From the NCBI GenBank assembly GCA_002070505.1, contig MWDJ01000004.1:68695-132694 (forward strand): a DNA stretch of 64,000 bases, written 5' to 3'. This stretch comes from Bacteroidetes bacterium ADurb.Bin145. Lineage in GTDB: Bacteria > Bacteroidota > Bacteroidia > Bacteroidales > VadinHA17. Below are positions 1 to 64,000 of this stretch, piece by piece. The position numbers and the translations under genes were made by a program. Numbering within the stretch: the first letter of the stretch is position 1; every line of letters starts with the position of its first letter. The notes beneath the pieces were generated by a model, which ran no database searches, had not been told where the DNA came from, and saw only the letters and a program-made list of their open reading frames with translations.

Positions 1-132
1 TTTAATCTCACTTCCCCTCGATAATATTTTGATCTTCGGAAAGAAACTCTGTATTTTATCAAGCAGGGAATTATTTGTACCTAAAAAGACAACAGGATCT
101 ATATCCTCAAGAAAAATTACTATCTCCGTCAT
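1..132 (-). CDS. PhoH-family ATPase, N-terminal fragment (gene runs off left edge)
   Basis: Minus-strand ATG at 132..130 opens MTEIVIFLEDIDPVVFLGTNNSLLDKIQSFFPKIKILSRGSEIK and stays open to base 1. It resembles N-termini of Bacteroidota PhoH-like proteins from memory. Too short in-window for the ORF track. Confidence 0.45.
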   Translation of the reverse strand, partial: MTEIVIFLEDIDPVVFLGTNNSLLDKIQSFFPKIKILSRGSEIK

Positions 133-248
133 TAATTCAGGAACTGTTTAACTTACTTATCCCTTCTGTCTGTTAACCTTATTCCTGCATGGTTAATAAA
201 AAAGTATGCAGGAGCACTGCAAAGTAAGTTTATTTTTCTTTAGAAGAT

Positions 249-256
249 TATCTTTG
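249..256 (+). promoter_or_regulatory. Bacteroidota sigma-A -7 motif TATCTTTG
   Basis: Matches TAnnTTTG, 18 nt upstream of ATG 274. Confidence 0.45.
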
Positions 257-273
257 TCTTATGTTTTTTCCCT

Positions 274-1068
274 ATGAAATTAATCACACTTACAACCGAA
301 TGGAAACCTGATGATATATATCAGGGGATCATTAAGGGGAAACTCTGTTCATTATGTCCGGGGGCTGCAATAGTTGACAACGCAAACAGCATTCCTGCAT
401 TTGACATCCTTCATGCTTCATTTGTTATAAGGAATACATTTGAACAATATCCGGAGGGCTCAATACACATAATATGTGTTCATTCTGAAGCTATGAAGGG
501 ACAGGATCATCTTGCAGTCAGATCAAAAGGCCATTTCTTTATAGGTACTGACAATGGCATTTTTAACCTTATCCTTAATACAGAGCCCGATGAAGCTGTA
601 AAATTAATCCATAAGCCGGGAAGCGATGAACTTGATGTGTTTGCAAAAGCTGCTGCCGATATTGCCGCCGGAAAAAAGCTGTCTGAGATCGGAAAATCAG
701 TCAGCAGAATAAACGAAAGAATACCACTCAGAGCCACTATCGACAAAGATGTTATAACAGGAAGTATAATTTTCATTGATTCATACGGCAATGCAATCTC
801 GAATATCACAAAAGAGCTGTTCCGTAGGGTTTTCGAAGAAAAGGAATACCGGATATATATTCAGAGTAATAAAAATCATACCGATCATATTGTTGAAAAA
901 TACAGTGATGTGCCTGTAGGAGATATGCTAGCGCGGTTTAATTCCCTCGATCTTCTCGAGATATCGATAAATGGTGCCAATATATCTGAATTACTTAGTC
1001 TCAGTGTTGGCTCCGTTCTGAGAATTGATTCTATCAACAGGACAGTCCTGCCTAACCGTTTGTTTTAA
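274..1068 (+). CDS. SAM hydrolase / SAM-dependent halogenase family protein (DUF62)
   Basis: 264 aa. N-terminal LITLTTEW..DDIYQGIIKG..., GTDNGIF and FIDSYGNAISNI motifs are typical of DUF62 (SAM hydroxide adenosyltransferase). TATCTTTG promoter motif lies upstream. Confidence 0.7.
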   Translation: MKLITLTTEWKPDDIYQGIIKGKLCSLCPGAAIVDNANSIPAFDILHASFVIRNTFEQYPEGSIHIICVHSEAMKGQDHLAVRSKGHFFIGTDNGIFNLILNTEPDEAVKLIHKPGSDELDVFAKAAADIAAGKKLSEIGKSVSRINERIPLRATIDKDVITGSIIFIDSYGNAISNITKELFRRVFEEKEYRIYIQSNKNHTDHIVEKYSDVPVGDMLARFNSLDLLEISINGANISELLSLSVGSVLRIDSINRTVLPNRLF

Positions 1069-1081
1069 AATTCCGTATGTT

Positions 1082-1864
1082 ATGAATGAAAAGGAAAACA
1101 GTGCGAAAGAATTTGAGAGGCTGCTTACAATTATGGATAAACTCAGGGCCACATGTCCCTGGGATAAAAAACAAACCTTTGAATCACTTCGCAAGCTTAC
1201 AATTGAAGAGACTTATGAACTGGCTGAAGCAATCTATTTAAATAAGGATGAAAAGATCAAAAAAGAGCTTGGAGACCTGATGCTTCATCTTGTCTTCTAT
1301 GCAAAAATCGGGTCAGAGCGGGGCACATTCTCCATATTTGATGTTCTTCAGGGGATCAACGAAAAGCTTATTTACAGGCATCCCCATGTCTTCGGTGATG
1401 TAATAGTTTCAGGGGCCAGTGAAGTTGAGGAAAACTGGGAAAAGCTAAAAATAAATGAGGATAATGGCTATAAGCCGGTGTTATCCGGGGTGCCTGCCTC
1501 CCTTCCTGCAATGATAAAGGCAAACAGGATACAGGAGAAAGTCAGGGGTGTCGGTTTTGACTGGGAAAATCGTGAACAGATATGGGATAAGGTCATTGAA
1601 GAGATATCTGAACTTAAAAGGGAGATAGCTGATCATGACAGGGAGAAGATCGAATCCGAACTGGGAGATGTGATGTTTTCACTTATCAATGCTGCCCGGC
1701 TCTACGATATTGATCCTGAAGCTGCACTTGAAAAAACAAACAGAAAATTTATTAAGAGATTCAATTATCTTGAGCGGGAGACAATTACCAAAGGTATCTC
1801 TCTCCATGACATGAGCCTTGACGAGATGAATGTTATATGGGAGAAGGCAAAAAAAGAAGACTGA
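1082..1864 (+). CDS. mazG: Nucleoside triphosphate pyrophosphohydrolase MazG
   Basis: LRATCPWDKKQTFESLRKLTIEETYELAEAI plus a second EExxE/D half (ELGDVMFSLIN). Start moved to ATG 1082 (MNEKEN...), because the track start 1025 overlaps the upstream gene. Confidence 0.85.
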   Translation: MNEKENSAKEFERLLTIMDKLRATCPWDKKQTFESLRKLTIEETYELAEAIYLNKDEKIKKELGDLMLHLVFYAKIGSERGTFSIFDVLQGINEKLIYRHPHVFGDVIVSGASEVEENWEKLKINEDNGYKPVLSGVPASLPAMIKANRIQEKVRGVGFDWENREQIWDKVIEEISELKREIADHDREKIESELGDVMFSLINAARLYDIDPEAALEKTNRKFIKRFNYLERETITKGISLHDMSLDEMNVIWEKAKKED

Positions 1865-1865
1865 G

Positions 1866-2711
1866 CTATGCAAAAACGTAACTCAACAGCTGGTAAATAA
1901 TTTTCGCAGCGACAAAATCCGGAGCCTTATTCACTGGGGAAGGACACATCTCGACAACGTCAAAACCGACAACATTTCTTTCTCCTGCTACGGTCTTCAG
2001 GAAATGCATAAGCTCATAATAAGCCGGTCCACCCGGTTCAGGCGTACCTGTTGAGGGCATAATGGAAGGATCCAAAACATCAAGATCGATTGTTATATAA
2101 ACGTTCCCGGTCAGCAGATCCAGCGCCTTTTTATAAAGAGTTTTATCGTGAAAAAGATCATGCGAGTAGAATATCCTGTCCTCTCTCACAAACGGGAGTT
2201 CATCCTGCGACATACTTCTTATCCCCAGCTGCACAGCCGGTACCATTTCAGTGATCCTTGCCATTGCACAGGCGTGGTTAAGAGGCGAACCTTCATATTC
2301 CTGTCTGAGATCTGCATGTGCATCAAGCTGAAGAACAGTGAGATCATCATAATGATCTGAGAATGCTTTAACTGAGCCGATACTGACTGTGTGATTGCCA
2401 CCAATTATAACGGGGAACTTACCATCGGAAAGGATCTCATCAGTCTTCTTATATACCTCGTTTACAAGCTCTTCGGGAGAATTCCCCACAGCAACCGGAG
2501 GAATTGTATGAATACCTCTTTTATGGATCGATGAGCGCGTCTCAATATCATAAAATTCGAGGTTTACCGAGGCCTCCATAATTGCGTCAGGGCCTTTTTC
2601 GGCACCTCTTATCCACGTGCTTGTGGCATCATAGGGTACAGGAATTATTATAACTTCCGATACGGAATAATCATAAATAACCTCTGCCCCGCCAAAGTTC
2701 ATGATTTTCAA
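1866..2711 (-). CDS. speB: Agmatinase (arginase/ureohydrolase family)
   Basis: 281 aa with ureohydrolase Mn-binding motifs GGNHTVSIG, DAHADL and ITIDLDVLDPS. The size fits agmatinase. Confidence 0.75.
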   Translation of the reverse strand: MKIMNFGGAEVIYDYSVSEVIIIPVPYDATSTWIRGAEKGPDAIMEASVNLEFYDIETRSSIHKRGIHTIPPVAVGNSPEELVNEVYKKTDEILSDGKFPVIIGGNHTVSIGSVKAFSDHYDDLTVLQLDAHADLRQEYEGSPLNHACAMARITEMVPAVQLGIRSMSQDELPFVREDRIFYSHDLFHDKTLYKKALDLLTGNVYITIDLDVLDPSIMPSTGTPEPGGPAYYELMHFLKTVAGERNVVGFDVVEMCPSPVNKAPDFVAAKIIYQLLSYVFA

Positions 2712-3277
2712 GTAGTTTCCGAATCTGATTTTTTCTTTCTGGTCCGGGTCGAGGGTTTGTCAGAAGGATTCTCCGTCATCTTTGATACTGTGGATTTCTT
2801 TTTACCTGTTTTTGCCGGAGCAGGTTTTTGTTCAGCAGTCTGCTCTGTAGTATCTAAAGGGGTTTCGGTCTTCTCTTCCGGCTTTTCAGGTTCCTCCTTT
2901 ACAAGAAGTTTAAGTTCGTGCAGTATATTGTACCAGTGAGCGATCTTCTTTATGTCGCTCACATAAACCTTCTCCCTGTCGTATTCGGGAAGAACCTCAG
3001 AGAACCATTTCTTGAGATTTTCAGGATTTGATTTAAAATCCACCGCCGGTCCGCCATTCTGCTTTTCAAATATCAAATCAAATACCCTTGAGAGGGAAAT
3101 ATCTTCCTTTTCAGTGAAAACCGATATCTCATCCAGGGAACTCACTTTTGCTGATGCAAAAGCACTGCTTCTCTTCTTTGTCTCAAGATGCTCAACAATT
3201 ATGGCATTTTTCCCCTGGGCAATAAACCTGAACAGTCCGGATTCGCCGGAAATTGATAAAATATCCTTTAAGACCAT
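2708..3277 (-). CDS. DUF5606 domain protein with Lys/Thr/Glu-rich C-terminal tail
   Basis: N-terminus MVLKDILSISGESGLFRFIAQGKNAIIVEHLETKKR matches the Bacteroidota DUF5606 pattern. 4-nt overlap with speB suggests an operon. Confidence 0.6.
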   Translation of the reverse strand: MVLKDILSISGESGLFRFIAQGKNAIIVEHLETKKRSSAFASAKVSSLDEISVFTEKEDISLSRVFDLIFEKQNGGPAVDFKSNPENLKKWFSEVLPEYDREKVYVSDIKKIAHWYNILHELKLLVKEEPEKPEEKTETPLDTTEQTAEQKPAPAKTGKKKSTVSKMTENPSDKPSTRTRKKKSDSETT

Positions 3278-3341
3278 TTTGATTCTTTTGTGTGCAAATT
3301 TAATTGTTGTAATTTAATGTCAGATTCATTATCTGTAAAAT

Positions 3342-4070
3342 CTAAGGAATATTACGTTCTTTTTTGATCTTTTCATATGCTTCGTTCACTTTCCTGAACT
3401 TCTCATCAGCACTCTTTTTAAAATCATCGCCAAGATGGCTGACCTTATCAGGATGATATTTCATTGCCATCCTCCGGTAAGCCTTTTTTAATTCTTCATT
3501 ACTGGCAGAACGCTCAATTTCAAGTATTTTGTAAGCAGAATCCGTTTCAGGGATGAACATATTCCTTATTGATATATAATCGGAATCGGAGATTCCTGTG
3601 TATCCGGCTATCTTTTCGATAACAGCCTGTTCCTGCTGATTTACATTACTGTCGGCGATCGATACGCCGAAGAGGAGATGCATAAGCTGCAATCTGGATG
3701 AATAATCCATATGACCGGAAATCTGACGGCAGATATCCTGCAAAGGTATGTTCTGCTTAAGAATATCCCGCAGCATGATTGACGCTTCGGCAGCTGATTC
3801 TTTTCCGAACTGTCTTACAAGATACTCTTTAACATAATCCAGTTCTGATTTCACAACCTTGCCGTCAGCTTTCATCACTGCTGCTATAAGCACAAGGAGG
3901 CTGACTCCGAATGCACCGGGAGTGGTACCCGTCCTTCTTTCATAAGTTGAAGATGTCTCTGTTGAAGTACCGTCCACAAGAGAGCCGACCAGGAATCCCA
4001 GCATACCCCCGATAGGGCCTCCCATTACCCATCCAAGTCCTCCTCCGATCCATTTACCGAAACGTCCCAT
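3342..4070 (-). CDS. djlA: DjlA-like co-chaperone (Gly-rich membrane anchor, TerB-like domain, C-terminal J domain)
   Basis: Gly-rich N-terminal membrane segment. C-terminal J domain carries [15 protein letters not shown] (HPD motif). Confidence 0.7.
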
Positions 4071-4077
4071 AACAAGC

Positions 4078-4686
4078 TTAAGAATTCAGATGATTAAGGA
4101 TATCTTCGTGTATTTTCAGGATCGCCGGAATTATCATTTCATTTTCCGAGTTGTTTATAACGTAATCCGACATTCTTATTCTGGTCTCATCATCCATCTG
4201 ATTTTTAATCCTGTCCATGACCTGCTCTCTTGTAAGTTTGTTCCTGAGAGTCACTCTGGCTATCCTTTCCTCAATGGGTGCAACAACAACTGCAATGCGG
4301 TCAACAAGTGAAGAAGCTCCGCTCTCGAACAAAATAGCAGCTTCCATGATAACATATGGCGCATTCTGGTTGTCAGCCCATTCCTGGAAGTATTTGAAAA
4401 CCAGTGGATGAACCAGAGCGTTGACCTTCATTAGTATTTCTTCGTTATTGAAGATAATGGAGGCTAGCTCGTTGCTGTTCAGCACTCCTTCAGCATACAT
4501 GTTTTTACCGGTTATCCTGTTAATCCCCTTTATGATATCAGGATGATCATTCATTATCCTTCTGGCCTCAGGATCGGCTGAAAAAACAGGGATACCCAAT
4601 ACTCTGAAAACCCTGCATACGGAAGTCTTGCCGCTGCCAATGCCCCCGGTGATACCAAGCTTCATATTTCGCGCCTTTCCCTTCAT
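4078..4686 (-). CDS. coaE: Dephospho-CoA kinase
   Basis: P-loop [13 protein letters not shown] near the N-terminus, about 200 aa. An alternative start at 4665 (MKLGITGG) is plausible. Confidence 0.9.
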
Positions 4687-4758
4687 CTGTACACTCGTTG
4701 ACGGATTATAAAAAAATACAGTTCACTGACTGTATAATGACACATTATTACCGTCAGG

Positions 4759-5217
4759 CTAATTAAAAGTAAAAAACAGGGTATCAGGTTTTACTCCGGA
4801 AATCTTGCAGGGAGACTTCAACTGTGAATTAAGATCAGAGATCATTCCGGAAGTTACCAGGTAGTAGGAGGATACTGACTCATTCCCGCTAAGTGGTTTA
4901 TAAATAACCTTTGAAAAATCAACCACTATTGGCGATCTCTTGCCCGACAGCTTCAACTGAAGCATAGAATATCCCGGGCCTTTCATATAAAGGTTTAACC
5001 TGGAAGGCAGACCATCATCCAATGTTTTGTTCTTTGGAGGATTGATGTAGGTTACCGGATATTTAATATCTGCCTCAAGGTCTTTGCCAAGCGAGTTCAG
5101 ATACCAGAATACAAATGAAAGGAACAGGAAAAAAGCAAAAACGATAATATTCTCCTTCAGGGTTGCCGGTCCTTTCTTCTGATGTCCTTCCGTCCTTGTC
5201 AAATCCTTTTTGGTCAT
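4759..5217 (-). CDS. YbbR-like domain membrane protein (short form)
   Basis: N-terminal TM helix followed by one beta-rich domain. It occupies the conserved position between yajC and coaE in Bacteroidota. The family call is by synteny and is weak. Confidence 0.4.
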   Translation of the reverse strand: MTKKDLTRTEGHQKKGPATLKENIIVFAFFLFLSFVFWYLNSLGKDLEADIKYPVTYINPPKNKTLDDGLPSRLNLYMKGPGYSMLQLKLSGKRSPIVVDFSKVIYKPLSGNESVSSYYLVTSGMISDLNSQLKSPCKISGVKPDTLFFTFN

Positions 5218-5239
5218 CTCCTGGAAAGATTACAGGGTA

Positions 5240-5566
5240 TTAGTTCTGATCGTCGGCGGAAGGATCCTTCAGCAGGGCATTTTTATCTACTTTAAGCTTG
5301 ACATCGCCTCCTGCATCCATCATAATGTAATTGTCCTTTACCTCAAGGACTCTCCCATACAGACCACCGGTAGTAATGACTTTATCGCCTCTCTTAAGGG
5401 CGTTCCTGTAATTGTTCATCTCTTTCTGCTTTTTCATCTGCGGCCTGATCATGAAAAAGTAAAAGATTACAAAAACAAGCACCAATGGTAATAATGTCAC
5501 CAGCGGATTTGTTTGTCCTGTTGCAGCTTGCTGACCCAGGATGGTTAAAAAGGATAAATTGGTCAT
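5240..5566 (-). CDS. yajC: Preprotein translocase subunit YajC
   Basis: 108 aa, single TM, IRPQMKKQKE and GDKVITTGGLYGRVLEV motifs. Confidence 0.9.
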   Translation of the reverse strand: MTNLSFLTILGQQAATGQTNPLVTLLPLVLVFVIFYFFMIRPQMKKQKEMNNYRNALKRGDKVITTGGLYGRVLEVKDNYIMMDAGGDVKLKVDKNALLKDPSADDQN

Positions 5567-5617
5567 TGTAGTTGTTGTTAGTTATTAATAATATAATTCT
5601 GTTCTGGTGTAATTAGT

Positions 5618-6052
5618 TTAAATGGTGCTTAATACTTCAGCCATAATCTTCACTATCACAACCGGAGTTGATGCATTTGATTGGATAGTGATAGTCTTTG
5701 ACTGCATCCCGCTATAACCTGCAGTGTTAAAAATAACCTCCAGTGTACCGCTCTTACCCGGAGCCAGTGGCTTTTTATCATACTTAGGAACAGTACATCC
5801 GCAGCTTGTTGATACTGAATTAATAACAAGACTGCCATTACCGGAGTTAGTATATGTGAAGAAGCATCCAATTTTTTCGCCGGCTTCAACTTTTCCGAAA
5901 TCATGTTCATATTCAGTAAAACTGATAACAGCTTTAGCTGTATCAGAAAGTTCAGTATTCTGGATATTACTGCTGCTATTATTTGATTTACCTGTGCAGC
6001 CTGAAGTTATTGCTAAACTGAAGATTACCGAAATTAATAATCCTGTTCTCAT
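5618..6052 (-). CDS. DUF1573 domain lipoprotein
   Basis: Lipoprotein signal (LAITSGC). HDFGKV...G...FTYTNSGNGSLVINSVSTSCGCT is the DUF1573 signature. Confidence 0.8.
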   Translation of the reverse strand: MRTGLLISVIFSLAITSGCTGKSNNSSSNIQNTELSDTAKAVISFTEYEHDFGKVEAGEKIGCFFTYTNSGNGSLVINSVSTSCGCTVPKYDKKPLAPGKSGTLEVIFNTAGYSGMQSKTITIQSNASTPVVIVKIMAEVLSTI

Positions 6053-6085
6053 TTGTATATTACAAGTAATAAAATCCTGACAAAA

Positions 6086-7051
6086 TCAATCACCGGCTTC
6101 AGGAGATTCTCCTACAAGCCCTCTTCCATATTTATTAAAGAGTTTCTTTTCACGTATTTCCCTGACAATATTATCAAGAATTCCATTGACAAATGTACTG
6201 CTTTTTGAGGTACAATAATACTTTGCTATCTCAATGTATTCATTAAGTGTTACCTTCACGGGTATTTCCGGAAATTCAAGTATCTCGGTTATCGCGAGCT
6301 GCATCACAAGGATATCCATAAGTGCTATTCGCTCAACCTCCCAGTTGGTAGTATTATTGTCAATAAAATCAGAGCATTTAGCAGAATTCAGTACTGCTTT
6401 CCTGAATAAAAGCTTTACAAATTCCTCATCTTCCTGGTTCTTGAAAAGAGGCATAAGACCAATATCTTCCTTTGTTTCTGCCTTGAACTTCTTTAGTGTC
6501 TTCTCAACCATCACAGTTACATAATCCATATCATCGTTCCAGTAGATACTTTGTTCTTCCAGACAGTTAAGAAGATCCTCAGAACCGGAAAATAATTCAA
6601 TTATAAGTTTGATTATGAATTTCTTATCAGACTGAAAACTATGATCATCCGAATTCATGTATTCTGAATAGTAATCCCATGAAATCATCTTATTGTATAA
6701 TATCCTCGGAATGTGAGAGTAATTGACCCAGGAGAGTTTAGCTCCGGTTACGTATTTCTTAAAAGCAAGATTATTTCTTAACTTGTTAATTATCTGATTG
6801 TCAATAAAACGTCTGTTAGGATTCAGGTCTGTGTAGGTAGGCATTTTTTTCTGAAGCGCCCTTTCGATCTTATCAGTAGCTATATCGGCTATTTCGAGGA
6901 TGAGAAGCAAAAGATAATGATAAAGATCGTAAGTCTTTCCTATACTGAACATCAACTCTTTTTCAGCTTTGACAAGATCGTTATCTTCCCGTCGGTTATA
7001 AGCATAAAGTGCCATCAGGGCTTTTATGCGTAATAATCTCCTGCTAATCAT
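6086..7051 (-). CDS. nusB: Transcription antitermination factor NusB (long Bacteroidota form)
   Basis: RRLLRIKALMALYAY N-terminus and C-terminal NusB core (VERIALMDILVMQLAITEIL...INEYIEIAKYY...FVNGILD). Conserved nusB-DUF1573-yajC synteny. Confidence 0.85.
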   Translation of the reverse strand: MISRRLLRIKALMALYAYNRREDNDLVKAEKELMFSIGKTYDLYHYLLLLILEIADIATDKIERALQKKMPTYTDLNPNRRFIDNQIINKLRNNLAFKKYVTGAKLSWVNYSHIPRILYNKMISWDYYSEYMNSDDHSFQSDKKFIIKLIIELFSGSEDLLNCLEEQSIYWNDDMDYVTVMVEKTLKKFKAETKEDIGLMPLFKNQEDEEFVKLLFRKAVLNSAKCSDFIDNNTTNWEVERIALMDILVMQLAITEILEFPEIPVKVTLNEYIEIAKYYCTSKSSTFVNGILDNIVREIREKKLFNKYGRGLVGESPEAGD

Positions 7052-7078
7052 CTATAAAGAACCTTAATTTTCAAGGTG

Positions 7079-7086
7079 CAAAAATA
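7079..7086 (-). promoter_or_regulatory. -7 motif TATTTTTG upstream of nusB
   Basis: Matches TAnnTTTG on the minus strand, 28 nt from the start at 7051. Confidence 0.45.
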
Positions 7087-7169
7087 CTCTTTTTCCCTTA
7101 CCGGCAAAACAACTTCAGAAAAAACCTGGACATTTCCTGCCCTAGGTTTTGATTTGAAAAAATAATTGT

Positions 7170-7177
7170 TACATTTG
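7170..7177 (+). promoter_or_regulatory. -7 motif TACATTTG upstream of the DUF3276 gene
   Basis: Matches TAnnTTTG, 40 nt upstream of ATG 7217. Confidence 0.45.
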
Positions 7178-7216
7178 ACAACATGAATTAAACCCCTAAC
7201 ATTAACTGACTTAGAA

Positions 7217-7615
7217 ATGGAAGAAGAAAGTGGAATTAAAGAAGATGTAAACGGGAGTGAGGACAAGAACCAGAAGGATGAGATTTTCACTAAAGTAGTC
7301 CGTGCCGGAAAAAGGACATATTTTTTTGATGTGAAAGCCACCAGAAAAGAAGATTATTATCTTACGATCACTGAAAGCAAGAAAAGACTTGGTAAAGAAG
7401 GAAAGATATTCTACGAAAAACACAAGATCTTTCTGTACAAAGAAGACTTTGAGAAATTTACCGATGGATTAAGGGATGCTGTGGACTATATTGGCAATGG
7501 CAGACATGAAGGCAAAGTATCGGGGACTGCGGTTGTTAGTGAAAGCGAGGGAAGTGAAGCTATTACAGCCGGAGAGTTCACGAATATTGAGTTTGATGAC
7601 CTTGGTAAGAAATAG
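7217..7615 (+). CDS. PUR-alpha-like DNA/RNA-binding protein (DUF3276)
   Basis: FTKVVRAGKRTYFFDVKATRKEDYYLTITESKK is the DUF3276 repeat signature. Confidence 0.75.
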   Translation: MEEESGIKEDVNGSEDKNQKDEIFTKVVRAGKRTYFFDVKATRKEDYYLTITESKKRLGKEGKIFYEKHKIFLYKEDFEKFTDGLRDAVDYIGNGRHEGKVSGTAVVSESEGSEAITAGEFTNIEFDDLGKK

Positions 7616-7641
7616 TCTGCAATGCGGAGAAGTATTTTGGA

Positions 7642-8121
7642 ATGTCTGATTATTTCCTCCTCATATTAGGGATAATTCTGATGCTGATAGGTATTATCGG
7701 CTGCCTTGTACCGGTATTGCCCGGGCCTCCTCTCAGTTATCTGGGTCTGATAATGCTGCACATAACACGGTTTGGCCAATTCTCCCCTACTTTACTTATT
7801 GTAATGGCTGCGATAACAATTATCGTTTCTGTTCTTGATTATATTGTACCTGTCTGGGGAACCAAGAAATTCGGGGGATCAAAATATGGTACCCGTGGTG
7901 CCGCTGTCGGACTTATAATAGGATTATTTCTGGGTCCGGTCGGAATCATCGTAGGTCCTCTCATTGGCGCTGTCGTTGGAGAGCTTATCTTTAAAGATGA
8001 CATGAAATATGCCGTCAGGGCAGGTTTCGGAAGCCTCCTTGGATTTCTGACAGGTATAGGACTGAAGCTTGCAGCTTCATTCGCAATGACCTTCTACTTT
8101 GTCAGGGAATTAATAACTTAG
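7642..8121 (+). CDS. DUF456 family membrane protein
   Basis: 159 aa, about 4 TM helices, Gly-rich helices (GLIIGLFLGPVGIIVGPLIGAVVGE) typical of DUF456. Confidence 0.65.
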   Translation: MSDYFLLILGIILMLIGIIGCLVPVLPGPPLSYLGLIMLHITRFGQFSPTLLIVMAAITIIVSVLDYIVPVWGTKKFGGSKYGTRGAAVGLIIGLFLGPVGIIVGPLIGAVVGELIFKDDMKYAVRAGFGSLLGFLTGIGLKLAASFAMTFYFVRELIT

Positions 8122-8146
8122 GCGACGAAGACCAGTAAAATGCGGG

Positions 8147-9154
8147 TTAAATACCGGAACCCAAAGTAGCCACCATTACAGCCTTGATAGTGTGAAGCCG
8201 GTTCTCAGCTTCATCAAACACTATGGAAAGCGGTGATTCAAAGACATCTTCAGTAACTTCCATTCCATCGAGACCGTATTTCCTGAATATCTCCTCTCCT
8301 ACTTTAGTTTCCCTGTTATGAAAAGCAGGCAGGCAATGCAGGAATTTTACCGATGGATTACCAGTCATCTTAATTACCTGTGAATTAACCTGATATGGCT
8401 TCAGAAGTCTCACTCTTTCCTCCCAGACTGAATCAGGTTCTCCCATCGAAACCCATACATCAGTATATAAAAAATCTGCACCTCTTACAGCATCAGCGAC
8501 ATTATCTGTTATTGTTATCTTCGCTCCTGTCTCTTTTGCAATGGTCCGGCATCTTGAAACCAGGTCATCAGACGGTTGATATTGTTTTGGCGCTGCTATC
8601 CTGAAGTCAGTACCAAGCTTGGCTGATCCTACCATCAGGGAATTTCCCATATTGAACCTGGCGTCACCAAGATAGCATAATGCGAATTTATCCGGAGCTT
8701 TACCCGAGTGTTCGATCATTGTCAGAAAATCAGCCAGTATCTGAGTAGGATGAAATTCATTTGTAAGACCGTTCCATACCGGCACACCGGCATATTCAGA
8801 TAGCTCTTCAACAATTTCCTGTCCGAAACCGCGATATTCAATACCATCGTACATTCTACCAAGAACCCTGGCAGTGTCTTTCATTGATTCTTTACTCCCC
8901 ATTTGGGAACCGGTTGGTCCAATATACGTAACATTAGCCCCCTGGTCATAGGCAGCAACTTCAAAGGCACATCTGGTACGGGTTGAAGCTTTCTCGAAGA
9001 TAAGAGCTATATTCTTCCCTTTAAGATACTGTTTTTCCCTGCCTAGCTTCTTTGCGTTCTTTAATTCAGCAGATAGATCAAGAAGATATTTTATCTCTTC
9101 CGGTGTAAAGTCAAGTAACTTAAGGAAGCTTCTGTTTTTAAGACTGATTTTCAT
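8147..9154 (-). CDS. argF: Ornithine carbamoyltransferase (a putrescine carbamoyltransferase cannot be excluded)
   Basis: [21 protein letters not shown] and HCLPA motifs. 335 aa, downstream of carbamate kinase. Confidence 0.85.
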
Positions 9155-9160
9155 AGTTTT

Positions 9161-9210
9161 AAGTATAAAGTACTTAAAGTACTTAAAGTGCCTAAAGTAC
9201 TTAGAGTTAT
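9161..9210. repeat. Tandem array, about 5 units of 9 bp (AGTACTTAA, contains the palindrome AAGTACTT)
   Basis: AGTACTTAA AGTACTTAA AGTGCCTAA AGTACTTAG with degenerate flanking units. It lies between the argF start and a TACATTTG promoter motif. Confidence 0.85.
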
Positions 9211-9224
9211 TTAATATAAAGCTG

Positions 9225-9232
9225 CAAATGTA
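9225..9232 (-). promoter_or_regulatory. -7 motif TACATTTG upstream of argF
   Basis: Matches TAnnTTTG on the minus strand, about 70 nt upstream of the start at 9154. The 9-bp array lies in the predicted 5' UTR. Confidence 0.4.
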
Positions 9233-9263
9233 ATAAAAAGTTAAAAATCCTGTACGTTGAGAA

Positions 9264-9294
9264 ACATCCCCCTAACCCCCTTCGAAGGGGGAAT
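9264..9294 (-). repeat. Conserved hairpin module (ATTCCCCCTTCGAAGGGGGTTAGGGGGATGT on the minus strand), copy 1
   Basis: 16-nt perfect palindrome CCCCCTTCGAAGGGGG (9276..9291). Near-identical module at 59413..59444 on the plus strand. Confidence 0.85.
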
Positions 9295-9302
9295 TTGAAC
9301 GA

Positions 9303-9386
9303 TCACTACTCATCACTCACCGCTCACCGCTCAGCGCTAATCTCTCATCGCTTTCTGCCCCCTGCACCCCGCTCCCCGCCCCATGC
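9303..9386 (-). repeat. Heptamer array, 12 units (sense strand GCGGTGA/GCGGGGA-like), G-rich on the transcribed strand
   Basis: Plus strand TCACTAC TCATCAC TCACCGC TCACCGC TCAGCGC TAATCTC TCATCGC TTTCTGC CCCCTGC ACCCCGC TCCCCGC CCCATGC. It abuts the arcC stop codon. Confidence 0.9.
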
Positions 9387-10355
9387 CTATCTCCTCTCAT
9401 CCTCATACTCCATTGTTATCTTTGATCCGTATTTCCTGTCTGCGAGCTTAAAGGCTTCGGTTATTACACTCATTCTCCCTCCCCGTTCAATAAAATTAAG
9501 GCATGCCTTTATCTTAGGTTCCATACTGCCTTTCGCGAATTGCCCTTCGTTAAGATATTTAAGAGCATCATCATAATTCAGGAATTCTCTTATTTGCTGG
9601 TCAGGCTTCCGGTAATTGATATAGATGTAAGGAACATCTGTCAGTATATAAAACTCATCAGCGCTTATAAGGGATGCAAGCAGCGAGGAGGCAAGGTCTT
9701 TATCAATGACTGCCTCGGCGGGCCTGACATCATAGTTTTCGTCAATATATACCGGTATCCCTCCCCCTCCGGCAGCTATGACAATATTACCTTTTACTGC
9801 AAGATCGCGGATAATTGATTGATTCATAATATCTTTTGGGACAGGAGACGGGACAACCCTTCTGTACCCTCCAATATTTTTAACTTCCTCCCTGAAGATC
9901 CAGCCTTTCCGCGAAGCCAGTTCATCAGCCTGTTCCCTGGTATAGATCTTACCTATCCTTTTCTGTGGATCGTTGAAAGCCGGATCGTTAGTATCTACAA
10001 GCACACAAGTGACTATGCACACCACATTCTTCTCTATCTTATGCTTATTCAGTACATTACGAAACATCCTCTCTATCATATACCCTATACCCCCCTGTGA
10101 ATCGGCTACACAGATGTCTATAGGCATCTGGGCTATATTATAGACCTGTTCGCCGGCATCATTCCGCATCAGGATGTTGCCAACCTGTGGACCGTTCCCA
10201 TGTGTTATCACCAGATCATATCCTTCTCTTATCAGAAAGACAAGATTCTCAAGTGTCTCTGTTGTGTTTTGCTCCTGCTCATCAATTGTGCCTGCCTGAT
10301 CGCCTCTTGAGAGTGCATTGCCACCCAGTGCAACAACAGCTAACTTCTTCTTCAT
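9387..10355 (-). CDS. arcC: Carbamate kinase
   Basis: N-terminus KKLAVVALGGNAL, HGNGPQVG and AAGGGGIPV motifs. 322 aa. Confidence 0.9.
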   Translation of the reverse strand: MKKKLAVVALGGNALSRGDQAGTIDEQEQNTTETLENLVFLIREGYDLVITHGNGPQVGNILMRNDAGEQVYNIAQMPIDICVADSQGGIGYMIERMFRNVLNKHKIEKNVVCIVTCVLVDTNDPAFNDPQKRIGKIYTREQADELASRKGWIFREEVKNIGGYRRVVPSPVPKDIMNQSIIRDLAVKGNIVIAAGGGGIPVYIDENYDVRPAEAVIDKDLASSLLASLISADEFYILTDVPYIYINYRKPDQQIREFLNYDDALKYLNEGQFAKGSMEPKIKACLNFIERGGRMSVITEAFKLADRKYGSKITMEYEDERR

Positions 10356-10564
10356 GAAATATTGATTTAGTGAAAAAGGAAATCCTTTAATCTGAAAGTT
10401 TTAATTGCTATAAGAGGTTTTAAGTTACAAATCTATCAATTTCAACTGGAATACTGTTCAACAGCTGATATAAATGCTTATTGGTGATTTGCTGCTGTAA
10501 TTTTGGCAGAGAGAAATGTAATTAAAAAAATATTAAATTTACACAAGTCATAAAAACGAGATCA

Positions 10565-11251
10565 GTGAGATTCAGATCCGGATTGCTTATTGCAGTTTTA
10601 ATTGCAATAACGGGATACTCCTGTAAGTATAAGGGGGGGAAGAATATTAATGAAGGAGAGATCCATTATTCCATTACTTATACTGGTAAAACAGGAATAC
10701 TCCCAAGAGAAATAATGCCAAAGAATCTTATCGTATCTTTTAAGAACGATAAGATATTATTTGATATATCAGCCCCTTTCGGAAATTCCGGGATACTTAA
10801 TCTGTCAAATCCTAAGGACGATATATTTGATACCTATATAAGCCTTCTTACCTGGAAATACTACTATCCCGCCGGACCTGGAGAGTTACACCCGGGTTTT
10901 GACGAAATGAAGGATATAGAAATAAAAACAACCGGCAAAACATCTGTGATATGCGGTTACCACTGCAAAAATGCCCAGGTTACTTTTGCATGTAACAGAA
11001 ACAAGGTATACGACATATGGTTCACTGATGAGATAAATGTAAAGGATCCGAATGCCGGGACTCCTTACAAGGATATTGAAGGGGTACTTATGGACTTTTT
11101 CTTTGTGCTGGGTCCTGCCGAACTGCATTTCGATGCTGAAAATGTATATAAGAAAGAGGTCCCTGACAAGACATTTGAAAGAAGAGAGCAATATAAAAAG
11201 ATCTCACGTGAAGAGATCAATCAGTTTATTTACAGGATGACAACCTTATAG
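10565..11251 (+). CDS. Hypothetical lipoprotein
   Basis: GTG start. Signal peptide ends ...AITGYSC. No family recognised with confidence (weak resemblance to GLPGLI-type proteins). Confidence 0.5.
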   Translation: MRFRSGLLIAVLIAITGYSCKYKGGKNINEGEIHYSITYTGKTGILPREIMPKNLIVSFKNDKILFDISAPFGNSGILNLSNPKDDIFDTYISLLTWKYYYPAGPGELHPGFDEMKDIEIKTTGKTSVICGYHCKNAQVTFACNRNKVYDIWFTDEINVKDPNAGTPYKDIEGVLMDFFFVLGPAELHFDAENVYKKEVPDKTFERREQYKKISREEINQFIYRMTTL

Positions 11252-11347
11252 CAGTCTGGCAGAAGATAGCTATACAACGTTGTTAGTCACTTCCTTTAAT
11301 TGTTTATAAAATCAATTTCCTTCAATAACACAGCGGGGCAAATTTAT

Positions 11348-11355
11348 TAACTTTG
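11348..11355 (+). promoter_or_regulatory. -7 motif TAACTTTG upstream of ftsK
   Basis: Matches TAnnTTTG, 23 nt upstream of ATG 11378. Confidence 0.45.
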
Positions 11356-11377
11356 CCTTGCGTTTTTTCAGAGTACA

Positions 11378-13819
11378 ATGAGCAAGGAGAAAGAAGAAAG
11401 CATGGGAAAATCTGCAAAAAAAAGCAAGGACATACCAAAAGCAAAATCATCATCAGGAGATGAAAAGATAAAATTCGTCATTGGTGTCCTTATTGCGGGT
11501 TTTGCATTATATCTTCTTCTTGCATGCATAGCATATCTTTTCTGGTGGAAGACTGATCTGAGTCTCAGGAATGCTGACATTATCTCAGGTCCCGAGATCG
11601 AAGTGAAAAACTGGTCAGGGAAAAGCGGTCATTTCCTGGCCAAGATGATAATTGGATATGGTTTTGGCTTCGGAGCATTTTTTATTCCGGTCATTTTTGC
11701 TACAATCGGACTTTACCTTCTGAAGTTCCCTGGCATAAGGGTCTGGAATCTTATTGCCAAGCTTGCTTTTGCTGCAATCATCGTCTCACTGATACTCAGC
11801 TATATATTCGGTAAATCAGACGGATATCTTTTCAGCGGACCGGGCGGTGCTCAGGGTTACATCATAACAAGATGGCTTAATGCATTCATGGGAAAGACAG
11901 GTACAGGCATCCTGCTCGGACTTGTAACTATCGGATATCTTGTCTTCGCCTTAAAGGTACCTCCTTCGAAACTAAAGGTTAAAGTACCTGATCTTACTAT
12001 GCCTTTCAGAAGGAATGACAAAGGTGAAAATGCATCACCCGAAGCCGGCACTGAAAATGAAGATGCAGAGGCAGTACTGAGCGAAAACCAGGTTCCTGAG
12101 GAAGCTGCAGGGAGTAAGGTTGAATTTCTCGTAAAGAACAGGACAATGCCTCCTGATGAAGATGAGCCGGTAATAACCCCTAATATCCATGGTTCTTTGA
12201 TACATGATCTTGACGATGACAATAAAAAGGTACCTGAAAAGAAGAATGTCGATATAAATATTACCAAACCGGAGGTTAATGATATCCTCTCTGATGAGGA
12301 AGTAAGCCAGATAATGGAGAATTATGATCCGAGGCTTGACCTTTCAAGATACAAATTCCCGCCTGTTTCAATACTTAAAGAACACAAATCTGAAAGCACT
12401 TTTGACAATAAAGAAGTCTTTGAGAATAAGGAGAATATCATCAAGACTCTTGGTGATCATAAGATATCAATAAGACAAATATCTGCAACTGTAGGCCCAA
12501 CGGTCACTCTATATGAAATTGTCCCGGAAAGGGGGGTCAGACTTGCCCGGATAAAATCGCTGGAGGATGACATTGCCCTCAATCTTTCTGCATTGGGCAT
12601 CAGGATCATAGCTCCGATCCCCGGAAGAGGAACAGTGGGAATTGAAGTGCCTAACAAGAACCCTGAAATGGTTTCGATGCGGTCGTTAATCACTTCGAAA
12701 ACTTTTCAGGAATCAAGATTTGATATTGCACTTGCTTTGGGTCGTACAATAACAAATGACCCTTATATTGTCGATCTTACAAAGATGCCTCACCTGCTTG
12801 TTGCCGGTGCCACCGGACAGGGAAAATCAGTTGGAATAAATGCAATAATCACCTCAATCCTTTATAAGAAACATCCAGCCGAAGTTAAATTTGTCCTTAT
12901 TGATCCCAAAAGGGTGGAACTGCCTCTTTATTCGAAGATCGAACGTCATTTTCTGGCTAAGCTGCCAGGCGAAGAGGATGCAATTATTACTGATACGCAA
13001 AAGGTGATAAACACATTGAATTCACTGTGTATCGAGATGGATAACAGGCTGGAGCTTCTTAAAGGTGCTCAGGCAAGGAATATAAAGGAATACAACGAGA
13101 AGTTCGTATCAAGAAAGCTGAATCCTGAAAAAGGTCATAAGTATCTGCCATACATAGTATTGATAATTGACGAGTTTGCCGATCTTATAATGACAGCCGG
13201 TAGGGAAATAGAAGGCCCAATCGGGAGGCTGGCCCAACTTGCGAGAGCTATAGGGATACATCTTATAATATCTACCCAGCGGCCATCAACAAATATAATT
13301 ACAGGCTTCATCAAGGCAAATTTCCCTACGAGAATCGCTTTCCGTGTTTTCTCATCAATAGATTCCAGGACTATTCTTGATGCCACCGGAGCAGACAGGC
13401 TTGTCGGGCGCGGAGATATGCTTGTATCGTCAGGCAATGAACCTGTGAGGGTTCAATGCGCTTTTATCGATACTCCCGAAATAGAAGAACTTACCGAATT
13501 CATTGGCTCCCAGCAGGGGTATCCCGATGCCATGCACCTGCCTGAATATATCGACGACAGCGAATCAAGCCTGGCGGACGTCGATCTTAAAAAGAGAGAC
13601 CCAATGTTTGACGAAGCAGCACGGCTTGTCGTTCAGCATCAGCAGGGATCGACATCGCTCATCCAGAGAAAACTCTCCATTGGCTATAACCGGGCCGGCA
13701 GGATAATTGATCAGCTGGAGGCTGCCGGCATAGTGGGACCTTTCGAAGGAAGCAAGGCAAGAGACGTGCTTTGCTCCGACATGATTGTTTTGGAACAGAT
13801 TTTGAAGAGTCTTGATTAA
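11378..13819 (+). CDS. ftsK: DNA translocase FtsK/SpoIIIE
   Basis: N-terminal TM helices, linker, motor domain with Walker A GATGQGKS and Walker B LIIDEFADL, C-terminal gamma winged-helix (QRKLSIGYNRAGRIIDQLE). Confidence 0.95.
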   Translation: MSKEKEESMGKSAKKSKDIPKAKSSSGDEKIKFVIGVLIAGFALYLLLACIAYLFWWKTDLSLRNADIISGPEIEVKNWSGKSGHFLAKMIIGYGFGFGAFFIPVIFATIGLYLLKFPGIRVWNLIAKLAFAAIIVSLILSYIFGKSDGYLFSGPGGAQGYIITRWLNAFMGKTGTGILLGLVTIGYLVFALKVPPSKLKVKVPDLTMPFRRNDKGENASPEAGTENEDAEAVLSENQVPEEAAGSKVEFLVKNRTMPPDEDEPVITPNIHGSLIHDLDDDNKKVPEKKNVDINITKPEVNDILSDEEVSQIMENYDPRLDLSRYKFPPVSILKEHKSESTFDNKEVFENKENIIKTLGDHKISIRQISATVGPTVTLYEIVPERGVRLARIKSLEDDIALNLSALGIRIIAPIPGRGTVGIEVPNKNPEMVSMRSLITSKTFQESRFDIALALGRTITNDPYIVDLTKMPHLLVAGATGQGKSVGINAIITSILYKKHPAEVKFVLIDPKRVELPLYSKIERHFLAKLPGEEDAIITDTQKVINTLNSLCIEMDNRLELLKGAQARNIKEYNEKFVSRKLNPEKGHKYLPYIVLIIDEFADLIMTAGREIEGPIGRLAQLARAIGIHLIISTQRPSTNIITGFIKANFPTRIAFRVFSSIDSRTILDATGADRLVGRGDMLVSSGNEPVRVQCAFIDTPEIEELTEFIGSQQGYPDAMHLPEYIDDSESSLADVDLKKRDPMFDEAARLVVQHQQGSTSLIQRKLSIGYNRAGRIIDQLEAAGIVGPFEGSKARDVLCSDMIVLEQILKSLD

Positions 13820-13829
13820 AAAGATCCCG

Positions 13830-14468
13830 ATGAGAAAGTCATTGCTCATAATCCTGACCCTGCTTGCAGTTCAAATTAATTTAAACGGTCAGAACGATGC
13901 CAGAGCCGTTAGTATTCTTGATAAATTTTCAGATGCTGCTTCTTCCGCGCCATCAGTATCGATGAAATTCCTGCTCGTGACAGACGACCAGGTTGAGAAT
14001 TCAAAAGACACACTTGCGGGATCTATAATACTGAGTAAAGACAGGTACAGACTTGATCTTCCGGATAATATAATATGGTTCAACGGAAAAACATCCTGGA
14101 GTTACCTTCCTGCCGAGAAGGAAGTTACAATAACAAATCCCGATGATGCAGAGGATTCATTCCAGAGCCGCCCTTCAATGATATTCACTATGTACAGGAA
14201 CGGATTCAAATGCAGGCTGCTTGAAGAAAAAAATGATTTGTACATTATAGATCTCTATCCGGAAGATGTAAAAAATGAACTCATACGGGTGAGATTAACA
14301 ATCGCAAAACCATCCCTTAACCTGAAAAATTTTGAATATAAGAGAAGAGACGGCATAACACATACACTCATCGTAAGGGATTACAATCTGAAGATAGTAC
14401 CTGAAGAGAACACATTCACTTTCTCACCCTCTAAATACAAAGGGATTGAAGTAGTTGATATGCGTTAA
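13830..14468 (+). CDS. lolA: LolA-like outer-membrane lipoprotein carrier protein
   Basis: Signal peptide MRKSLLIILTLLAVQ. About 210 aa, immediately after ftsK as in many Bacteroidota. Start moved from TTG 13812 to ATG 13830. Confidence 0.6.
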   Translation: MRKSLLIILTLLAVQINLNGQNDARAVSILDKFSDAASSAPSVSMKFLLVTDDQVENSKDTLAGSIILSKDRYRLDLPDNIIWFNGKTSWSYLPAEKEVTITNPDDAEDSFQSRPSMIFTMYRNGFKCRLLEEKNDLYIIDLYPEDVKNELIRVRLTIAKPSLNLKNFEYKRRDGITHTLIVRDYNLKIVPEENTFTFSPSKYKGIEVVDMR

Positions 14469-14476
14469 AACCCATT

Positions 14477-15874
14477 TCAGATCCTATCCGGATAAGCAAC
14501 ACGCACGTGATAGATATTCTGAAGTCGTTTTTTAAAAACTGATTTTATATCGGATATATCTTTATAAGTAAGCGGCACGTCAGAATATTGCCCGTCCTGT
14601 TCCTGGAGATACATGATCCTTTCAACAAGCTCACTTATACCCTCCTCGGTGTATTTCTCAAGGCTCCTGGATGAAGCTTCCACGGCATCAGCCATCATTA
14701 CTATTGCCGTCTCCTTGGAGAATGGCTTAGGACCCGGATATGTGAAAGCTTTTGTATTATCTTTTTCACCCGGATTCTGATCGACATGCTTTTTGTAGAA
14801 GAAATAAGCTACTGAAGTACCATGATGAGTCCGTATAAAATCAATCACCTGAACCGGGATCTTATAATTCTTTGCCAGAACAACTCCCTGTCTGACATGA
14901 TTAATAATCACTTTTGCACTATCCCTTGGATCAAGTTTCTCATGCGGGCTGACTCCATCAGCGATATTTTCAATATAATAAGACGGATTGGCAACTTTCC
15001 CGATATCGTGGTACAAAGCGCCTGTCCTAGTAAGGTGCATATTTGCACCGATCACCCTGGCTGCCTCTTCAGCGATATTGGCAACCTGAAGGGAATGCTG
15101 GTAGGAACCGGGAGCTTCGACGGCCAGCTTCCTAAGCAAGGGCTGGTTAGGATCAGCAAGCATCAGCAGCGTTGTATCAGAGATGAGAAGGAATTTCTGC
15201 TCAAAAAGGAATATCAGGGGAAAACTTATAAGTACAAGTAATCCGTTTCCTGCAAAAAGAAGATAATCAAAAAAACCATTACTTTCAGGAACTCCTCCCT
15301 TAATCATATTCATTCCCAGGTAAATGACAGCATAGCTTACAATGACCATTAGTGATGTAAAGAACAGTCTGCTCTTCCTGAAATTATTTGTCAGTGTGAA
15401 TATAGCCATCATACCTGAAAGGAAATTCATAAGTATGAATTCAAATGGTTCCGGAACCATGAATCCGGCAAGCATTATCGTAATAAGCAGGATGAACAGG
15501 GCGAGTCTTGAATCGTAGAACGTCCTGATAATAACCGGGATCACTGCAAATGGCACGATAAATATTATGTTTTCCTGCTTAATATTCAGTACCAGCCGGG
15601 TAATAAGCAGGAATGTGATTATCGCAAGCAGAATGAAAAATGTTTTCCTGTTTACCTGAAGCACCTCCTGCCTGAAATGGAGCAGGAAGAGATAAAGTAC
15701 TGTATAACAGAAAGTAACCACCATGGTTGTTCCAAAAACAGACAGCCTGCCGTCCTCGCTTCCTCTGGTAAGTATCACGACAACTGTTGCAATACTTAAA
15801 ATGAAAAAGAGAATATCAAGTAAGGTCTTTTTCACTTTTGGAAAGTCATTGTCGCCAGGGATTATCTGCTCCAT
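14477..15874 (-). CDS. 7TM-HD (HDIG) membrane phosphohydrolase, PgpH-like, short form
   Basis: Multi-pass membrane region followed by an HD domain (HSLQVANIAE..., GALYHDIGK, THHGTS). 465 aa, so it lacks the large extracellular domain of roughly 700-aa homologues. Confidence 0.8.
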   Translation of the reverse strand: MEQIIPGDNDFPKVKKTLLDILFFILSIATVVVILTRGSEDGRLSVFGTTMVVTFCYTVLYLFLLHFRQEVLQVNRKTFFILLAIITFLLITRLVLNIKQENIIFIVPFAVIPVIIRTFYDSRLALFILLITIMLAGFMVPEPFEFILMNFLSGMMAIFTLTNNFRKSRLFFTSLMVIVSYAVIYLGMNMIKGGVPESNGFFDYLLFAGNGLLVLISFPLIFLFEQKFLLISDTTLLMLADPNQPLLRKLAVEAPGSYQHSLQVANIAEEAARVIGANMHLTRTGALYHDIGKVANPSYYIENIADGVSPHEKLDPRDSAKVIINHVRQGVVLAKNYKIPVQVIDFIRTHHGTSVAYFFYKKHVDQNPGEKDNTKAFTYPGPKPFSKETAIVMMADAVEASSRSLEKYTEEGISELVERIMYLQEQDGQYSDVPLTYKDISDIKSVFKKRLQNIYHVRVAYPDRI

Positions 15875-15906
15875 TTACCTGTTAGTATTTTAAGAAGTAA
15901 ATGTAG

Positions 15907-15914
15907 TATTTTTG
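15907..15914 (+). promoter_or_regulatory. -7 motif TATTTTTG upstream of the NlpC/P60 gene
   Basis: Matches TAnnTTTG, 17 nt upstream of ATG 15931. Confidence 0.45.
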
Positions 15915-15930
15915 ATAAAAATTCCGGAAT

Positions 15931-16692
15931 ATGGAACGTTATATATGTGAGAATGTTTTTGTACCGCTCAGATCCGGGCCAACACACAGGTCTGAAATGC
16001 TCAGCCAGGTATTATTCGGGGAAAAATATAAGATCCTCGACCAGGTTGACCACTGGTTGAAAATAGAAACCGAATTTGACAATTTCACCGGATGGATCGA
16101 CCGTAACCATTTGCAACATGCATTAGCCGTGGATGACACACCCGGGTATGTACTTAACAGATCCTTATTGTGTTTCAAAAGTGACAGGACCAAAATGATC
16201 CTGGAAGCAGGATGCGAAATATACAATCCTGATCCGGATAAATCCTGTTTCTTGGCAGGAGATAACCTGTACACAACCGGGAATGATTTTAACAGTAGTT
16301 ATTTTTCGTCGACTGATTCGGTATCCGATACAGCAATGAGATTTATAAACAGTCCGTATATCTGGGGTGGCAGGATACCATCCGGTATTGACTGTTCCGG
16401 TCTTACACAGCTGGTATATAAGATACATGGCAGAAAGCTTCCGAGGAACAGCTGGCAGCAGGCTGAAACGGGTGAAGATGTTGCCTTCATCAATGATACA
16501 AAACCGGGTGATCTTGTCTTTTTTGACAATGAAAGGGGTAAGATCTCCCATGTTGGGATGATCATTTCGAGAGGTCTTGTGATCCATGCTTCGGGAAGGG
16601 TCAGGATTGATCAGATCGATCACCAGGGCATCTACAAGCAGGAGATAGGGACTTATTCTCATCATTTGAGGATGATAAGGAGGGTTTGCTAG
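15931..16692 (+). CDS. NlpC/P60 (C40) peptidase with N-terminal SH3-like domain
   Basis: Catalytic Cys context GIDCSGLTQLVY and His context ISHVGMI. The TAG stop overlaps the first repeat unit of the downstream array. Confidence 0.85.
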   Translation: MERYICENVFVPLRSGPTHRSEMLSQVLFGEKYKILDQVDHWLKIETEFDNFTGWIDRNHLQHALAVDDTPGYVLNRSLLCFKSDRTKMILEAGCEIYNPDPDKSCFLAGDNLYTTGNDFNSSYFSSTDSVSDTAMRFINSPYIWGGRIPSGIDCSGLTQLVYKIHGRKLPRNSWQQAETGEDVAFINDTKPGDLVFFDNERGKISHVGMIISRGLVIHASGRVRIDQIDHQGIYKQEIGTYSHHLRMIRRVC

Positions 16693-16802
16693 TCTGCTGG
16701 TCTGCTGGTCTGCTAGTCTTATAGTCTTATTGTCTTCTAGTCTTATAGTCTTATAGTCTTATAGTCTTATAGTCTCTTAGTCTCCTTGTCTTGGAGTCTC
16801 CT
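16691..16802. repeat. Tandem array, 14 degenerate 8-bp units (AGTCTNNN)
   Basis: AGTCTGCT GGTCTGCT GGTCTGCT AGTCTTAT x2 TGTCTTCT AGTCTTAT x4 AGTCTCTT AGTCTCCT TGTCTTGG AGTCTCCT. It starts inside the NlpC/P60 stop codon. Confidence 0.95.
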
Positions 16803-16824
16803 TAGAAAATTTTTGTCAGAATTA

Positions 16825-17184
16825 TTATTTGTTATTCTTAAGAAATTTCATAAGACTTCCTGTTCCCTTGATTATCGCCTGACATTTTTCTCTTCTGTCA
16901 TCGGCTGTCTCAAATGATATATATTGCTGATCCTGAGCAATATAATACATGTTTTTTACTTCTCCGGCTGATCCTTTGGAGAAATTCAGAAACTGTCGGA
17001 ATTCAGAATCACCCTGCCGGCAAAAACCTTCAGAAATATTATTCATAATTGAAATTCCTGCAGCAGTGATCTGGTTTCTGAAAGTAAAGTCTTTACAGCC
17101 TCTGAAATCGGAATAAACAAGATTAACCAATTCTCTTGATAAAATCCAGATTTTTAGTTCTTCGAAGTTTTTAATTGTTCCCAT
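16825..17184 (-). CDS. Four-helix-bundle protein (23S rRNA intervening-sequence protein / Avd family)
   Basis: 119 aa. FEELKIW...SRELV..VY, RNQITAAGISIMNNISEG and FLNFSKGSAGEVKN are the family pattern (PF05635/TIGR02436-like, from memory). Confidence 0.8.
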   Translation of the reverse strand: MGTIKNFEELKIWILSRELVNLVYSDFRGCKDFTFRNQITAAGISIMNNISEGFCRQGDSEFRQFLNFSKGSAGEVKNMYYIAQDQQYISFETADDRREKCQAIIKGTGSLMKFLKNNK

Positions 17185-17256
17185 TTTAGCACGATTTAAT
17201 TATTAATGATCTAATATAATAATTAATAATTTTCAAATAAATCCGCATACTAAAAA

Positions 17257-17424
17257 CTCCACGACTCCAAGACTAGGAGACTAGGAGACTAGAAGACTCT
17301 AAGACCATCGACTCCAAGACCATAAGACTAGAAGACTCCGAGACTAGAAGACTCTGAGACTAGGAGACTCTGAGACTAGGAGACTCTGAGACTAGAAGAC
17401 TCTGAGACTAGAAGACTCTGAGAC
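17257..17424. repeat. Tandem array, about 21 degenerate 8-bp units (NNNAGACT), inverted relative to 16691..16802
   Basis: Units such as GGAGACTA, GAAGACTC, TGAGACTA. 17263..17283 is the reverse complement of 16778..16798 at 20 of 21 positions. Confidence 0.95.
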
Positions 17425-17456
17425 AAAAAAAAGCCACCCCAATCAGGAGCGGCTTT
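17425..17456 (-). terminator. Intrinsic terminator after susD (bidirectional geometry)
   Basis: Minus strand AAAGCCGCTCC-TGATT-GGGGTGGCTTT followed by T8. The plus strand reads the A-run, the hairpin, then TTTCTTGTTT. Confidence 0.8.
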
Positions 17457-17477
17457 CTTGTTTCAGGTAATTATTTT

Positions 17478-18878
17478 CTACTTGGTGCTGCTATATCCAA
17501 GGTTCTGTACCATGTTGGAGTTGGCAAGAAGCTCAGCACGAGGGATTGGGAAAGCATATTTATAACTACCGTAAGTCGGGCCTCCGTGTGTCTGTTTCAG
17601 AGGATCAACAAGAGGTATATTGCTTCCGGTGCGGGCCAGGTCGTCAAACCTGAAACCTTCGAAGGCAAGCTCTTTCCGTCTCTCCAGAAGGATATTGGCC
17701 TTTGTAGCTTCGGTATAAAGTGTAGCATTTCTCTTTGCAGGTATCATATTGAGATATGTCAAAGCATTGGGATCTGCATTGTTCAATTCGAATAAAGCCT
17801 CAGCATAAGTCAGGATAACCTCTTCATATCTGATAAGGAAGATGTCATCAGAATAGTCAAGTGAAGGATATTTTCCCATGTTCCTTATCTTCGAGCCTTC
17901 CATTCCTAACATTCCGTTTACAAACCCTCTGACATCAGAAGCTTCATAAAGATTAGACAGATTAGCCAGTGTCTCAACATCACCGTAATTCGAACCACGA
18001 TAGATATACTGAAGGCCATTTATATTCTGATTGTCCGTGTTGCTGAAAGCAAGTTCAAAAACTGAATTCACAGGACTGTCAGTTTTCCAAATGTTGACAA
18101 AATTTGCTGCTTCGACAACCTGGAATCCTGCTCCTGAATTTATAACAGCTTCACATGCAGTTTTAGCAGTTGACCAATCCTTGAAATATAAGGCAACTCT
18201 TGCTTTAAGAGCATTTACAGCGTGAGTCGTCATATAATATTTTGAGTCATCATTCAAGTCTGGTGACATTAGTAAAAGAGCCTGGTTAAGGTCCTCATTG
18301 ATTTTCGTTCTTACTTCTGTTACAGTATTCCGCCGTGGCAGAAGATCGTCACCTTTATAAACAGTAATATATGGCACTCCAAGGGTGGGGTCGGCACCTG
18401 CACCCGAGACATGCATTTGTCCGAATAGTTTCAGAAGGTCAAAATGAACAAGAGCTCTTATGGCATATGCCTGTCCCTTTATATGATCAATTTCCTCCTG
18501 ATCACCTTCAATTCCTGTTGCATTAATAACTATGTTAGCCCTGGCAATAGTACTATACATACTCGACCATGTGTCTGTAGCATAGGCATCATTATTACCC
18601 ATAGTCATAGCCGCAGGTGTAGTAAATCTACCGGATTTACCGTTGGCAAAAGAGTTGTCAGATCTTACTTCACCAAAAATGATATAATCGCGGCCATAAT
18701 AGGAAGACGCTGTTAACTGGTCATATGCTGCATACAGTATTCCCTGAATGTCCTCTGTGGTTTTAATGCTCGTCTCCACAGCTTTCTCCTGCGCCAGTGT
18801 GGGTTCCAGGTAATCTTCACTGCATGAGAATGAAATTCCCAACAAAACAATTGCAGATATTATAATTATTTTTCTCAT
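17478..18878 (-). CDS. susD: SusD/RagB family nutrient-binding outer-membrane lipoprotein
   Basis: Lipoprotein signal (GISFSC). TPR-like SusD pattern with C-terminal RKELAFEGFRFDDLAR. Directly downstream of susC. Confidence 0.9.
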   Translation of the reverse strand: MRKIIIISAIVLLGISFSCSEDYLEPTLAQEKAVETSIKTTEDIQGILYAAYDQLTASSYYGRDYIIFGEVRSDNSFANGKSGRFTTPAAMTMGNNDAYATDTWSSMYSTIARANIVINATGIEGDQEEIDHIKGQAYAIRALVHFDLLKLFGQMHVSGAGADPTLGVPYITVYKGDDLLPRRNTVTEVRTKINEDLNQALLLMSPDLNDDSKYYMTTHAVNALKARVALYFKDWSTAKTACEAVINSGAGFQVVEAANFVNIWKTDSPVNSVFELAFSNTDNQNINGLQYIYRGSNYGDVETLANLSNLYEASDVRGFVNGMLGMEGSKIRNMGKYPSLDYSDDIFLIRYEEVILTYAEALFELNNADPNALTYLNMIPAKRNATLYTEATKANILLERRKELAFEGFRFDDLARTGSNIPLVDPLKQTHGGPTYGSYKYAFPIPRAELLANSNMVQNLGYSSTK

Positions 18879-18882
18879 GTCT

Positions 18883-21800
18883 TTAGAATTTTATATTAAC
18901 ACCAAATACAACTGATTTAACGGGAGGCGTGGTAAGTCTTGTTAAACCGTCAGCACGTACTTCCGGATCCCATTTAAGGCCTTTATCCTTAACCCATGTC
19001 CACAGGTTGGTTCCGCGGGCGAATATTGAAATATCGCTGAGCTTTAACCTGTTCTCGATTGAAGAAGGTAAAGAATAACCTAAGACAATATCTTTCAGTC
19101 TTATATAGTCGCCATCATAAAGAAATCTCGAAGATGGTCTTGACACATTGTTTGCAACACTGCTGTAAAGTACTTTCGGTTCATCTGTAATATCACCGGG
19201 TTCCTGCCATCTATCCATAAGTTCTGCAACACCGTTATAATAAAGAAGTGAATATATTCCATTATGGTGTGTGTACCTGGACCAGTCTTCGAAAACTTTA
19301 TTACCTCCTGAGAAGAAGAAATTAGCATCAAGGAATATTCCCTTAAAATCAACATGAGTTCCGAACCCACCTGAGTATGTTGGCATTGCACTTTTACCCT
19401 GGAATTCTTCCTTTATATTAACATCATAGTAATTATTTGTTACTTCTCCATCCTTGCCATTAAGGTACCACTTTGGTAATCCGTTAGCACGGTCCACGCC
19501 AGCCCATTTTCTCATATACCAGGCATAAATTGGCTGTCCGACTGCTGTTTTTCGGTTGTAGACAGGAATTTCAATATCCTTGCCTGCTGCATCCTTTGCG
19601 AGTTCCAGAACCTTATTCTGAACAGTGGCAAGATTGGCATTTACACTCCAGTTTAAATCTGTTTTTCTTACGATAGCTACACTTAGCTGTGCTTCAATCC
19701 CTTTGTTTTCTACAACTCCAATATTCTGGGTGATAATATTATGACCAGAAGTCCTGGTTATAGGTACATCCTGCAACAGGTCAAAAGTTTTCTTGTAAAA
19801 ATATGCAAGAGAACCAGTTATCCTGTCTTTAAGGATACCGAAATCAGTACCGATATCCAATGTATGGTTCTTCTCCCAGGTAAGGCTGCTGTTTCCATAT
19901 TGAGCCGGGTATATTGCACCCATATTTGCATAATCAGCACTATATCCCAATAAAGCCTGATAAGCATTAAGACCTACACCAGCACTACCGCTCAACCCAT
20001 AGGATGCCCTGAACCTAAGGTTGCTTATGAGTTCAATATTTTTAATGAATGATTCTTCGCTGGCATTCCATGCCACACCGGCTGACCAGAAATTACCAAA
20101 TCTGTTTTCAGGTGCAAATCTTGATGAACCTTCTCTCCTGAATGTAAAGTCAGCAATATATTTGCCTCTGTAATTATAATTTGCCATTCCAAGATATGAA
20201 AGGTTGTTCCAGTCGTTAAAAGAAGAACTGGCATCAAAATTTGCTCCTGCGCTGGCAATATTTGTAAGTCCATCTGTAGAAAAATTCTCACCAGACCCCC
20301 AGAGGAAATGGTTTTTGTTTTTCTGATATTCTATTAAAGCTTTGAATGACAAGTTATGATCACTGAACCTCAGAGTGTAATCAAGTGAGTTCTGGAATAC
20401 TGTGTTGAAATTCCTTTCCGCTGATGCATAAGCATAACCACCTTCCTGAGCAGCATCTCCATGTATTCTGTTCTGGTATTGTTTATAATTAGCCAGGTTA
20501 TAGTCAGCAGATACAAATGTTCTGAATTTTAAATCTTTGATTATATCCCATTCAAGGCTTGAGTTTACAAGAGCACGAGTATAGTCATTTGCGTTAATAT
20601 CATGTTCAGCCAGGTAGATTGGATTGAATATTCCAACCCAGATATCAGTGTCCGGAGTACCATCTTCCTTATATGGCTGTTCCCATGGACTCATAAAGTA
20701 TTTTGCCAGGTTAGGATTAGCAAAATAAGCAGCCTGTTCAAGGTATGCATTCTGGTATGTATTTGATACATTTGTATTTATAGCAAATTTTACTTTGCTT
20801 GCTAATTTCCTGCTATAATTAAGTGCACCGGTGATTCTTTTAAAATCACTGGTTATCACAGTAGCTTCCGTTTTATTATATCCAAGGGATGCATAAAATG
20901 AAGACACATCGTCTCCTCCGGTTGCGGAAATACTTGCATTTGTAACAGGAGCGTTTTTATTTGTTACAGCATCATACCAGTTACCTTCTTTCCCCACTCC
21001 TGTAGCAACTCCACCATCCCATTCGGTAAGTAGGCCATAATCAAGTTCATTATCTACCATGAAATCATACGCTTCAGCTTCACTGAAGCCATATGCAGTA
21101 CCGTAACTGTTATAGATTGCTTCAAGGAAAAGCTCCTTTCTCTGGGCTCCGGTGAGTGGGGTCCGTCCCTTAACAGCATTATTCTGGAATCCTGTTGACA
21201 ATGATACATCAAAATTAGTTTTGCCTGATTTCCCTTTCTTGGTGGTAATAACAATTACACCATTGGAACCTCTTGCACCATATGCTGCAGTTGCCGAAGC
21301 ATCTTTCAGAACAGTGAGGCTCTCAATATCATTGCTGTTAAGAGCTGAAAGTGCACTTAGTGTACTTGATGCAGCACCGTCACCAGAGAAATCAGAATTG
21401 ACTACTGGTGCACCGTCAACAATGATCAATGGATCATTGCTTCCGGTAATTGATCCGACACCCCTGATCCTAATGTCCTGAACTGATCCTGGTGTTCCGG
21501 AAGATGATGAAATGTTAACACCTGCAACTTTTCCCTGCAGTGTCTGATCAACAGTTACGACAGGTACACTTCTTAGTTGATCTCCAGATAGTTGTACTGT
21601 CGAACCTGTCAGCTCGTTCTTGCTGCGTGTGGCATAACCGAGGACCACAACTTCACCCATAGCAAGAATATCAGATTCCATTGTAACGTTGACTACTGTT
21701 CTACCGGCAATTTCCACTTCCGTTCTTTTCATACCTACGTATGAGAAAATCAGAGTGGTAGAACCGGATGGAGCATTTATACTATAGCGGCCGTTAGCAT

Positions 21801-21963
21801 CAGTAATTGCACCTATAGTAGTTCCTTTCACAGTAACCGTCACACCAGGCACTACAAGACCATCCTCAGCGCTGGTCACAGTACCTGTAATCTGCACTGT
21901 CTGCCCGATAACGAGGTAGCTCGTCAGGAGCAGCAGTGTAAAAAACATACATAATCTCTTCAT
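18883..21963 (-). CDS. susC: SusC/RagA family TonB-dependent outer-membrane transporter
   Basis: 1026 aa. CarboxypepD_reg-like N-terminus (ITGTVTSAEDGLVVPGVTVTVKGT), plug (DPLIIVDG) and a C-terminal beta-barrel ending in F. Confidence 0.95.
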   Translation of the reverse strand: MKRLCMFFTLLLLTSYLVIGQTVQITGTVTSAEDGLVVPGVTVTVKGTTIGAITDANGRYSINAPSGSTTLIFSYVGMKRTEVEIAGRTVVNVTMESDILAMGEVVVLGYATRSKNELTGSTVQLSGDQLRSVPVVTVDQTLQGKVAGVNISSSSGTPGSVQDIRIRGVGSITGSNDPLIIVDGAPVVNSDFSGDGAASSTLSALSALNSNDIESLTVLKDASATAAYGARGSNGVIVITTKKGKSGKTNFDVSLSTGFQNNAVKGRTPLTGAQRKELFLEAIYNSYGTAYGFSEAEAYDFMVDNELDYGLLTEWDGGVATGVGKEGNWYDAVTNKNAPVTNASISATGGDDVSSFYASLGYNKTEATVITSDFKRITGALNYSRKLASKVKFAINTNVSNTYQNAYLEQAAYFANPNLAKYFMSPWEQPYKEDGTPDTDIWVGIFNPIYLAEHDINANDYTRALVNSSLEWDIIKDLKFRTFVSADYNLANYKQYQNRIHGDAAQEGGYAYASAERNFNTVFQNSLDYTLRFSDHNLSFKALIEYQKNKNHFLWGSGENFSTDGLTNIASAGANFDASSSFNDWNNLSYLGMANYNYRGKYIADFTFRREGSSRFAPENRFGNFWSAGVAWNASEESFIKNIELISNLRFRASYGLSGSAGVGLNAYQALLGYSADYANMGAIYPAQYGNSSLTWEKNHTLDIGTDFGILKDRITGSLAYFYKKTFDLLQDVPITRTSGHNIITQNIGVVENKGIEAQLSVAIVRKTDLNWSVNANLATVQNKVLELAKDAAGKDIEIPVYNRKTAVGQPIYAWYMRKWAGVDRANGLPKWYLNGKDGEVTNNYYDVNIKEEFQGKSAMPTYSGGFGTHVDFKGIFLDANFFFSGGNKVFEDWSRYTHHNGIYSLLYYNGVAELMDRWQEPGDITDEPKVLYSSVANNVSRPSSRFLYDGDYIRLKDIVLGYSLPSSIENRLKLSDISIFARGTNLWTWVKDKGLKWDPEVRADGLTRLTTPPVKSVVFGVNIKF

Positions 21964-21997
21964 AAATTAAAGTTTAGGTTAATGATTAATCGAACCG

Positions 21998-22005
21998 CAA
22001 ATATA
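21998..22005 (-). promoter_or_regulatory. -7 motif TATATTTG upstream of susC
   Basis: Matches TAnnTTTG on the minus strand, 35 nt from the start at 21963. Confidence 0.45.
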
Positions 22006-22072
22006 TCCAAATATTTCAGATTATCAATATGTAAGTAAGTAATGTAAATATTTTTTTAGTTTCGTATTTAAT

Positions 22073-23734
22073 TTAGATGTTTCCGATCTGTCTGTCAACA
22101 ATTTCCATAATTGACCGTTCTTCATTAAATGCCTTGTTTTCCAGGCTTTTCCCTTTCATAATAATATCCTTTACAAAAGGGTCTGTTTCCATACCCAAGG
22201 CATTTATTCTCACATTCAGAAAAGCTCCTCTTATACAGGAGAGAATAGCCAATCCTCCGACGGCTGCGTCTGTCACTGAAGCCGGATTCCCATCTTTTGC
22301 CATTTGTTTTACAATTTCAAATCCTTCAAAAGCTGTTTCCATAACCTTGTAAGGGACTGCAATGGCATTTCTATATGCTTCACTGACAGCATTTTTCCGG
22401 ATTCTATGCTCCTCATCTGTCTTTTTCGGAAGACGGTTAGCCATAATGATCCTGTTATAAGCCGCTGTGTCCTCATCGACAAGATCCAGCAGCCGGTTCT
22501 GTATATCCTTCCCCTTAACTGCCCAGTCTGAGAACTCTTTCCACCTGTCGTCCCAGCCTTTTTTATGGGAAGATAAATTTGCAACCATTGTCCCCAGGGC
22601 TACTCCAAGAGTTCCGATATATGCAGATACTGACCCGCCTCCCGGGGCCGGTGACTCCGATGCCACTGTTTCCATAAATGATCTCAGGTCAAGATCAACT
22701 AGTTGTTTCTTACCTTTTTCTGCCATAACGTATTCGATTATTTTCTCCTGCGGTTCAAAGGGATGTAGATCATCCAGTCCCATTGACTTCACAGCTATCT
22801 TTATTAATTCCGAATCTGACACACCAGACGATCTCTGCTGTTTTTCAAGAAAGTACTTCCCGGCATCGAGCATTGCTTTAAGCGGTATCAATCCCACAAG
22901 TTCCGAACCAGTCACCCGTACTCCGCGTGCATCGGCCTTCCTGCAAACTTCATCAAAGGCGATATGGACCGGCGTTACCGATATATTTGTCAGATTCATC
23001 GATATCTGGGCTATCCCATATTCCTCTATATACCAGCCGATTGCCTTTACACTTTTAAGTGTACCAGGTACACTTATTTCTTCACCCTTTTCATTTTTGA
23101 CATTTCTTCCTTTTTCCCTGACGTCGTAAGCGATTGCGTTCGCCCTGCGGGTGGATGTAGTGTTAAGGTTTATGTTGAATGCTACAAGAAAGTCACGTGC
23201 TCCTACCGCGGTCGCTCCCGAGCGAGCATTGAAAATAGCCGGGCCGAAATCAGGCTTCCATACTGGATCACAGAGTTTTTCCTTTAGTCCTTCGTATTCA
23301 CCAGCCCTGCAGTTTGCCAGATTTCTGCGTTTCTCCTCAAGGGCGGCGTTTTCATAACAGTAAACAGGTATGCCAAGCTCGTTTCCTATTCTCTCTGCCA
23401 GCTTCCTCGCATATACTACAGTTTCTTCCATTGTTATACCGGAGACCGGCACAAGAGGGCATACATCAGTTGCTCCCATTCTGGGATGCTCACCATGATG
23501 TTTCGACATATCAATGATCTCCGATGCTTTTTTTACAGCAAGAAATGCAGCTTCAGTCACCGCTTCCGGATCCCCCACAAAAGTTACTACGGTCCTGTTG
23601 GTATCCTTCCCCGGATCAATATCCAGGAGTTTTACCCCTTCAACAGATTCAATAACATCAGTGATCTGTCTTATTACCGACATGTCTCTGCCTTCACTGA
23701 AATTAGGAACACATTCAAGGATTCGTCTCGCCAT
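22073..23734 (-). CDS. ftcD: Bifunctional glutamate formimidoyltransferase / formimidoyltetrahydrofolate cyclodeaminase
   Basis: N-terminus ILECVPNFSEGRD (formiminotransferase) and a C-terminal cyclodeaminase domain (APGGGSVSA). 553 aa. Confidence 0.9.
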   Translation of the reverse strand: MARRILECVPNFSEGRDMSVIRQITDVIESVEGVKLLDIDPGKDTNRTVVTFVGDPEAVTEAAFLAVKKASEIIDMSKHHGEHPRMGATDVCPLVPVSGITMEETVVYARKLAERIGNELGIPVYCYENAALEEKRRNLANCRAGEYEGLKEKLCDPVWKPDFGPAIFNARSGATAVGARDFLVAFNINLNTTSTRRANAIAYDVREKGRNVKNEKGEEISVPGTLKSVKAIGWYIEEYGIAQISMNLTNISVTPVHIAFDEVCRKADARGVRVTGSELVGLIPLKAMLDAGKYFLEKQQRSSGVSDSELIKIAVKSMGLDDLHPFEPQEKIIEYVMAEKGKKQLVDLDLRSFMETVASESPAPGGGSVSAYIGTLGVALGTMVANLSSHKKGWDDRWKEFSDWAVKGKDIQNRLLDLVDEDTAAYNRIIMANRLPKKTDEEHRIRKNAVSEAYRNAIAVPYKVMETAFEGFEIVKQMAKDGNPASVTDAAVGGLAILSCIRGAFLNVRINALGMETDPFVKDIIMKGKSLENKAFNEERSIMEIVDRQIGNI

Positions 23735-24986
23735 TAATTATTTTTCCTTTAAGTATAACTGTTTCAACCAGATTGCTCCCATACGCGTACGGGAAAAACT
23801 CATATGAAGGCATCTCTTTAGTAATGAATACATTAGCCACTTTCCCTCGTGCTATTGATCCATGAGTTTCAGAAATCCCCATTGCATAGGCTGAGTTTAC
23901 CGTAACAGCATTTATGGCCTCTTCAGGAAGCATTTTAAGTCTTATGCACCCTAACGACATAACAAGTTTCATGTTCCCCGAAGGAGATGATCCCGGATTA
24001 TAATCAGAAGCCAGAGCTATGCCCAGTCCGGCATCGATCATCTTTCTGGCAGGAGGATCAGGCAGCCCCAGGAAAAATGCCGATCCCGGAAGAAGTGTCG
24101 GCATAGTACCGGTCCCTTTCAATGCTTTGATCTCTTCACTGCCGGAGTGTTCGAGATGATCTACTGAAAGAGCCCCGTATTTCACCCCGGTCTGAACTCC
24201 TCCCGAAAAATCGAGCTCATTGCCATGTATCTTTGGTATCAGACCATATTTGAGACCGGCCATCAGGATCTGCTCTGTCTCTTCAACAGTAAAGAAGCCG
24301 GTATCGCAGAAGACATCTATGAAGTCGGCAAGCTGTTCACTAGCCACAACAGGGATCATTTCATTTATTATAACATCTATATATTCATTCCTCCTGCCCT
24401 TATATTCATCAGGTACAGCATGAGCCCCGAGGAATGTTGACCTCACCTCTATCGGAGAGCTCTCCCTTATGCGTTTTATGACTCTGAGCATTTTTATCTC
24501 ATCTTCAGAATTAAGTCCGTATCCGCTCTTGATCTCAACAGCTCCGGTACCCATGAAGATGATCTCGTGAATTCTTTTCATCGATTGGATAAACAGCTCA
24601 TTATCAGATGTTTCATGAAGCAATTTTGCTGAGTTAAGTATCCCTCCTCCCCTGCGGGCAATCTCTTCATATGACAATCCCCTGATCTTGTCAGTAAACT
24701 CCGATTCACGGCTGCCTGCGTAAACAATATGAGTGTGAGGATCGCAGAATGAAGGGAATACGTATTTTCCTCTTGCATCAATTTCCCTGATCTCCTTTTC
24801 GGATATAAGTCCCATCTTCGATGGCAGATCCTTCATTGCCCCGAAATCCTTTATAAACCCAGAATCGATCAACAGGTATGCATCGGTTATTAAATTCAAA
24901 ACAGACATATCCTTTCCACAGACCCTGTCCTTCGGAATATCTTCTGCCTGGACAAGGCCCCTGATATTCCTGATCAATATCATCAT
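23715..24986 (-). CDS. hutI: Imidazolonepropionase
   Basis: Amidohydrolase metal motif DPHTHIVYAGSR plus the downstream HGNE../DH motifs. 20-nt overlap with ftcD. Confidence 0.9.
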   Translation of the reverse strand: MMILIRNIRGLVQAEDIPKDRVCGKDMSVLNLITDAYLLIDSGFIKDFGAMKDLPSKMGLISEKEIREIDARGKYVFPSFCDPHTHIVYAGSRESEFTDKIRGLSYEEIARRGGGILNSAKLLHETSDNELFIQSMKRIHEIIFMGTGAVEIKSGYGLNSEDEIKMLRVIKRIRESSPIEVRSTFLGAHAVPDEYKGRRNEYIDVIINEMIPVVASEQLADFIDVFCDTGFFTVEETEQILMAGLKYGLIPKIHGNELDFSGGVQTGVKYGALSVDHLEHSGSEEIKALKGTGTMPTLLPGSAFFLGLPDPPARKMIDAGLGIALASDYNPGSSPSGNMKLVMSLGCIRLKMLPEEAINAVTVNSAYAMGISETHGSIARGKVANVFITKEMPSYEFFPYAYGSNLVETVILKGKIINGETNP

Positions 24987-25093
24987 AAGTATTTAGTCGT
25001 AAATTACAGAGCCTAAGGTAGCAATTATTGAAAAAAGAGTTTGTGATTTTCATTTTTCTTTATCTTTAATGCTGGCTAATAAAACTATGATCT

Positions 25094-26446
25094 ATGAAAA
25101 AAACCTTTGTTGTTATCCTGATAATGGGAACCTGTCTCTCCCTTGTCGGCCAGGAAAAGAAAGAAAAGGTAGGATGGAAATTCGGCGGAGCCCTACCCGT
25201 CACGACATATGATTCCAACCTTGGATTTCAGTATGGAGCTCTTGTGGAGTTTTTCAATTACGGCAATCCAAGTGTCTATCCTGATTTCCTTGATCATACA
25301 TACACTGAGGTATCAAGGTTTACAAAAGGCAGCGGTATTTACAGGATGATGTATGAATCAAACCACCTTATCGGAAAGGCATATTTGTGTGTCGACTTAA
25401 GTTACCTGCCGGATAAGGCATATGATTTTTACGGATTTAACGGGTATGAATCTGTATTCAATAATAACTGGATGAAGGATCTAGATGACGGTTCTTACAG
25501 GAGCAGAATGTTTTACAGGCTTGAGAGGAACCAGTTCAGGATAAAAGCCGATCTGCAGGGAAAGATATCGGGGGAACATCTCAAATGGGGTGCAGGATTT
25601 GCATTTCAGAATTTTTCTGTCGGCTCGGTAGACATTGACCGTCTTAACAAAGGCAAAGATCCGGATGATCAGCTTCCGCAAGTAACTGATGAACCAGGTC
25701 TTTATGAAATTTACCGGGACTCTCTCGGTATCATATCAGCCAATGAAGCTGACGGAGGATGGATCAATACACTGAAGGCAGCTATTGTATGGGACAGCCG
25801 CGATAACCGCCCGAACCCGATGAAAGGTATCTGGTCGGAACTTGGAGTGGAGATTGCTCCGTCCTTTATGGGTAACGATTGGGGATTCTCGAAATTCTAC
25901 ATAACACACCGCCAATACTTCACAATTAAGGAAAATGACCTCTCATTCGTTTACAGGCTTGGTTACCAGACGACATTATCAGGGACTGTACCGTTCTTCT
26001 ATCAGTCACAGGTCATAACGTCAAGGCTCACAGGAGCAACCAATGAAGGATTGGGAGGTTCAAGCACTCTCAGGGGTGTGCTCAGGAACAGGGTTGTGGG
26101 GGATGGTTTCCTCCTCGGAAATTTCGAGCTTCGCTGGAAACCGGTTTACTTCAGATTCCTCAAACAGGATTGTTACCTGGGGATAAACGCATTCTATGAT
26201 TTCGGGATCATTACTGACAAGATAGAACTGCCTGGTAATCTTGAAACCAGGTTTGACAATAATCTTAAAAATTATGATTTCGACGATTTCTTCAATCCCG
26301 GAAGCGAATCACTGCATCAGTGCGCCGGGATCAGCATCATGCCGGTAATGAACCAGAACTTCGTTATAGCTATCGATCTGGGTAAATCCTTTAACAAGCA
26401 GGACGGGAATATCGGATTCTCTTTTGGTCTGAATTATTTATTCTAG
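25094..26446 (+). CDS. Omp85-family beta-barrel outer-membrane protein without POTRA domains
   Basis: Signal peptide, DSRDNRPNPMKGIW and RG...R motif typical of surface-antigen (D15) barrels, C-terminal F. Confidence 0.55.
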   Translation: MKKTFVVILIMGTCLSLVGQEKKEKVGWKFGGALPVTTYDSNLGFQYGALVEFFNYGNPSVYPDFLDHTYTEVSRFTKGSGIYRMMYESNHLIGKAYLCVDLSYLPDKAYDFYGFNGYESVFNNNWMKDLDDGSYRSRMFYRLERNQFRIKADLQGKISGEHLKWGAGFAFQNFSVGSVDIDRLNKGKDPDDQLPQVTDEPGLYEIYRDSLGIISANEADGGWINTLKAAIVWDSRDNRPNPMKGIWSELGVEIAPSFMGNDWGFSKFYITHRQYFTIKENDLSFVYRLGYQTTLSGTVPFFYQSQVITSRLTGATNEGLGGSSTLRGVLRNRVVGDGFLLGNFELRWKPVYFRFLKQDCYLGINAFYDFGIITDKIELPGNLETRFDNNLKNYDFDDFFNPGSESLHQCAGISIMPVMNQNFVIAIDLGKSFNKQDGNIGFSFGLNYLF

Positions 26447-27735
26447 ATCTTGTCGAGCCACATACCAAAGGCAACACCTATATAATTGCCTACTATCCAG
26501 CCGATTATGCCGGTTGCGAGTCCTGTTAGTATCACATCCTTGTTTTTCAGGGCGGCAGCGACCATAGGAACAAACGGAGGAGAATAGACAAATCCTGTTG
26601 TTGTTATAAGGTAATCGTCGGCATTAACTCTGAATATCCAGGATAGCAAAAGATGCAGTATAAGTGATCCAAAGTACGCGTAGGTGACGAAGTACAATAA
26701 ATTTAAATACTTCACATGAAAGAATACGCTAAGATCGCATCGTGAGGCTATTACAAGTGAAAATGCCGTTATGAAGTACATTCCAAGCTGGAAAGTCTTT
26801 TTTATCTGCCTGATCTTCGGAATAAATGAGGCTGCAACACCGAGAGTAGTAATTGTAAGAATGACTGAAACAAGAAGAGGCACCTTTGGAAGCATTATGC
26901 TAACGCCGAAAGCTGCTGCAAAAATAAGCAACGACAGTCCCAAAGCGCCGATGAGTGGAAGAACAACAGATTTTTTAAACATCCCTGTAAAATCTTCAAA
27001 ATCTTCAGCCAGCTCTTTTCCTGCTGATTCAATATCGGGATTTTCATTCTTCAGACCCGCATGGGCTTTGAAAGGAGGCAGAATGAACCTGAATACGGCC
27101 GGACCGGCTGTTATGAAGAATAAAATTGTCAATCCGCCAATTATCATATCATAGGTATTTGTCATGACAAACATGTTAGGCTCAACATTAAGTGCCACAG
27201 CCAGTGCTGCCATATTAACGGTACCTCCTGTATAGCATCCGATGAGCATACCCCCTACTTTATCAGCTTCTGGTATTTTATTCCTGAAGATCAGGTAACC
27301 GGTTGCAACAATTATCATTACAGATACCAGGGCAAGTAACATAGAAAGAAATCCCTTGCCGGAAAACCTGAGCCATCTCCTAACGTTCAGTGAAAACAAA
27401 ATAAGCGGCAGTGCAAGAGGGATCAACGCAGACTGTACATTATCCTGGATAGCTGCAACGTTATTTGCCCTGATATCTCTTTGAGTGATTGTACCCTCAG
27501 AAACAAGCTTTGATATTTCAGTCTTGGGAATAAATGCCCTGTCCTTACCCACAGTCTCATCACGGAATCCTTCACTACCTCGTGGTAAAATGCCAACATT
27601 GGCGATAATAATACCCGTAGCGTAAGCAAGCACTATTGCTCCGATCTTCTTAAAAACGGGATATTTGATCGTGAGCCAGATAAGAAACATAGGAAAAATA
27701 ATGTAAAACAAGCTGAGAATGATCAGGTTAATCAT
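26443..27735 (-). CDS. DUF819 family multi-pass membrane protein
   Basis: About 11 TM helices. The N-terminus resembles the DUF819/YjcL pattern. ATG 27735 preferred over the TTG at 27759 listed in the track. Confidence 0.5.
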   Translation of the reverse strand: MINLIILSLFYIIFPMFLIWLTIKYPVFKKIGAIVLAYATGIIIANVGILPRGSEGFRDETVGKDRAFIPKTEISKLVSEGTITQRDIRANNVAAIQDNVQSALIPLALPLILFSLNVRRWLRFSGKGFLSMLLALVSVMIIVATGYLIFRNKIPEADKVGGMLIGCYTGGTVNMAALAVALNVEPNMFVMTNTYDMIIGGLTILFFITAGPAVFRFILPPFKAHAGLKNENPDIESAGKELAEDFEDFTGMFKKSVVLPLIGALGLSLLIFAAAFGVSIMLPKVPLLVSVILTITTLGVAASFIPKIRQIKKTFQLGMYFITAFSLVIASRCDLSVFFHVKYLNLLYFVTYAYFGSLILHLLLSWIFRVNADDYLITTTGFVYSPPFVPMVAAALKNKDVILTGLATGIIGWIVGNYIGVAFGMWLDKI

Positions 27736-27839
27736 GGCCGGATAATTTGGTATGACCAAATATAAACAAAGCTGCCAACCGTTAAGCTGACCAGCGGAAA
27801 AATAGGTATTTATGCTTAAAGCAGGTTACCTTAGAAAAC

Positions 27840-29504
27840 TTATTGTACTGCTGCCTTCAGGAGCTCTTTTGCGTTTCTGATAGCGGTCGTAGTTATCTCG
27901 CTGCCGCTCAGTAACCTTGCGACTTCAATAATACGTTCCTCATAGGTCAACAACCTTATCTTTGTAACAGTTGAGTCACCGCTGTCATCCTTGAAAACGT
28001 GGTAATGCCTTGTTCCTCTTGATGCCACCTGTGGCAGATGTGTGATATTTACCACCTGCATATATTTTCCCATACCTGCAAGGATCTGTCCAACTTTATC
28101 AGCTGTCTCACCGGATACTCCGGAATCGATCTCATCAAAAATTATAGTCGGAAGATTATTGTTTTTAGTAAGAAGTGATTTCAGGCTAAGCATCACTCTG
28201 GAGAGTTCGCCTCCAGAAGCAATTTTTTCAAGATTTTCGGGCCGTATCTGTTTATTGGCCGAGAAAAGGAAATCAGCGTAATCAGTACCTGAAGATGTAA
28301 AATCCTTTAGTCTTGTCAATGATATGCTGAACCTGGCATTTGGCATTCCAAGCTGTTTCAGGATATCTGTTATTTTCTTTTCAACCTCATGGAGTACACT
28401 TTTTCTTTTCTCCGAGATCTCTTCACAATATGTCCTGAGCAACCTGGTCTCATTGGCAACCATCGTCTCAAGCTCTGTCATTCGTTCATCGCTGTTAACA
28501 AGCGATTTCACTTTTAATCTTATCTCTTCTCTCCTTTTAATAAGTTCATTGAGGTCTTTAAGCCTGTGCTTTTGAAGAAGGGAGTAAATTGCATCGAGTC
28601 TGTCATTGACCTCAGCAAGACGATGGGGATCGGCTTCGATAGATATCGCGAGTCTCTCAATTTCACGTGCAAGATCGTTTATTTCAATATAAGATGCTTC
28701 GGTCCGCTGAAGCAATTCCCCTCCGCCGGGGAGGAAGTCCTTTATTTTTGACAGGTTCAGTTTAGCTTCGCTTATCATTGTCAGTATTGAACTGCTCTCT
28801 GAAGAGAAGAGATTTGAGGCATTGCTCAATCCCAGTTTGATCTCTTCTGCATGGGTAAGCAATTCCTGTTCTTTTTCAAGTTCTTCCTGCTCTCCTGCAA
28901 CAAGTTTTGCTGCATCAAGCTGTTCAAGCTGGAATTGAAAATATTCCAGATCAGCTTTATTTCTTCCGGCTGTTTCAATTGCATCATCAAGTTCCTTTTT
29001 CAGGGTGCGGAAATTATGCCATACCTGCCTGTATTTCTCCAGCAATGCCGTCGTTCCGGCAAAAGAATCAATTACGCTTAGCTGGAATGAGTTATCCCTG
29101 AGCATCAGCGTCTGATGCTGGGAGTGAATATCTATGAGCCTTTCGCCAAGCTCTTTCAACAGATTGACAGTGACCGGGGTATCATTTATAAATCCCCGTG
29201 ATTTTCCTGCAGGATTGATCTCTCTTCTGATTATTGTAACAGGTTCATAATCCAGTTCGTTCAATGTAAAGAAATCCGCCAGATCATAGTTTTCGATCCT
29301 GAATGTTCCTTCGACAATGCATTTTTCGTTCTTCTCAAGGAGGACCGAAGTATCGGCCCTGCTTCCAAGTATAAGTGAAAGGGCTCCCAGAAGTATCGAT
29401 TTGCCTGCACCAGTCTCACCGGTAATTATAGTAAGACCATTTTCAAGCTCAACGTCCAGGTCCCTGATAAGGGCATAGTTTTGAACGAACAGTTTTACAA
29501 GCAT
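27840..29504 (-). CDS. recN: DNA repair protein RecN
   Basis: N-terminal Walker A GETGAGKS, long coiled coil, C-terminal ASGGELSR signature and IFDEIDSG Walker B. Confidence 0.95.
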   Translation of the reverse strand: MLVKLFVQNYALIRDLDVELENGLTIITGETGAGKSILLGALSLILGSRADTSVLLEKNEKCIVEGTFRIENYDLADFFTLNELDYEPVTIIRREINPAGKSRGFINDTPVTVNLLKELGERLIDIHSQHQTLMLRDNSFQLSVIDSFAGTTALLEKYRQVWHNFRTLKKELDDAIETAGRNKADLEYFQFQLEQLDAAKLVAGEQEELEKEQELLTHAEEIKLGLSNASNLFSSESSSILTMISEAKLNLSKIKDFLPGGGELLQRTEASYIEINDLAREIERLAISIEADPHRLAEVNDRLDAIYSLLQKHRLKDLNELIKRREEIRLKVKSLVNSDERMTELETMVANETRLLRTYCEEISEKRKSVLHEVEKKITDILKQLGMPNARFSISLTRLKDFTSSGTDYADFLFSANKQIRPENLEKIASGGELSRVMLSLKSLLTKNNNLPTIIFDEIDSGVSGETADKVGQILAGMGKYMQVVNITHLPQVASRGTRHYHVFKDDSGDSTVTKIRLLTYEERIIEVARLLSGSEITTTAIRNAKELLKAAVQ

Positions 29505-29519
29505 ATTCAGACATTATTG

Positions 29520-30449
29520 TCACCCGGCAGAGGTGATCCTTTCATATTTCGTTTTATTGGAGGGGTCAATCTCGGTAAGTATCTCCACTGCACGGCCCTT
29601 CTCCTCGGGAAACGATTCAGAAAAAATATTCACGAACTCATCTGTCCGGGCATCAAGAACGATCTGAACCAGGTACATAAAAGGATCAGGCTTTCTTCTG
29701 TAAACTACCTGGACAAGTCGTAAGCTCTCCACGATACTTGCCCTGGCTTCTGAGACTCTCGATTCCATTTTGTCAAGTCCGTTGATATAATACTGATAAA
29801 TGAACTGACGCACCTCCTCATACTCTTTATCAAGTATGTTCTTCACAAGCCAGTACCTGTTCCTGTTCCTTGAACCGTCGTACGGTTTCCAGCCGGTTTC
29901 CGGAGCATTCTGTGCATTAGTTACTATCTTCTCTGCCATCCTGAAAAATTCTGTTCCTCCAAGTGGAGAAAAAGAGTCATAATCAAATCCAAGGATAATA
30001 TAAGTATAATAAGCAAGGACAGATACCAGGTTTGATCTGTGAGTTGTAGCATCAAATTCAAGTGGTTGAAATTCAACGTACCTGAATCTGAAACTGTTAT
30101 CGATGAAGTTGAGCATTGTAGCACTGTAGGTTGTGTTATAAACAGGTCTCCTTGCCTGGATCTGGATGGTTCCTGAGAATTCATCAGCTGAGATCTGGTC
30201 AGTCAGGTTAATAAGAATATTGCAATCGATTCTTTCAGCATAACTGAACACGTGGTTTGTCCACACAGTGCTGTTCATGAATTCATAGATATCTCTCTGC
30301 ATATTCTCGAAGACCTGCCGGTTTGATCCCTGTATCTGCTGGGCAGAGACCTGTACATTGCAGTTGAGCTCCTGGGAACTGACAGGTCCATGAAGTACAA
30401 CCGCGATAATGGCAAGCAACGAATATCTGAGAATACGAATGAGTTCCAT
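29520..30449 (-). CDS. DUF4835 family protein (PorD-like T9SS-associated)
   Basis: Signal peptide. Conserved position between coaBC and recN in Bacteroidota. The family call is by synteny and general sequence pattern. Confidence 0.55.
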   Translation of the reverse strand: MELIRILRYSLLAIIAVVLHGPVSSQELNCNVQVSAQQIQGSNRQVFENMQRDIYEFMNSTVWTNHVFSYAERIDCNILINLTDQISADEFSGTIQIQARRPVYNTTYSATMLNFIDNSFRFRYVEFQPLEFDATTHRSNLVSVLAYYTYIILGFDYDSFSPLGGTEFFRMAEKIVTNAQNAPETGWKPYDGSRNRNRYWLVKNILDKEYEEVRQFIYQYYINGLDKMESRVSEARASIVESLRLVQVVYRRKPDPFMYLVQIVLDARTDEFVNIFSESFPEEKGRAVEILTEIDPSNKTKYERITSAG

Positions 30450-30457
30450 TCTGCAAA

Positions 30458-31132
30458 TTATTTGATCATCGAAACAATTTTGCCAAGTATATCCCTGGCT
30501 GCATCCTCTTTAGATTTCAACTCAAATTTATCAATATTATTGTACTTGTCAATGATGGTTATTCTGTTTGTATCATATTCAAATCCCGCACCTTCATCTC
30601 TTAGTGAATTCAATACTATAAGGTCCAGGTTCTTTCTGTGAAGTTTAGCAGTTGCATTTTTCAGTTCGTTGCTTGTTTCAAGGGCAAAACCAGCCAGTAT
30701 CTGGGATTTGTTCTTGATCTTACCGAGTGATCCGGCTATATCGACAGTAGGTTTAAGGGTTATTGTTATTGTCTCTTCACCTCTTTTCAGCTTTTCTTTT
30801 TCTGTTCTGACAGGAGTAAAATCGGCGACTGCTGCTGAAAGGATAGCTATATCGCACAAAGGAAAATTAGAGATACATTCCGAGGCCATTTCCTCAGCAT
30901 TCTGAATTTTTACGATTTTTATACTGTTGTTTCGTGGATTTATGTTCACAGGACCTGTCACAAGTACGACCTCTGCTCCCAAGTCTGCAGCTGCATCAGC
31001 AAGGGCTATTCCCATCTTACCTGAAGAATAGTTGCTTATAAATCTTACGGGATCAATAGGTTCTCTTGTGGGACCGGCATTGATAAGGATCCTTTTCCCT
31101 TTCAGCGGTTCACTTCTTTTTTTTTTTCGCAA
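30458..31132 (-). CDS. coaBC: Phosphopantothenate-cysteine ligase (CoaB half of a split coaBC)
   Basis: GKRILINAGPTREPIDPVRFISNYSSGKMG is the CoaB signature. The listed start is a TTG inside an A11 run, so this is probably the 3' part of one frameshifted gene. Confidence 0.8.
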   Translation of the reverse strand: MRKKKRSEPLKGKRILINAGPTREPIDPVRFISNYSSGKMGIALADAAADLGAEVVLVTGPVNINPRNNSIKIVKIQNAEEMASECISNFPLCDIAILSAAVADFTPVRTEKEKLKRGEETITITLKPTVDIAGSLGKIKNKSQILAGFALETSNELKNATAKLHRKNLDLIVLNSLRDEGAGFEYDTNRITIIDKYNNIDKFELKSKEDAARDILGKIVSMIK

Positions 31133-31667
31133 AGAAGTTTTTTATCTCCCTTACTATTTCTTCAGGTTCAGCCATCCTCCCTTTACCCTCAAGTCCGCTG
31201 GCCAGCTCACCTGATGAGGGATCGAGGATATTATTCCCGAATGCTTTAAGAGTCTCGATATTGATGACTGTAGCAGGGTGTTTAAGCATATCTGAATCCA
31301 TTGAAGGAGCAATAAAGACCGGGCATCTGGCAGAAAGATATGCTGTAAGAAGAAGATTATCTGCTATGCCGTTTGCCATCTTGGCAATTGAATTGGCAGT
31401 TGCCGGAGCAATAAGGAACAGATCAGCCCAGAGGGAGAGTTCAACATGATTGTTCCACTCACCATTCTCCTTATTATAAAACTCAGTAAGGACCGGGTTT
31501 TTTGATAAGGTCGACAGGGTAAGAGGAGTAATGAATTCTTTTGCATTATCAGTCATAATAACCTTAACCTCAGCCCCTTCCTTTACAAGAAGTCTGATGA
31601 CAACTGCGGTTTTATAGGCTGCAATGCCTCCGGTTACACCAACTAATATATGTTTGCCTTTCAGCAT
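31110..31667 (-). CDS. coaBC: Phosphopantothenoylcysteine decarboxylase (CoaC half of a split coaBC)
   Basis: Flavoprotein fold GKHILVGVTGGIAAYK and PAMN-like region. The ORF ends ...FFAKKKKK* inside the A11 run. Confidence 0.8.
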   Translation of the reverse strand: MLKGKHILVGVTGGIAAYKTAVVIRLLVKEGAEVKVIMTDNAKEFITPLTLSTLSKNPVLTEFYNKENGEWNNHVELSLWADLFLIAPATANSIAKMANGIADNLLLTAYLSARCPVFIAPSMDSDMLKHPATVINIETLKAFGNNILDPSSGELASGLEGKGRMAEPEEIVREIKNFFAKKKKK

Positions 31668-31669
31668 GC

Positions 31670-32014
31670 TTAAGCTGAAGTTTTGCTCTGTCTTACAGCA
31701 CTTTCAGGGTTCCTGTGGAATATCTTTTTTTCTTCGAGTTCCTGTAAAGCTATGAGGGTGGGTTTTGGCAGACGTTCATAGAATTTGGATATCTCTATCT
31801 GCTCCCTGTTTTCAAATACTTCTTCCAGATTATCGCTGTACGATGCAAACTCCTCCAGCTTCTTATTCAGTTCCTGTTTCATCTCGACAGCTATCTGGTT
31901 TGCCCTTCGTGACACAATAATTACTGTCTCGTAAATATTCCCGGTTCCTTGTGTCATAAGGTCAAGATTTCTGGTCACCGTTGTAACGGGGGCAAGTGAT
32001 TTTCTGTAGTCCAT
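31670..32014 (-). CDS. rpoZ: DNA-directed RNA polymerase subunit omega (Bacteroidota type)
   Basis: TGNIYETVIIVSRRANQI and EVFENREQIEISKFYERLPKPTLIALQE match Bacteroidota RpoZ. bamD-rpoZ-coaBC synteny. Confidence 0.85.
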   Translation of the reverse strand: MDYRKSLAPVTTVTRNLDLMTQGTGNIYETVIIVSRRANQIAVEMKQELNKKLEEFASYSDNLEEVFENREQIEISKFYERLPKPTLIALQELEEKKIFHRNPESAVRQSKTSA

Positions 32015-32016
32015 AT

Positions 32017-32859
32017 TTATTTTTTATTATTAGCTTCAGTAGTTTCAGTATCTGCCACGGATTTCTGCGGCTCAAGCTTGAGAGCCCTGGCCGTTGCGAG
32101 ATAAATTCTCCTTACATCCCTGGTGTAACGACTTTTGGGAAATTCCTCCGCAAAGGAATAATAGTCATCCAAAGCTGCCTGGTACCTTTCTGTCTGTTTG
32201 TTTGCCAGGCTGTTTTCCGCATACAGGAAAAGTGAATTCAGCTTAAGGTACATCATTTCTTCGCGGTACTTTGAATCGGAATATTCTTTCAGGCTGTTTG
32301 TTAGCGCCACAATAGCTGACTTGTATTCAGTCATATCATGATAGAGCCTGGCACTCAGGTAAGATTTTTCAACGAGCTTCTCCCGCAATTCTTTTATGAG
32401 GGCCCTGCATTCATCTGCACGCGGACTTGACGGATACCTGGTCAGGTAAAAATTAAATCCTTCGATAGCTGTCCTGGTATATTCCTGGTCAAGTTCAGCT
32501 CTTGGTGACATTTGGTAATCACACATGGCAGAAAGGAAATGTGCTTCCTCAATATACTTGCCGTAGCCGTACTGATCAGCATAAGATTTAAAATATGCCC
32601 CGGCACTCATATAATCTTTCATCCCATAGAAAGCCTGTGCATTCATCCAGTTGAGATCCTCAGCATCTTCTGTAGCCCTGAACCGTGGTATTATCTGAGC
32701 CAGCAATTCTGTAGCCTTTACATATTTCCCGGCTTCAAAGTACTCCTTGGTTTTGGTTTTTTTAAGTTCATAATCCGAGCTCTTAAGCAGCTTGTTATAT
32801 TCGCCGCAGGAACACAGAAGAACTAAAACAGAAAACAGTATGATTAACCTCGTCCTCAT
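32017..32859 (-). CDS. bamD: Outer membrane protein assembly factor BamD
   Basis: Lipoprotein signal (LLCSC), TPR-like repeats, 280 aa, conserved synteny. Confidence 0.85.
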   Translation of the reverse strand: MRTRLIILFSVLVLLCSCGEYNKLLKSSDYELKKTKTKEYFEAGKYVKATELLAQIIPRFRATEDAEDLNWMNAQAFYGMKDYMSAGAYFKSYADQYGYGKYIEEAHFLSAMCDYQMSPRAELDQEYTRTAIEGFNFYLTRYPSSPRADECRALIKELREKLVEKSYLSARLYHDMTEYKSAIVALTNSLKEYSDSKYREEMMYLKLNSLFLYAENSLANKQTERYQAALDDYYSFAEEFPKSRYTRDVRRIYLATARALKLEPQKSVADTETTEANNKK

Positions 32860-32873
32860 TTGAAAATGTTGCG

Positions 32874-32881
32874 CAAAATTA
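32874..32881 (-). promoter_or_regulatory. -7 motif TAATTTTG upstream of bamD
   Basis: Matches TAnnTTTG on the minus strand, 15 nt from the start at 32859. Confidence 0.45.
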
Positions 32882-32994
32882 CAATATATTTTTCAAATCA
32901 GATATAAAAACGTAATTTTTACCTGTTTATTCTATCACTGGCAGGCTTAACCAAATTAGGTATAAATAGGTATAAAGTAGTATCCGCTAATCGG

Positions 32995-33002
32995 TACTTT
33001 TG
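32995..33002 (+). promoter_or_regulatory. -7 motif TACTTTTG upstream of the alpha-oxoamine synthase gene
   Basis: Matches TAnnTTTG, 30 nt upstream of ATG 33032. Confidence 0.45.
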
Positions 33003-33031
33003 CAAAAAATCAAAGATTAATAGAATTTATA

Positions 33032-34276
33032 ATGGATATTTTCGACAAGATCAAATCGACAAAAGGAGCTCTGGGTCAGTATTCTGATTTTGCAGACGGT
33101 TATTTTATGTTCCCGAAACTTGAAGGTGAGATAGCACCAAAAATGAAATTCAGGGGGAAGGAGGTGCTTACGTGGAGTCTGAACAATTACCTTGGACTGG
33201 CCAATAATCCGGAAGTAAGAAAAGCTGATGCAGAATATGCTGCCAAATATGGTCTTGCTTACCCTATGGGGGCAAGAATGATGTCGGGGCAAACCACGAT
33301 GCATGAGAAGTTTGAACAAATGGCAGCTGAATTTGTAAGGAAGGAATCAGCATATCTTCTCAACTATGGCTATCAGGGAATGGTGTCGATAATTGATTCT
33401 CTTGTCGACAGGCACGACGTTATCGTTTATGACTCCGAATCGCATGCCTGTATCATGGACGGCCTCAGGCTCCATTTCGGGAAAAGATTCGTTTTCCCGC
33501 ACAACGATATTGACAGCTGCGAGAAGCAGCTGCAGCGTGCGACAAAACTTGTGGAGGAATCGGGCGGCGGCATACTTGTTATCACCGAAGGAGTCTTCGG
33601 AATGGCAGGAGATCTTGGTAAGCTTGACAAAATTGCCGCTCTTAAGGAAAAATATAATTTCCGCTTTCTTGTCGATGATGCCCATGGCTTTGGTACAATG
33701 GGAGCCACTGGTGCAGGTACCGGAGAACATTTTGGAGTTCAGGATAAAATAGACATATACTTTGCGACTTTTGCCAAGTCAATGGCAGGGATCGGAGGTT
33801 TTGTCGCTAGCACTAAGGAAGTCGTCACCTATCTGCGGTTTAATCTCAGGTCCCAGATATATGCCAAGTCCCTTCCGATGGCAATGACACTCGGAGCTAT
33901 CAAAAGGCTTGAGCTTATTCAGGCTCATCCTGAATACAGGGAGAAACTCTGGACAATCGTCAAATCACTCCAGAAAGGTCTCAGGGATGCCGGACTTAAC
34001 CTGGGTAATACGGAATCGCCGGTGACACCTGTCTTCTTCAAATGCCCGCTCGAACAGGTTACCCAGCTCATTTATGACCTCAGGGAAAATTATGGCATTT
34101 TCTGCTCAGTTGTGATCTATCCTGTCGTTCCAAGGGATGTTGTAATGCTTCGTCTTATCCCTACAGCTGTACATTCACTTGAGGATGTCGAGTATACTGT
34201 GAACGCCTTCAGAAACATCAAGAAGAAAGTTGATAATAACGAGTATCCAAATGAAATGGCGGATTTTTCCAAATAA
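33032..34276 (+). CDS. Alpha-oxoamine synthase family PLP enzyme (Kbl/BioF/serine-palmitoyltransferase-like)
   Basis: LNNYLGL, DDAHGFG and FAKSMAG (PLP lysine) motifs. 414 aa. Substrate specificity is not resolvable by eye. Confidence 0.8.
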   Translation: MDIFDKIKSTKGALGQYSDFADGYFMFPKLEGEIAPKMKFRGKEVLTWSLNNYLGLANNPEVRKADAEYAAKYGLAYPMGARMMSGQTTMHEKFEQMAAEFVRKESAYLLNYGYQGMVSIIDSLVDRHDVIVYDSESHACIMDGLRLHFGKRFVFPHNDIDSCEKQLQRATKLVEESGGGILVITEGVFGMAGDLGKLDKIAALKEKYNFRFLVDDAHGFGTMGATGAGTGEHFGVQDKIDIYFATFAKSMAGIGGFVASTKEVVTYLRFNLRSQIYAKSLPMAMTLGAIKRLELIQAHPEYREKLWTIVKSLQKGLRDAGLNLGNTESPVTPVFFKCPLEQVTQLIYDLRENYGIFCSVVIYPVVPRDVVMLRLIPTAVHSLEDVEYTVNAFRNIKKKVDNNEYPNEMADFSK

Positions 34277-34446
34277 GTAAAAACCATTTTAAGGCTATTT
34301 GGATTTCCTGCTTTTTAAATCTTTAAAACTAAAAGATAAGATATCAGCCTGCTGATTCTGAACAATTCTTTTCCCTGATCGTTATACAGGTAAAATTACT
34401 GTAACCTGTGAAATGATTCACGGTCAGATTGCTAAATATCTTCATA

Positions 34447-35088
34447 ATGCTGTCAAACGAAGAGCTTAAGAATTTGCTTAAGGGATACAATATGCTGCTT
34501 TATTTTTCAGGCAGCATGATATTAAGTGAACCCACTGATGAATGTGTTATCGATTTCTGGAATTCAAACAGGCTGAAACAGCTGCCGGTATCAAGTTCTA
34601 ATCCGAGGTTCCTGAAAGCCTCTTCCCTTCTGCGGAATTCCTGCTCCGACAAGGAGATCTGCAGTAAAAAGCTGTCCGACGACTATTTCAGGTTGTTTGA
34701 GACAGATGGCCTGCCACTGGCTCCGGCTCTTGAGTCAATCTTTAAAAATCATTCCGAAAGCAGTGAACAGGATGACTACGTCGGTGGATTCTACAATTCA
34801 TATGGTTGGGATTACAATCTGCGCGGGAAAATTAAAGATGATCATCTTGGTATTGAACTGCTTTTCCTTACACGTCTAATAGAGAAGTATCTTCAGCTTG
34901 ATGACCAACCCTGCAGGGCCGAGATGAGAAAAGAAATTCTGCGGTTCATAAATTCTCACATACTCTCATGGATCCCGGCATGGAATAAAGCTGTAACTGA
35001 AAACTCCCGTACTTTCTGTTATAAAGGTATTGCCGATCTTATCTATGCAAGCGTGGAGGATATCAGTGATATCCTTTCAGAAGCCTGA
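34447..35088 (+). CDS. TorD/DmsD-family redox-enzyme maturation chaperone-like protein
   Basis: DDYFRLFETDGLPLAPALESIF, DHLGIELLFLTRL and FINSHILSWIPAW fit the TorD family pattern. ATG 34447 preferred over TTG 34429. Confidence 0.65.
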   Translation: MLSNEELKNLLKGYNMLLYFSGSMILSEPTDECVIDFWNSNRLKQLPVSSSNPRFLKASSLLRNSCSDKEICSKKLSDDYFRLFETDGLPLAPALESIFKNHSESSEQDDYVGGFYNSYGWDYNLRGKIKDDHLGIELLFLTRLIEKYLQLDDQPCRAEMRKEILRFINSHILSWIPAWNKAVTENSRTFCYKGIADLIYASVEDISDILSEA

Positions 35089-35475
35089 TCAGAAATTCGG
35101 ATTAAAGAATCTGATTATTGCTCCGATATAATATTCCCGCCATCCTTCAGCAATCTCCTCAAAGTCATCATCAGGAATATTAGTATGCTCGACAGTGACC
35201 TGTGAATCTTGCCTGAATGGCTGAATTGAAATTGTCACTATTGATTTTTCAGGTTGTTCACCAAAATACCACTCCTGTACCACTTTATTGTCCGGAACAA
35301 ATTCAAGATTTTTCCCGGTTATATCACCTTCCCAGAGAGAAAATTCTGATCCGGGTTCAGCAGACATTACCGCAGGATAGCCTGACCAGAGCTCAATTGT
35401 AAAAGGATTGGTAAGTGCTGCATAAACGTCTGATGGTTCGGCATTGATAATGAAAGTCTTTTTGAAAGTCTTCAT
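35089..35475 (-). CDS. SRPBCC (AHSA1/START-like) domain protein
   Basis: 128 aa. INAEPSDVYAALTNPFTIELWSG... is typical of Aha1-like SRPBCC proteins. Confidence 0.75.
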   Translation of the reverse strand: MKTFKKTFIINAEPSDVYAALTNPFTIELWSGYPAVMSAEPGSEFSLWEGDITGKNLEFVPDNKVVQEWYFGEQPEKSIVTISIQPFRQDSQVTVEHTNIPDDDFEEIAEGWREYYIGAIIRFFNPNF

Positions 35476-35485
35476 TGGAAATCGG

Positions 35486-36484
35486 TTATTTTCTCATCTC
35501 TGATAAGTATCGTTCGGCATCAATAGCAGCCATGCATCCTGTTCCTGCCGCAGTGACAGCCTGTCGGTAGTGAGGATCCTGGACATCACCGGCTGCAAAG
35601 ACACCTTCGATGTTTGTCCGTGTTGTTCCAGGAATCGTTTTAATATATCCTGTTTCGTCTGTTTCAATGTATTTCCTGAATATTTCAGAATTAGGTGTGT
35701 GTCCAATTGCCAGGAAGAGTCCGTCAATTTTAATTTTTACCTGTTCTTCCTTAGGAGTTCCTTTCTTTTTTACAAGCACAGCACCTTCGACTCCGTTATC
35801 ACCGAAAAGATCGAGAACCTGATGTTCCCAAAGTACTTCAATATTCGGAGTATTCATTACCCTTTCCTGCATGGCTTTTGATGCCCGCAGAACATTTCTT
35901 CTTACGATAAGGTATACTTTATTGCAGATACCCGCGAGGTAAGTAGCCTCTTCAGCTGCTGTGTCACCACCGCCAACAACTGCCACATCTTTTTTCCTGT
36001 AGAAGAAACCATCGCATGTAGCACAGGCCGAAACTCCCATTCCTGCATATTTCTTTTCAGCCTCCAGTCCAAGATATTTTGCAGTTGCTCCGGTTGCGAT
36101 TATTACGGCATCTGCCTCCACTATCTTATTATCATCGAATATGATACGGTGCCTGACACCTGAAAAATCAGCATCAACAGCAATTCCCATCCGGATGTCC
36201 GTTCCGAATCGCTCAGCCTGTTTCCTTAGATCTTCCATCAATTGAGTGCCTGTAATACCGTCAGGATAACCGGGGAAATTCTCAACTTCGGTAGTTGTTG
36301 TAAGTTGTCCGCCCATCTGCAGGCCGGTGTAAAGAACCGGTTTCAGGTTAGCCCTGGCAGCATAGATTGCTGCAGTGTACCCAGCCGGGCCGGATCCGAT
36401 AATAAGACATCTTACCTTTTCAATATTTTCAGAATCAGGTTTTTCTGAACCTGGCGTTACATCAAGGGGCTTGAATAGTTCCAT
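35486..36484 (-). CDS. trxB: Thioredoxin-disulfide reductase
   Basis: GSGPAGYTAAIYAAR FAD motif, redox-active CATCDG, GGGDTAAEEA NADPH motif. Confidence 0.95.
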   Translation of the reverse strand: MELFKPLDVTPGSEKPDSENIEKVRCLIIGSGPAGYTAAIYAARANLKPVLYTGLQMGGQLTTTTEVENFPGYPDGITGTQLMEDLRKQAERFGTDIRMGIAVDADFSGVRHRIIFDDNKIVEADAVIIATGATAKYLGLEAEKKYAGMGVSACATCDGFFYRKKDVAVVGGGDTAAEEATYLAGICNKVYLIVRRNVLRASKAMQERVMNTPNIEVLWEHQVLDLFGDNGVEGAVLVKKKGTPKEEQVKIKIDGLFLAIGHTPNSEIFRKYIETDETGYIKTIPGTTRTNIEGVFAAGDVQDPHYRQAVTAAGTGCMAAIDAERYLSEMRK

Positions 36485-36504
36485 ATCCGGTACTTAAATG
36501 TATC

Positions 36505-36600
36505 GGCGTAAAAGTAGTAAAAAGGTGCAAAGGTGCAAAGGTGCAAAGGCGCAAAGGCGTAAAGGCATAAAGGCTACCTAAAGCAAAGACTATCAAAGGA
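36505..36600. repeat. Tandem array of 8-bp units (AAAGGNNN); core 36521..36576 has 7 units
   Basis: AAAGGTGC x3, AAAGGCGC, AAAGGCGT, AAAGGCAT, AAAGGCTA, then degenerate units. Located between the DUF362 stop and the trxB start. Confidence 0.9.
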
Positions 36601-36652
36601 TATTCGGTGCTTAATAGAGTATAAAGTTATCTAAATGGTTTAGATAATATCC

Positions 36653-37750
36653 TCATGAAGTCTTCAGAGGCTGCATCCACTGAAGCTGGGTGTCGATATT
36701 ATCGCTGAGTTTGTACTGGATAATATGTTTATCAATATCCTGGCCACCGATAATATCTATTTTATCGCGATCCACTATTCCTAATCCGTCAGCTGCGCCA
36801 AAGTTAAGATATCCGACATTTTCGAGAGGGATACCCATCAGCCTGGCACAGAGGCTGTCAATTGCAAAAGAATCTTCGCCTGCCATAGCTATTCTGTGAT
36901 CAGCAACATATCCCCGGCTTGGACCGTTGCCCTGCATCCCTTCAACACCATCGATAATAGCAAGATCCGGCCTTATCTGTTTTGCCATCTGATAGATATT
37001 GTAATGCAGCCACCGTGCACCGGCAGCGTGCATTCTTCTCTTGTAATGGGTAGGCTGAGCTCCGTCTACTCCCGGCATTATCATAGGAGCTCCCATCATG
37101 ATGTTCTTTACTGCTGCAGTCATTATGACAGTGTTATGTGTCTTGAGCCTTGACAATGATATTATATAATAGTCGGGATTTACGAATACATCAGCTATCT
37201 GTATTTTATCGGGATAGAGATTCTGATCAAGAATGAAAACCGGGCTGCCGGCTGCTTTATTCAGGTCAACGAATTTGATATCAAAATCTTTCTGGAGATC
37301 CAGATATCCGTAATTCTTAAACCCGACAGCGGAGTTACCGTCGCCGGCTGATGCTTCAGCAACGATGAACTGATTTTTATAGAAGGGTTGCAGGAATTCC
37401 ATCACTCCGCGGATAGCATCTACATGGGTTGCACAAAGCGGAGCATTTGTTGATACCATATTCACTTTTATTAAAACCTGTTTACCTTTGATCCCGGCTT
37501 TTATCTTAGCCTCGAATGGTTTCATCACTTCAGCCATCATTGCCCGGCGGTCGGTGCCTGTTGTAAAGGCTATGCTGCTGCGACCCGAAGTGTTCAGAGG
37601 CTGTCTTTTTACTGGTTGAGCCAGGCCTTCGAATTTATCAACTGAAGGAATGAATCCGAAATTTCCCATCAGCATTGCAGCAGAACCGAGCCCTATGTAC
37701 TTAAGCATGTCCCGTCTGCTTGTCGTAAATTGATCTTCATTCTTTTTCAT
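36653..37750 (-). CDS. DUF362 domain protein with twin-arginine (Tat) signal peptide
   Basis: N-terminus ...TSRRDMLKYIGLGSAAML matches S/T-R-R-x-F-L-K. The body resembles the DUF362 pattern (VNMVS..., LKTHN..., MQGNGP). Confidence 0.7.
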   Translation of the reverse strand: MKKNEDQFTTSRRDMLKYIGLGSAAMLMGNFGFIPSVDKFEGLAQPVKRQPLNTSGRSSIAFTTGTDRRAMMAEVMKPFEAKIKAGIKGKQVLIKVNMVSTNAPLCATHVDAIRGVMEFLQPFYKNQFIVAEASAGDGNSAVGFKNYGYLDLQKDFDIKFVDLNKAAGSPVFILDQNLYPDKIQIADVFVNPDYYIISLSRLKTHNTVIMTAAVKNIMMGAPMIMPGVDGAQPTHYKRRMHAAGARWLHYNIYQMAKQIRPDLAIIDGVEGMQGNGPSRGYVADHRIAMAGEDSFAIDSLCARLMGIPLENVGYLNFGAADGLGIVDRDKIDIIGGQDIDKHIIQYKLSDNIDTQLQWMQPLKTS

Positions 37751-37954
37751 AAAATCGTTTATTATATTTTAAAAGAATAAGTTATGATTTAAAACCCCGG
37801 TAATTTCTCCATTTAAGACCTTATTACAAATTTAATACACTTATGGATTCCATGGACTCATAAACCATTGTAAAACAAACTAATTAAGTTTTTTTAACTA
37901 TGTTGAACCATCAATAAACGTAATTAAAAATGCTTTACTTCTGCCTTACATTGA

Positions 37955-39421
37955 TTACTGTATTTGTGTAACTGTTGTAACGAAAGTTGTTACACAGCCT
38001 GGTGCCAGTGTTGCTTTTAAAATATTGTCAACAATTTTAAGTTCCGGAAGGTTTACAAGGTTCTCTGTGGCAGATGTTCTGCATGGCGTTGCCGATGTTG
38101 CAGTTATATTATTAAGACGAAGTTCCAGTTTCCTGGTGCTTACATTCTCATTGATAGCTACTATAACAAGCTTATTTTGCTGTTCATTCTTGTATGCCGA
38201 CACCAGAACGCCGGGAGCTACTTCTGAATCAACAGGTATGCGGAAGTATCCCGGCCTTACGAAACGGCTGAAATTACCTATCGTATACAACCGTTTGTCT
38301 ACGGTGTAAGTGTTGGTTTTAGTATCCATATGGATCATGCTCCCTCCTGCAGGATACTGGCTTATAGCCCACCAGTAGAACCATCCGCTTGTGTTATTCT
38401 CGGCAACATGTGTATGCAGCACCTTTGCCCAGTACAGTCCGTCGCGTATATCAGGATAGTTCCTCCCCAGGTTGGCTGCTTCGGTCTGCCATATTTTTTT
38501 CTTAAGCTTCAGTGATTCGACCAGCGGTCCGGAGCGTTGCGATATTGGTGGGAAGGGTCCTCTGTCGGCTGTACCATAGGCGTGCACACCGACGATATCA
38601 ACGCGTTTTGCAGTTACTGTGTCCTCCAGTGACTCAAGTACAGGATTTTCTGTCCAGGCACTATGCTCCCCCACTATTACTTTTGCTGTGATCTTGTCGC
38701 GCTCAAATACCGGGATAAGGAACTTAAGGAACTCATTGAATTCCTTTCCGTTCCAGTAGCACGAAGAATACTTCACTGTGACATCCGGTTCATTGGCCAG
38801 GGAAACAGAGTGGATTTCAATTCCGTGATGTTCCTTGTAACCCCGGATATACATTGAAAGGTATTCGGCGTAAGCCAGGTACTTGTCAGGTCGCAAGCGT
38901 CCTCCCACAACATTGTTATTGGTTTTCATCCAGGCCGGCGGGCTCCAAACGGTACTCGTGTAACGGATGCAGCCTCGCTTACCGGCTTCGCGCATTAGCC
39001 ATATCTCATCTTCATCGCCTGTCCAGTTCCATACACCCTCCTGCGGTTCGATCGAAGGTGAAGGCCCGTTGGTTGCTGATCCCCACGAACCGCCGTCGCC
39101 GACAAAATTGCGGACAATTGATAATCCTGCTCCTTTTGTTTGTGAGAACAAAATATCAAGTATTTCGGAGCGTTGGGGTTCGGGGAAATTCATGAGGTTA
39201 CCCGCCATGTGAAAGGCTCCCGAAGCCCCGAAGCCGTCTATCTCCTGAGCCGTTCGCTTCCAGTCAATGGTTCCGGTGCTTACAGCTGTAAGAGAGATCC
39301 CTCCGGGTAAAGGAGCGCCGGCAGGCTGCTGCCCGGGCTGAGAATGCGCAATACATGCAGGAATTATTGCCAGTACGGCGCAAATGATTAATCTTAACAC
39401 TGCTCTTTTTTCCATGATCAA
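37955..39421 (-). CDS. Glycoside hydrolase family 30 protein
   Basis: Signal peptide, GFGASGAFH, acid/base context SLANEPD, nucleophile context IWQTEA, C-terminal beta-sandwich. Confidence 0.75.
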   Translation of the reverse strand: MIMEKRAVLRLIICAVLAIIPACIAHSQPGQQPAGAPLPGGISLTAVSTGTIDWKRTAQEIDGFGASGAFHMAGNLMNFPEPQRSEILDILFSQTKGAGLSIVRNFVGDGGSWGSATNGPSPSIEPQEGVWNWTGDEDEIWLMREAGKRGCIRYTSTVWSPPAWMKTNNNVVGGRLRPDKYLAYAEYLSMYIRGYKEHHGIEIHSVSLANEPDVTVKYSSCYWNGKEFNEFLKFLIPVFERDKITAKVIVGEHSAWTENPVLESLEDTVTAKRVDIVGVHAYGTADRGPFPPISQRSGPLVESLKLKKKIWQTEAANLGRNYPDIRDGLYWAKVLHTHVAENNTSGWFYWWAISQYPAGGSMIHMDTKTNTYTVDKRLYTIGNFSRFVRPGYFRIPVDSEVAPGVLVSAYKNEQQNKLVIVAINENVSTRKLELRLNNITATSATPCRTSATENLVNLPELKIVDNILKATLAPGCVTTFVTTVTQIQ

Positions 39422-39609
39422 TTTCCTTTAAGGTTAGTTATTATTTGACCGGATAATTTTACTTATGTCTTAACCACTAAGATGTTCTATAAAGATAAAA
39501 CAGATCAAAGACTTATTCAATAAAGAATACGGAATGTTTCACTATCTGTATTATCTTTCAGCGATTTTTTTTTAGCTTGCCTGCTAATGTGATTTTAAAA
39601 TCAAGATCA

Positions 39610-40950
39610 ATGAAAATCAGATTTAAAAGAATATCCATTCTGTTTATAATCATTTCATCAGTTCTGGCAAGTCGTTGCTCAAAAGATCCTCAGGATACAA
39701 CCGATTGGCCTCAGTACCTCGGTCCTCACAGAAATAGCATCTCTGATCAGAAAGGCCTTCTCCGCTCGTGGCCGGAAAAGGGACCGAAAGTCCTCTGGAC
39801 GGCCGGGTTGGGAACAGGATTCGGCGGAGCTGTTATAAGAGACGGTAAAGTATATGTGCTTGACAGGGATGATGAAGTCGGGGATTATATAAGATGTTAT
39901 GATCTGGCAAACGGCAAGGAACTCTGGAACTACGGTTACAGCGCCCCGGGCAGGGTAAGGTTCCATGGTTCCCGCGGAATGCCGGCACTTGATGGTAATT
40001 ATATTTACTCCTGTGGACACAATGGCGATCTGTATTGTATTGACATTAATACTCATAAACCTGTCTGGAATAAAAATGTCTGGAAGGATTTCGGAGGAAC
40101 TGAATTGCCAACCTGGGCAATTGTACAGTGCCCGCTGGTTTACAACGATCTGCTGATCGTTGCTTCTCAGGCTCCGGAAGCCGGAGTAGTGGCCTATAAT
40201 AAACTTACAGGCAATGTGGTCTGGAATACGCCTCCTCTTGGCAATATAGGTTATGTAAGTCCGGCTATTATAAAAGCCGGAGATGAGGATCATGTGGTAA
40301 TGATCACTGCTGCTTCGCGCGGAGCTTTCGGAGAAAGTACCAGTTCAAGCCGGGTAGTCGGTATTGATCCTGTTAACGGTTCAATACTCTGGGAATATAC
40401 CGGATGGCAGTGTTCAATTCCTGTACCTGGTGCAGTTGATGCAGGCGAAGGAAGGGCTTTGATAACAGGCGGTTACCAGGAAGGTTCGGTAATGCTGTTA
40501 ATTGAAAAGACAGAAGATGGCAAATATACTGTGACTGAACTATATAAGAACCCTGATTTTGGTGCTCATACACAGCCGCCGGTTCTTTACAATGGCTATT
40601 TTTATACGCAGTTCTCGACAAATAACAAAAAGGAGGGGCTTGTTTGCATGAGCATCGACGGCCAGGTCAAATGGAGAACGAGGAGGTCGCCTGCATTTGA
40701 TAAAGGGGGGATCATTGCTACCGACGGGTTGCTGATATGCACTGACGGAAGTACTAAACTCTATCTTGTTGAACCCGATCCTTCAGCTTTTAAACCTGTA
40801 GCGTCAGCTGAGTTACTGGTAGCAAATCCTGGAGATGAAAATGAAGCAGCCAGGTTTGCAACTCAGAACTGGGCTCCATTGGCTCTTGCAGAAGGCAGAC
40901 TGCTTATAAGGGACCAAAGCAGGTTGTTATGTGTTCAAGTTGTTAAATAG
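39610..40950 (+). CDS. PQQ-like (BamB-type) beta-propeller repeat protein
   Basis: Signal peptide from MKIRFKRISILF. Repeated ...G.(V/L)W... blades (KELWNY, KPVWNK, NVVWNT, SILWEY, QVKWRT). Confidence 0.7.
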   Translation: MKIRFKRISILFIIISSVLASRCSKDPQDTTDWPQYLGPHRNSISDQKGLLRSWPEKGPKVLWTAGLGTGFGGAVIRDGKVYVLDRDDEVGDYIRCYDLANGKELWNYGYSAPGRVRFHGSRGMPALDGNYIYSCGHNGDLYCIDINTHKPVWNKNVWKDFGGTELPTWAIVQCPLVYNDLLIVASQAPEAGVVAYNKLTGNVVWNTPPLGNIGYVSPAIIKAGDEDHVVMITAASRGAFGESTSSSRVVGIDPVNGSILWEYTGWQCSIPVPGAVDAGEGRALITGGYQEGSVMLLIEKTEDGKYTVTELYKNPDFGAHTQPPVLYNGYFYTQFSTNNKKEGLVCMSIDGQVKWRTRRSPAFDKGGIIATDGLLICTDGSTKLYLVEPDPSAFKPVASAELLVANPGDENEAARFATQNWAPLALAEGRLLIRDQSRLLCVQVVK

Positions 40951-40964
40951 ATATCATACCACTG

Positions 40965-41110
40965 GTTGCCGTTGGCTGAAGCCAATGGCAAGGGAATAAT
41001 TTAGAGATCTTTTCAAATTTTGGCTGGAGGCTGGTGTTCAGAAATACTATTTACCGGCGGCTTCAGCCGCCCGGCAGGAACACCAAGGGGGGCACGGACT
41101 TTAGTCCAAA
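40965..41110. repeat. Cluster of GC-rich hairpins (GGC-TGAA-GCC / GGC-TTCA-GCC type)
   Basis: TTGCCGTTGGC-TGAA-GCCAATGGCAA (40965..40990), GGCGGC-TTCA-GCCGCC (41055..41070), GGAC-TTTA-GTCC (about 41096..41107). Confidence 0.6.
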
Positions 41111-41400
41111 ATCCGCTCAAGATTATTTTCCTCTATCAGCCTGCAAAAGCCGGAAGCTTAAACCATATTTGGTCAGTTATTTAATCAAAAAGATAAGACA
41201 CATGATTACAGCAACTTACCAAAGGCCAGATGTGGTTATTTTACTTTGGCATGAAGTGATTTAGGGTGCTGGCTTTCCCAGCCTGAATAGCTATATCCGG
41301 AAATACACAAAAACCAGAACCAGTTCTAAACCAGAATCATTCTTGACTACAAAAGCAGGACATATTGACCACATTCGGCCGGATAAAAGAAAATATTTGA

Positions 41401-41408
41401 TAACTTTG
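41401..41408 (+). promoter_or_regulatory. -7 motif TAACTTTG upstream of the 41510 gene
   Basis: Matches TAnnTTTG and implies a 5' UTR of about 95 nt. Confidence 0.35.
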
Positions 41409-41509
41409 CGATAGTAAAAGCCGTTTGTGATTTATCTGGGATTTTCATTGAACGATATTTTCCAAACAACTTCGAAAGTTTATTATCTTTTTAACAAATA
41501 AATGATCTT

Positions 41510-42397
41510 ATGAGAAAGCAAATTATGTCGTTTTTGCTGGTTGCATTTTTAGGTTCTATTACCACTTATGCAGCAGGGCCAATAATCAAAAACATGGGTG
41601 AGTCCAAATACTGCGTTCAGGTGGGAAATGTATCAATGACAATTGATGCTGCCGCAGGAGCAAAGATTCTTTCCTATAAGTACAATGATTCGGAAATAAT
41701 ATCTCAATCCCCAATGAGAGAAGCATTCGGAAGCACCTTCTGGACAAGTCCTCAGAGAGAGTGGAACTGGCCTCCGGTTCAGGAATATGATAAAGATCCA
41801 TATACTGTCGAACAAACTTCTTCTTCGTTAATTATGACCGGTCAGGTATCTCAAAGATTCAAATATCGTATCCGTAAGGAATTCAAGGCCGATGAAAAAG
41901 ACAATGCCATAGTCATCACATACTCCATAATTAATGAATCTGAAGAAACAAGAAAAGTAGCTCCTTGGGAAGTTACCCGTGTTAACAATGAAGGCATAAT
42001 CTTTTTTGATGCACCTTCAGAAGCAATAACACCGGCAAATCGCATCCCATTTACACAGGAATATGGTGTATCATGGTATAAGACAGATGAGGGGAAGGCA
42101 AACCGTAAAATAAATGCTGACGGTAAGGGCTGGCTTGCGTATTGCGCAAACAACCTGCTTCTTGTTAAAAAGTTTGATGATTTGACTGCTTCTCAACCTG
42201 CTCCTAATGAGGCTGAAATACAGGTTTATGTAAACAGTGGTAAGACCTATATCGAATTGGAAAACCAGGGTGTCTACAATGAATTGAAACCCGGTGAATC
42301 CCTTTCATATACCGTTAGATGGTATCTGGTACCTGCCAAATCCGAATCAATTCCATCAAAAAAGATGCTATCAAAAGTCAGGAAGCTTATCAAATAA
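41510..42397 (+). CDS. Hypothetical secreted protein (possibly DUF4380 / mutarotase-like)
   Basis: Signal peptide and an all-beta-looking sequence. The family assignment is a weak recollection only. Confidence 0.45.
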   Translation: MRKQIMSFLLVAFLGSITTYAAGPIIKNMGESKYCVQVGNVSMTIDAAAGAKILSYKYNDSEIISQSPMREAFGSTFWTSPQREWNWPPVQEYDKDPYTVEQTSSSLIMTGQVSQRFKYRIRKEFKADEKDNAIVITYSIINESEETRKVAPWEVTRVNNEGIIFFDAPSEAITPANRIPFTQEYGVSWYKTDEGKANRKINADGKGWLAYCANNLLLVKKFDDLTASQPAPNEAEIQVYVNSGKTYIELENQGVYNELKPGESLSYTVRWYLVPAKSESIPSKKMLSKVRKLIK

Positions 42398-42577
42398 CCT
42401 GAACAATATGCTGAAAATTGGAGAGCGGCAATTTACTCACCAAGAAATACACAAAAATATTAGTAGAGAATATATTGGCAAGAGAACTGTTAGGAGACAA
42501 TTTCCACTAATTAGGGCAAGGTTTTATTGTTAAGAAGTCCTAAATTTGAGAATTAGCTACTTAAGTTGAAAAAATAC

Positions 42578-43105
42578 TCACTTTATATACTCTGCCACCT
42601 CACCATTATTTAATGGCTTTATTTCTTGTAAGGCCTTATACCCTCTCTTCTCCATAATTTTCATGAGCACTTTCAGGAACATCACATGACTGACAACAAT
42701 ACAGTCCTCGTTTTTATCCTCAATCATATCAAGGAACTTATTAGCCCTTTCGTTTGTTTCTTTCCGGGTCTCATTCTGGGTTCTCAGATTGAGTATGCTC
42801 TTCAGTAAAGCAAATCTGTGGCACATTCTTACAGGTAAGCGAAAATAAATGAAACTCGATCCCTGCAGATCAATCTCATCAATCAAACTGGTACTTATTA
42901 TAGTCTTATTACCTTTAAAATACTTTGCAGTTTCCCGGGTTCTGGATAAAGAACTTGTATATACTTTTTCAATCGGAAAATCCAGTTCTCTGACGTTTAT
43001 AACCGGACTGTTGTTGTAATTCTTTAGAGCTTCGATGTATTCCATGTGATTATAGTCTTTCTCCCAGCGGAAATCAACCTTAAAATGCCGTATAAGTAAG
43101 ATCCT
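42578..43105 (-). CDS. Histidine phosphatase (phosphoglycerate mutase-like) family protein
   Basis: MRILLIRHFKV (RH catalytic motif), SSLSRTRETA, VVSHVMFL. Start moved to ATG 43105 because the 26-aa N-terminal extension in the track looks spurious. Confidence 0.7.
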   Translation of the reverse strand, partial: RILLIRHFKVDFRWEKDYNHMEYIEALKNYNNSPVINVRELDFPIEKVYTSSLSRTRETAKYFKGNKTIISTSLIDEIDLQGSSFIYFRLPVRMCHRFALLKSILNLRTQNETRKETNERANKFLDMIEDKNEDCIVVSHVMFLKVLMKIMEKRGYKALQEIKPLNNGEVAEYIK

Positions 43106-43409
43106 CATAAATAGTTTTTTATCTGACTTACATTTATCTAAAGATACTGCTTTTAGATAAATAAATCTGCCCTCGGAATCCATCTCCGGGGGCTTTCTCT
43201 TTCGTAGAGGATATCCTGTCGATTTTTTACCTGACGTGTCCCTGATATATAGGTACTATAAGGTCATATTAGGTCAAAGTGATAGTAAAGTGCCACTTGG
43301 AGGTTTATGCCCTTATTTACACCCTATATACAGTTTACATTGGAAGATTTCAAAATAAATTTGACTTTGGCTTTTTGGTGGTATAACTTTACTATATACA
43401 ACTATAATC

Positions 43410-44972
43410 ATGAAAAAGTATCTTCTTGTATTAATATCAGGATTGATATTCACGTCCTTAACGGGTCAGGAGAATCGAAAATCAGAAACCGTGCAGACTA
43501 TAACTATTGAAGAACTTCGCGATCACATATATTATTTAGCATCAGATGAACTGGAAGGACGCCTTCCTGGGACTCCTGGTATTGAAAAGGCTATGGAATA
43601 TGCTGTCACACAATTCCGGCAGGCAGGATTAATCCCGTTCCACCTATCCAGTGATTCCAGGTTATCTTATTATCAGGATTTGACAGTTAACAAGTATTTA
43701 CCGCATCCGGATAACCAAATTAAAATAATCAGAAATACTGGTGAACGTACTTTTACTTTTGAGGATAATTACATTATAGGATATGACAACAATTTTGAAA
43801 TAAGAGAAATAGCCGGAGGATTGGCTTTTATCGGTTATGGGATCAGAGAACCAGCTTATGGGATTGATGAATACAAGAATATTGATGTAAAGGGGAAGTG
43901 GGTTGTCACCCTGCCCTATACTGAAGAGCTTCCGGAATACATAAGAAAAAAAATTCCCCAGGGATTGTTGCAGAAATATCAAAAAAGCAGCCTGGCAAGG
44001 CTGCTGAATAAATTGCAGAATGCTTTTGATGCCGGTGCAATTGGATTAATTGAAGTATCAACCAGTTCTTACACTACTGATCGTTGGAAAAGAATTGCCC
44101 TTTCAAACCGTGTTCACTACAATATCCCCGGGTTAAGCAATCTGGATTTTGGTGAAAAATGCCCTTTGGTAAAGTTGGACTCTGCTATGACTGATTATTT
44201 GTTCAATCAGGAAAAATACAATCCGGTGAGAAACAAAGGTTCGTATAAATCTTTTTTATTTGAGAATGCTGAATTCAGGTTAAAGAAAGAATATGAAATC
44301 TTACCCATCAAAACGGCAAATGTTGTGGCATTGATTGAAGGCTCTGATCCAAACCTTAAAAATGAATATATTGCATTAACTGCACACATAGATCATTTGG
44401 GAATTGATGGAAATGAAATCTTTAACGGTGCTGATGATGATGCAAGCGGATGTGCTTCAGTATTTGAAATTTCAGAGGCACTGGCAAAATCCAAACTTAG
44501 AAGGTCTGTAATATGCATATTATTTACAGGAGAGGAATTTGGTTTGCTCGGTTCATACTACTTTACAGAAAATCCGCCAGTTACATTAAAAAATATCATT
44601 GCTGACGTTAATATTGATATGATTGGTCGTCCTGATACAGTTCCGAACGAATTCAGCAGTGTCGGGGCTGACAGAATCAATCCTAAACTGAAGGAGATTA
44701 TTAATGCAGTAAATAAGAAAACCTCTGACTTTATTTTAGACACAGTTAACCATAATAACGATTTTATGAGAGGGGACCAATATACTTTCCATTTAAAGAG
44801 AATCCCTTCCGTCATGTTTACATCACTTGAACATGATGATTATCATACTCCTGCTGATGATCCTGAGAAGATTGATTACGAGTTTTTACAGAAAAGCTGT
44901 CAGTTGATATATGAAATTATCTTAGAACTTGCAAACGGAGATATTAACCTGATAGATCAGGGGTTTAATTGA
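43410..44972 (+). CDS. M28 family metallopeptidase with PA domain
   Basis: Signal peptide. Zn ligand motifs AHIDH, GADDDASG, EEFGLLGS and DYHTPADD. Confidence 0.85.
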   Translation: MKKYLLVLISGLIFTSLTGQENRKSETVQTITIEELRDHIYYLASDELEGRLPGTPGIEKAMEYAVTQFRQAGLIPFHLSSDSRLSYYQDLTVNKYLPHPDNQIKIIRNTGERTFTFEDNYIIGYDNNFEIREIAGGLAFIGYGIREPAYGIDEYKNIDVKGKWVVTLPYTEELPEYIRKKIPQGLLQKYQKSSLARLLNKLQNAFDAGAIGLIEVSTSSYTTDRWKRIALSNRVHYNIPGLSNLDFGEKCPLVKLDSAMTDYLFNQEKYNPVRNKGSYKSFLFENAEFRLKKEYEILPIKTANVVALIEGSDPNLKNEYIALTAHIDHLGIDGNEIFNGADDDASGCASVFEISEALAKSKLRRSVICILFTGEEFGLLGSYYFTENPPVTLKNIIADVNIDMIGRPDTVPNEFSSVGADRINPKLKEIINAVNKKTSDFILDTVNHNNDFMRGDQYTFHLKRIPSVMFTSLEHDDYHTPADDPEKIDYEFLQKSCQLIYEIILELANGDINLIDQGFN

Positions 44973-45259
44973 ACTATTTCAAGGTATTCGACAAACAAGC
45001 AACCATCAGGGGAGTCAATATCGTTAACACGGGGCATGAATTTTAAGTGAGATAAAAATTTGTCGATAGCCCCCGCCCTCAAATAAGCATTCTTTTTTGC
45101 GACATTGAATAAAAAATACGTCAAGTTGTTACCTCCCTCGTAACAAAAGCATTTGAGATAAAATTGCCAGAAGGGCATTTAAATCGAGTTCTCACAATGC
45201 GTTAACTTTGCATTAAAAGGTTAGTTTATGAACAAACAGGAATGAGAAAGTGCGGCAAG

Positions 45260-45295
45260 ATATAAATCAAAAGGGCTTGCATTATCGCAAACCCT
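45260..45295 (-). terminator. Intrinsic terminator after tRNA-Pro
   Basis: Minus strand AGGGTTTGC-GATAAT-GCAAGCCCT (one mismatch) followed by TTTGATTTATA. Confidence 0.55.
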
Positions 45296-45308
45296 CATCT
45301 TTTCTTTG

Positions 45309-45382
45309 TCGGGGTGATCCGACTTGAACGGACGACCCCTTGCACCCCATGCAAGTGCGCTAGCCAACTGCGCCACACCCCG
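45309..45382 (-). tRNA. tRNA-Pro (anticodon GGG)
   Basis: Minus strand CGGGGTG-TG-GCGC-AGTTGGCTA-GCGC-A-CTTGC-ATGGGGT-GCAAG-GGGTC-GTCCG-TTCAAGT-CGGAT-CACCCCG-A. Full cloverleaf drawn by hand; CCA not encoded. Confidence 0.85.
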
Positions 45383-45414
45383 ATATATTCTTTTGACTAT
45401 TTATCGCCTCTCTG

Positions 45415-45463
45415 GGACGACCCTTCCGCTTTAGGCGGAATGCGCTAGCCAACTGCGCCACAC
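45415..45463 (-). pseudogene. tRNA-like fragment (D arm, variant anticodon arm, start of T stem) upstream of tRNA-Pro
   Basis: It shares 23 identical nt (GTGTGGCGCAGTTGGCTAGCGCA) and 9 nt (GGGTCGTCC) with tRNA-Pro. It has its own 5-bp anticodon-type stem TTCCG/CGGAA with loop CCTAAAG. The acceptor and T arm are missing. Confidence 0.6.
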
Positions 45464-45537
45464 TTATTAATCAGGCCGCTCCATTAACATAATAGTATTC
45501 TATTTACTTTAGTCTCAGCCTGAATTTTAAACCTTCG

Positions 45538-45545
45538 CAAAATTA
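45538..45545 (-). promoter_or_regulatory. -7 motif TAATTTTG upstream of the tRNA-like fragment and tRNA-Pro
   Basis: Matches TAnnTTTG on the minus strand, about 75 nt upstream of the fragment and about 155 nt upstream of the tRNA-Pro 5' end. Confidence 0.4.
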
Positions 45546-45645
45546 ATCAACAATTCCAATTTAGCAAAAGAGTATGCCAACCCTTAAAAAAATCCTTTTT
45601 TCGTTGTCTAAATAAGGTTAAATCAGTATATTAACCGGCAGAATA

Positions 45646-45840
45646 TTATACCACCGATGCTGCCCATATCTTTTCACTTAACTTATGGAAAGGATTTTCC
45701 ACACTTTGCGATAACTTCGTAAGAAACCTCTGACGAGCACCCTCATCTGATTCACCAACTTTCTTTGCAACCCAGGTATAGGCATTTATTCTTACAAAGC
45801 CAGACTGATTATCAGCCTTAAAATGTCTTACTTTTTTCAT
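45646..45840 (-). CDS. Hypothetical small protein (64 aa)
   Basis: ORF only, in the AT-rich gene-poor stretch. No family recognised. Confidence 0.3.
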   Translation of the reverse strand: MKKVRHFKADNQSGFVRINAYTWVAKKVGESDEGARQRFLTKLSQSVENPFHKLSEKIWAASVV

Positions 45841-45885
45841 AGCTATATTTTTTATGGTTGAAGGAAATTCTATTGTGAATTATGA

Positions 45886-46029
45886 TTATTGTAAATACTC
45901 AAGATAATAGTAACTTGTAAAAGCGAATCCATTCTCGCGCAGCCACCTCCGTAATGCCTTGGCTACCTTCCTGCGCTTTATCAAAACCTTCCCGGTTATC
46001 TCCGAACTTATCTCATAAATTGCTTTCAT
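45886..46029 (-). CDS. Hypothetical small basic protein (47 aa)
   Basis: Hand-translated MKAIYEISSEITGKVLIKRRKVAKALRRWLRENGFAFTSYYYLEYLQ. It lies 45 nt upstream of the 64-aa ORF on the same strand. No family recognised. Confidence 0.2.
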   Translation of the reverse strand: MKAIYEISSEITGKVLIKRRKVAKALRRWLRENGFAFTSYYYLEYLQ

Positions 46030-46441
46030 GATATCTGATTTAAAGTTCTATTGTAAAAATAAACTGAAGGAGAAATAAAAACAAATAGCAAGTTCCCATT
46101 TAATGGACATTTACGACGACAATGCCCATGCTTCGTCAAAATAATCAGTGATGTTATTAATTTTTATCATGATCTCATACTCTTATATGTTCAGTTAGTC
46201 AAAAACAGATCATTATTGACTAACAAAAGCCGGGATTCATGAAACATATATAATGAGGTGATTTATATTACTGATTATCAGAGTAATATTATATATTTTC
46301 TGGAATAATTTATATATGGATTGTTTTGACGAATGCAACAAAAACAAGAGTATATTTTTCAATATTTCTCTCCCCGCAGTAACTTTAATGCTAAAAAATC
46401 TTCACCAATTGTCTTTTTTGATTTTTATGATAATTATATTT

Positions 46442-46602
46442 TATGAGTATCAGGAATCATTAATACTATTTACAAAATCGCTTGAAAATCAATTTATCTA
46501 CCCCTACCCCAAGGGGAGTAAATTGATTTTCTTCGCTCCCCTTGGGGCCGGGATAGACGAAGAAAATCAATAAAATATTGTGTATGATTCCTGATACTCA
46601 TA
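46442..46602. repeat. MITE-like 161-bp element with perfect 19-bp terminal inverted repeats and a nested hairpin core
   Basis: TATGAGTATCAGGAATCAT (46442..46460) vs ATGATTCCTGATACTCATA (46584..46602). Internal 12-bp GC stem 46507..46518 / 46536..46547. Confidence 0.6.
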
Positions 46603-46787
46603 TAATATTTATTACTCAAAGGAAAGAGGTCATATTGAATATATGGATGTCCATGTTGCACCAAGAAGCCTCTATCTGAGCCAGCTTAAAGACCGGCTTG
46701 GAATTGATGCTGTTATGAATATTGCAGGCGAGAACCAGTTCAAACAGACTACCCTGGGTAATCCTTTACAGGTTTTCTGATCCTTAC

Positions 46788-47885
46788 TTATTTGTTTATC
46801 CTGAGTAAGCCAAGGAATTCATTAAGGAAGAAGGTGTTATCGTGTATCCCGGAGAATCTCCCGGCCCCCGGGCCAAAAGAAAATATCGGCACCATCACAC
46901 CTGTATGGCTGCCACTCTCGATAAAATTTGAGATCACTTTATGGCTTTTCATGTCACCACCGGGTAATGTAAGTCCACCTGTCTCATGGTCGGCTGTGAC
47001 AATAATAAGGGTATTCCCGTTTTTTTCGGCGAAATCCTTTGCGACACTTATTGCCATATCAAGATCGATAACCTCAGTGACAGTATAAGGAAAATCTTTT
47101 GCATGGGCTCCCCAGTCGATCATGGATCCTTCAACCATCAGGAAAAATCCATCCTTATCGAGACTTAAAGTCTCAATAGCTTTCGAAGTCATCTGGGCAA
47201 GCATGCCTTCACGCCCTTCCATTGCCTTTGGCATATGCTCCTTTGCCAGGAGCCCTGCAATCTTCTGTGATCCGGATCTTTTAAGATCATCAATATTATA
47301 GACTACATCATATCCCATTTTCTTCAGATCAACAGTCAGATCAGCGCCGTCTTTTCTGTTCCGGAAATGATCTTCACCACCTCCTATGAAAACATCAACT
47401 GTCCCATTAAGAAAATCCTTTGCCAGATCCTCATAATTTCCACGACCTGAGTTGTGTGCAACAAAGGATGCCGGCGTTGCATGAGTGATGGCAGATGTAC
47501 TAAGTACACCTGTTGCCAGACCGTTTCTATGTGCTATCTCAGTTATTGAAGCAACAACAGTTGAATCGGGGCCCATACCGATCATACCATTCTTTGTTTT
47601 TACTCCGCAGGCTATAGCCGTCCCTCCTGCTCCTGAATCGGTTACATAATTATCTGATGAATTAGTCTTGCTGAATCCTGAATACGGAAATGATTCGAGA
47701 GTCAGGGGTGATCCGCTCATGCTCATCCCTGCATAAACCTGAGCTGTACCCATGCCGTCACCAATGAATAAGATAATATTACGGACTTTCGGCCGGCGAA
47801 CAGCTGATTTATTTATGTCCTGCCAGGAACATCCCGATGAAAGAATGATAAGGATTACGAGTGTCTTATATAAAAGTTTTTTCAT
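46788..47885 (-). CDS. phoA: Alkaline phosphatase (PhoA family) lipoprotein
   Basis: FIGDGMG, active-site NYVTDSGAGGTA, DWGAH, TADHETG. Lipoprotein signal MKKLLYK...LSSGC, so ATG 47885 is preferred over 47939. Confidence 0.85.
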   Translation of the reverse strand: MKKLLYKTLVILIILSSGCSWQDINKSAVRRPKVRNIILFIGDGMGTAQVYAGMSMSGSPLTLESFPYSGFSKTNSSDNYVTDSGAGGTAIACGVKTKNGMIGMGPDSTVVASITEIAHRNGLATGVLSTSAITHATPASFVAHNSGRGNYEDLAKDFLNGTVDVFIGGGEDHFRNRKDGADLTVDLKKMGYDVVYNIDDLKRSGSQKIAGLLAKEHMPKAMEGREGMLAQMTSKAIETLSLDKDGFFLMVEGSMIDWGAHAKDFPYTVTEVIDLDMAISVAKDFAEKNGNTLIIVTADHETGGLTLPGGDMKSHKVISNFIESGSHTGVMVPIFSFGPGAGRFSGIHDNTFFLNEFLGLLRINK

Positions 47886-47973
47886 GATGATTTGTTTAAA
47901 CATTATATACCTCAATGAAATAAACATTGGAGAATTCAATTTGTTAAGTGGTTTTTTGTTAAACCCCTGCTGA

Positions 47974-47981
47974 CAAATGTA
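47974..47981 (-). promoter_or_regulatory. -7 motif TACATTTG upstream of phoA
   Basis: Matches TAnnTTTG on the minus strand. Confidence 0.4.
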
Positions 47982-48183
47982 ATTTTTTTTACTGTATAAT
48001 TAAATCCTGCGCAAAACTATGTCATCCGTCAACCCGGAACAACCATTCGTTGACCGGCTCTTTTCCGGCTTTATATAATAACATACTTTCGATATGAAGT
48101 TTGATTTGAATGACTTCAGAAAGAAAAGAAAATATAGACAGTAAAAGACGTTTTTTGAAATTAACTAATTAATTCTTCAAGCC

Positions 48184-48666
48184 ATGAAAAAGATTTTATT
48201 TGCAGTTTTACTGCTCGGTTTTTGTTCCGCTACATTTGCACGGAATGTTGTTGCAGAAGGTAAGACATTTTCTGCAATGGGCGACTATAAGATTGAAACA
48301 ACCGACAATCCTATTCTTATGAAAGGACAGGATTGCAAGGCTTATCTTGTCAGCTATGCCAATTCTCCCCTGGAAGTAACAGTTGTTGTATGCAAGGACC
48401 GTAAATGCAAAAGATTTGTTGTCCTCTCCGACAAACTCTCAGTACAGTATGTATGCAACCAGGACTATTTCGGTGTTGAAAGACTCGATAAATCATTCGA
48501 AGAGGAAGGTTATGCAACCAACGATGCTGAACTCAACAAGCTTGAATACTTCCATCAGAAAGTGTTAGGTCCCGGACAGAAAGGCGACCTTGAAGCCACT
48601 CAGCTTGTTGCTGCTTATTTCCCATTCCTGCTCAACAATACAGACGATAATTCTGCTGCAAGGTAG
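48184..48666 (+). CDS. Hypothetical secreted protein
   Basis: Signal peptide MKKILFAVLLLGFCSATFA and a strong intrinsic terminator downstream. No family recognised. Confidence 0.6.
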   Translation: MKKILFAVLLLGFCSATFARNVVAEGKTFSAMGDYKIETTDNPILMKGQDCKAYLVSYANSPLEVTVVVCKDRKCKRFVVLSDKLSVQYVCNQDYFGVERLDKSFEEEGYATNDAELNKLEYFHQKVLGPGQKGDLEATQLVAAYFPFLLNNTDDNSAAR

Positions 48667-48722
48667 GTATGTATTCAAAAGGCCGTCCGGCCACGTTTTA
48701 GGTTTTTAATTAATCGGCGAAG

Positions 48723-48746
48723 AGGGACCTGTTCAGGTCCCTTTTT
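48723..48746 (+). terminator. Intrinsic terminator after the 48184..48666 gene
   Basis: AGGGACCT-GTTC-AGGTCCCT, a perfect 8-bp stem followed by TTTTTG. Confidence 0.8.
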
Positions 48747-48782
48747 GTATGGATAAATGTTTAGGGGATTTAAAGGCTGGAG

Positions 48783-49547
48783 CTAACCCTTGAACCTTGA
48801 CATGTGTATAAGAAAAAGATCCTTCCTGTTCCTTGATATAGGTATCTGTTCCCCGTCCTGCATTTCAATATAACCTCCCTCCTTCCTTATGAATTTCCTG
48901 ACAAACTTAAGGTTTATCAGATGTGAATTATGTGAACGGAAGAAGTAACGGTCACTCAGCAGTTCCTGGAATTCCTTAAGGTGCTTTGATACAAGTATCT
49001 TACGGTTGCCGGCAAGATAGAGCCAGGAATAGCTCCTGTCAGCTTCAATCCTTATTATCTCTTTGGGATTCAGATATTCCATGCCATCCGAAGTCGGGAT
49101 AGCCAGGCGGGAGGGCGTTCCTGACTTAAGGTTCTCCAGCAGCACCTTAATGCTTTCACCAGTCTCATATTTTGAGTCAGATCGTTTCTGGATCACCTTA
49201 CTGACAGCTTCAAGGAATTCGGTTATATTGATAGGTTTTAAGATGTAATCCACAGCGCTGAATTTGATAGCCTTGATAGCATAGTGGTTAAATGCCGTGA
49301 TAAAAATTACATCAAATTTCTTATCCGGGAATTCCTCAAGAAGATCGAATCCGGAACCGGCCGGCATCTCAACATCCAGAAAGATCAGATCAGGCCTGGT
49401 TTCCTGAATAGTTGCCACACCCTGTGAAACATTATAAGCTTTGCCTACCACTTCAAGATCAGGGCAATATTCTGCAATGATGGAAGTTATAAAATCCACC
49501 GCGTTTGCTTCATCGTCCACTACTACTGCCTTCAGTTTCCTGCTCAT
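48783..49547 (-). CDS. LytTR-family two-component response regulator
   Basis: REC domain (VVDDE..., FLDVEMP) plus a C-terminal LytTR DNA-binding domain (FFRSHNSHLINL). 4-nt overlap with the kinase gene. Confidence 0.9.
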   Translation of the reverse strand: MSRKLKAVVVDDEANAVDFITSIIAEYCPDLEVVGKAYNVSQGVATIQETRPDLIFLDVEMPAGSGFDLLEEFPDKKFDVIFITAFNHYAIKAIKFSAVDYILKPINITEFLEAVSKVIQKRSDSKYETGESIKVLLENLKSGTPSRLAIPTSDGMEYLNPKEIIRIEADRSYSWLYLAGNRKILVSKHLKEFQELLSDRYFFRSHNSHLINLKFVRKFIRKEGGYIEMQDGEQIPISRNRKDLFLIHMSRFKG

Positions 49548-51490
49548 GTCATTATCGGTATGTTGATCTGTACACGTGTTCCTTCAGGTTCGCCCTTATC
49601 ATTTTTAAGATCTGTGTAAACTGTCTTCAGGCTGGTTCCATAAAGCTCATTTACAAGATCAAGCCTTGAAGAAACAATCCTGGTCCCCATTGAATTATGG
49701 TTGCCGTTCTTCTGTTTTGTCCTCTCACTTGCTGCCTCTCTGCCAATTCCGTTATCCTCTATTGTACAGATAATATGATCACTATTAAGTCTAAGATCGA
49801 TTTTAACGAATCCCTTGTCAGCTTTTGGCATCAGACCATGGCAGATTGAATTCTCAACGTAAGGCTGAATGAGCATTGTGGGGATCTTGAATAGAAGTGT
49901 GTCGATCTCCTCATCGACAATAATATTATAATCAAACCTGTCTTTGAATCTTAAAGATTCAAGTTCCAGATAAAGATGTAAAGCGTCCAGTTCGTCCCGA
50001 AGCGGAATTGAAGTATGATTTGAGTTCTCAAGGACTTTCCGCATAAGGCTCGAAAACTTTGTAAGATAAGTATTAGTAGCCAGCTTATCATGCTGGTACA
50101 TATAATACTGTATGGAATTGAGCGTGTTGAAAATGAAATGAGGGTTCATCTGCTGACGCAGATTAGCCTGTGTAAGTTCGGAAATTTTTCGGTTCATTTC
50201 ACTCATTCTTCGTCTGTCCTTAAGCTTGGATTCCCTGAAAAGCAGTAACCCAATAATAACTGCAAGAATAAAAAACCCCAGGATCCCGGCATTAAGAAGC
50301 CTGTTATTCTTTAATCTCAGGGAAAGAAGTGCGACCTCCTTATTATGCATGTCTGCTTCATATCTCACTCTGGCCTCCGTTAAGCCCTGGGAACTTCTTC
50401 TTATGATAACTGAATCATTGAATTGTTTAAAAAGGACAAAACTCTTAAAGGCATTAATTGTATCACGTTCTGCAAGATAAAGCTGATGCATGTCATTATA
50501 AACCCATGACAGTGTGTACCAGTCTGATACCTTATTTGCCTGTTCAATTGATTGCTGATAGTATTTGATCGCCTTTACATGGTTCCCAAGATCGCGGTTA
50601 ATTGTACCCAGGTTACCATAGGAGTTTGCAGAAATACTTATTTGATTTCCTAATTTACTGTATTTAAGAGAACGTTCATATGAAACAATTGAGGAATCAA
50701 ACATATTCTCACGGTAATAATTCCAGCCTATATTTGCAGATGCAAATGCAGCATAGAAGTTATTGTCCTTGATCAGGGCAAGTTCTACGCATCTCCTTAG
50801 TATAGAATCGGCTTTCCTGAAATCACGTTGTTTATCAGTAAGTGACGTACCAAGCAGCAATAATGCATCCATTACCGCCATTGTATCGCCTTCAGCGTAC
50901 CCCGCATCTGCCATCAGACGGAGATTTTTCCTGTAATTGTTAAGGTCCTCAGCCGCATTATAAACATTTGCCTGCCCTCTGTAACTCATCGGGATTATTC
51001 CCTTCAGCTTATGTTTCTGTGCGAGATCTATACCCGCATTGAAGCTTTCTATGCTTTCCTTGAAGAATCCGGTCCGCTGATAATACCGTCCAAGAAAGTT
51101 TAAAGTCCTTGCCTGTACTTCATACTCTTTCGAGCCCTCCGATTTCTCCAGGGCCAGATTGCCCTGTTCTTCTGCACTGCTGTAATCGCCCGACTGAAAA
51201 AAGTACTCGGCTTTAAGAAGATGCAGACTGGAAGGACAATCTATCTTTCTTTTTTCGCACAGGAGAGTGGCTGAGTCCAGATAGGCATCAACCTCCTGCA
51301 GCTTGCCTTTCGATTTTTCCAGAAGTTCCCGGGCCATTCCGATAAAATGATCCAGCTTCTCTTCATCATCAGGAGCAATTGTTGACCTTATAATTCCTGC
51401 TGGTGTACCGGTCTTAACAACGGTTGCATTAACAGCACCAAACGGCAGGAAAACTGAAATAAATAACACAATAATTGCTTTCATGTTCAT
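49544..51490 (-). CDS. Sensor histidine kinase (LytS/His_kinase type) with periplasmic TPR repeats
   Basis: Signal peptide, TPR-like repeats, TM helix, NPHFIFNTLNSIQ H-box, C-terminal HATPase (DNGIG). Confidence 0.85.
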   Translation of the reverse strand: MNMKAIIVLFISVFLPFGAVNATVVKTGTPAGIIRSTIAPDDEEKLDHFIGMARELLEKSKGKLQEVDAYLDSATLLCEKRKIDCPSSLHLLKAEYFFQSGDYSSAEEQGNLALEKSEGSKEYEVQARTLNFLGRYYQRTGFFKESIESFNAGIDLAQKHKLKGIIPMSYRGQANVYNAAEDLNNYRKNLRLMADAGYAEGDTMAVMDALLLLGTSLTDKQRDFRKADSILRRCVELALIKDNNFYAAFASANIGWNYYRENMFDSSIVSYERSLKYSKLGNQISISANSYGNLGTINRDLGNHVKAIKYYQQSIEQANKVSDWYTLSWVYNDMHQLYLAERDTINAFKSFVLFKQFNDSVIIRRSSQGLTEARVRYEADMHNKEVALLSLRLKNNRLLNAGILGFFILAVIIGLLLFRESKLKDRRRMSEMNRKISELTQANLRQQMNPHFIFNTLNSIQYYMYQHDKLATNTYLTKFSSLMRKVLENSNHTSIPLRDELDALHLYLELESLRFKDRFDYNIIVDEEIDTLLFKIPTMLIQPYVENSICHGLMPKADKGFVKIDLRLNSDHIICTIEDNGIGREAASERTKQKNGNHNSMGTRIVSSRLDLVNELYGTSLKTVYTDLKNDKGEPEGTRVQINIPIMT

Positions 51491-51511
51491 TATCAGTTAT
51501 AAGCCGTACTG

Positions 51512-51519
51512 CAAAATTA
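51512..51519 (-). promoter_or_regulatory. -7 motif TAATTTTG upstream of the histidine kinase/LytTR operon
   Basis: Matches TAnnTTTG on the minus strand, 22 nt from the start at 51490. Confidence 0.45.
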
Positions 51520-51804
51520 AGAAATAAGGGCCGATCAGGGTACCATTATGCCTTATTTTAAAAATACAGCTTTTTATCCGTTTAAATATACGATAACAGT
51601 TTATTAAAACATGTTCCCATTTTACCGATTGCAGTTCCTGGTTAACGGATGACATTATGCGGTTCCAATTATTTTGATAGGCGCTGCGGACATGTTTTTA
51701 AGTGATTTATTTATTAGATTTTCAACAAACTCGTTTTTTCTTTTGACTATTGCACTTTTCCTCTATATTTACCGGTGATTGTAAAAAGTAACTCCCTGTA
51801 AAAT

Positions 51805-52920
51805 TTGGATACTGAAATTACTGTAATAGGGGCCGGAGTTGTAGGTCTGGCGACAGGTGAAAAGCTAACGGAATTATCGGCGGAGGTTTTCATTATCGAG
51901 AGACATCCCACTTTCGGTCAGGAGACGAGCAGCAGAAACAGTGAAGTTATTCATGCAGGGATCTATTATCCTGAAGGCACCCTCAAGGCAAGACTGTGTG
52001 TTGAAGGAAAATCTCTTCTTTATGATTATTGCTCCCGGTATGATATTCCTCACAATAAATGCGGCAAGCTCATCGTCGCCACAACTCCTGAGGAAATCCC
52101 CCGGATAGAATCATTAAGACTTAGTGCGCAAAAAAATGGCGTTGATCTTGAAATGATAGATGCGTCCCGCATTGCTCAGATGGAACCCGCTGTTTATGGC
52201 CTGAAAGCGTTATACTCTCATACCACAGGGATCATAGACACTCATTCGCTTATGAAAAGGTTTGAAACCAATATCCTGAATAACGGGGGTCATATCGTTT
52301 ACGGCTCTGAAGTTACCGGAATTATTAAGATTAACGGAGGTTATGAGGTTACCGTTCTTGAAGCTGACAATACATCATATAGTTTTACAACGAGGATCCT
52401 TATTAATTCAGGAGGTCTTGCTTCCGACAGGATATCAGCCATAGCAGGGATAAAAGACGATGATCTTTCGCTTCGTTTTTGCAAAGGAGAATACTTCAGG
52501 GTCCGCCCTCCGAAAAACAAACTGATAACAAGGCTCGTCTACCCGGTTCCCTGTAATAATCTTGAAGGTGTAGGCATACATGCTACAATTGAGACAGGAG
52601 GCGGGTTAAAGCTTGGTCCGGATGTAACTTATATCGATTCCGGAACGTATAATTATAAAATGACCCCTTCGAAACAGGAGTTATTCTGGAAATCGGCCAG
52701 GAAATACCTTCCATCCCTCGAATATGATGATCTTGTACCGGAAATGGCCGGAATAAGGCCCAAATTGCAGGGTCCCGGTGAACCTGTAAAGGATTTTTAC
52801 ATCAGGGAAGAAAGCGACAGGGGCTTAAAGGGATTCATTAATCTTATTGGGATCGAATCACCCGGTTTGACGTCCTGCATCTCCATAGCAAATTATGTGG
52901 CAAATCTTATCCGAATTTGA
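51805..52920 (+). CDS. FAD-dependent oxidoreductase (L-2-hydroxyglutarate oxidase/DAO-like)
   Basis: TTG start followed immediately by the dinucleotide motif VIGAGVVGLA. 371 aa. Confidence 0.7.
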   Translation: MDTEITVIGAGVVGLATGEKLTELSAEVFIIERHPTFGQETSSRNSEVIHAGIYYPEGTLKARLCVEGKSLLYDYCSRYDIPHNKCGKLIVATTPEEIPRIESLRLSAQKNGVDLEMIDASRIAQMEPAVYGLKALYSHTTGIIDTHSLMKRFETNILNNGGHIVYGSEVTGIIKINGGYEVTVLEADNTSYSFTTRILINSGGLASDRISAIAGIKDDDLSLRFCKGEYFRVRPPKNKLITRLVYPVPCNNLEGVGIHATIETGGGLKLGPDVTYIDSGTYNYKMTPSKQELFWKSARKYLPSLEYDDLVPEMAGIRPKLQGPGEPVKDFYIREESDRGLKGFINLIGIESPGLTSCISIANYVANLIRI

Positions 52921-52976
52921 AAATTATATTCTAAATTCGGTAATTCTTTTTTCGTAAAACACTAAATAAAGATAAA

Positions 52977-53804
52977 ATGAAATCACTTATCAATTCCAGG
53001 AGATTATTAGCTGTTGCTTTTCTCACTGCTTCGCTGTTAAACCTCTACTCTCAGAATAAAACAAATGACACATATGTGCCGGAAGTCGGACAAAGGGGAA
53101 AAGACGTTGTCTGGGTACCGACTCCTCAGGTACTTGTTGACACAATGCTTTCCATTGCCAGAGTCACACCGAAGGATTTTGTCATCGACCTTGGTTCGGG
53201 TGATGGCCGTACTGTTATAACAGCAGCCAAAAGAGGTGCGCAGGCGATGGGAGTTGAATTCAATCCGGATATGGTGGCTCTTTCAAGAAGGAATGCCGAA
53301 CAGGCCGGAGTAACGGCGAGAGCTCAGTTCGTTGAAGGTGATCTTTTCCAGGCCGATCTGTCAAAGGCAACAGTAATTACAATGTTCCTTCTGCCGGAGA
53401 TCAATCTTAAACTAAGACCCAAGCTTCTCGATCTGAAGCCTGGTACAAGGATTGTATCAAATACTTTTACAATGGGTGAATGGGAACCCGATCTCGAAGT
53501 GAACACTCCTGATAACTGGAACAGCTGGAATACAGCACTCTTGTGGATCATCCCTGCCAAAGTTGAAGGATCGTGGAAAGTCGGAAATGACGAACTTAAC
53601 CTGACACAGGAATTTCAGTTCGTACGCGGGACATTCACTTCAAACGGCAAAACGACTGCTATCTCAGACGGCAGGCTTAACGGCAGTGAGATCGTATTTA
53701 CTGTCGGAAACACCAAATATATGGCCAGGGTTGACGGGAATAATATGCGGGGAACAGCAGCCAACACATCCAGTAAATGGGATTGGGTAGCTGTTAAGAA
53801 ATAG
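52977..53804 (+). CDS. Class I SAM-dependent methyltransferase with N-terminal signal/anchor sequence
   Basis: Motif I VIDLGSGDGR and post-I GVEFNP. N-terminus MKSLINSRRLLAVAFLTASLLNLYSQ looks like a signal peptide. Confidence 0.7.
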   Translation: MKSLINSRRLLAVAFLTASLLNLYSQNKTNDTYVPEVGQRGKDVVWVPTPQVLVDTMLSIARVTPKDFVIDLGSGDGRTVITAAKRGAQAMGVEFNPDMVALSRRNAEQAGVTARAQFVEGDLFQADLSKATVITMFLLPEINLKLRPKLLDLKPGTRIVSNTFTMGEWEPDLEVNTPDNWNSWNTALLWIIPAKVEGSWKVGNDELNLTQEFQFVRGTFTSNGKTTAISDGRLNGSEIVFTVGNTKYMARVDGNNMRGTAANTSSKWDWVAVKK

Positions 53805-53813
53805 CAAACAGAG

Positions 53814-55832
53814 TTAGCGCACTTTACTGTTGATAAGTTTCTGAAGCGCTGCCATTTCGTCACGATACCTTGCAGCTTCAATGAAATCAAGTTCTGAGGC
53901 TGCTTTTTCCATTTTTTTACGGGCCTGATCCATAGCTTTTTGCAAAGCTTCGGCATTCATGTATTTTATTACCGGATCAGCAGCAATATCAGTATGCTCG
54001 GGTTCAACATAAGCTTTCACTGCAATGCCTTTCTTACTGAGGCCGGCAAGTATGGCTCCTGTCTTACGTACTATCTGAGCAGGAGTTATGCCCATCTTAT
54101 CGTTGTATTTCAGCTGCTTATCCCTCCTCCTGTTGGTCTCATTTATCGTTAACTGCATGCTTCCCGTTATCGTATCAGCGTACATTATGACCTTGCCGTT
54201 GATATTCCTTGCAGCTCTTCCCGCTGTCTGTGTCAGTGACCTCGCTGACCGGAGGAACCCTTCCTTATCAGCATCAAGTATTGCTACAAGCGATACTTCA
54301 GGAAGATCCAGTCCCTCTCTCAGAAGGTTCACTCCTACAAGCACGTCAAAAGCTCCTGTTCTCAACCCTTCCATTATTTCGATCCGTTCAAGAGTATCAA
54401 TATCCGAATGAATGTAACGGCATCTTATATCAAAACGAAGAAGGTATGACGAAAGTTCTTCAGCCATCCTTTTTGTAATAGTCGTTACAAGGGTCCTCTC
54501 TCCTGATTGAGCTCTGTCCCTAATTTCCTTCATTAGGTCATCGATCTGGTTAAGACTCGGCCTGACTTCTATTGGAGGATCAAGCAGACCGGTAGGGCGG
54601 ATGACCTGATCAACGAAGACTCCCTCGCTTTTCTCAAGTTCGTAGTCGGCGGGGGTCGCACTGACAAAAATAACCTGATTTGTAAGGGATTCGAATTCCT
54701 CTATCCTCATCGGCCTGTTGTCGAGAGCTGCAGGCAGACGGAACCCATATTCAACAAGCGTCTGCTTCCTGGAATGATCACCCCCGAACATACCTCTTAT
54801 CTGTGGTATGCTGACGTGGCTCTCGTCAATCACAGTTATGAAATCGTCGGGAAAATAATCAAGCAGGCAGAAGGGTCTTGTTCCTGGCTGCCGTCCGTCA
54901 AAATAACGCGAGTAATTCTCAATACCGCTGCAATATCCCAGTTCCTTTATCATCTCAATGTCATACAAAACCCTCTGTTCAAGTCTTTTTGCTTCCTCTT
55001 TCTTGCCGATATCGTTAAAATATGTCACCTGCCTTAAAAGATCATTCTGGATATCTATTATCGCCTGATTGATCCTGTCGCGGGTTGTAACGAAGATATT
55101 TGCTGGATAGATTATATACTCATCCAGATCGCTGAGCCGGTTACCTCCAATCGGATCGAAGGTGCTTATCTCTTCGACAGTGTCGCCGAAAAAAATAACA
55201 CGTATACCGATATCAGCATATGCCGGGTAGATATCAACCGTATCTCCGCGAACCCTGAATGTACCATGCCTGAATTCCAGCTCATTCCTCGAATAGAGGC
55301 TGTCGACGAGCTTCCTGAGGAACTGGTTCCTTCCAAAATTGCGTCCCCTGATAACATGAACCGTGTTTGAATGGAAATCGTCGGGATTACCTATACCGTA
55401 AAGACATGATACTGAAGAAACTACAATGACATCCTTTCTGCCAGAGAGCAGGGATGAAGTGGCGCTCAGGCGAAGCTTCTCAAGATCTTCATTGATTGAG
55501 AGGTCTTTTTCTATGTAAGTATCTGTGACGGGCAGGTATGCTTCAGGCTGGTAATAATCGTAATATGATACAAAATATTCAACGCAGTTTTCAGGGAAGA
55601 ACTGCCTGAACTCACCATAGAGCTGTGCAGCGAGGGTTTTATTATGACTGAGGACGAGAACAGGTTTGTTTATTTTTTCGACAACGTTGGCTATTGTAAA
55701 GGTTTTACCAGAGCCGGTAACGCCGAGGAGAGTCTGGTACCTGATACCTTTTCTCAGTCCGTCAACCAACTGTTCAATAGCTTCGGGCTGATCACCCGTG
55801 GGGACAAAATCTGATACCAGTTTGAAATCCAT
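53814..55832 (-). CDS. uvrB: Excinuclease ABC subunit B
   Basis: GVTGSGKT Walker A, helicase motifs, C-terminal UVR domain (AARYRDE). Confidence 0.95.
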   Translation of the reverse strand: MDFKLVSDFVPTGDQPEAIEQLVDGLRKGIRYQTLLGVTGSGKTFTIANVVEKINKPVLVLSHNKTLAAQLYGEFRQFFPENCVEYFVSYYDYYQPEAYLPVTDTYIEKDLSINEDLEKLRLSATSSLLSGRKDVIVVSSVSCLYGIGNPDDFHSNTVHVIRGRNFGRNQFLRKLVDSLYSRNELEFRHGTFRVRGDTVDIYPAYADIGIRVIFFGDTVEEISTFDPIGGNRLSDLDEYIIYPANIFVTTRDRINQAIIDIQNDLLRQVTYFNDIGKKEEAKRLEQRVLYDIEMIKELGYCSGIENYSRYFDGRQPGTRPFCLLDYFPDDFITVIDESHVSIPQIRGMFGGDHSRKQTLVEYGFRLPAALDNRPMRIEEFESLTNQVIFVSATPADYELEKSEGVFVDQVIRPTGLLDPPIEVRPSLNQIDDLMKEIRDRAQSGERTLVTTITKRMAEELSSYLLRFDIRCRYIHSDIDTLERIEIMEGLRTGAFDVLVGVNLLREGLDLPEVSLVAILDADKEGFLRSARSLTQTAGRAARNINGKVIMYADTITGSMQLTINETNRRRDKQLKYNDKMGITPAQIVRKTGAILAGLSKKGIAVKAYVEPEHTDIAADPVIKYMNAEALQKAMDQARKKMEKAASELDFIEAARYRDEMAALQKLINSKVR

Positions 55833-55900
55833 TAAAACGGGAATTTAGAAATTAACTGACAAAGGTATTAAAGTAGAAGGAGAAAATTTAACTGGAGTTC

Positions 55901-55931
55901 AAAAGAAAAAAGGTGTCCTTATGAGACACCT
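55901..55931 (-). terminator. Intrinsic terminator after rpoD
   Basis: Minus strand AGGTGTC-TCATAAG-GACACCT followed by TTTTTCTTTT. Confidence 0.7.
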
Positions 55932-55955
55932 CTCTCCAACCATAAAATTTAATTT

Positions 55956-56816
55956 TCAACCTAAATAACCCTTTAATAACCTGCTTCTTGAAGTATGTCT
56001 TAAGCGTCTTATTGCTTTTTCCTTGATCTGGCGGACCCTTTCGCGGGTAAGGCCGAACTTCTCCCCTATTTCTTCCAGGGTCATTTCCTGGCAGCCTATT
56101 CCGAAGAAAAACCTTATTATGTCTCTTTCTCTTTCTGTAAGTGTAGCAAGGGCTCGGTATATCTCTCTTGACAGAGACTCATCCATAAGGAGCTTATCAG
56201 CTACCGGTGAGTCAGAATTTGTAAGTACGTCGAGGAGACTGTTGTCCTCTCCTTCAATGAACGGAGCATCGACAGAGACATGACGGCCTGAGACTTTCAG
56301 GGTATCGGTAACCTTTTCCTTCGGGAGTTCAAGCACATCAGCAAGCTCTTCGGGAGAAGGAGTACGTTCATTTTCCTGTTCGAATTTCGAAAAAGCTTTA
56401 TTGATCTTATTCAGTGAGCCTACCTGGTTGAGAGGCAGTCTTACTATCCTTGACTGCTCAGCCAGTGCCTGAAGTATCGATTGTCTGATCCACCATACAG
56501 CGTAGGAGATGAACTTGAATCCCCTGGTTTCATCAAATTTCTCAGCAGCTTTTATGAGGCCAAGATTACCTTCATTTATCAGGTCAGGCAGACTAAGCCC
56601 CTGATTCTGATACTGTTTAGCCACGGAAACAACAAAACGCAAGTTAGCTTTGGTGAGTTTTTCAAGCGCGTTCCTGTCGCCCTTTTTAATACGTTGAGCC
56701 AGTTCAACCTCTTCTTCTACCGAAATCAACTCTTCTTTACCAATCTCCTGCAGATATTTGTCCAATGAAGCACTCTCTCTGTTTGTTATGGATTTGGTAA
56801 TCTTTAGTTGTCTCAT
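55956..56816 (-). CDS. rpoD: Primary RNA polymerase sigma factor (sigma-70/sigma-A)
   Basis: Region 2 ([12 protein letters not shown]..., [11 protein letters not shown]) and region 4 ([19 protein letters not shown]). Short Bacteroidota form, 286 aa. Confidence 0.95.
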
Positions 56817-56835
56817 GCTCCTTAAAAAATTTGCG

Positions 56836-56843
56836 CAAAGTTA
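56836..56843 (-). promoter_or_regulatory. -7 motif TAACTTTG upstream of rpoD
   Basis: Matches TAnnTTTG on the minus strand, 20 nt from the start at 56816. Confidence 0.45.
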
Positions 56844-56942
56844 ATACAATAATTAATATTCACAAAACAAAACAGCGTTTATTGGAAAAAAAGAGGACTG
56901 ATAAATAACCCTCTGATTTACAATAATTTATTTACTGTCATA

Positions 56943-58394
56943 TCAGTTACCGAACCTATAACTGAAGAACCTTCCGTCAGGAAAATATCCTTCGATCGTC
57001 TTAAGTGAGCTTTCATTCCCGCCCGTTGCACTCTTTACATCAGATGAATTATTCACTTTTTTTCCATTGATGGTGGTAATGATGGTGCCTCTTCTCAAGC
57101 CGATGTCTTTGAATAGTCCGTCATTCAGTTCTACAATCCTGACTCCGTTTTCAAGTTTAAATGATCTCCTGTCATTTGCAGAAAGTCCCTCCAGCCTTGC
57201 GCCAAATACTTCCACTCCTGTCATTCCCCTTGTAACAACATTTGTATTACCTGCTATGTTCTTTAAAATGACCGGAACAGTATATTCTTTCCCTCCTCTG
57301 ACATAAGTCACTGATATCTTGTCTCCCGGACGGTATTTTGCAACCTGCTCCTGGAGTTCTGCCGAATTATTTACAGGCACTCCGGCGATTTTAAGTATCA
57401 CATCTTTTTCCTTGATGCTTGCCTCGGCAGCTGCGCTTCCTTCATAAACCTTAGCAACCAGAGCTCCCTTTACTTCCTTCATGCTCTGTTTATCAGCTTC
57501 TTCAGGTGTCATATCGGTTATGCTTACTCCGATAATTGCCCTCTGAACCTCTCCGTACTGCCTCAGGTCATCAATAACTTTCTTGACAATACTTACAGGA
57601 ATTGCAAACGAATTTCCTGCATAGGCTCCATTGGGAGTATAAATAGCCGATGTTATACCGACAAGCAATCCCTTCGTATCCACAAGAGCTCCACCACTGT
57701 TCCCTACATTCAGAGCTGCATCGGTCTGAATAAAGGATTCGATACGGTATTCGCCTTCGAGAATATCAAGGTTCCTTCCCTTTGCACTTACAATGCCTGC
57801 CGTTACAGTCGTACCAAGCGTAAAAGGATTTCCGACTGCAAGCACCCATTCCCCTACTTTCAGGGTCTCAGAATTGCCCCATCTCAGATACTGAAGGTTA
57901 TTAGCCTTGATCTTCAGAAGAGCTATGTCGGTAGTGGGATCTCGTCCGATAACTTCAGCCGGTAAAACCCTGTTATCATTCAACTTCACTTCAATGTTCT
58001 CAGCATCCTCTATTACGTGGTTATTGGTTACAATATAACCATCCTCGGAAATAATGACTCCTGACCCGTATCCCCTTTGCTCCCTTGGTTGATTGTTGTA
58101 ACGGTCACCATACCACCATTGCATAAAGGGATTGTCAGGTTCTTTCACCATTGCCTTAGTCCTTACATGTACAACTGCATGAACAGTCTGTTCAGCTGCA
58201 TACGTGAAATCAATCTGCCCCTCACCTAACTGAAAAGACGTCAGGAAACCCCTGGCATCAGCGAGCTGTGCCCCTGAGCTGTCCCTCTCAACGACCGTCG
58301 CAGGCTTATCTGCAAAATTTGTGTAGATCAATAATGTTATGGCCGCTCCTGCTATAGCCATTAACAATCCTCCTAATACATACTTGCCTTTCAT
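56943..58394 (-). CDS. htrA: Do/HtrA family serine endopeptidase with two PDZ domains
   Basis: Catalytic triad contexts TNNHV, DIALLK and GNSGGAL, followed by PDZ regions. Confidence 0.9.
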   Translation of the reverse strand: MKGKYVLGGLLMAIAGAAITLLIYTNFADKPATVVERDSSGAQLADARGFLTSFQLGEGQIDFTYAAEQTVHAVVHVRTKAMVKEPDNPFMQWWYGDRYNNQPREQRGYGSGVIISEDGYIVTNNHVIEDAENIEVKLNDNRVLPAEVIGRDPTTDIALLKIKANNLQYLRWGNSETLKVGEWVLAVGNPFTLGTTVTAGIVSAKGRNLDILEGEYRIESFIQTDAALNVGNSGGALVDTKGLLVGITSAIYTPNGAYAGNSFAIPVSIVKKVIDDLRQYGEVQRAIIGVSITDMTPEEADKQSMKEVKGALVAKVYEGSAAAEASIKEKDVILKIAGVPVNNSAELQEQVAKYRPGDKISVTYVRGGKEYTVPVILKNIAGNTNVVTRGMTGVEVFGARLEGLSANDRRSFKLENGVRIVELNDGLFKDIGLRRGTIITTINGKKVNNSSDVKSATGGNESSLKTIEGYFPDGRFFSYRFGN

Positions 58395-58563
58395 AATTAT
58401 AATTTTTTAATTTTTTATCCTTTTTGTATCAACGGATGTCAAATATGTGCCATGAAAAAGATTCATATCTTTACAACCGTTTTTAACCAGTTTTGTTTTA
58501 CAAAGATCATGCATTTTTATTATGACCCTCAATATAATACACTGATTTAACAACACTTTAACT

Positions 58564-59337
58564 ATGATGCATATCCATTTTAACAAATACCAGGGTGCTG
58601 GTAATGATTTCATTATCATAGACAATCGTAACGGGGCATTTAATCCTGAAAACTCAGAACTTATTAACAGGATGTGCGACCGCCGTTTTGGCATAGGGGC
58701 TGACGGACTTATCCTTGTGTCAGATCATAAGGATGTTGATTATGAGATGAAATATTTTAATTCAGACGGGAAACTTGGCTCAATGTGCGGTAACGGAGGA
58801 AGATGCGTCGCCCACTTTGCCTTTAAACATGGCATTGCAGGTCCAAACCAGAAATTCATTGCCTATGACGGATTACATGAAGCATTCGTTAACAAAGGTA
58901 CCGTCAGGCTTCAGATGGGAGATATAAATGAGTATAAACTTATAAATGGCAATTATTTCTTAAATACCGGCTCCCCTCATTATGTACTTTTTATGGATGA
59001 GATAGAGAACCTCAACGTCTTCGAGGAAGGCTGGAAGATCCGCTGGTCACAGGATTTTGCCCCCGGAGGCACTAATGTGAACTTTGTGAAAGTCCACAAA
59101 AACGGCTTGTCGGTAAGAACTTTCGAACGCGGAGTTGAAGACGAGACCCTTGCCTGTGGAACAGGAATAACAGCTTCTGCCATTGCTGCAGTTCTGAAAG
59201 GACATTTTGACACTAATTCAATCGATGTTAAAGCCAGGGGAGGAGATCTGAAGGTGGAATTTAAAATCGACGGCAAAAAAATATCAGGTATCTGGCTTAC
59301 CGGACCAGCGGCTTTTGTGTTTGAAGGCGAGTGGTGA
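58564..59337 (+). CDS. dapF: Diaminopimelate epimerase
   Basis: KYQGAGNDFIIID, catalytic Cys contexts MCGNGGRC and ACGTG. The last codons and the TGA stop lie inside a heptamer repeat array. Confidence 0.95.
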   Translation: MMHIHFNKYQGAGNDFIIIDNRNGAFNPENSELINRMCDRRFGIGADGLILVSDHKDVDYEMKYFNSDGKLGSMCGNGGRCVAHFAFKHGIAGPNQKFIAYDGLHEAFVNKGTVRLQMGDINEYKLINGNYFLNTGSPHYVLFMDEIENLNVFEEGWKIRWSQDFAPGGTNVNFVKVHKNGLSVRTFERGVEDETLACGTGITASAIAAVLKGHFDTNSIDVKARGGDLKVEFKIDGKKISGIWLTGPAAFVFEGEW

Positions 59338-59403
59338 GAGGGCAGCGGTGAGTGGTGAGTGATGAGCAGAGGGCGGGGAGCAAGGAGCGGGGAAATGAGG
59401 GGA
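59327..59403 (+). repeat. Heptamer array, about 11 units (GGTGAGT/GGGGAGC-like), G-rich
   Basis: GGCGAGT GGTGAGA GGGCAGC GGTGAGT GGTGAGT GATGAGC AGAGGGC GGGGAGC AAGGAGC GGGGAAA TGAGGGG. It overlaps the dapF 3' end. Confidence 0.9.
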
Positions 59404-59412
59404 CCAAAATCT

Positions 59413-59444
59413 GATTCCCCCCTTGAGGGGGGTCAGGGGGATGT
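59413..59444 (+). repeat. Conserved hairpin module (GATTCCCCCCTTGAGGGGGGTCAGGGGGATGT), copy 2
   Basis: C6-TTGA-G6 hairpin followed by TCAGGGGGATGT. Same orientation relative to transcription as copy 1. Confidence 0.85.
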
Positions 59445-59464
59445 AAAAATCGGCATAAGCTGAT

Positions 59465-60496
59465 ATGCGGAAGGAAAAACTTTACGGGAAGACATTAGAT
59501 GAGCTGATCGCTGTGACAAGGCAGATCATACTGCCGGGATATGCTGCCAGACAAATAGCCGACTGGTTGTATAAGAAGGAAATAACTGAAATTGAGGAGA
59601 TGAGCAACCTTTCTAAAAAGACAAGGGAAGCGCTCTCTGAGGCTTATGAAATAGGCCTCTGTCCTCCTGTAAGTGAAGCCGTAAGCAGTGACGGCACCAA
59701 AAAATATCTCTTTAAAGTACTGAACGATAAATATATAGAAACAGCATTCATCCCGGAGGATGACCGTGCAACAATTTGCCTTTCATGCCAGGCAGGTTGT
59801 AAAATGGGATGTATATTCTGCCTTACCGGGAAACAGGGATTTCAGGGTAATCTCTCATCAAACGAAATACTTAATCAGTTCAGGAGCATTCCTGAATTCA
59901 GGAAGCTCACTAATATTGTCTATATGGGTATGGGGGAACCCCTTGACAACCTTGATGAAGTAATAAAGAGCCTTGAAATACTAACTGGCTTATGGGGATA
60001 TGGATGGAGTCCCACAAGAATTACTGTAAGCACTATCGGGTTGAAGAACCAGGTCAGGGAATTCCTTGAAAGAAGCCGGTGCCACCTTGCAGTGAGCCTT
60101 CACTCCCCTTTTGATGAGGAAAGAAGCAGGTTGATGCCCATTCAGAAAACAAACAATATCAGAGAAATACTTGAAATAATCCGGACGGCTGATCTGAACA
60201 GCCAGAGGAGGATCTCTTTCGAGTATATACTATTTAAGGGAATAAATGATACACCGCAGCACGTACAGGAACTTGCCCGCTTACTGAACGGAATTAAATG
60301 CCGTATAAACATAATCCGCTTTCATACAATACCAGGATCGGAATTCACCAGCCCTTCACTGCAGGAAGCTGAGGGATTCAGGGATATCCTTAACAAAAAA
60401 GGTATACTGGCAACTGTCAGAAGATCACGCGGCGAGGATATCGGAGCAGCATGCGGCCTTCTGTCGACAAGAGCAATGAACAAACAGGCTGAGTGA
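59465..60496 (+). CDS. rlmN: 23S rRNA/tRNA (adenine-C2)-methyltransferase RlmN (radical SAM)
   Basis: Radical-SAM cluster CKMGCIFC, GMGEPL, C-terminal ...GEDIGAACG. Confidence 0.9.
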   Translation: MRKEKLYGKTLDELIAVTRQIILPGYAARQIADWLYKKEITEIEEMSNLSKKTREALSEAYEIGLCPPVSEAVSSDGTKKYLFKVLNDKYIETAFIPEDDRATICLSCQAGCKMGCIFCLTGKQGFQGNLSSNEILNQFRSIPEFRKLTNIVYMGMGEPLDNLDEVIKSLEILTGLWGYGWSPTRITVSTIGLKNQVREFLERSRCHLAVSLHSPFDEERSRLMPIQKTNNIREILEIIRTADLNSQRRISFEYILFKGINDTPQHVQELARLLNGIKCRINIIRFHTIPGSEFTSPSLQEAEGFRDILNKKGILATVRRSRGEDIGAACGLLSTRAMNKQAE

Positions 60497-60497
60497 G

Positions 60498-61931
60498 ATG
60501 AAAAAGTGGTTCCTGTCAATACTTATATATCTGCCTGTATTGGCATATCCCCAGGAAAAATCTTTTGCCAGGTTTACTGCCGACAGCTCAATGGATCATT
60601 CGGTAATATCCTTTTGCCTGAAAGATGCTGAGACCGGGTCGACTGTTTTTGAAAGCAACTCAGGATCAAGCCTGATCCCGGGATCTGTATTAAAAATCAT
60701 TACATCGGCCGTGGCCCTTGAAATACTGGGCCCTGATCATACCTTTAAAACAGTGTTCGGATATTCCGGGAAAACTACACCACGATCGGGAAAACTTGAT
60801 GGGAACATCATAATAAAGGGTGGCGGTGACCCTACGCTTGGATCAGAGAATTTCATTGAGCATTATGATGGTTTTGCCGACAATTGGGTTTCAGAAATTA
60901 CAAAAACAGGTATAAAAAGAATAAACGGCCGGGTGATCACCGATGATTCATATTTTGATTACAGACCCGTCCCATCTAAATGGCTTTGGGAAGATGCCGG
61001 AAATTATTACGGAGCTGGCGCTTACGGGCTGTCCGTTTTTGACAATACTTACGCGATCCATTTCAATACAACAGATACAGTCCATGCTCCCCTTATTACA
61101 GGTATCTATCCTGAAGAATGCCGCTATGTTCTTACAAACAGGCTCACCGCTGCAGGGACTCAGGATAAAGGGTTTGTCTTTGCAGCACCATATACTGAAA
61201 CCGCTTCAATGGAAGGCACAATACCTTCAGGATCAGAGGATTTTATATTAAAAGCCTCAATCCCTGATCCTCCATTGGTAATGGCAAAAATAATTGACCG
61301 CAAGCTGAGGGATTCGGGAATAATGATCACCGGACAGCCAACCACAACAAGGATGGCACTGATTCCCACTGAAAATTTTGTCAGGGTTTATGAAACCGTC
61401 TCTCCTCCCCTGAAAGATATTATCAGGGTACTGAACCACGAAAGTATTAATCTTTATGCCGAACACCTGGTGAAAGAGCTTGGCAGGACTTCCCGGAACA
61501 GGGGAACGACTGAAGACGGGCTATCAGTAATAATGGGTTTTCTTAAAGAAAAAGGGTTATACAGGGGCGGACTCTTCATGGAGGACGGGAGCGGGTTGTC
61601 TCCTCTTAACACAGTCACATCAGAACAGATCGTAGAAGTACTGAGGTATATTAAGAGAGAAAGCCGGTATTTCGACGATTATATTTCATCATTCCCCGAT
61701 CCCGGTAAGGAGGGGACATTACGCAACTACTTCAGGGATCCGATTTTTGCATCTGCATTGAAAGCAAAAAGCGGTTCAATGACAAGAGTCAGGGCGTATG
61801 CAGGCTATCTGACAACCATGTCAGGTAAAAATCTTGTCTTCTGCATCATTGTTAACAATTTCGATGGACCTTCGCGGGCTGTTGTTGCTCATATTGAGGA
61901 GATTCTGAAAGAAGTGATAGTAAACAGATAA
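60498..61931 (+). CDS. dacB: D-alanyl-D-alanine carboxypeptidase/endopeptidase (PBP4, S13 family)
   Basis: SxxK (GSVLKI), DGSGLS and KSG (KAKSGSM) motifs. 477 aa with a signal peptide. Confidence 0.85.
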   Translation: MKKWFLSILIYLPVLAYPQEKSFARFTADSSMDHSVISFCLKDAETGSTVFESNSGSSLIPGSVLKIITSAVALEILGPDHTFKTVFGYSGKTTPRSGKLDGNIIIKGGGDPTLGSENFIEHYDGFADNWVSEITKTGIKRINGRVITDDSYFDYRPVPSKWLWEDAGNYYGAGAYGLSVFDNTYAIHFNTTDTVHAPLITGIYPEECRYVLTNRLTAAGTQDKGFVFAAPYTETASMEGTIPSGSEDFILKASIPDPPLVMAKIIDRKLRDSGIMITGQPTTTRMALIPTENFVRVYETVSPPLKDIIRVLNHESINLYAEHLVKELGRTSRNRGTTEDGLSVIMGFLKEKGLYRGGLFMEDGSGLSPLNTVTSEQIVEVLRYIKRESRYFDDYISSFPDPGKEGTLRNYFRDPIFASALKAKSGSMTRVRAYAGYLTTMSGKNLVFCIIVNNFDGPSRAVVAHIEEILKEVIVNR

Positions 61932-61960
61932 TTACCGGCTGCAGATACGGAACTTAAGAT

Positions 61961-61968
61961 TATATTTG
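61961..61968 (+). promoter_or_regulatory. -7 motif TATATTTG upstream of the DUF362-ferredoxin gene
   Basis: Matches TAnnTTTG, 17 nt upstream of ATG 61985. Confidence 0.45.
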
Positions 61969-61984
61969 CAGTTTTTATAAAAAC

Positions 61985-64000
<2,016 letters not shown>

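Follow-up and report, generated by a model that had tools for sequence, protein, structure and literature searches.

To our knowledge, PF05635/TIGR02436 is a large family without an assigned function, and its only characterised relatives are the Avd proteins of diversity-generating retroelements (DGRs) and the ORFs of rRNA intervening sequences. An intervening sequence of the 23S type is recognised by its insertion in helix 25 or 45 of the 23S rRNA gene. Avd binds nucleic acid and a reverse transcriptase, and the template and variable repeats of DGRs are ~100 bp long and differ at adenines. Small genes and short inverted repeats also meet in the REP/RAYT systems, where the gene is flanked by an inverted short repeat that is dispersed as well, often as hairpin-forming doublets after genes. 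In Drosophila FB foldback elements, the inverted termini are long and consist of short tandem subrepeats, and the Correia elements of Neisseria and the ERIC elements are MITEs whose hairpins share transcripts with adjacent genes and are cleaved by RNase III. The intervening sequence of Coxiella, which carries the S23p ORF, has a 28-bp terminal stem that is cut by RNase III, and 23S intervening sequences are vertically inherited and regarded as selfish or neutral (PMC4990558). Avd belongs to the homologous four-helix-bundle fold and family (PMC10053308). Rehm et al. 2015 treated the GGGAATC heptamers of Xanthomonas and the GGGGA(C/T)T repeats of Nostoc as G-quadruplex motifs; X. campestris has 186 GGGAATC arrays and 70 inverted pairs genome-wide, such arrays form G-quadruplexes in vitro, and a four-helix-bundle gene goes unmentioned (PMC4692102).

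The locus considered here lies in a 64-kb window, the whole stretch of DNA that was analysed, in which the ORFs between 14000 and 21000 encode an HD-domain protein, an NlpC/P60 protein, a four-helix-bundle (4HB) protein, SusD and SusC. The 4HB gene and the arrays on either side of it (Table 1) occupy the interval between the stop codon of the NlpC/P60 gene and the terminator of SusD. The stop codon, TAG (16690-16692), falls inside the first repeat unit of the left arm, and the right array stops at the A8 run of the terminator hairpin, which folds at -25.5 kcal/mol with U8 on the minus strand (SusD sense) and at -21.1 kcal/mol on the plus strand. The initial annotation had drawn the module from the TAG to the A-run of a bidirectional terminator, and both the limits and the folding on the two strands are confirmed. 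A scan for sigma-70 promoters and terminators, which is uninformative for Bacteroidota, missed the SusD terminator, hence the direct folding. The A-run and hairpin likewise adjoin an arm in L005, L006 and L007 and in gene-less relatives. In two further loci (L090 and L144), the stop codon is followed directly by the A-run and terminator; these are the clean empty sites that the annotation had envisaged.

Table 1. Coordinates of the 4HB gene, its flanking arms and the adjoining terminator in the window
Feature	Position	Strand	Description
Left arm (3ʹ arm in 4HB sense)	16689..16802		TRF period 8, 14.2 copies
Spacer, ORF stop codon to 3ʹ arm	16803..16824	-	22 nt, read from sequence
4HB ORF	16825..17184	-	119 aa, PF05635/TIGR02436 four-helix-bundle protein
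AT-rich leader	17185..17255	-	Motif AAATCGTGCTAAA at 17185-17197 abuts ATG (gene sense)
Right arm (5ʹ arm in 4HB sense)	17256..17424		TRF 17256..17418/17424, period 8, about 20.5 copies
Bidirectional hairpin terminator of SusD	17425..17468		A8, stem-loop, T-rich tail; outer cassette boundary

The product of the 4HB gene matches both PF05635 (E 4e-25; 88.5 bits against a cut-off of 33.8; residues 8-106 of 119) and TIGR02436 (E 2e-24; 85.7 bits against a cut-off of 24), which bears out its earlier assignment to the intervening-sequence/four-helix-bundle family; PF05635 is the sole family matched in the profile search. Its nearest solved structure is XCC0516 (2GSC; E 2.5e-7), a pentamer of four-helix bundles. 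The protein has a modest net charge and is without a catalytic motif. Comparison of the gene with its orthologues gives a dN/dS of 0.06-0.16, and dN/dS values of 0.04-0.19 show that the protein is under purifying selection. PADLOC defence-system models returned no family at E <= 0.01. By tblastn, one copy of the cassette is present in the window; the only other match (8683-8501, E 0.003) falls within a gene for ornithine carbamoyltransferase and can be dismissed as spurious. The family is large, with 5586 clusters at 50% identity in a single-sequence search.

The left arm is made up of 14 units of AGTCTNNN, with variants including GGTCTGCT, AGTCTTAT and AGTCTCCT, and the right arm of ~21 units of NNNAGACT. 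The inner part of the right arm (17256-17324) is irregular, and its outer part (17325..17424) has a 16-nt period (AGACTAGAAGACTCTG; 6.2 copies, 96%, by TRF). The arms are mutually inverted over 108 nt with 74% complementarity; the innermost 46 nt (16753-16798 vs 17263-17308) are 89% complementary, and the outer arms pair through a 5-nt AGTCT core only (74%). TRF and an inverted-repeat comparison agree with the initial description of 8-bp arrays that are reverse complements of each other and enclose the ORF. The 20/21 inverted repeat reported at their gene-proximal ends (16778-16798 vs 17263-17283) is exact, and the distances of 22 nt from the ORF stop and 73 nt from its start are also recovered from the sequence. 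The arms are the only long inverted array pair within the window, and the two arrays alone account for the direct repeats of at least 40 nt in 11000-23000. A CRISPR array can be set aside, as the units are contiguous 8-mers with no spacers and CRISPR repeats are 23-50 nt long with unique spacers. Cassettes of this kind break short-read assemblies, and their arrays could pass for CRISPR-like repeats.

When 16650..17470 is folded as the minus strand, the arms pair around the ORF, and the minimum free energy of -279.8 kcal/mol compares with -196.6 +/- 6.4 for shuffles (z = -13.1). The imperfect stem with the ORF in its loop, proposed from the letters alone, is therefore much more stable than shuffled controls. 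Each arm folded alone is unstructured (z 0.2 and 0.9).

Arrays of period 8 or 9 are found on both sides of the gene in 63 of 74 related Bacteroidales loci, and the density of arrays in the Bacteroidales loci is 3.45 per kb beside 4HB genes versus 0.34 per kb elsewhere. In a set of 160 loci, a PF05635 gene lies within 59 of the 60 inverted array pairs whose members are separated by more than 250 nt. The spacing of inverted pairs is bimodal, with one class below 150 nt and the other at 300-600 nt. The arms keep a fixed polarity: the 5ʹ arm is rich in G/T and the 3ʹ arm in C/A in about 56-64 of 73 loci, and the same holds for all other phyla seen; the GC skew of the arms is ~0 in the window's cassette. 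A divergent 4HB paralogue carries heptamer arms. These observations support the view that gene and inverted arrays form a self-contained cassette. Gene-less arrays are also very common, at ~1 per 3 kb in the Bacteroidales loci surveyed; with 186 in X. campestris (PMC4692102), they are perhaps too many to be the remnants of lost cassettes alone.

Beyond Bacteroidales, distant homologues (27-38% identity) with inverted 7-9-nt arrays of unrelated units occur in nine other lineages, which range from Xanthomonas and Nostoc to Bipolaricaulota. The same architecture, with unrelated units, is present in Riemerella, Nostoc, Geminocystis, Aulosira and Azospirillum, as well as in Bipolaricaulota, Gracilimonas, Marinimicrobia and Deltaproteobacteria. 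Xanthomonas and Dyella have it between accB and accC, the Xanthomonas gene being flanked by GGGAATC units. Co-transcription is suggested by the arms of Nostoc, Xanthomonas, Marinimicrobia and Fibrella, which take up the 15-75 nt that separate genes of the same direction. Viral contigs yielded a single 4HB relative, without arrays. Whether other copies of the gene have flanking inverted arrays had been named as a test of the cassette, and related and very distant genomes alike have them. The arrangement at the locus in the window goes well past chance expectation. Ordinary microsatellites that expanded by coincidence on either side of an unrelated small gene would agree with the general abundance of short-period arrays (0.34 per kb away from 4HB genes) and with the arrays at the NlpC/P60-SusD junction that lack the gene. 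However, such plain coincidence is ruled out by the ten-fold enrichment beside 4HB genes, the arms that are always inverted and of one unit family, the 59 of 60 wide pairs and the recurrence in many phyla with unrelated units, and its probability is negligible.

In lineages that use Shine-Dalgarno (SD) sequences, the 5ʹ arms are rich in GGAG/AGGAG (AGGAGTC in Nostoc, GGGAG in Xanthomonas, GGAGGA in Azospirillum). The arms could on this basis be DNA or translation signals that act through transcription insulation or non-B DNA (G-quadruplex or cruciform) at the two borders or as an SD/anti-SD clamp, with GGAG repeats in the G-rich 5ʹ arm and CTCC in the 3ʹ arm. The G-rich strand always faces incoming transcription, and the G-quadruplexes formed in vitro by GGGAATC arrays also favour such a role (PMC4692102). 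Bacteroidales units such as GTCTTGCG and AGTCTNNN, however, are neither SD-like nor prone to form G-quadruplexes, and the architecture is conserved in Bacteroidales even with an arm GC skew of ~0 in the window, which makes signals of this kind improbable as the general explanation.

The best reading of the locus is a widespread cassette in which a PF05635/TIGR02436 gene occupies the loop of a long imperfect hairpin whose arms consist of one 7-9-nt unit family. Like the 23S intervening sequences with an S23p ORF in Leptospira, Coxiella and Brucella, it combines a PF05635 family member with an ORF in the loop of a terminal-inverted-repeat stem, and it probably also lies within a host transcript. 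It is not a 23S intervening sequence proper: there is no rRNA at the locus, where the protein genes for NlpC/P60 and SusD form the flanks, and Rfam gives no match in 15500-18500 at E <= 1. Rfam also found nothing in an odd insert at one related locus (L115). The stem of the 23S elements is ~28 bp and unique, whereas the arms of the cassette are tandem 7-9-nt arrays of 50-170 nt; the cassette further differs in having an internal leader with promoter-like boxes and in occurring in both orientations. A DGR with its Avd protein was rejected as well, since neither a reverse transcriptase nor a template/variable repeat pair is found in 11000-23000.

The cassette may well correspond, outside ribosomal RNA, to the 23S intervening sequences that carry an ORF, with its gene in the loop of an inverted-array hairpin and its duplex cut by RNase III. 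It would lie in a transcribed spacer, here the stretch between the stop codon of the NlpC/P60 gene and the terminator that follows; its place in other phyla would be within operons that leave no space for a promoter. Read-through RNA from the host genes would thus contain both arms, and these could pair in any register to give an interrupted duplex of ~100 bp. By analogy with rRNA intervening sequences, that duplex would be a substrate of RNase III, and cleavage would release the RNA of the cassette from that of the host genes and so regulate 4HB expression. Within the AT-rich leader, the promoter-like boxes GGATTTATTTG and TTTTTAG lie upstream of the AAATCGTGCTAAA motif (gene sense). Across 81 aligned leaders, conservation of the pre-ATG motif is 70-90%, and 55 of the leaders have a TAnnTTT[AG] box at -31 to -49. 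Since the arms enclose this conserved leader in the Bacteroidales subfamily, a transcript that starts from the gene itself may lack the 5ʹ arm, and the mRNA of the 4HB gene may carry the 3ʹ arm only.

Several comparisons bear on how exactly the arms pair. No strand-specific RNA signature (G-U against A-C mismatches) was detected, the arms having the same duplex energy whether transcribed in sense or in antisense (44 vs 32 loci, p = 0.72). Absolute duplexfold energies were uninformative because cross-locus controls were also high. Mirror-order covariation of variant units between the arms did not exceed unit-order shuffles (mean z 0.5; z > 2 in 7 of 55 loci); the arms share variant units at the family level without mirrored order, and left and right arm lengths are weakly correlated (r = 0.28). 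Exact pairing is therefore not under tight selection.

The unit family and the arm period (8 vs 9) follow the 4HB tree rather than the site or the genome, and from this mapping arms and gene are evidently co-inherited. The mapping replaced a k-mer test of own against foreign arms, which the sharing of unit families among many loci confounds. In the near-identical contig L002, the left arm is 2 units shorter (a 16-bp indel), so arm length changes by slippage, as had been anticipated from the nature of the arms. Identity between 4HB proteins tracks that between NlpC/P60 proteins, the proteins at site A form a clade, and for 50 of 65 proteins the nearest 4HB neighbour is one from the same site. 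Judged by these comparisons, the insertion at the NlpC/P60-SusD junction is ancient and vertically inherited, not a recent hop.

Both orientations of the cassette occur at one syntenic site (sites A, B, Bʹ, F, G and L), with long-read MAG contigs among the examples. Misassembly at inverted repeats could account for some of the differences in orientation; orientations follow phylogeny, which runs counter to such an artefact, and both are also seen in long-read contigs. Recombination of the inverted arms with each other would explain the two orientations most simply and would also keep both arms in one unit family. Across the compared loci, the cassette is thus seen to persist for long periods at conserved intergenic sites in both orientations. 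Many relatives have arrays at the NlpC/P60-SusD junction without the gene, mostly as inverted pairs that amount to gene-less hairpins. At least one of these (L087) is of the cassette's unit family, is nested inside a cassette-bearing clade and looks like a deletion remnant, so that gene loss evidently leaves gene-less array hairpins behind. The initial annotation had named gene-less arrays that arise by plain microsatellite drift as evidence against a cassette; arrays without the gene do exist, but being mostly inverted hairpins they do not fit drift.

Different 4HB lineages, each with its own arm period, are found at the same site (sites B, E and M), and one lineage is present at different sites. 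The cassette could accordingly move as DNA, either as a foldback-type transposon or by homologous-recombination exchange through register-free array arms, with gene-less hairpins as landing pads. Gene-less hairpins at the same junction, insertions between genes of essential operons in several phyla and the clean empty site in L090 and L144 agree with such movement, and the terminal inverted repeats recall foldback elements and MITEs. Unlike those elements, the cassette has neither a transposase nor near-identical copies and carries a conserved protein gene. No consistent target-site duplication was apparent by eye at 70 outer junctions, where the array borders are fuzzy and A/T-rich flanks extend the palindrome (tt|GTC...GAC|aa). 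Between copies in a single MAG, unit and period are not the same and protein identity is ~65-80%, so a single trans-acting transposase is unlikely. The mobility suggested at the outset is supported only indirectly, by the sharing of one site by lineages with their own arm periods, and the mostly vertical inheritance (50 of 65) and the absence of a consistent target-site duplication visible by eye speak against it. A DNA-level mobile cassette is, overall, unlikely.

A tentative alternative to the intervening-sequence reading is a cognate protein-array system resembling REP/RAYT. Its 4HB protein would be specific for one unit family, that of its own arms, in DNA or RNA form. Acting in trans, it would bind, generate, stabilise or mobilise the many gene-less arrays of the genome, and arrays would flank its gene just as REPs flank RAYT genes. 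The relative Avd, which binds nucleic acid and a reverse transcriptase, offers a precedent. The nearly exclusive association (a PF05635 gene in 59 of 60 wide inverted pairs), the fixed polarity of G/T-rich 5ʹ and C/A-rich 3ʹ arms, the strong purifying selection on the protein, the tracking of 4HB clades by unit family and period, and a pre-ATG motif, AATCGTGC, that resembles common array units such as AATCGTGC and AGTCGTGC all point the same way. Moreover, the Xanthomonas 4HB arms consist of exactly the GGGAATC-type units of the 186 arrays and 70 inverted pairs (PMC4692102). The heptamers of Xanthomonas and Nostoc are, like the cassette arrays, intergenic, located just past gene 3ʹ ends, often in convergent inverted pairs, and stable between species but variable in length; the repeats here, by contrast, are 8-mers not rich in G, and the two arms enclose a gene. 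Against such a system, the protein lacks a catalytic motif and its net charge is only modest, the window's other arrays (AAAGGTGC, TAAAGTACT and GxGGTGA) are without the AGTCT unit of the resident cassette, and co-inheritance explains clade-specific units equally well. The likeness to REP/RAYT, in which a short repeat borders the gene in inverted copies, is also incomplete. RAYT is a Y1 (HUH) transposase, whereas the 4HB protein matches PF05635 alone and has no recognised catalytic activity; REPs are unique palindromes, whereas the arms are tandem arrays; and the repeats of REP/RAYT are dispersed, whereas the dispersed arrays in this window belong to other unit families, yet in Xanthomonas the units match GGGAATC. 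With correspondingly low confidence, standalone TIGR02436 proteins might be trans-acting partners of 7-9-nt intergenic arrays, each clade recognising, maintaining or spreading its own units. Candidate arrays for this partnership may include the Xanthomonas GGGAATC arrays, the cyanobacterial heptamers and the arrays found here at ~1 per 3 kb.

A literature search found no paper tying PF05635/TIGR02436 genes to flanking arrays, in keeping with the statement in the initial annotation that no description of such cassettes was known, and the inverted-array setting of 4HB genes is apparently undescribed so far. Standalone PF05635/TIGR02436 genes sit in inverted short-period arrays in almost every lineage sampled, which makes these arrays a defining genomic context for the family. 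The concept of the intervening sequence is thereby extended from rRNA to mRNA spacers and operons (accB-accC, ilvB-ilvN and purM-dsbD), and the 4HB family is linked to intergenic heptamer and octamer arrays that were described earlier but left unexplained. The resulting hypotheses are directly testable in tractable carriers, namely Xanthomonas, Nostoc and Riemerella. If the partnership between protein and arrays is true, it would constitute a new protein-repeat system with a scope like that of REP/RAYT and would provide the first function for intervening-sequence and Avd-like proteins outside retroelements.

The window's gene for a four-helix-bundle (4HB) protein of the PF05635/TIGR02436 family lies between two short-period arrays that are reverse complements of each other, and the initial annotation of this region agrees exactly with the sequence. 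Its assignment of the ORF to the 4HB/intervening-sequence family was borne out by matches to both HMMs, the 20/21 inner inverted repeat is exact, and the module does begin inside the NlpC/P60 TAG and end at the A-run of the susD terminator. The 108-nt arms are 74% complementary, and the inner 46 nt 89%. As had been proposed, RNA of 16650..17470 (-) is predicted to fold with the arms paired and the ORF in the loop (-279.8 kcal/mol vs -196.6 +/- 6.4 for shuffles; z = -13); single arms are without structure when folded separately. No second long inverted array pair was found in the 64-kb window.

Cassette components and other repeats in the window
Feature	Position	Strand	Details
4HB ORF, 119 aa	16825..17184	-	PF05635 E 4e-25, TIGR02436 E 2e-24, each well over curated cut-off
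Left array	16689..16802		TRF: period 8, 14.2 copies
Right array	17256..17424		TRF: period 8, ~20.5 copies; outer 100 nt = 16-nt period at 96%
SH3 + NlpC/P60 gene	15931..16692		left array starts within its TAG stop
SusD-terminating hairpin with A8 run			right array stops at A8; folds on both strands
9-mer array TAAAGTACT	9166-9207		4.7 copies, directly before OTC start
Small hairpin CCCCCTTCGAAGGGGG with ACATCCCCCT	about 9255-9300		carbamate kinase-OTC spacer
C-rich heptamers (CTCACCG, others)	9309-9352, on to about 9385		carbamate kinase-OTC spacer
G-rich heptamers (GAGTGGT, GGGGAGC), then TTCCCCCCTTGAGGGGGG and CAGGGGGATGT	59338-59445
Single 8-mer array AAAGGTGC / AAAGGCGC	36521-36574		6.8 copies, upstream of thioredoxin-reductase-like gene
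Nested inverted repeat	46436-46608		36-nt outer arms (86% complementary) around inner 22-nt hairpin CTACCCCAAGGGGAG / CTCCCCTTGGGG

Elsewhere in the window, the spacer between the carbamate kinase and ornithine carbamoyltransferase (OTC) genes (9155-9386) holds three features, and this composite recurs in opposite orientation directly past a dapF-like stop codon. The composite represents a second family of repeats, one linked to single arrays; units like those of the latter copy also occur at the NlpC/P60 junction in public and metagenomic loci compared with the window (L135, L111/L116, L088). The 8-mer array at 36521-36574 is without an inverted partner, and its unit family forms single arrays after NlpC/P60 in L115, L155 and L162. 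The nested repeat looks like a MITE.

The layout of the window's cassette recurs across the Bacteroidales. When species-representative genomes were scanned with 28 aligned close homologues, 80 loci turned up, every one in a Bacteroidales MAG and with a protein identity of 62-93%; in nearly all of them TRF detected short-period arrays immediately up- and downstream of the 4HB gene. Of 74 loci whose flanks are long enough, 63 have arrays of at least 24 nt on both sides, and arrays number 3.45 per kb at distances up to 300 nt from the gene vs 0.34 per kb elsewhere. Flanking inverted arrays are thus found at other copies of the gene, here and in distant phyla, as the cassette proposed in the initial annotation implied; chance co-occurrence of arrays and gene is excluded. 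The order in the gene's sense is constant: a 5ʹ arm, an AT-rich leader of 70-100 nt (conserved boxes, and a strongly conserved AAATCGTGCTAAA ahead of the ATG), the ORF, a few nt, and a 3ʹ arm. Arm units vary by locus (e.g., GTCTTGCG, GTCATGCAA, AATCATGC, GTTGTGCG, GGGTTTAC, GTCTGAGG, AGTCTNNN), and every 3ʹ arm repeats, in reverse complement, the unit family of the 5ʹ arm, with a median complementarity of 83% over 37 nt. Polarity is fixed, the 5ʹ arm being G/T-rich and the 3ʹ arm C/A-rich. Two contigs each carry two genes of this subfamily 2-3 kb apart (L010, 67-411 and 3001-3348; L037, 3001-3357 and 4942-5298).

The arms belong to the gene and are inherited together with it. Arms in one large part of the 4HB protein tree are solely of period 8; those in the other are of period 9, apart from a single nested reversion to period 8, and smaller clades possess units of their own, such as AATCnTGC and nGTTnTGC. 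Syntenic insertion sites B, E and M are occupied by both parts of the tree, each keeping its clade's period, and unit and period differ between copies within one MAG (L025/L046, L006/L068, L078/L081, L044/L080 and others). Inverted array pairs in 160 loci are spaced either <150 nt (10 pairs) or 300-900 nt (60 pairs) apart. The wide pairs enclose a 4HB HMM match in 57 cases, a divergent paralogue in 2 and neither in 1 (L115); with 59 of 60 holding this family, the content between inverted arrays is the 4HB gene family. In L115 (3270-4089), inverted heptamer arrays (AAGGTGC ... TGCAACA) located after NlpC/P60 bound an insert of 752 nt, which has no 4HB-matching ORF and no Rfam match. The cassette of the divergent PF05635 paralogue (L025, 977-1467; protein of 121 aa) has heptamer arms, CTGGTTG x4 and CAACCAG x5, and lies upstream of that MAG's main period-8 cassette, 2 kb away. 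The other divergent case, in L018 (670-1459), is a PF05635 gene enclosed by inverted arrays and split after ~50 domain codons by a 106-aa GIY-YIG nuclease ORF (937-1257), which looks like a homing-endonuclease-type insertion.

At the window's own site (site A), the cassette follows orthologous NlpC/P60 genes in L005, L006, L007, L009 and L066 and, among 80 metagenomic NlpC/P60 loci, in L085, L086, L114, L146, L154 and L160. 4HB identity tracks NlpC/P60 identity (93/85, 80/70, 77/75, 76/74 and 69/64%), most site-A 4HB proteins fall in one clade, and for 50 of 65 proteins from all sites the nearest neighbour comes from the same site, pointing to mainly vertical inheritance. The protein is under purifying selection (dN/dS 0.04-0.19). 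The 4HB and NlpC/P60 genes converge in the window, L005, L085, L009, L146 and L066 and are co-directional in L006, L007, L114, L154, L160 and L086, the last being the sister of convergent L005 in the NlpC/P60 tree. Sites B, B', F, G and L likewise show both orientations, in some cases when Mb-scale long-read contigs are compared with each other. Although segments between inverted repeats can be mis-oriented by short-read assemblers, the phylogenetic coherence of orientations argues against mis-assembly as a general explanation. The simplest cause is recombination of one inverted arm with the other, which would also explain why they share a unit family without exact mirroring.

An identical NlpC/P60 protein is encoded on four public contigs. 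L003 has the same sequence as the window, while L002 differs solely by a left array exactly 2 units (16 bp) shorter, so arms gain or lose whole units over the time-scale of a strain, in keeping with the slippage-prone microsatellite arms first suggested. The other two (L001, L004) terminate inside the left array, showing that assemblies break there. Homologues are often known solely from 0.5-2-kb contigs (many ~1 kb), short-read assemblies stopping within arrays, and MAGs probably under-represent 4HB cassettes or contain them in truncated form.

The other NlpC/P60 loci, which have no cassette, show four kinds of junction. Some (L090, L144) hold just the terminator, the empty site anticipated from the window. 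Others have a single array (L106/L122, L088, L118) or a short-loop inverted array pair directly ahead of the terminator (L147, L136, L130, L145, L105/L127, L149, L158, L117, L153, L157, L132/133, L161, L142, L109). Finally, three left units and one right unit of the window's GTCTTATA family persist in L087, whose position within the clade of cassette carriers makes a deletion remnant the simplest reading. Arrays without the gene do therefore occur at this junction, but in a pattern other than the plain microsatellite drift considered in the initial annotation: many are inverted-pair hairpins and L087 is remnant-like. Gene loss leaves gene-less hairpins behind. The heptamer hairpins at the junction resemble arms of the divergent paralogue, which suggests that other cassette lineages held it earlier.

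Distant homologues have similar surroundings. A tblastn search of plasmids gave 13 records, and all nine distinct loci examined have inverted 7-nt arrays close against the 4HB gene: GGTTTAA in Riemerella, GGGAAAA in Nostoc (31 nt at 94%), AGTCAGG in Nostoc and Aulosira (33-40 nt at 88-94%), AAAAGGG in Geminocystis and GGACAGA in Azospirillum (36 nt at 86%). In the Xanthomonadales sampled (Xanthomonas, X. sacchari, Dyella), the accB-accC spacer contains an orthologue of XCC0516, a protein that has been crystallised, flanked by inverted GGGAATC-type arrays (29-30 nt at 83-90%). Six further lineages included four clear positives (Bipolaricaulota, Gracilimonas, Marinimicrobia, Deltaproteobacteria) and two complex cases, one from Acidobacteriota and one between ilvB and ilvN of Fibrella; the single relative found on viral contigs is without arrays. 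The gene in distant loci is mostly co-directional with its neighbours, with arms filling 15-75-nt spacers, so ORF and both arms would share one transcript. Essential biosynthetic operons of other phyla host the cassette between co-directional genes (accB-accC, L170-L175; ilvB-ilvN, L185; purM-dsbD, L183), and this position is conserved across genera from Xanthomonas to Dyella. Where Shine-Dalgarno (SD) sequences are used (Nostoc, Xanthomonas, Azospirillum; L166-L169, L171, L176), the 5ʹ arm is repeated SD-like GGAG/AGGAG and the 3ʹ arm CTCC, such that arm pairing would mask ribosome-binding sites.

The cassette can be likened to an rRNA intervening sequence, in which a 28-bp terminal stem around the S23p ORF is cut by RNase III (PMC4990558), but it lacks the defining location: as recognised in the initial annotation, this is not rRNA (no Rfam match at 15500-18500). 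By analogy, both arms would pair in read-through RNA and their duplex may be processed as in those elements. Counting against a strictly RNA-level constraint, neither sense vs antisense asymmetry in arm pairing nor mirror-order covariation of units between arms was found, arm lengths are only weakly correlated, and Bacteroidales promoter-like boxes sit inside the arms. The leading alternative is that each 4HB clade and its own unit family form a REP/RAYT-like partnership, which would better explain why gene-less arrays are so abundant, the fixed arm polarity and the match between Xanthomonas flanking arrays and dispersed ones. GGGAATC repeats have been described as quadruplex-forming and make up 186 arrays, with 70 convergent pairs, in X. 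campestris (Rehm et al., PMC4692102, where the 4HB gene goes unmentioned). A DNA-level mobile or exchangeable cassette is another possibility. Unlike a MITE, the window's cassette is present there in one copy rather than several near-identical ones, and no consistent target-site duplication was visible by eye at the outer junctions of 70 loci, whose array borders are fuzzy. A DGR was rejected, its features being absent around the 4HB gene, as were a CRISPR array for the window arrays and a known defence gene for the 4HB gene. The PF05635 family was previously noted in cas loci and near CRISPR arrays.

The initial annotation knew of no description of such cassettes, and a full-text literature search likewise found no paper that connects inverted flanking arrays with PF05635 genes; heptamer arrays of Xanthomonas and Nostoc were themselves already described (PMC4692102), with no connection made to the 4HB family. 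The arrangement is of high interest because almost all lineages sampled from this large, functionally uncharacterised family share it.
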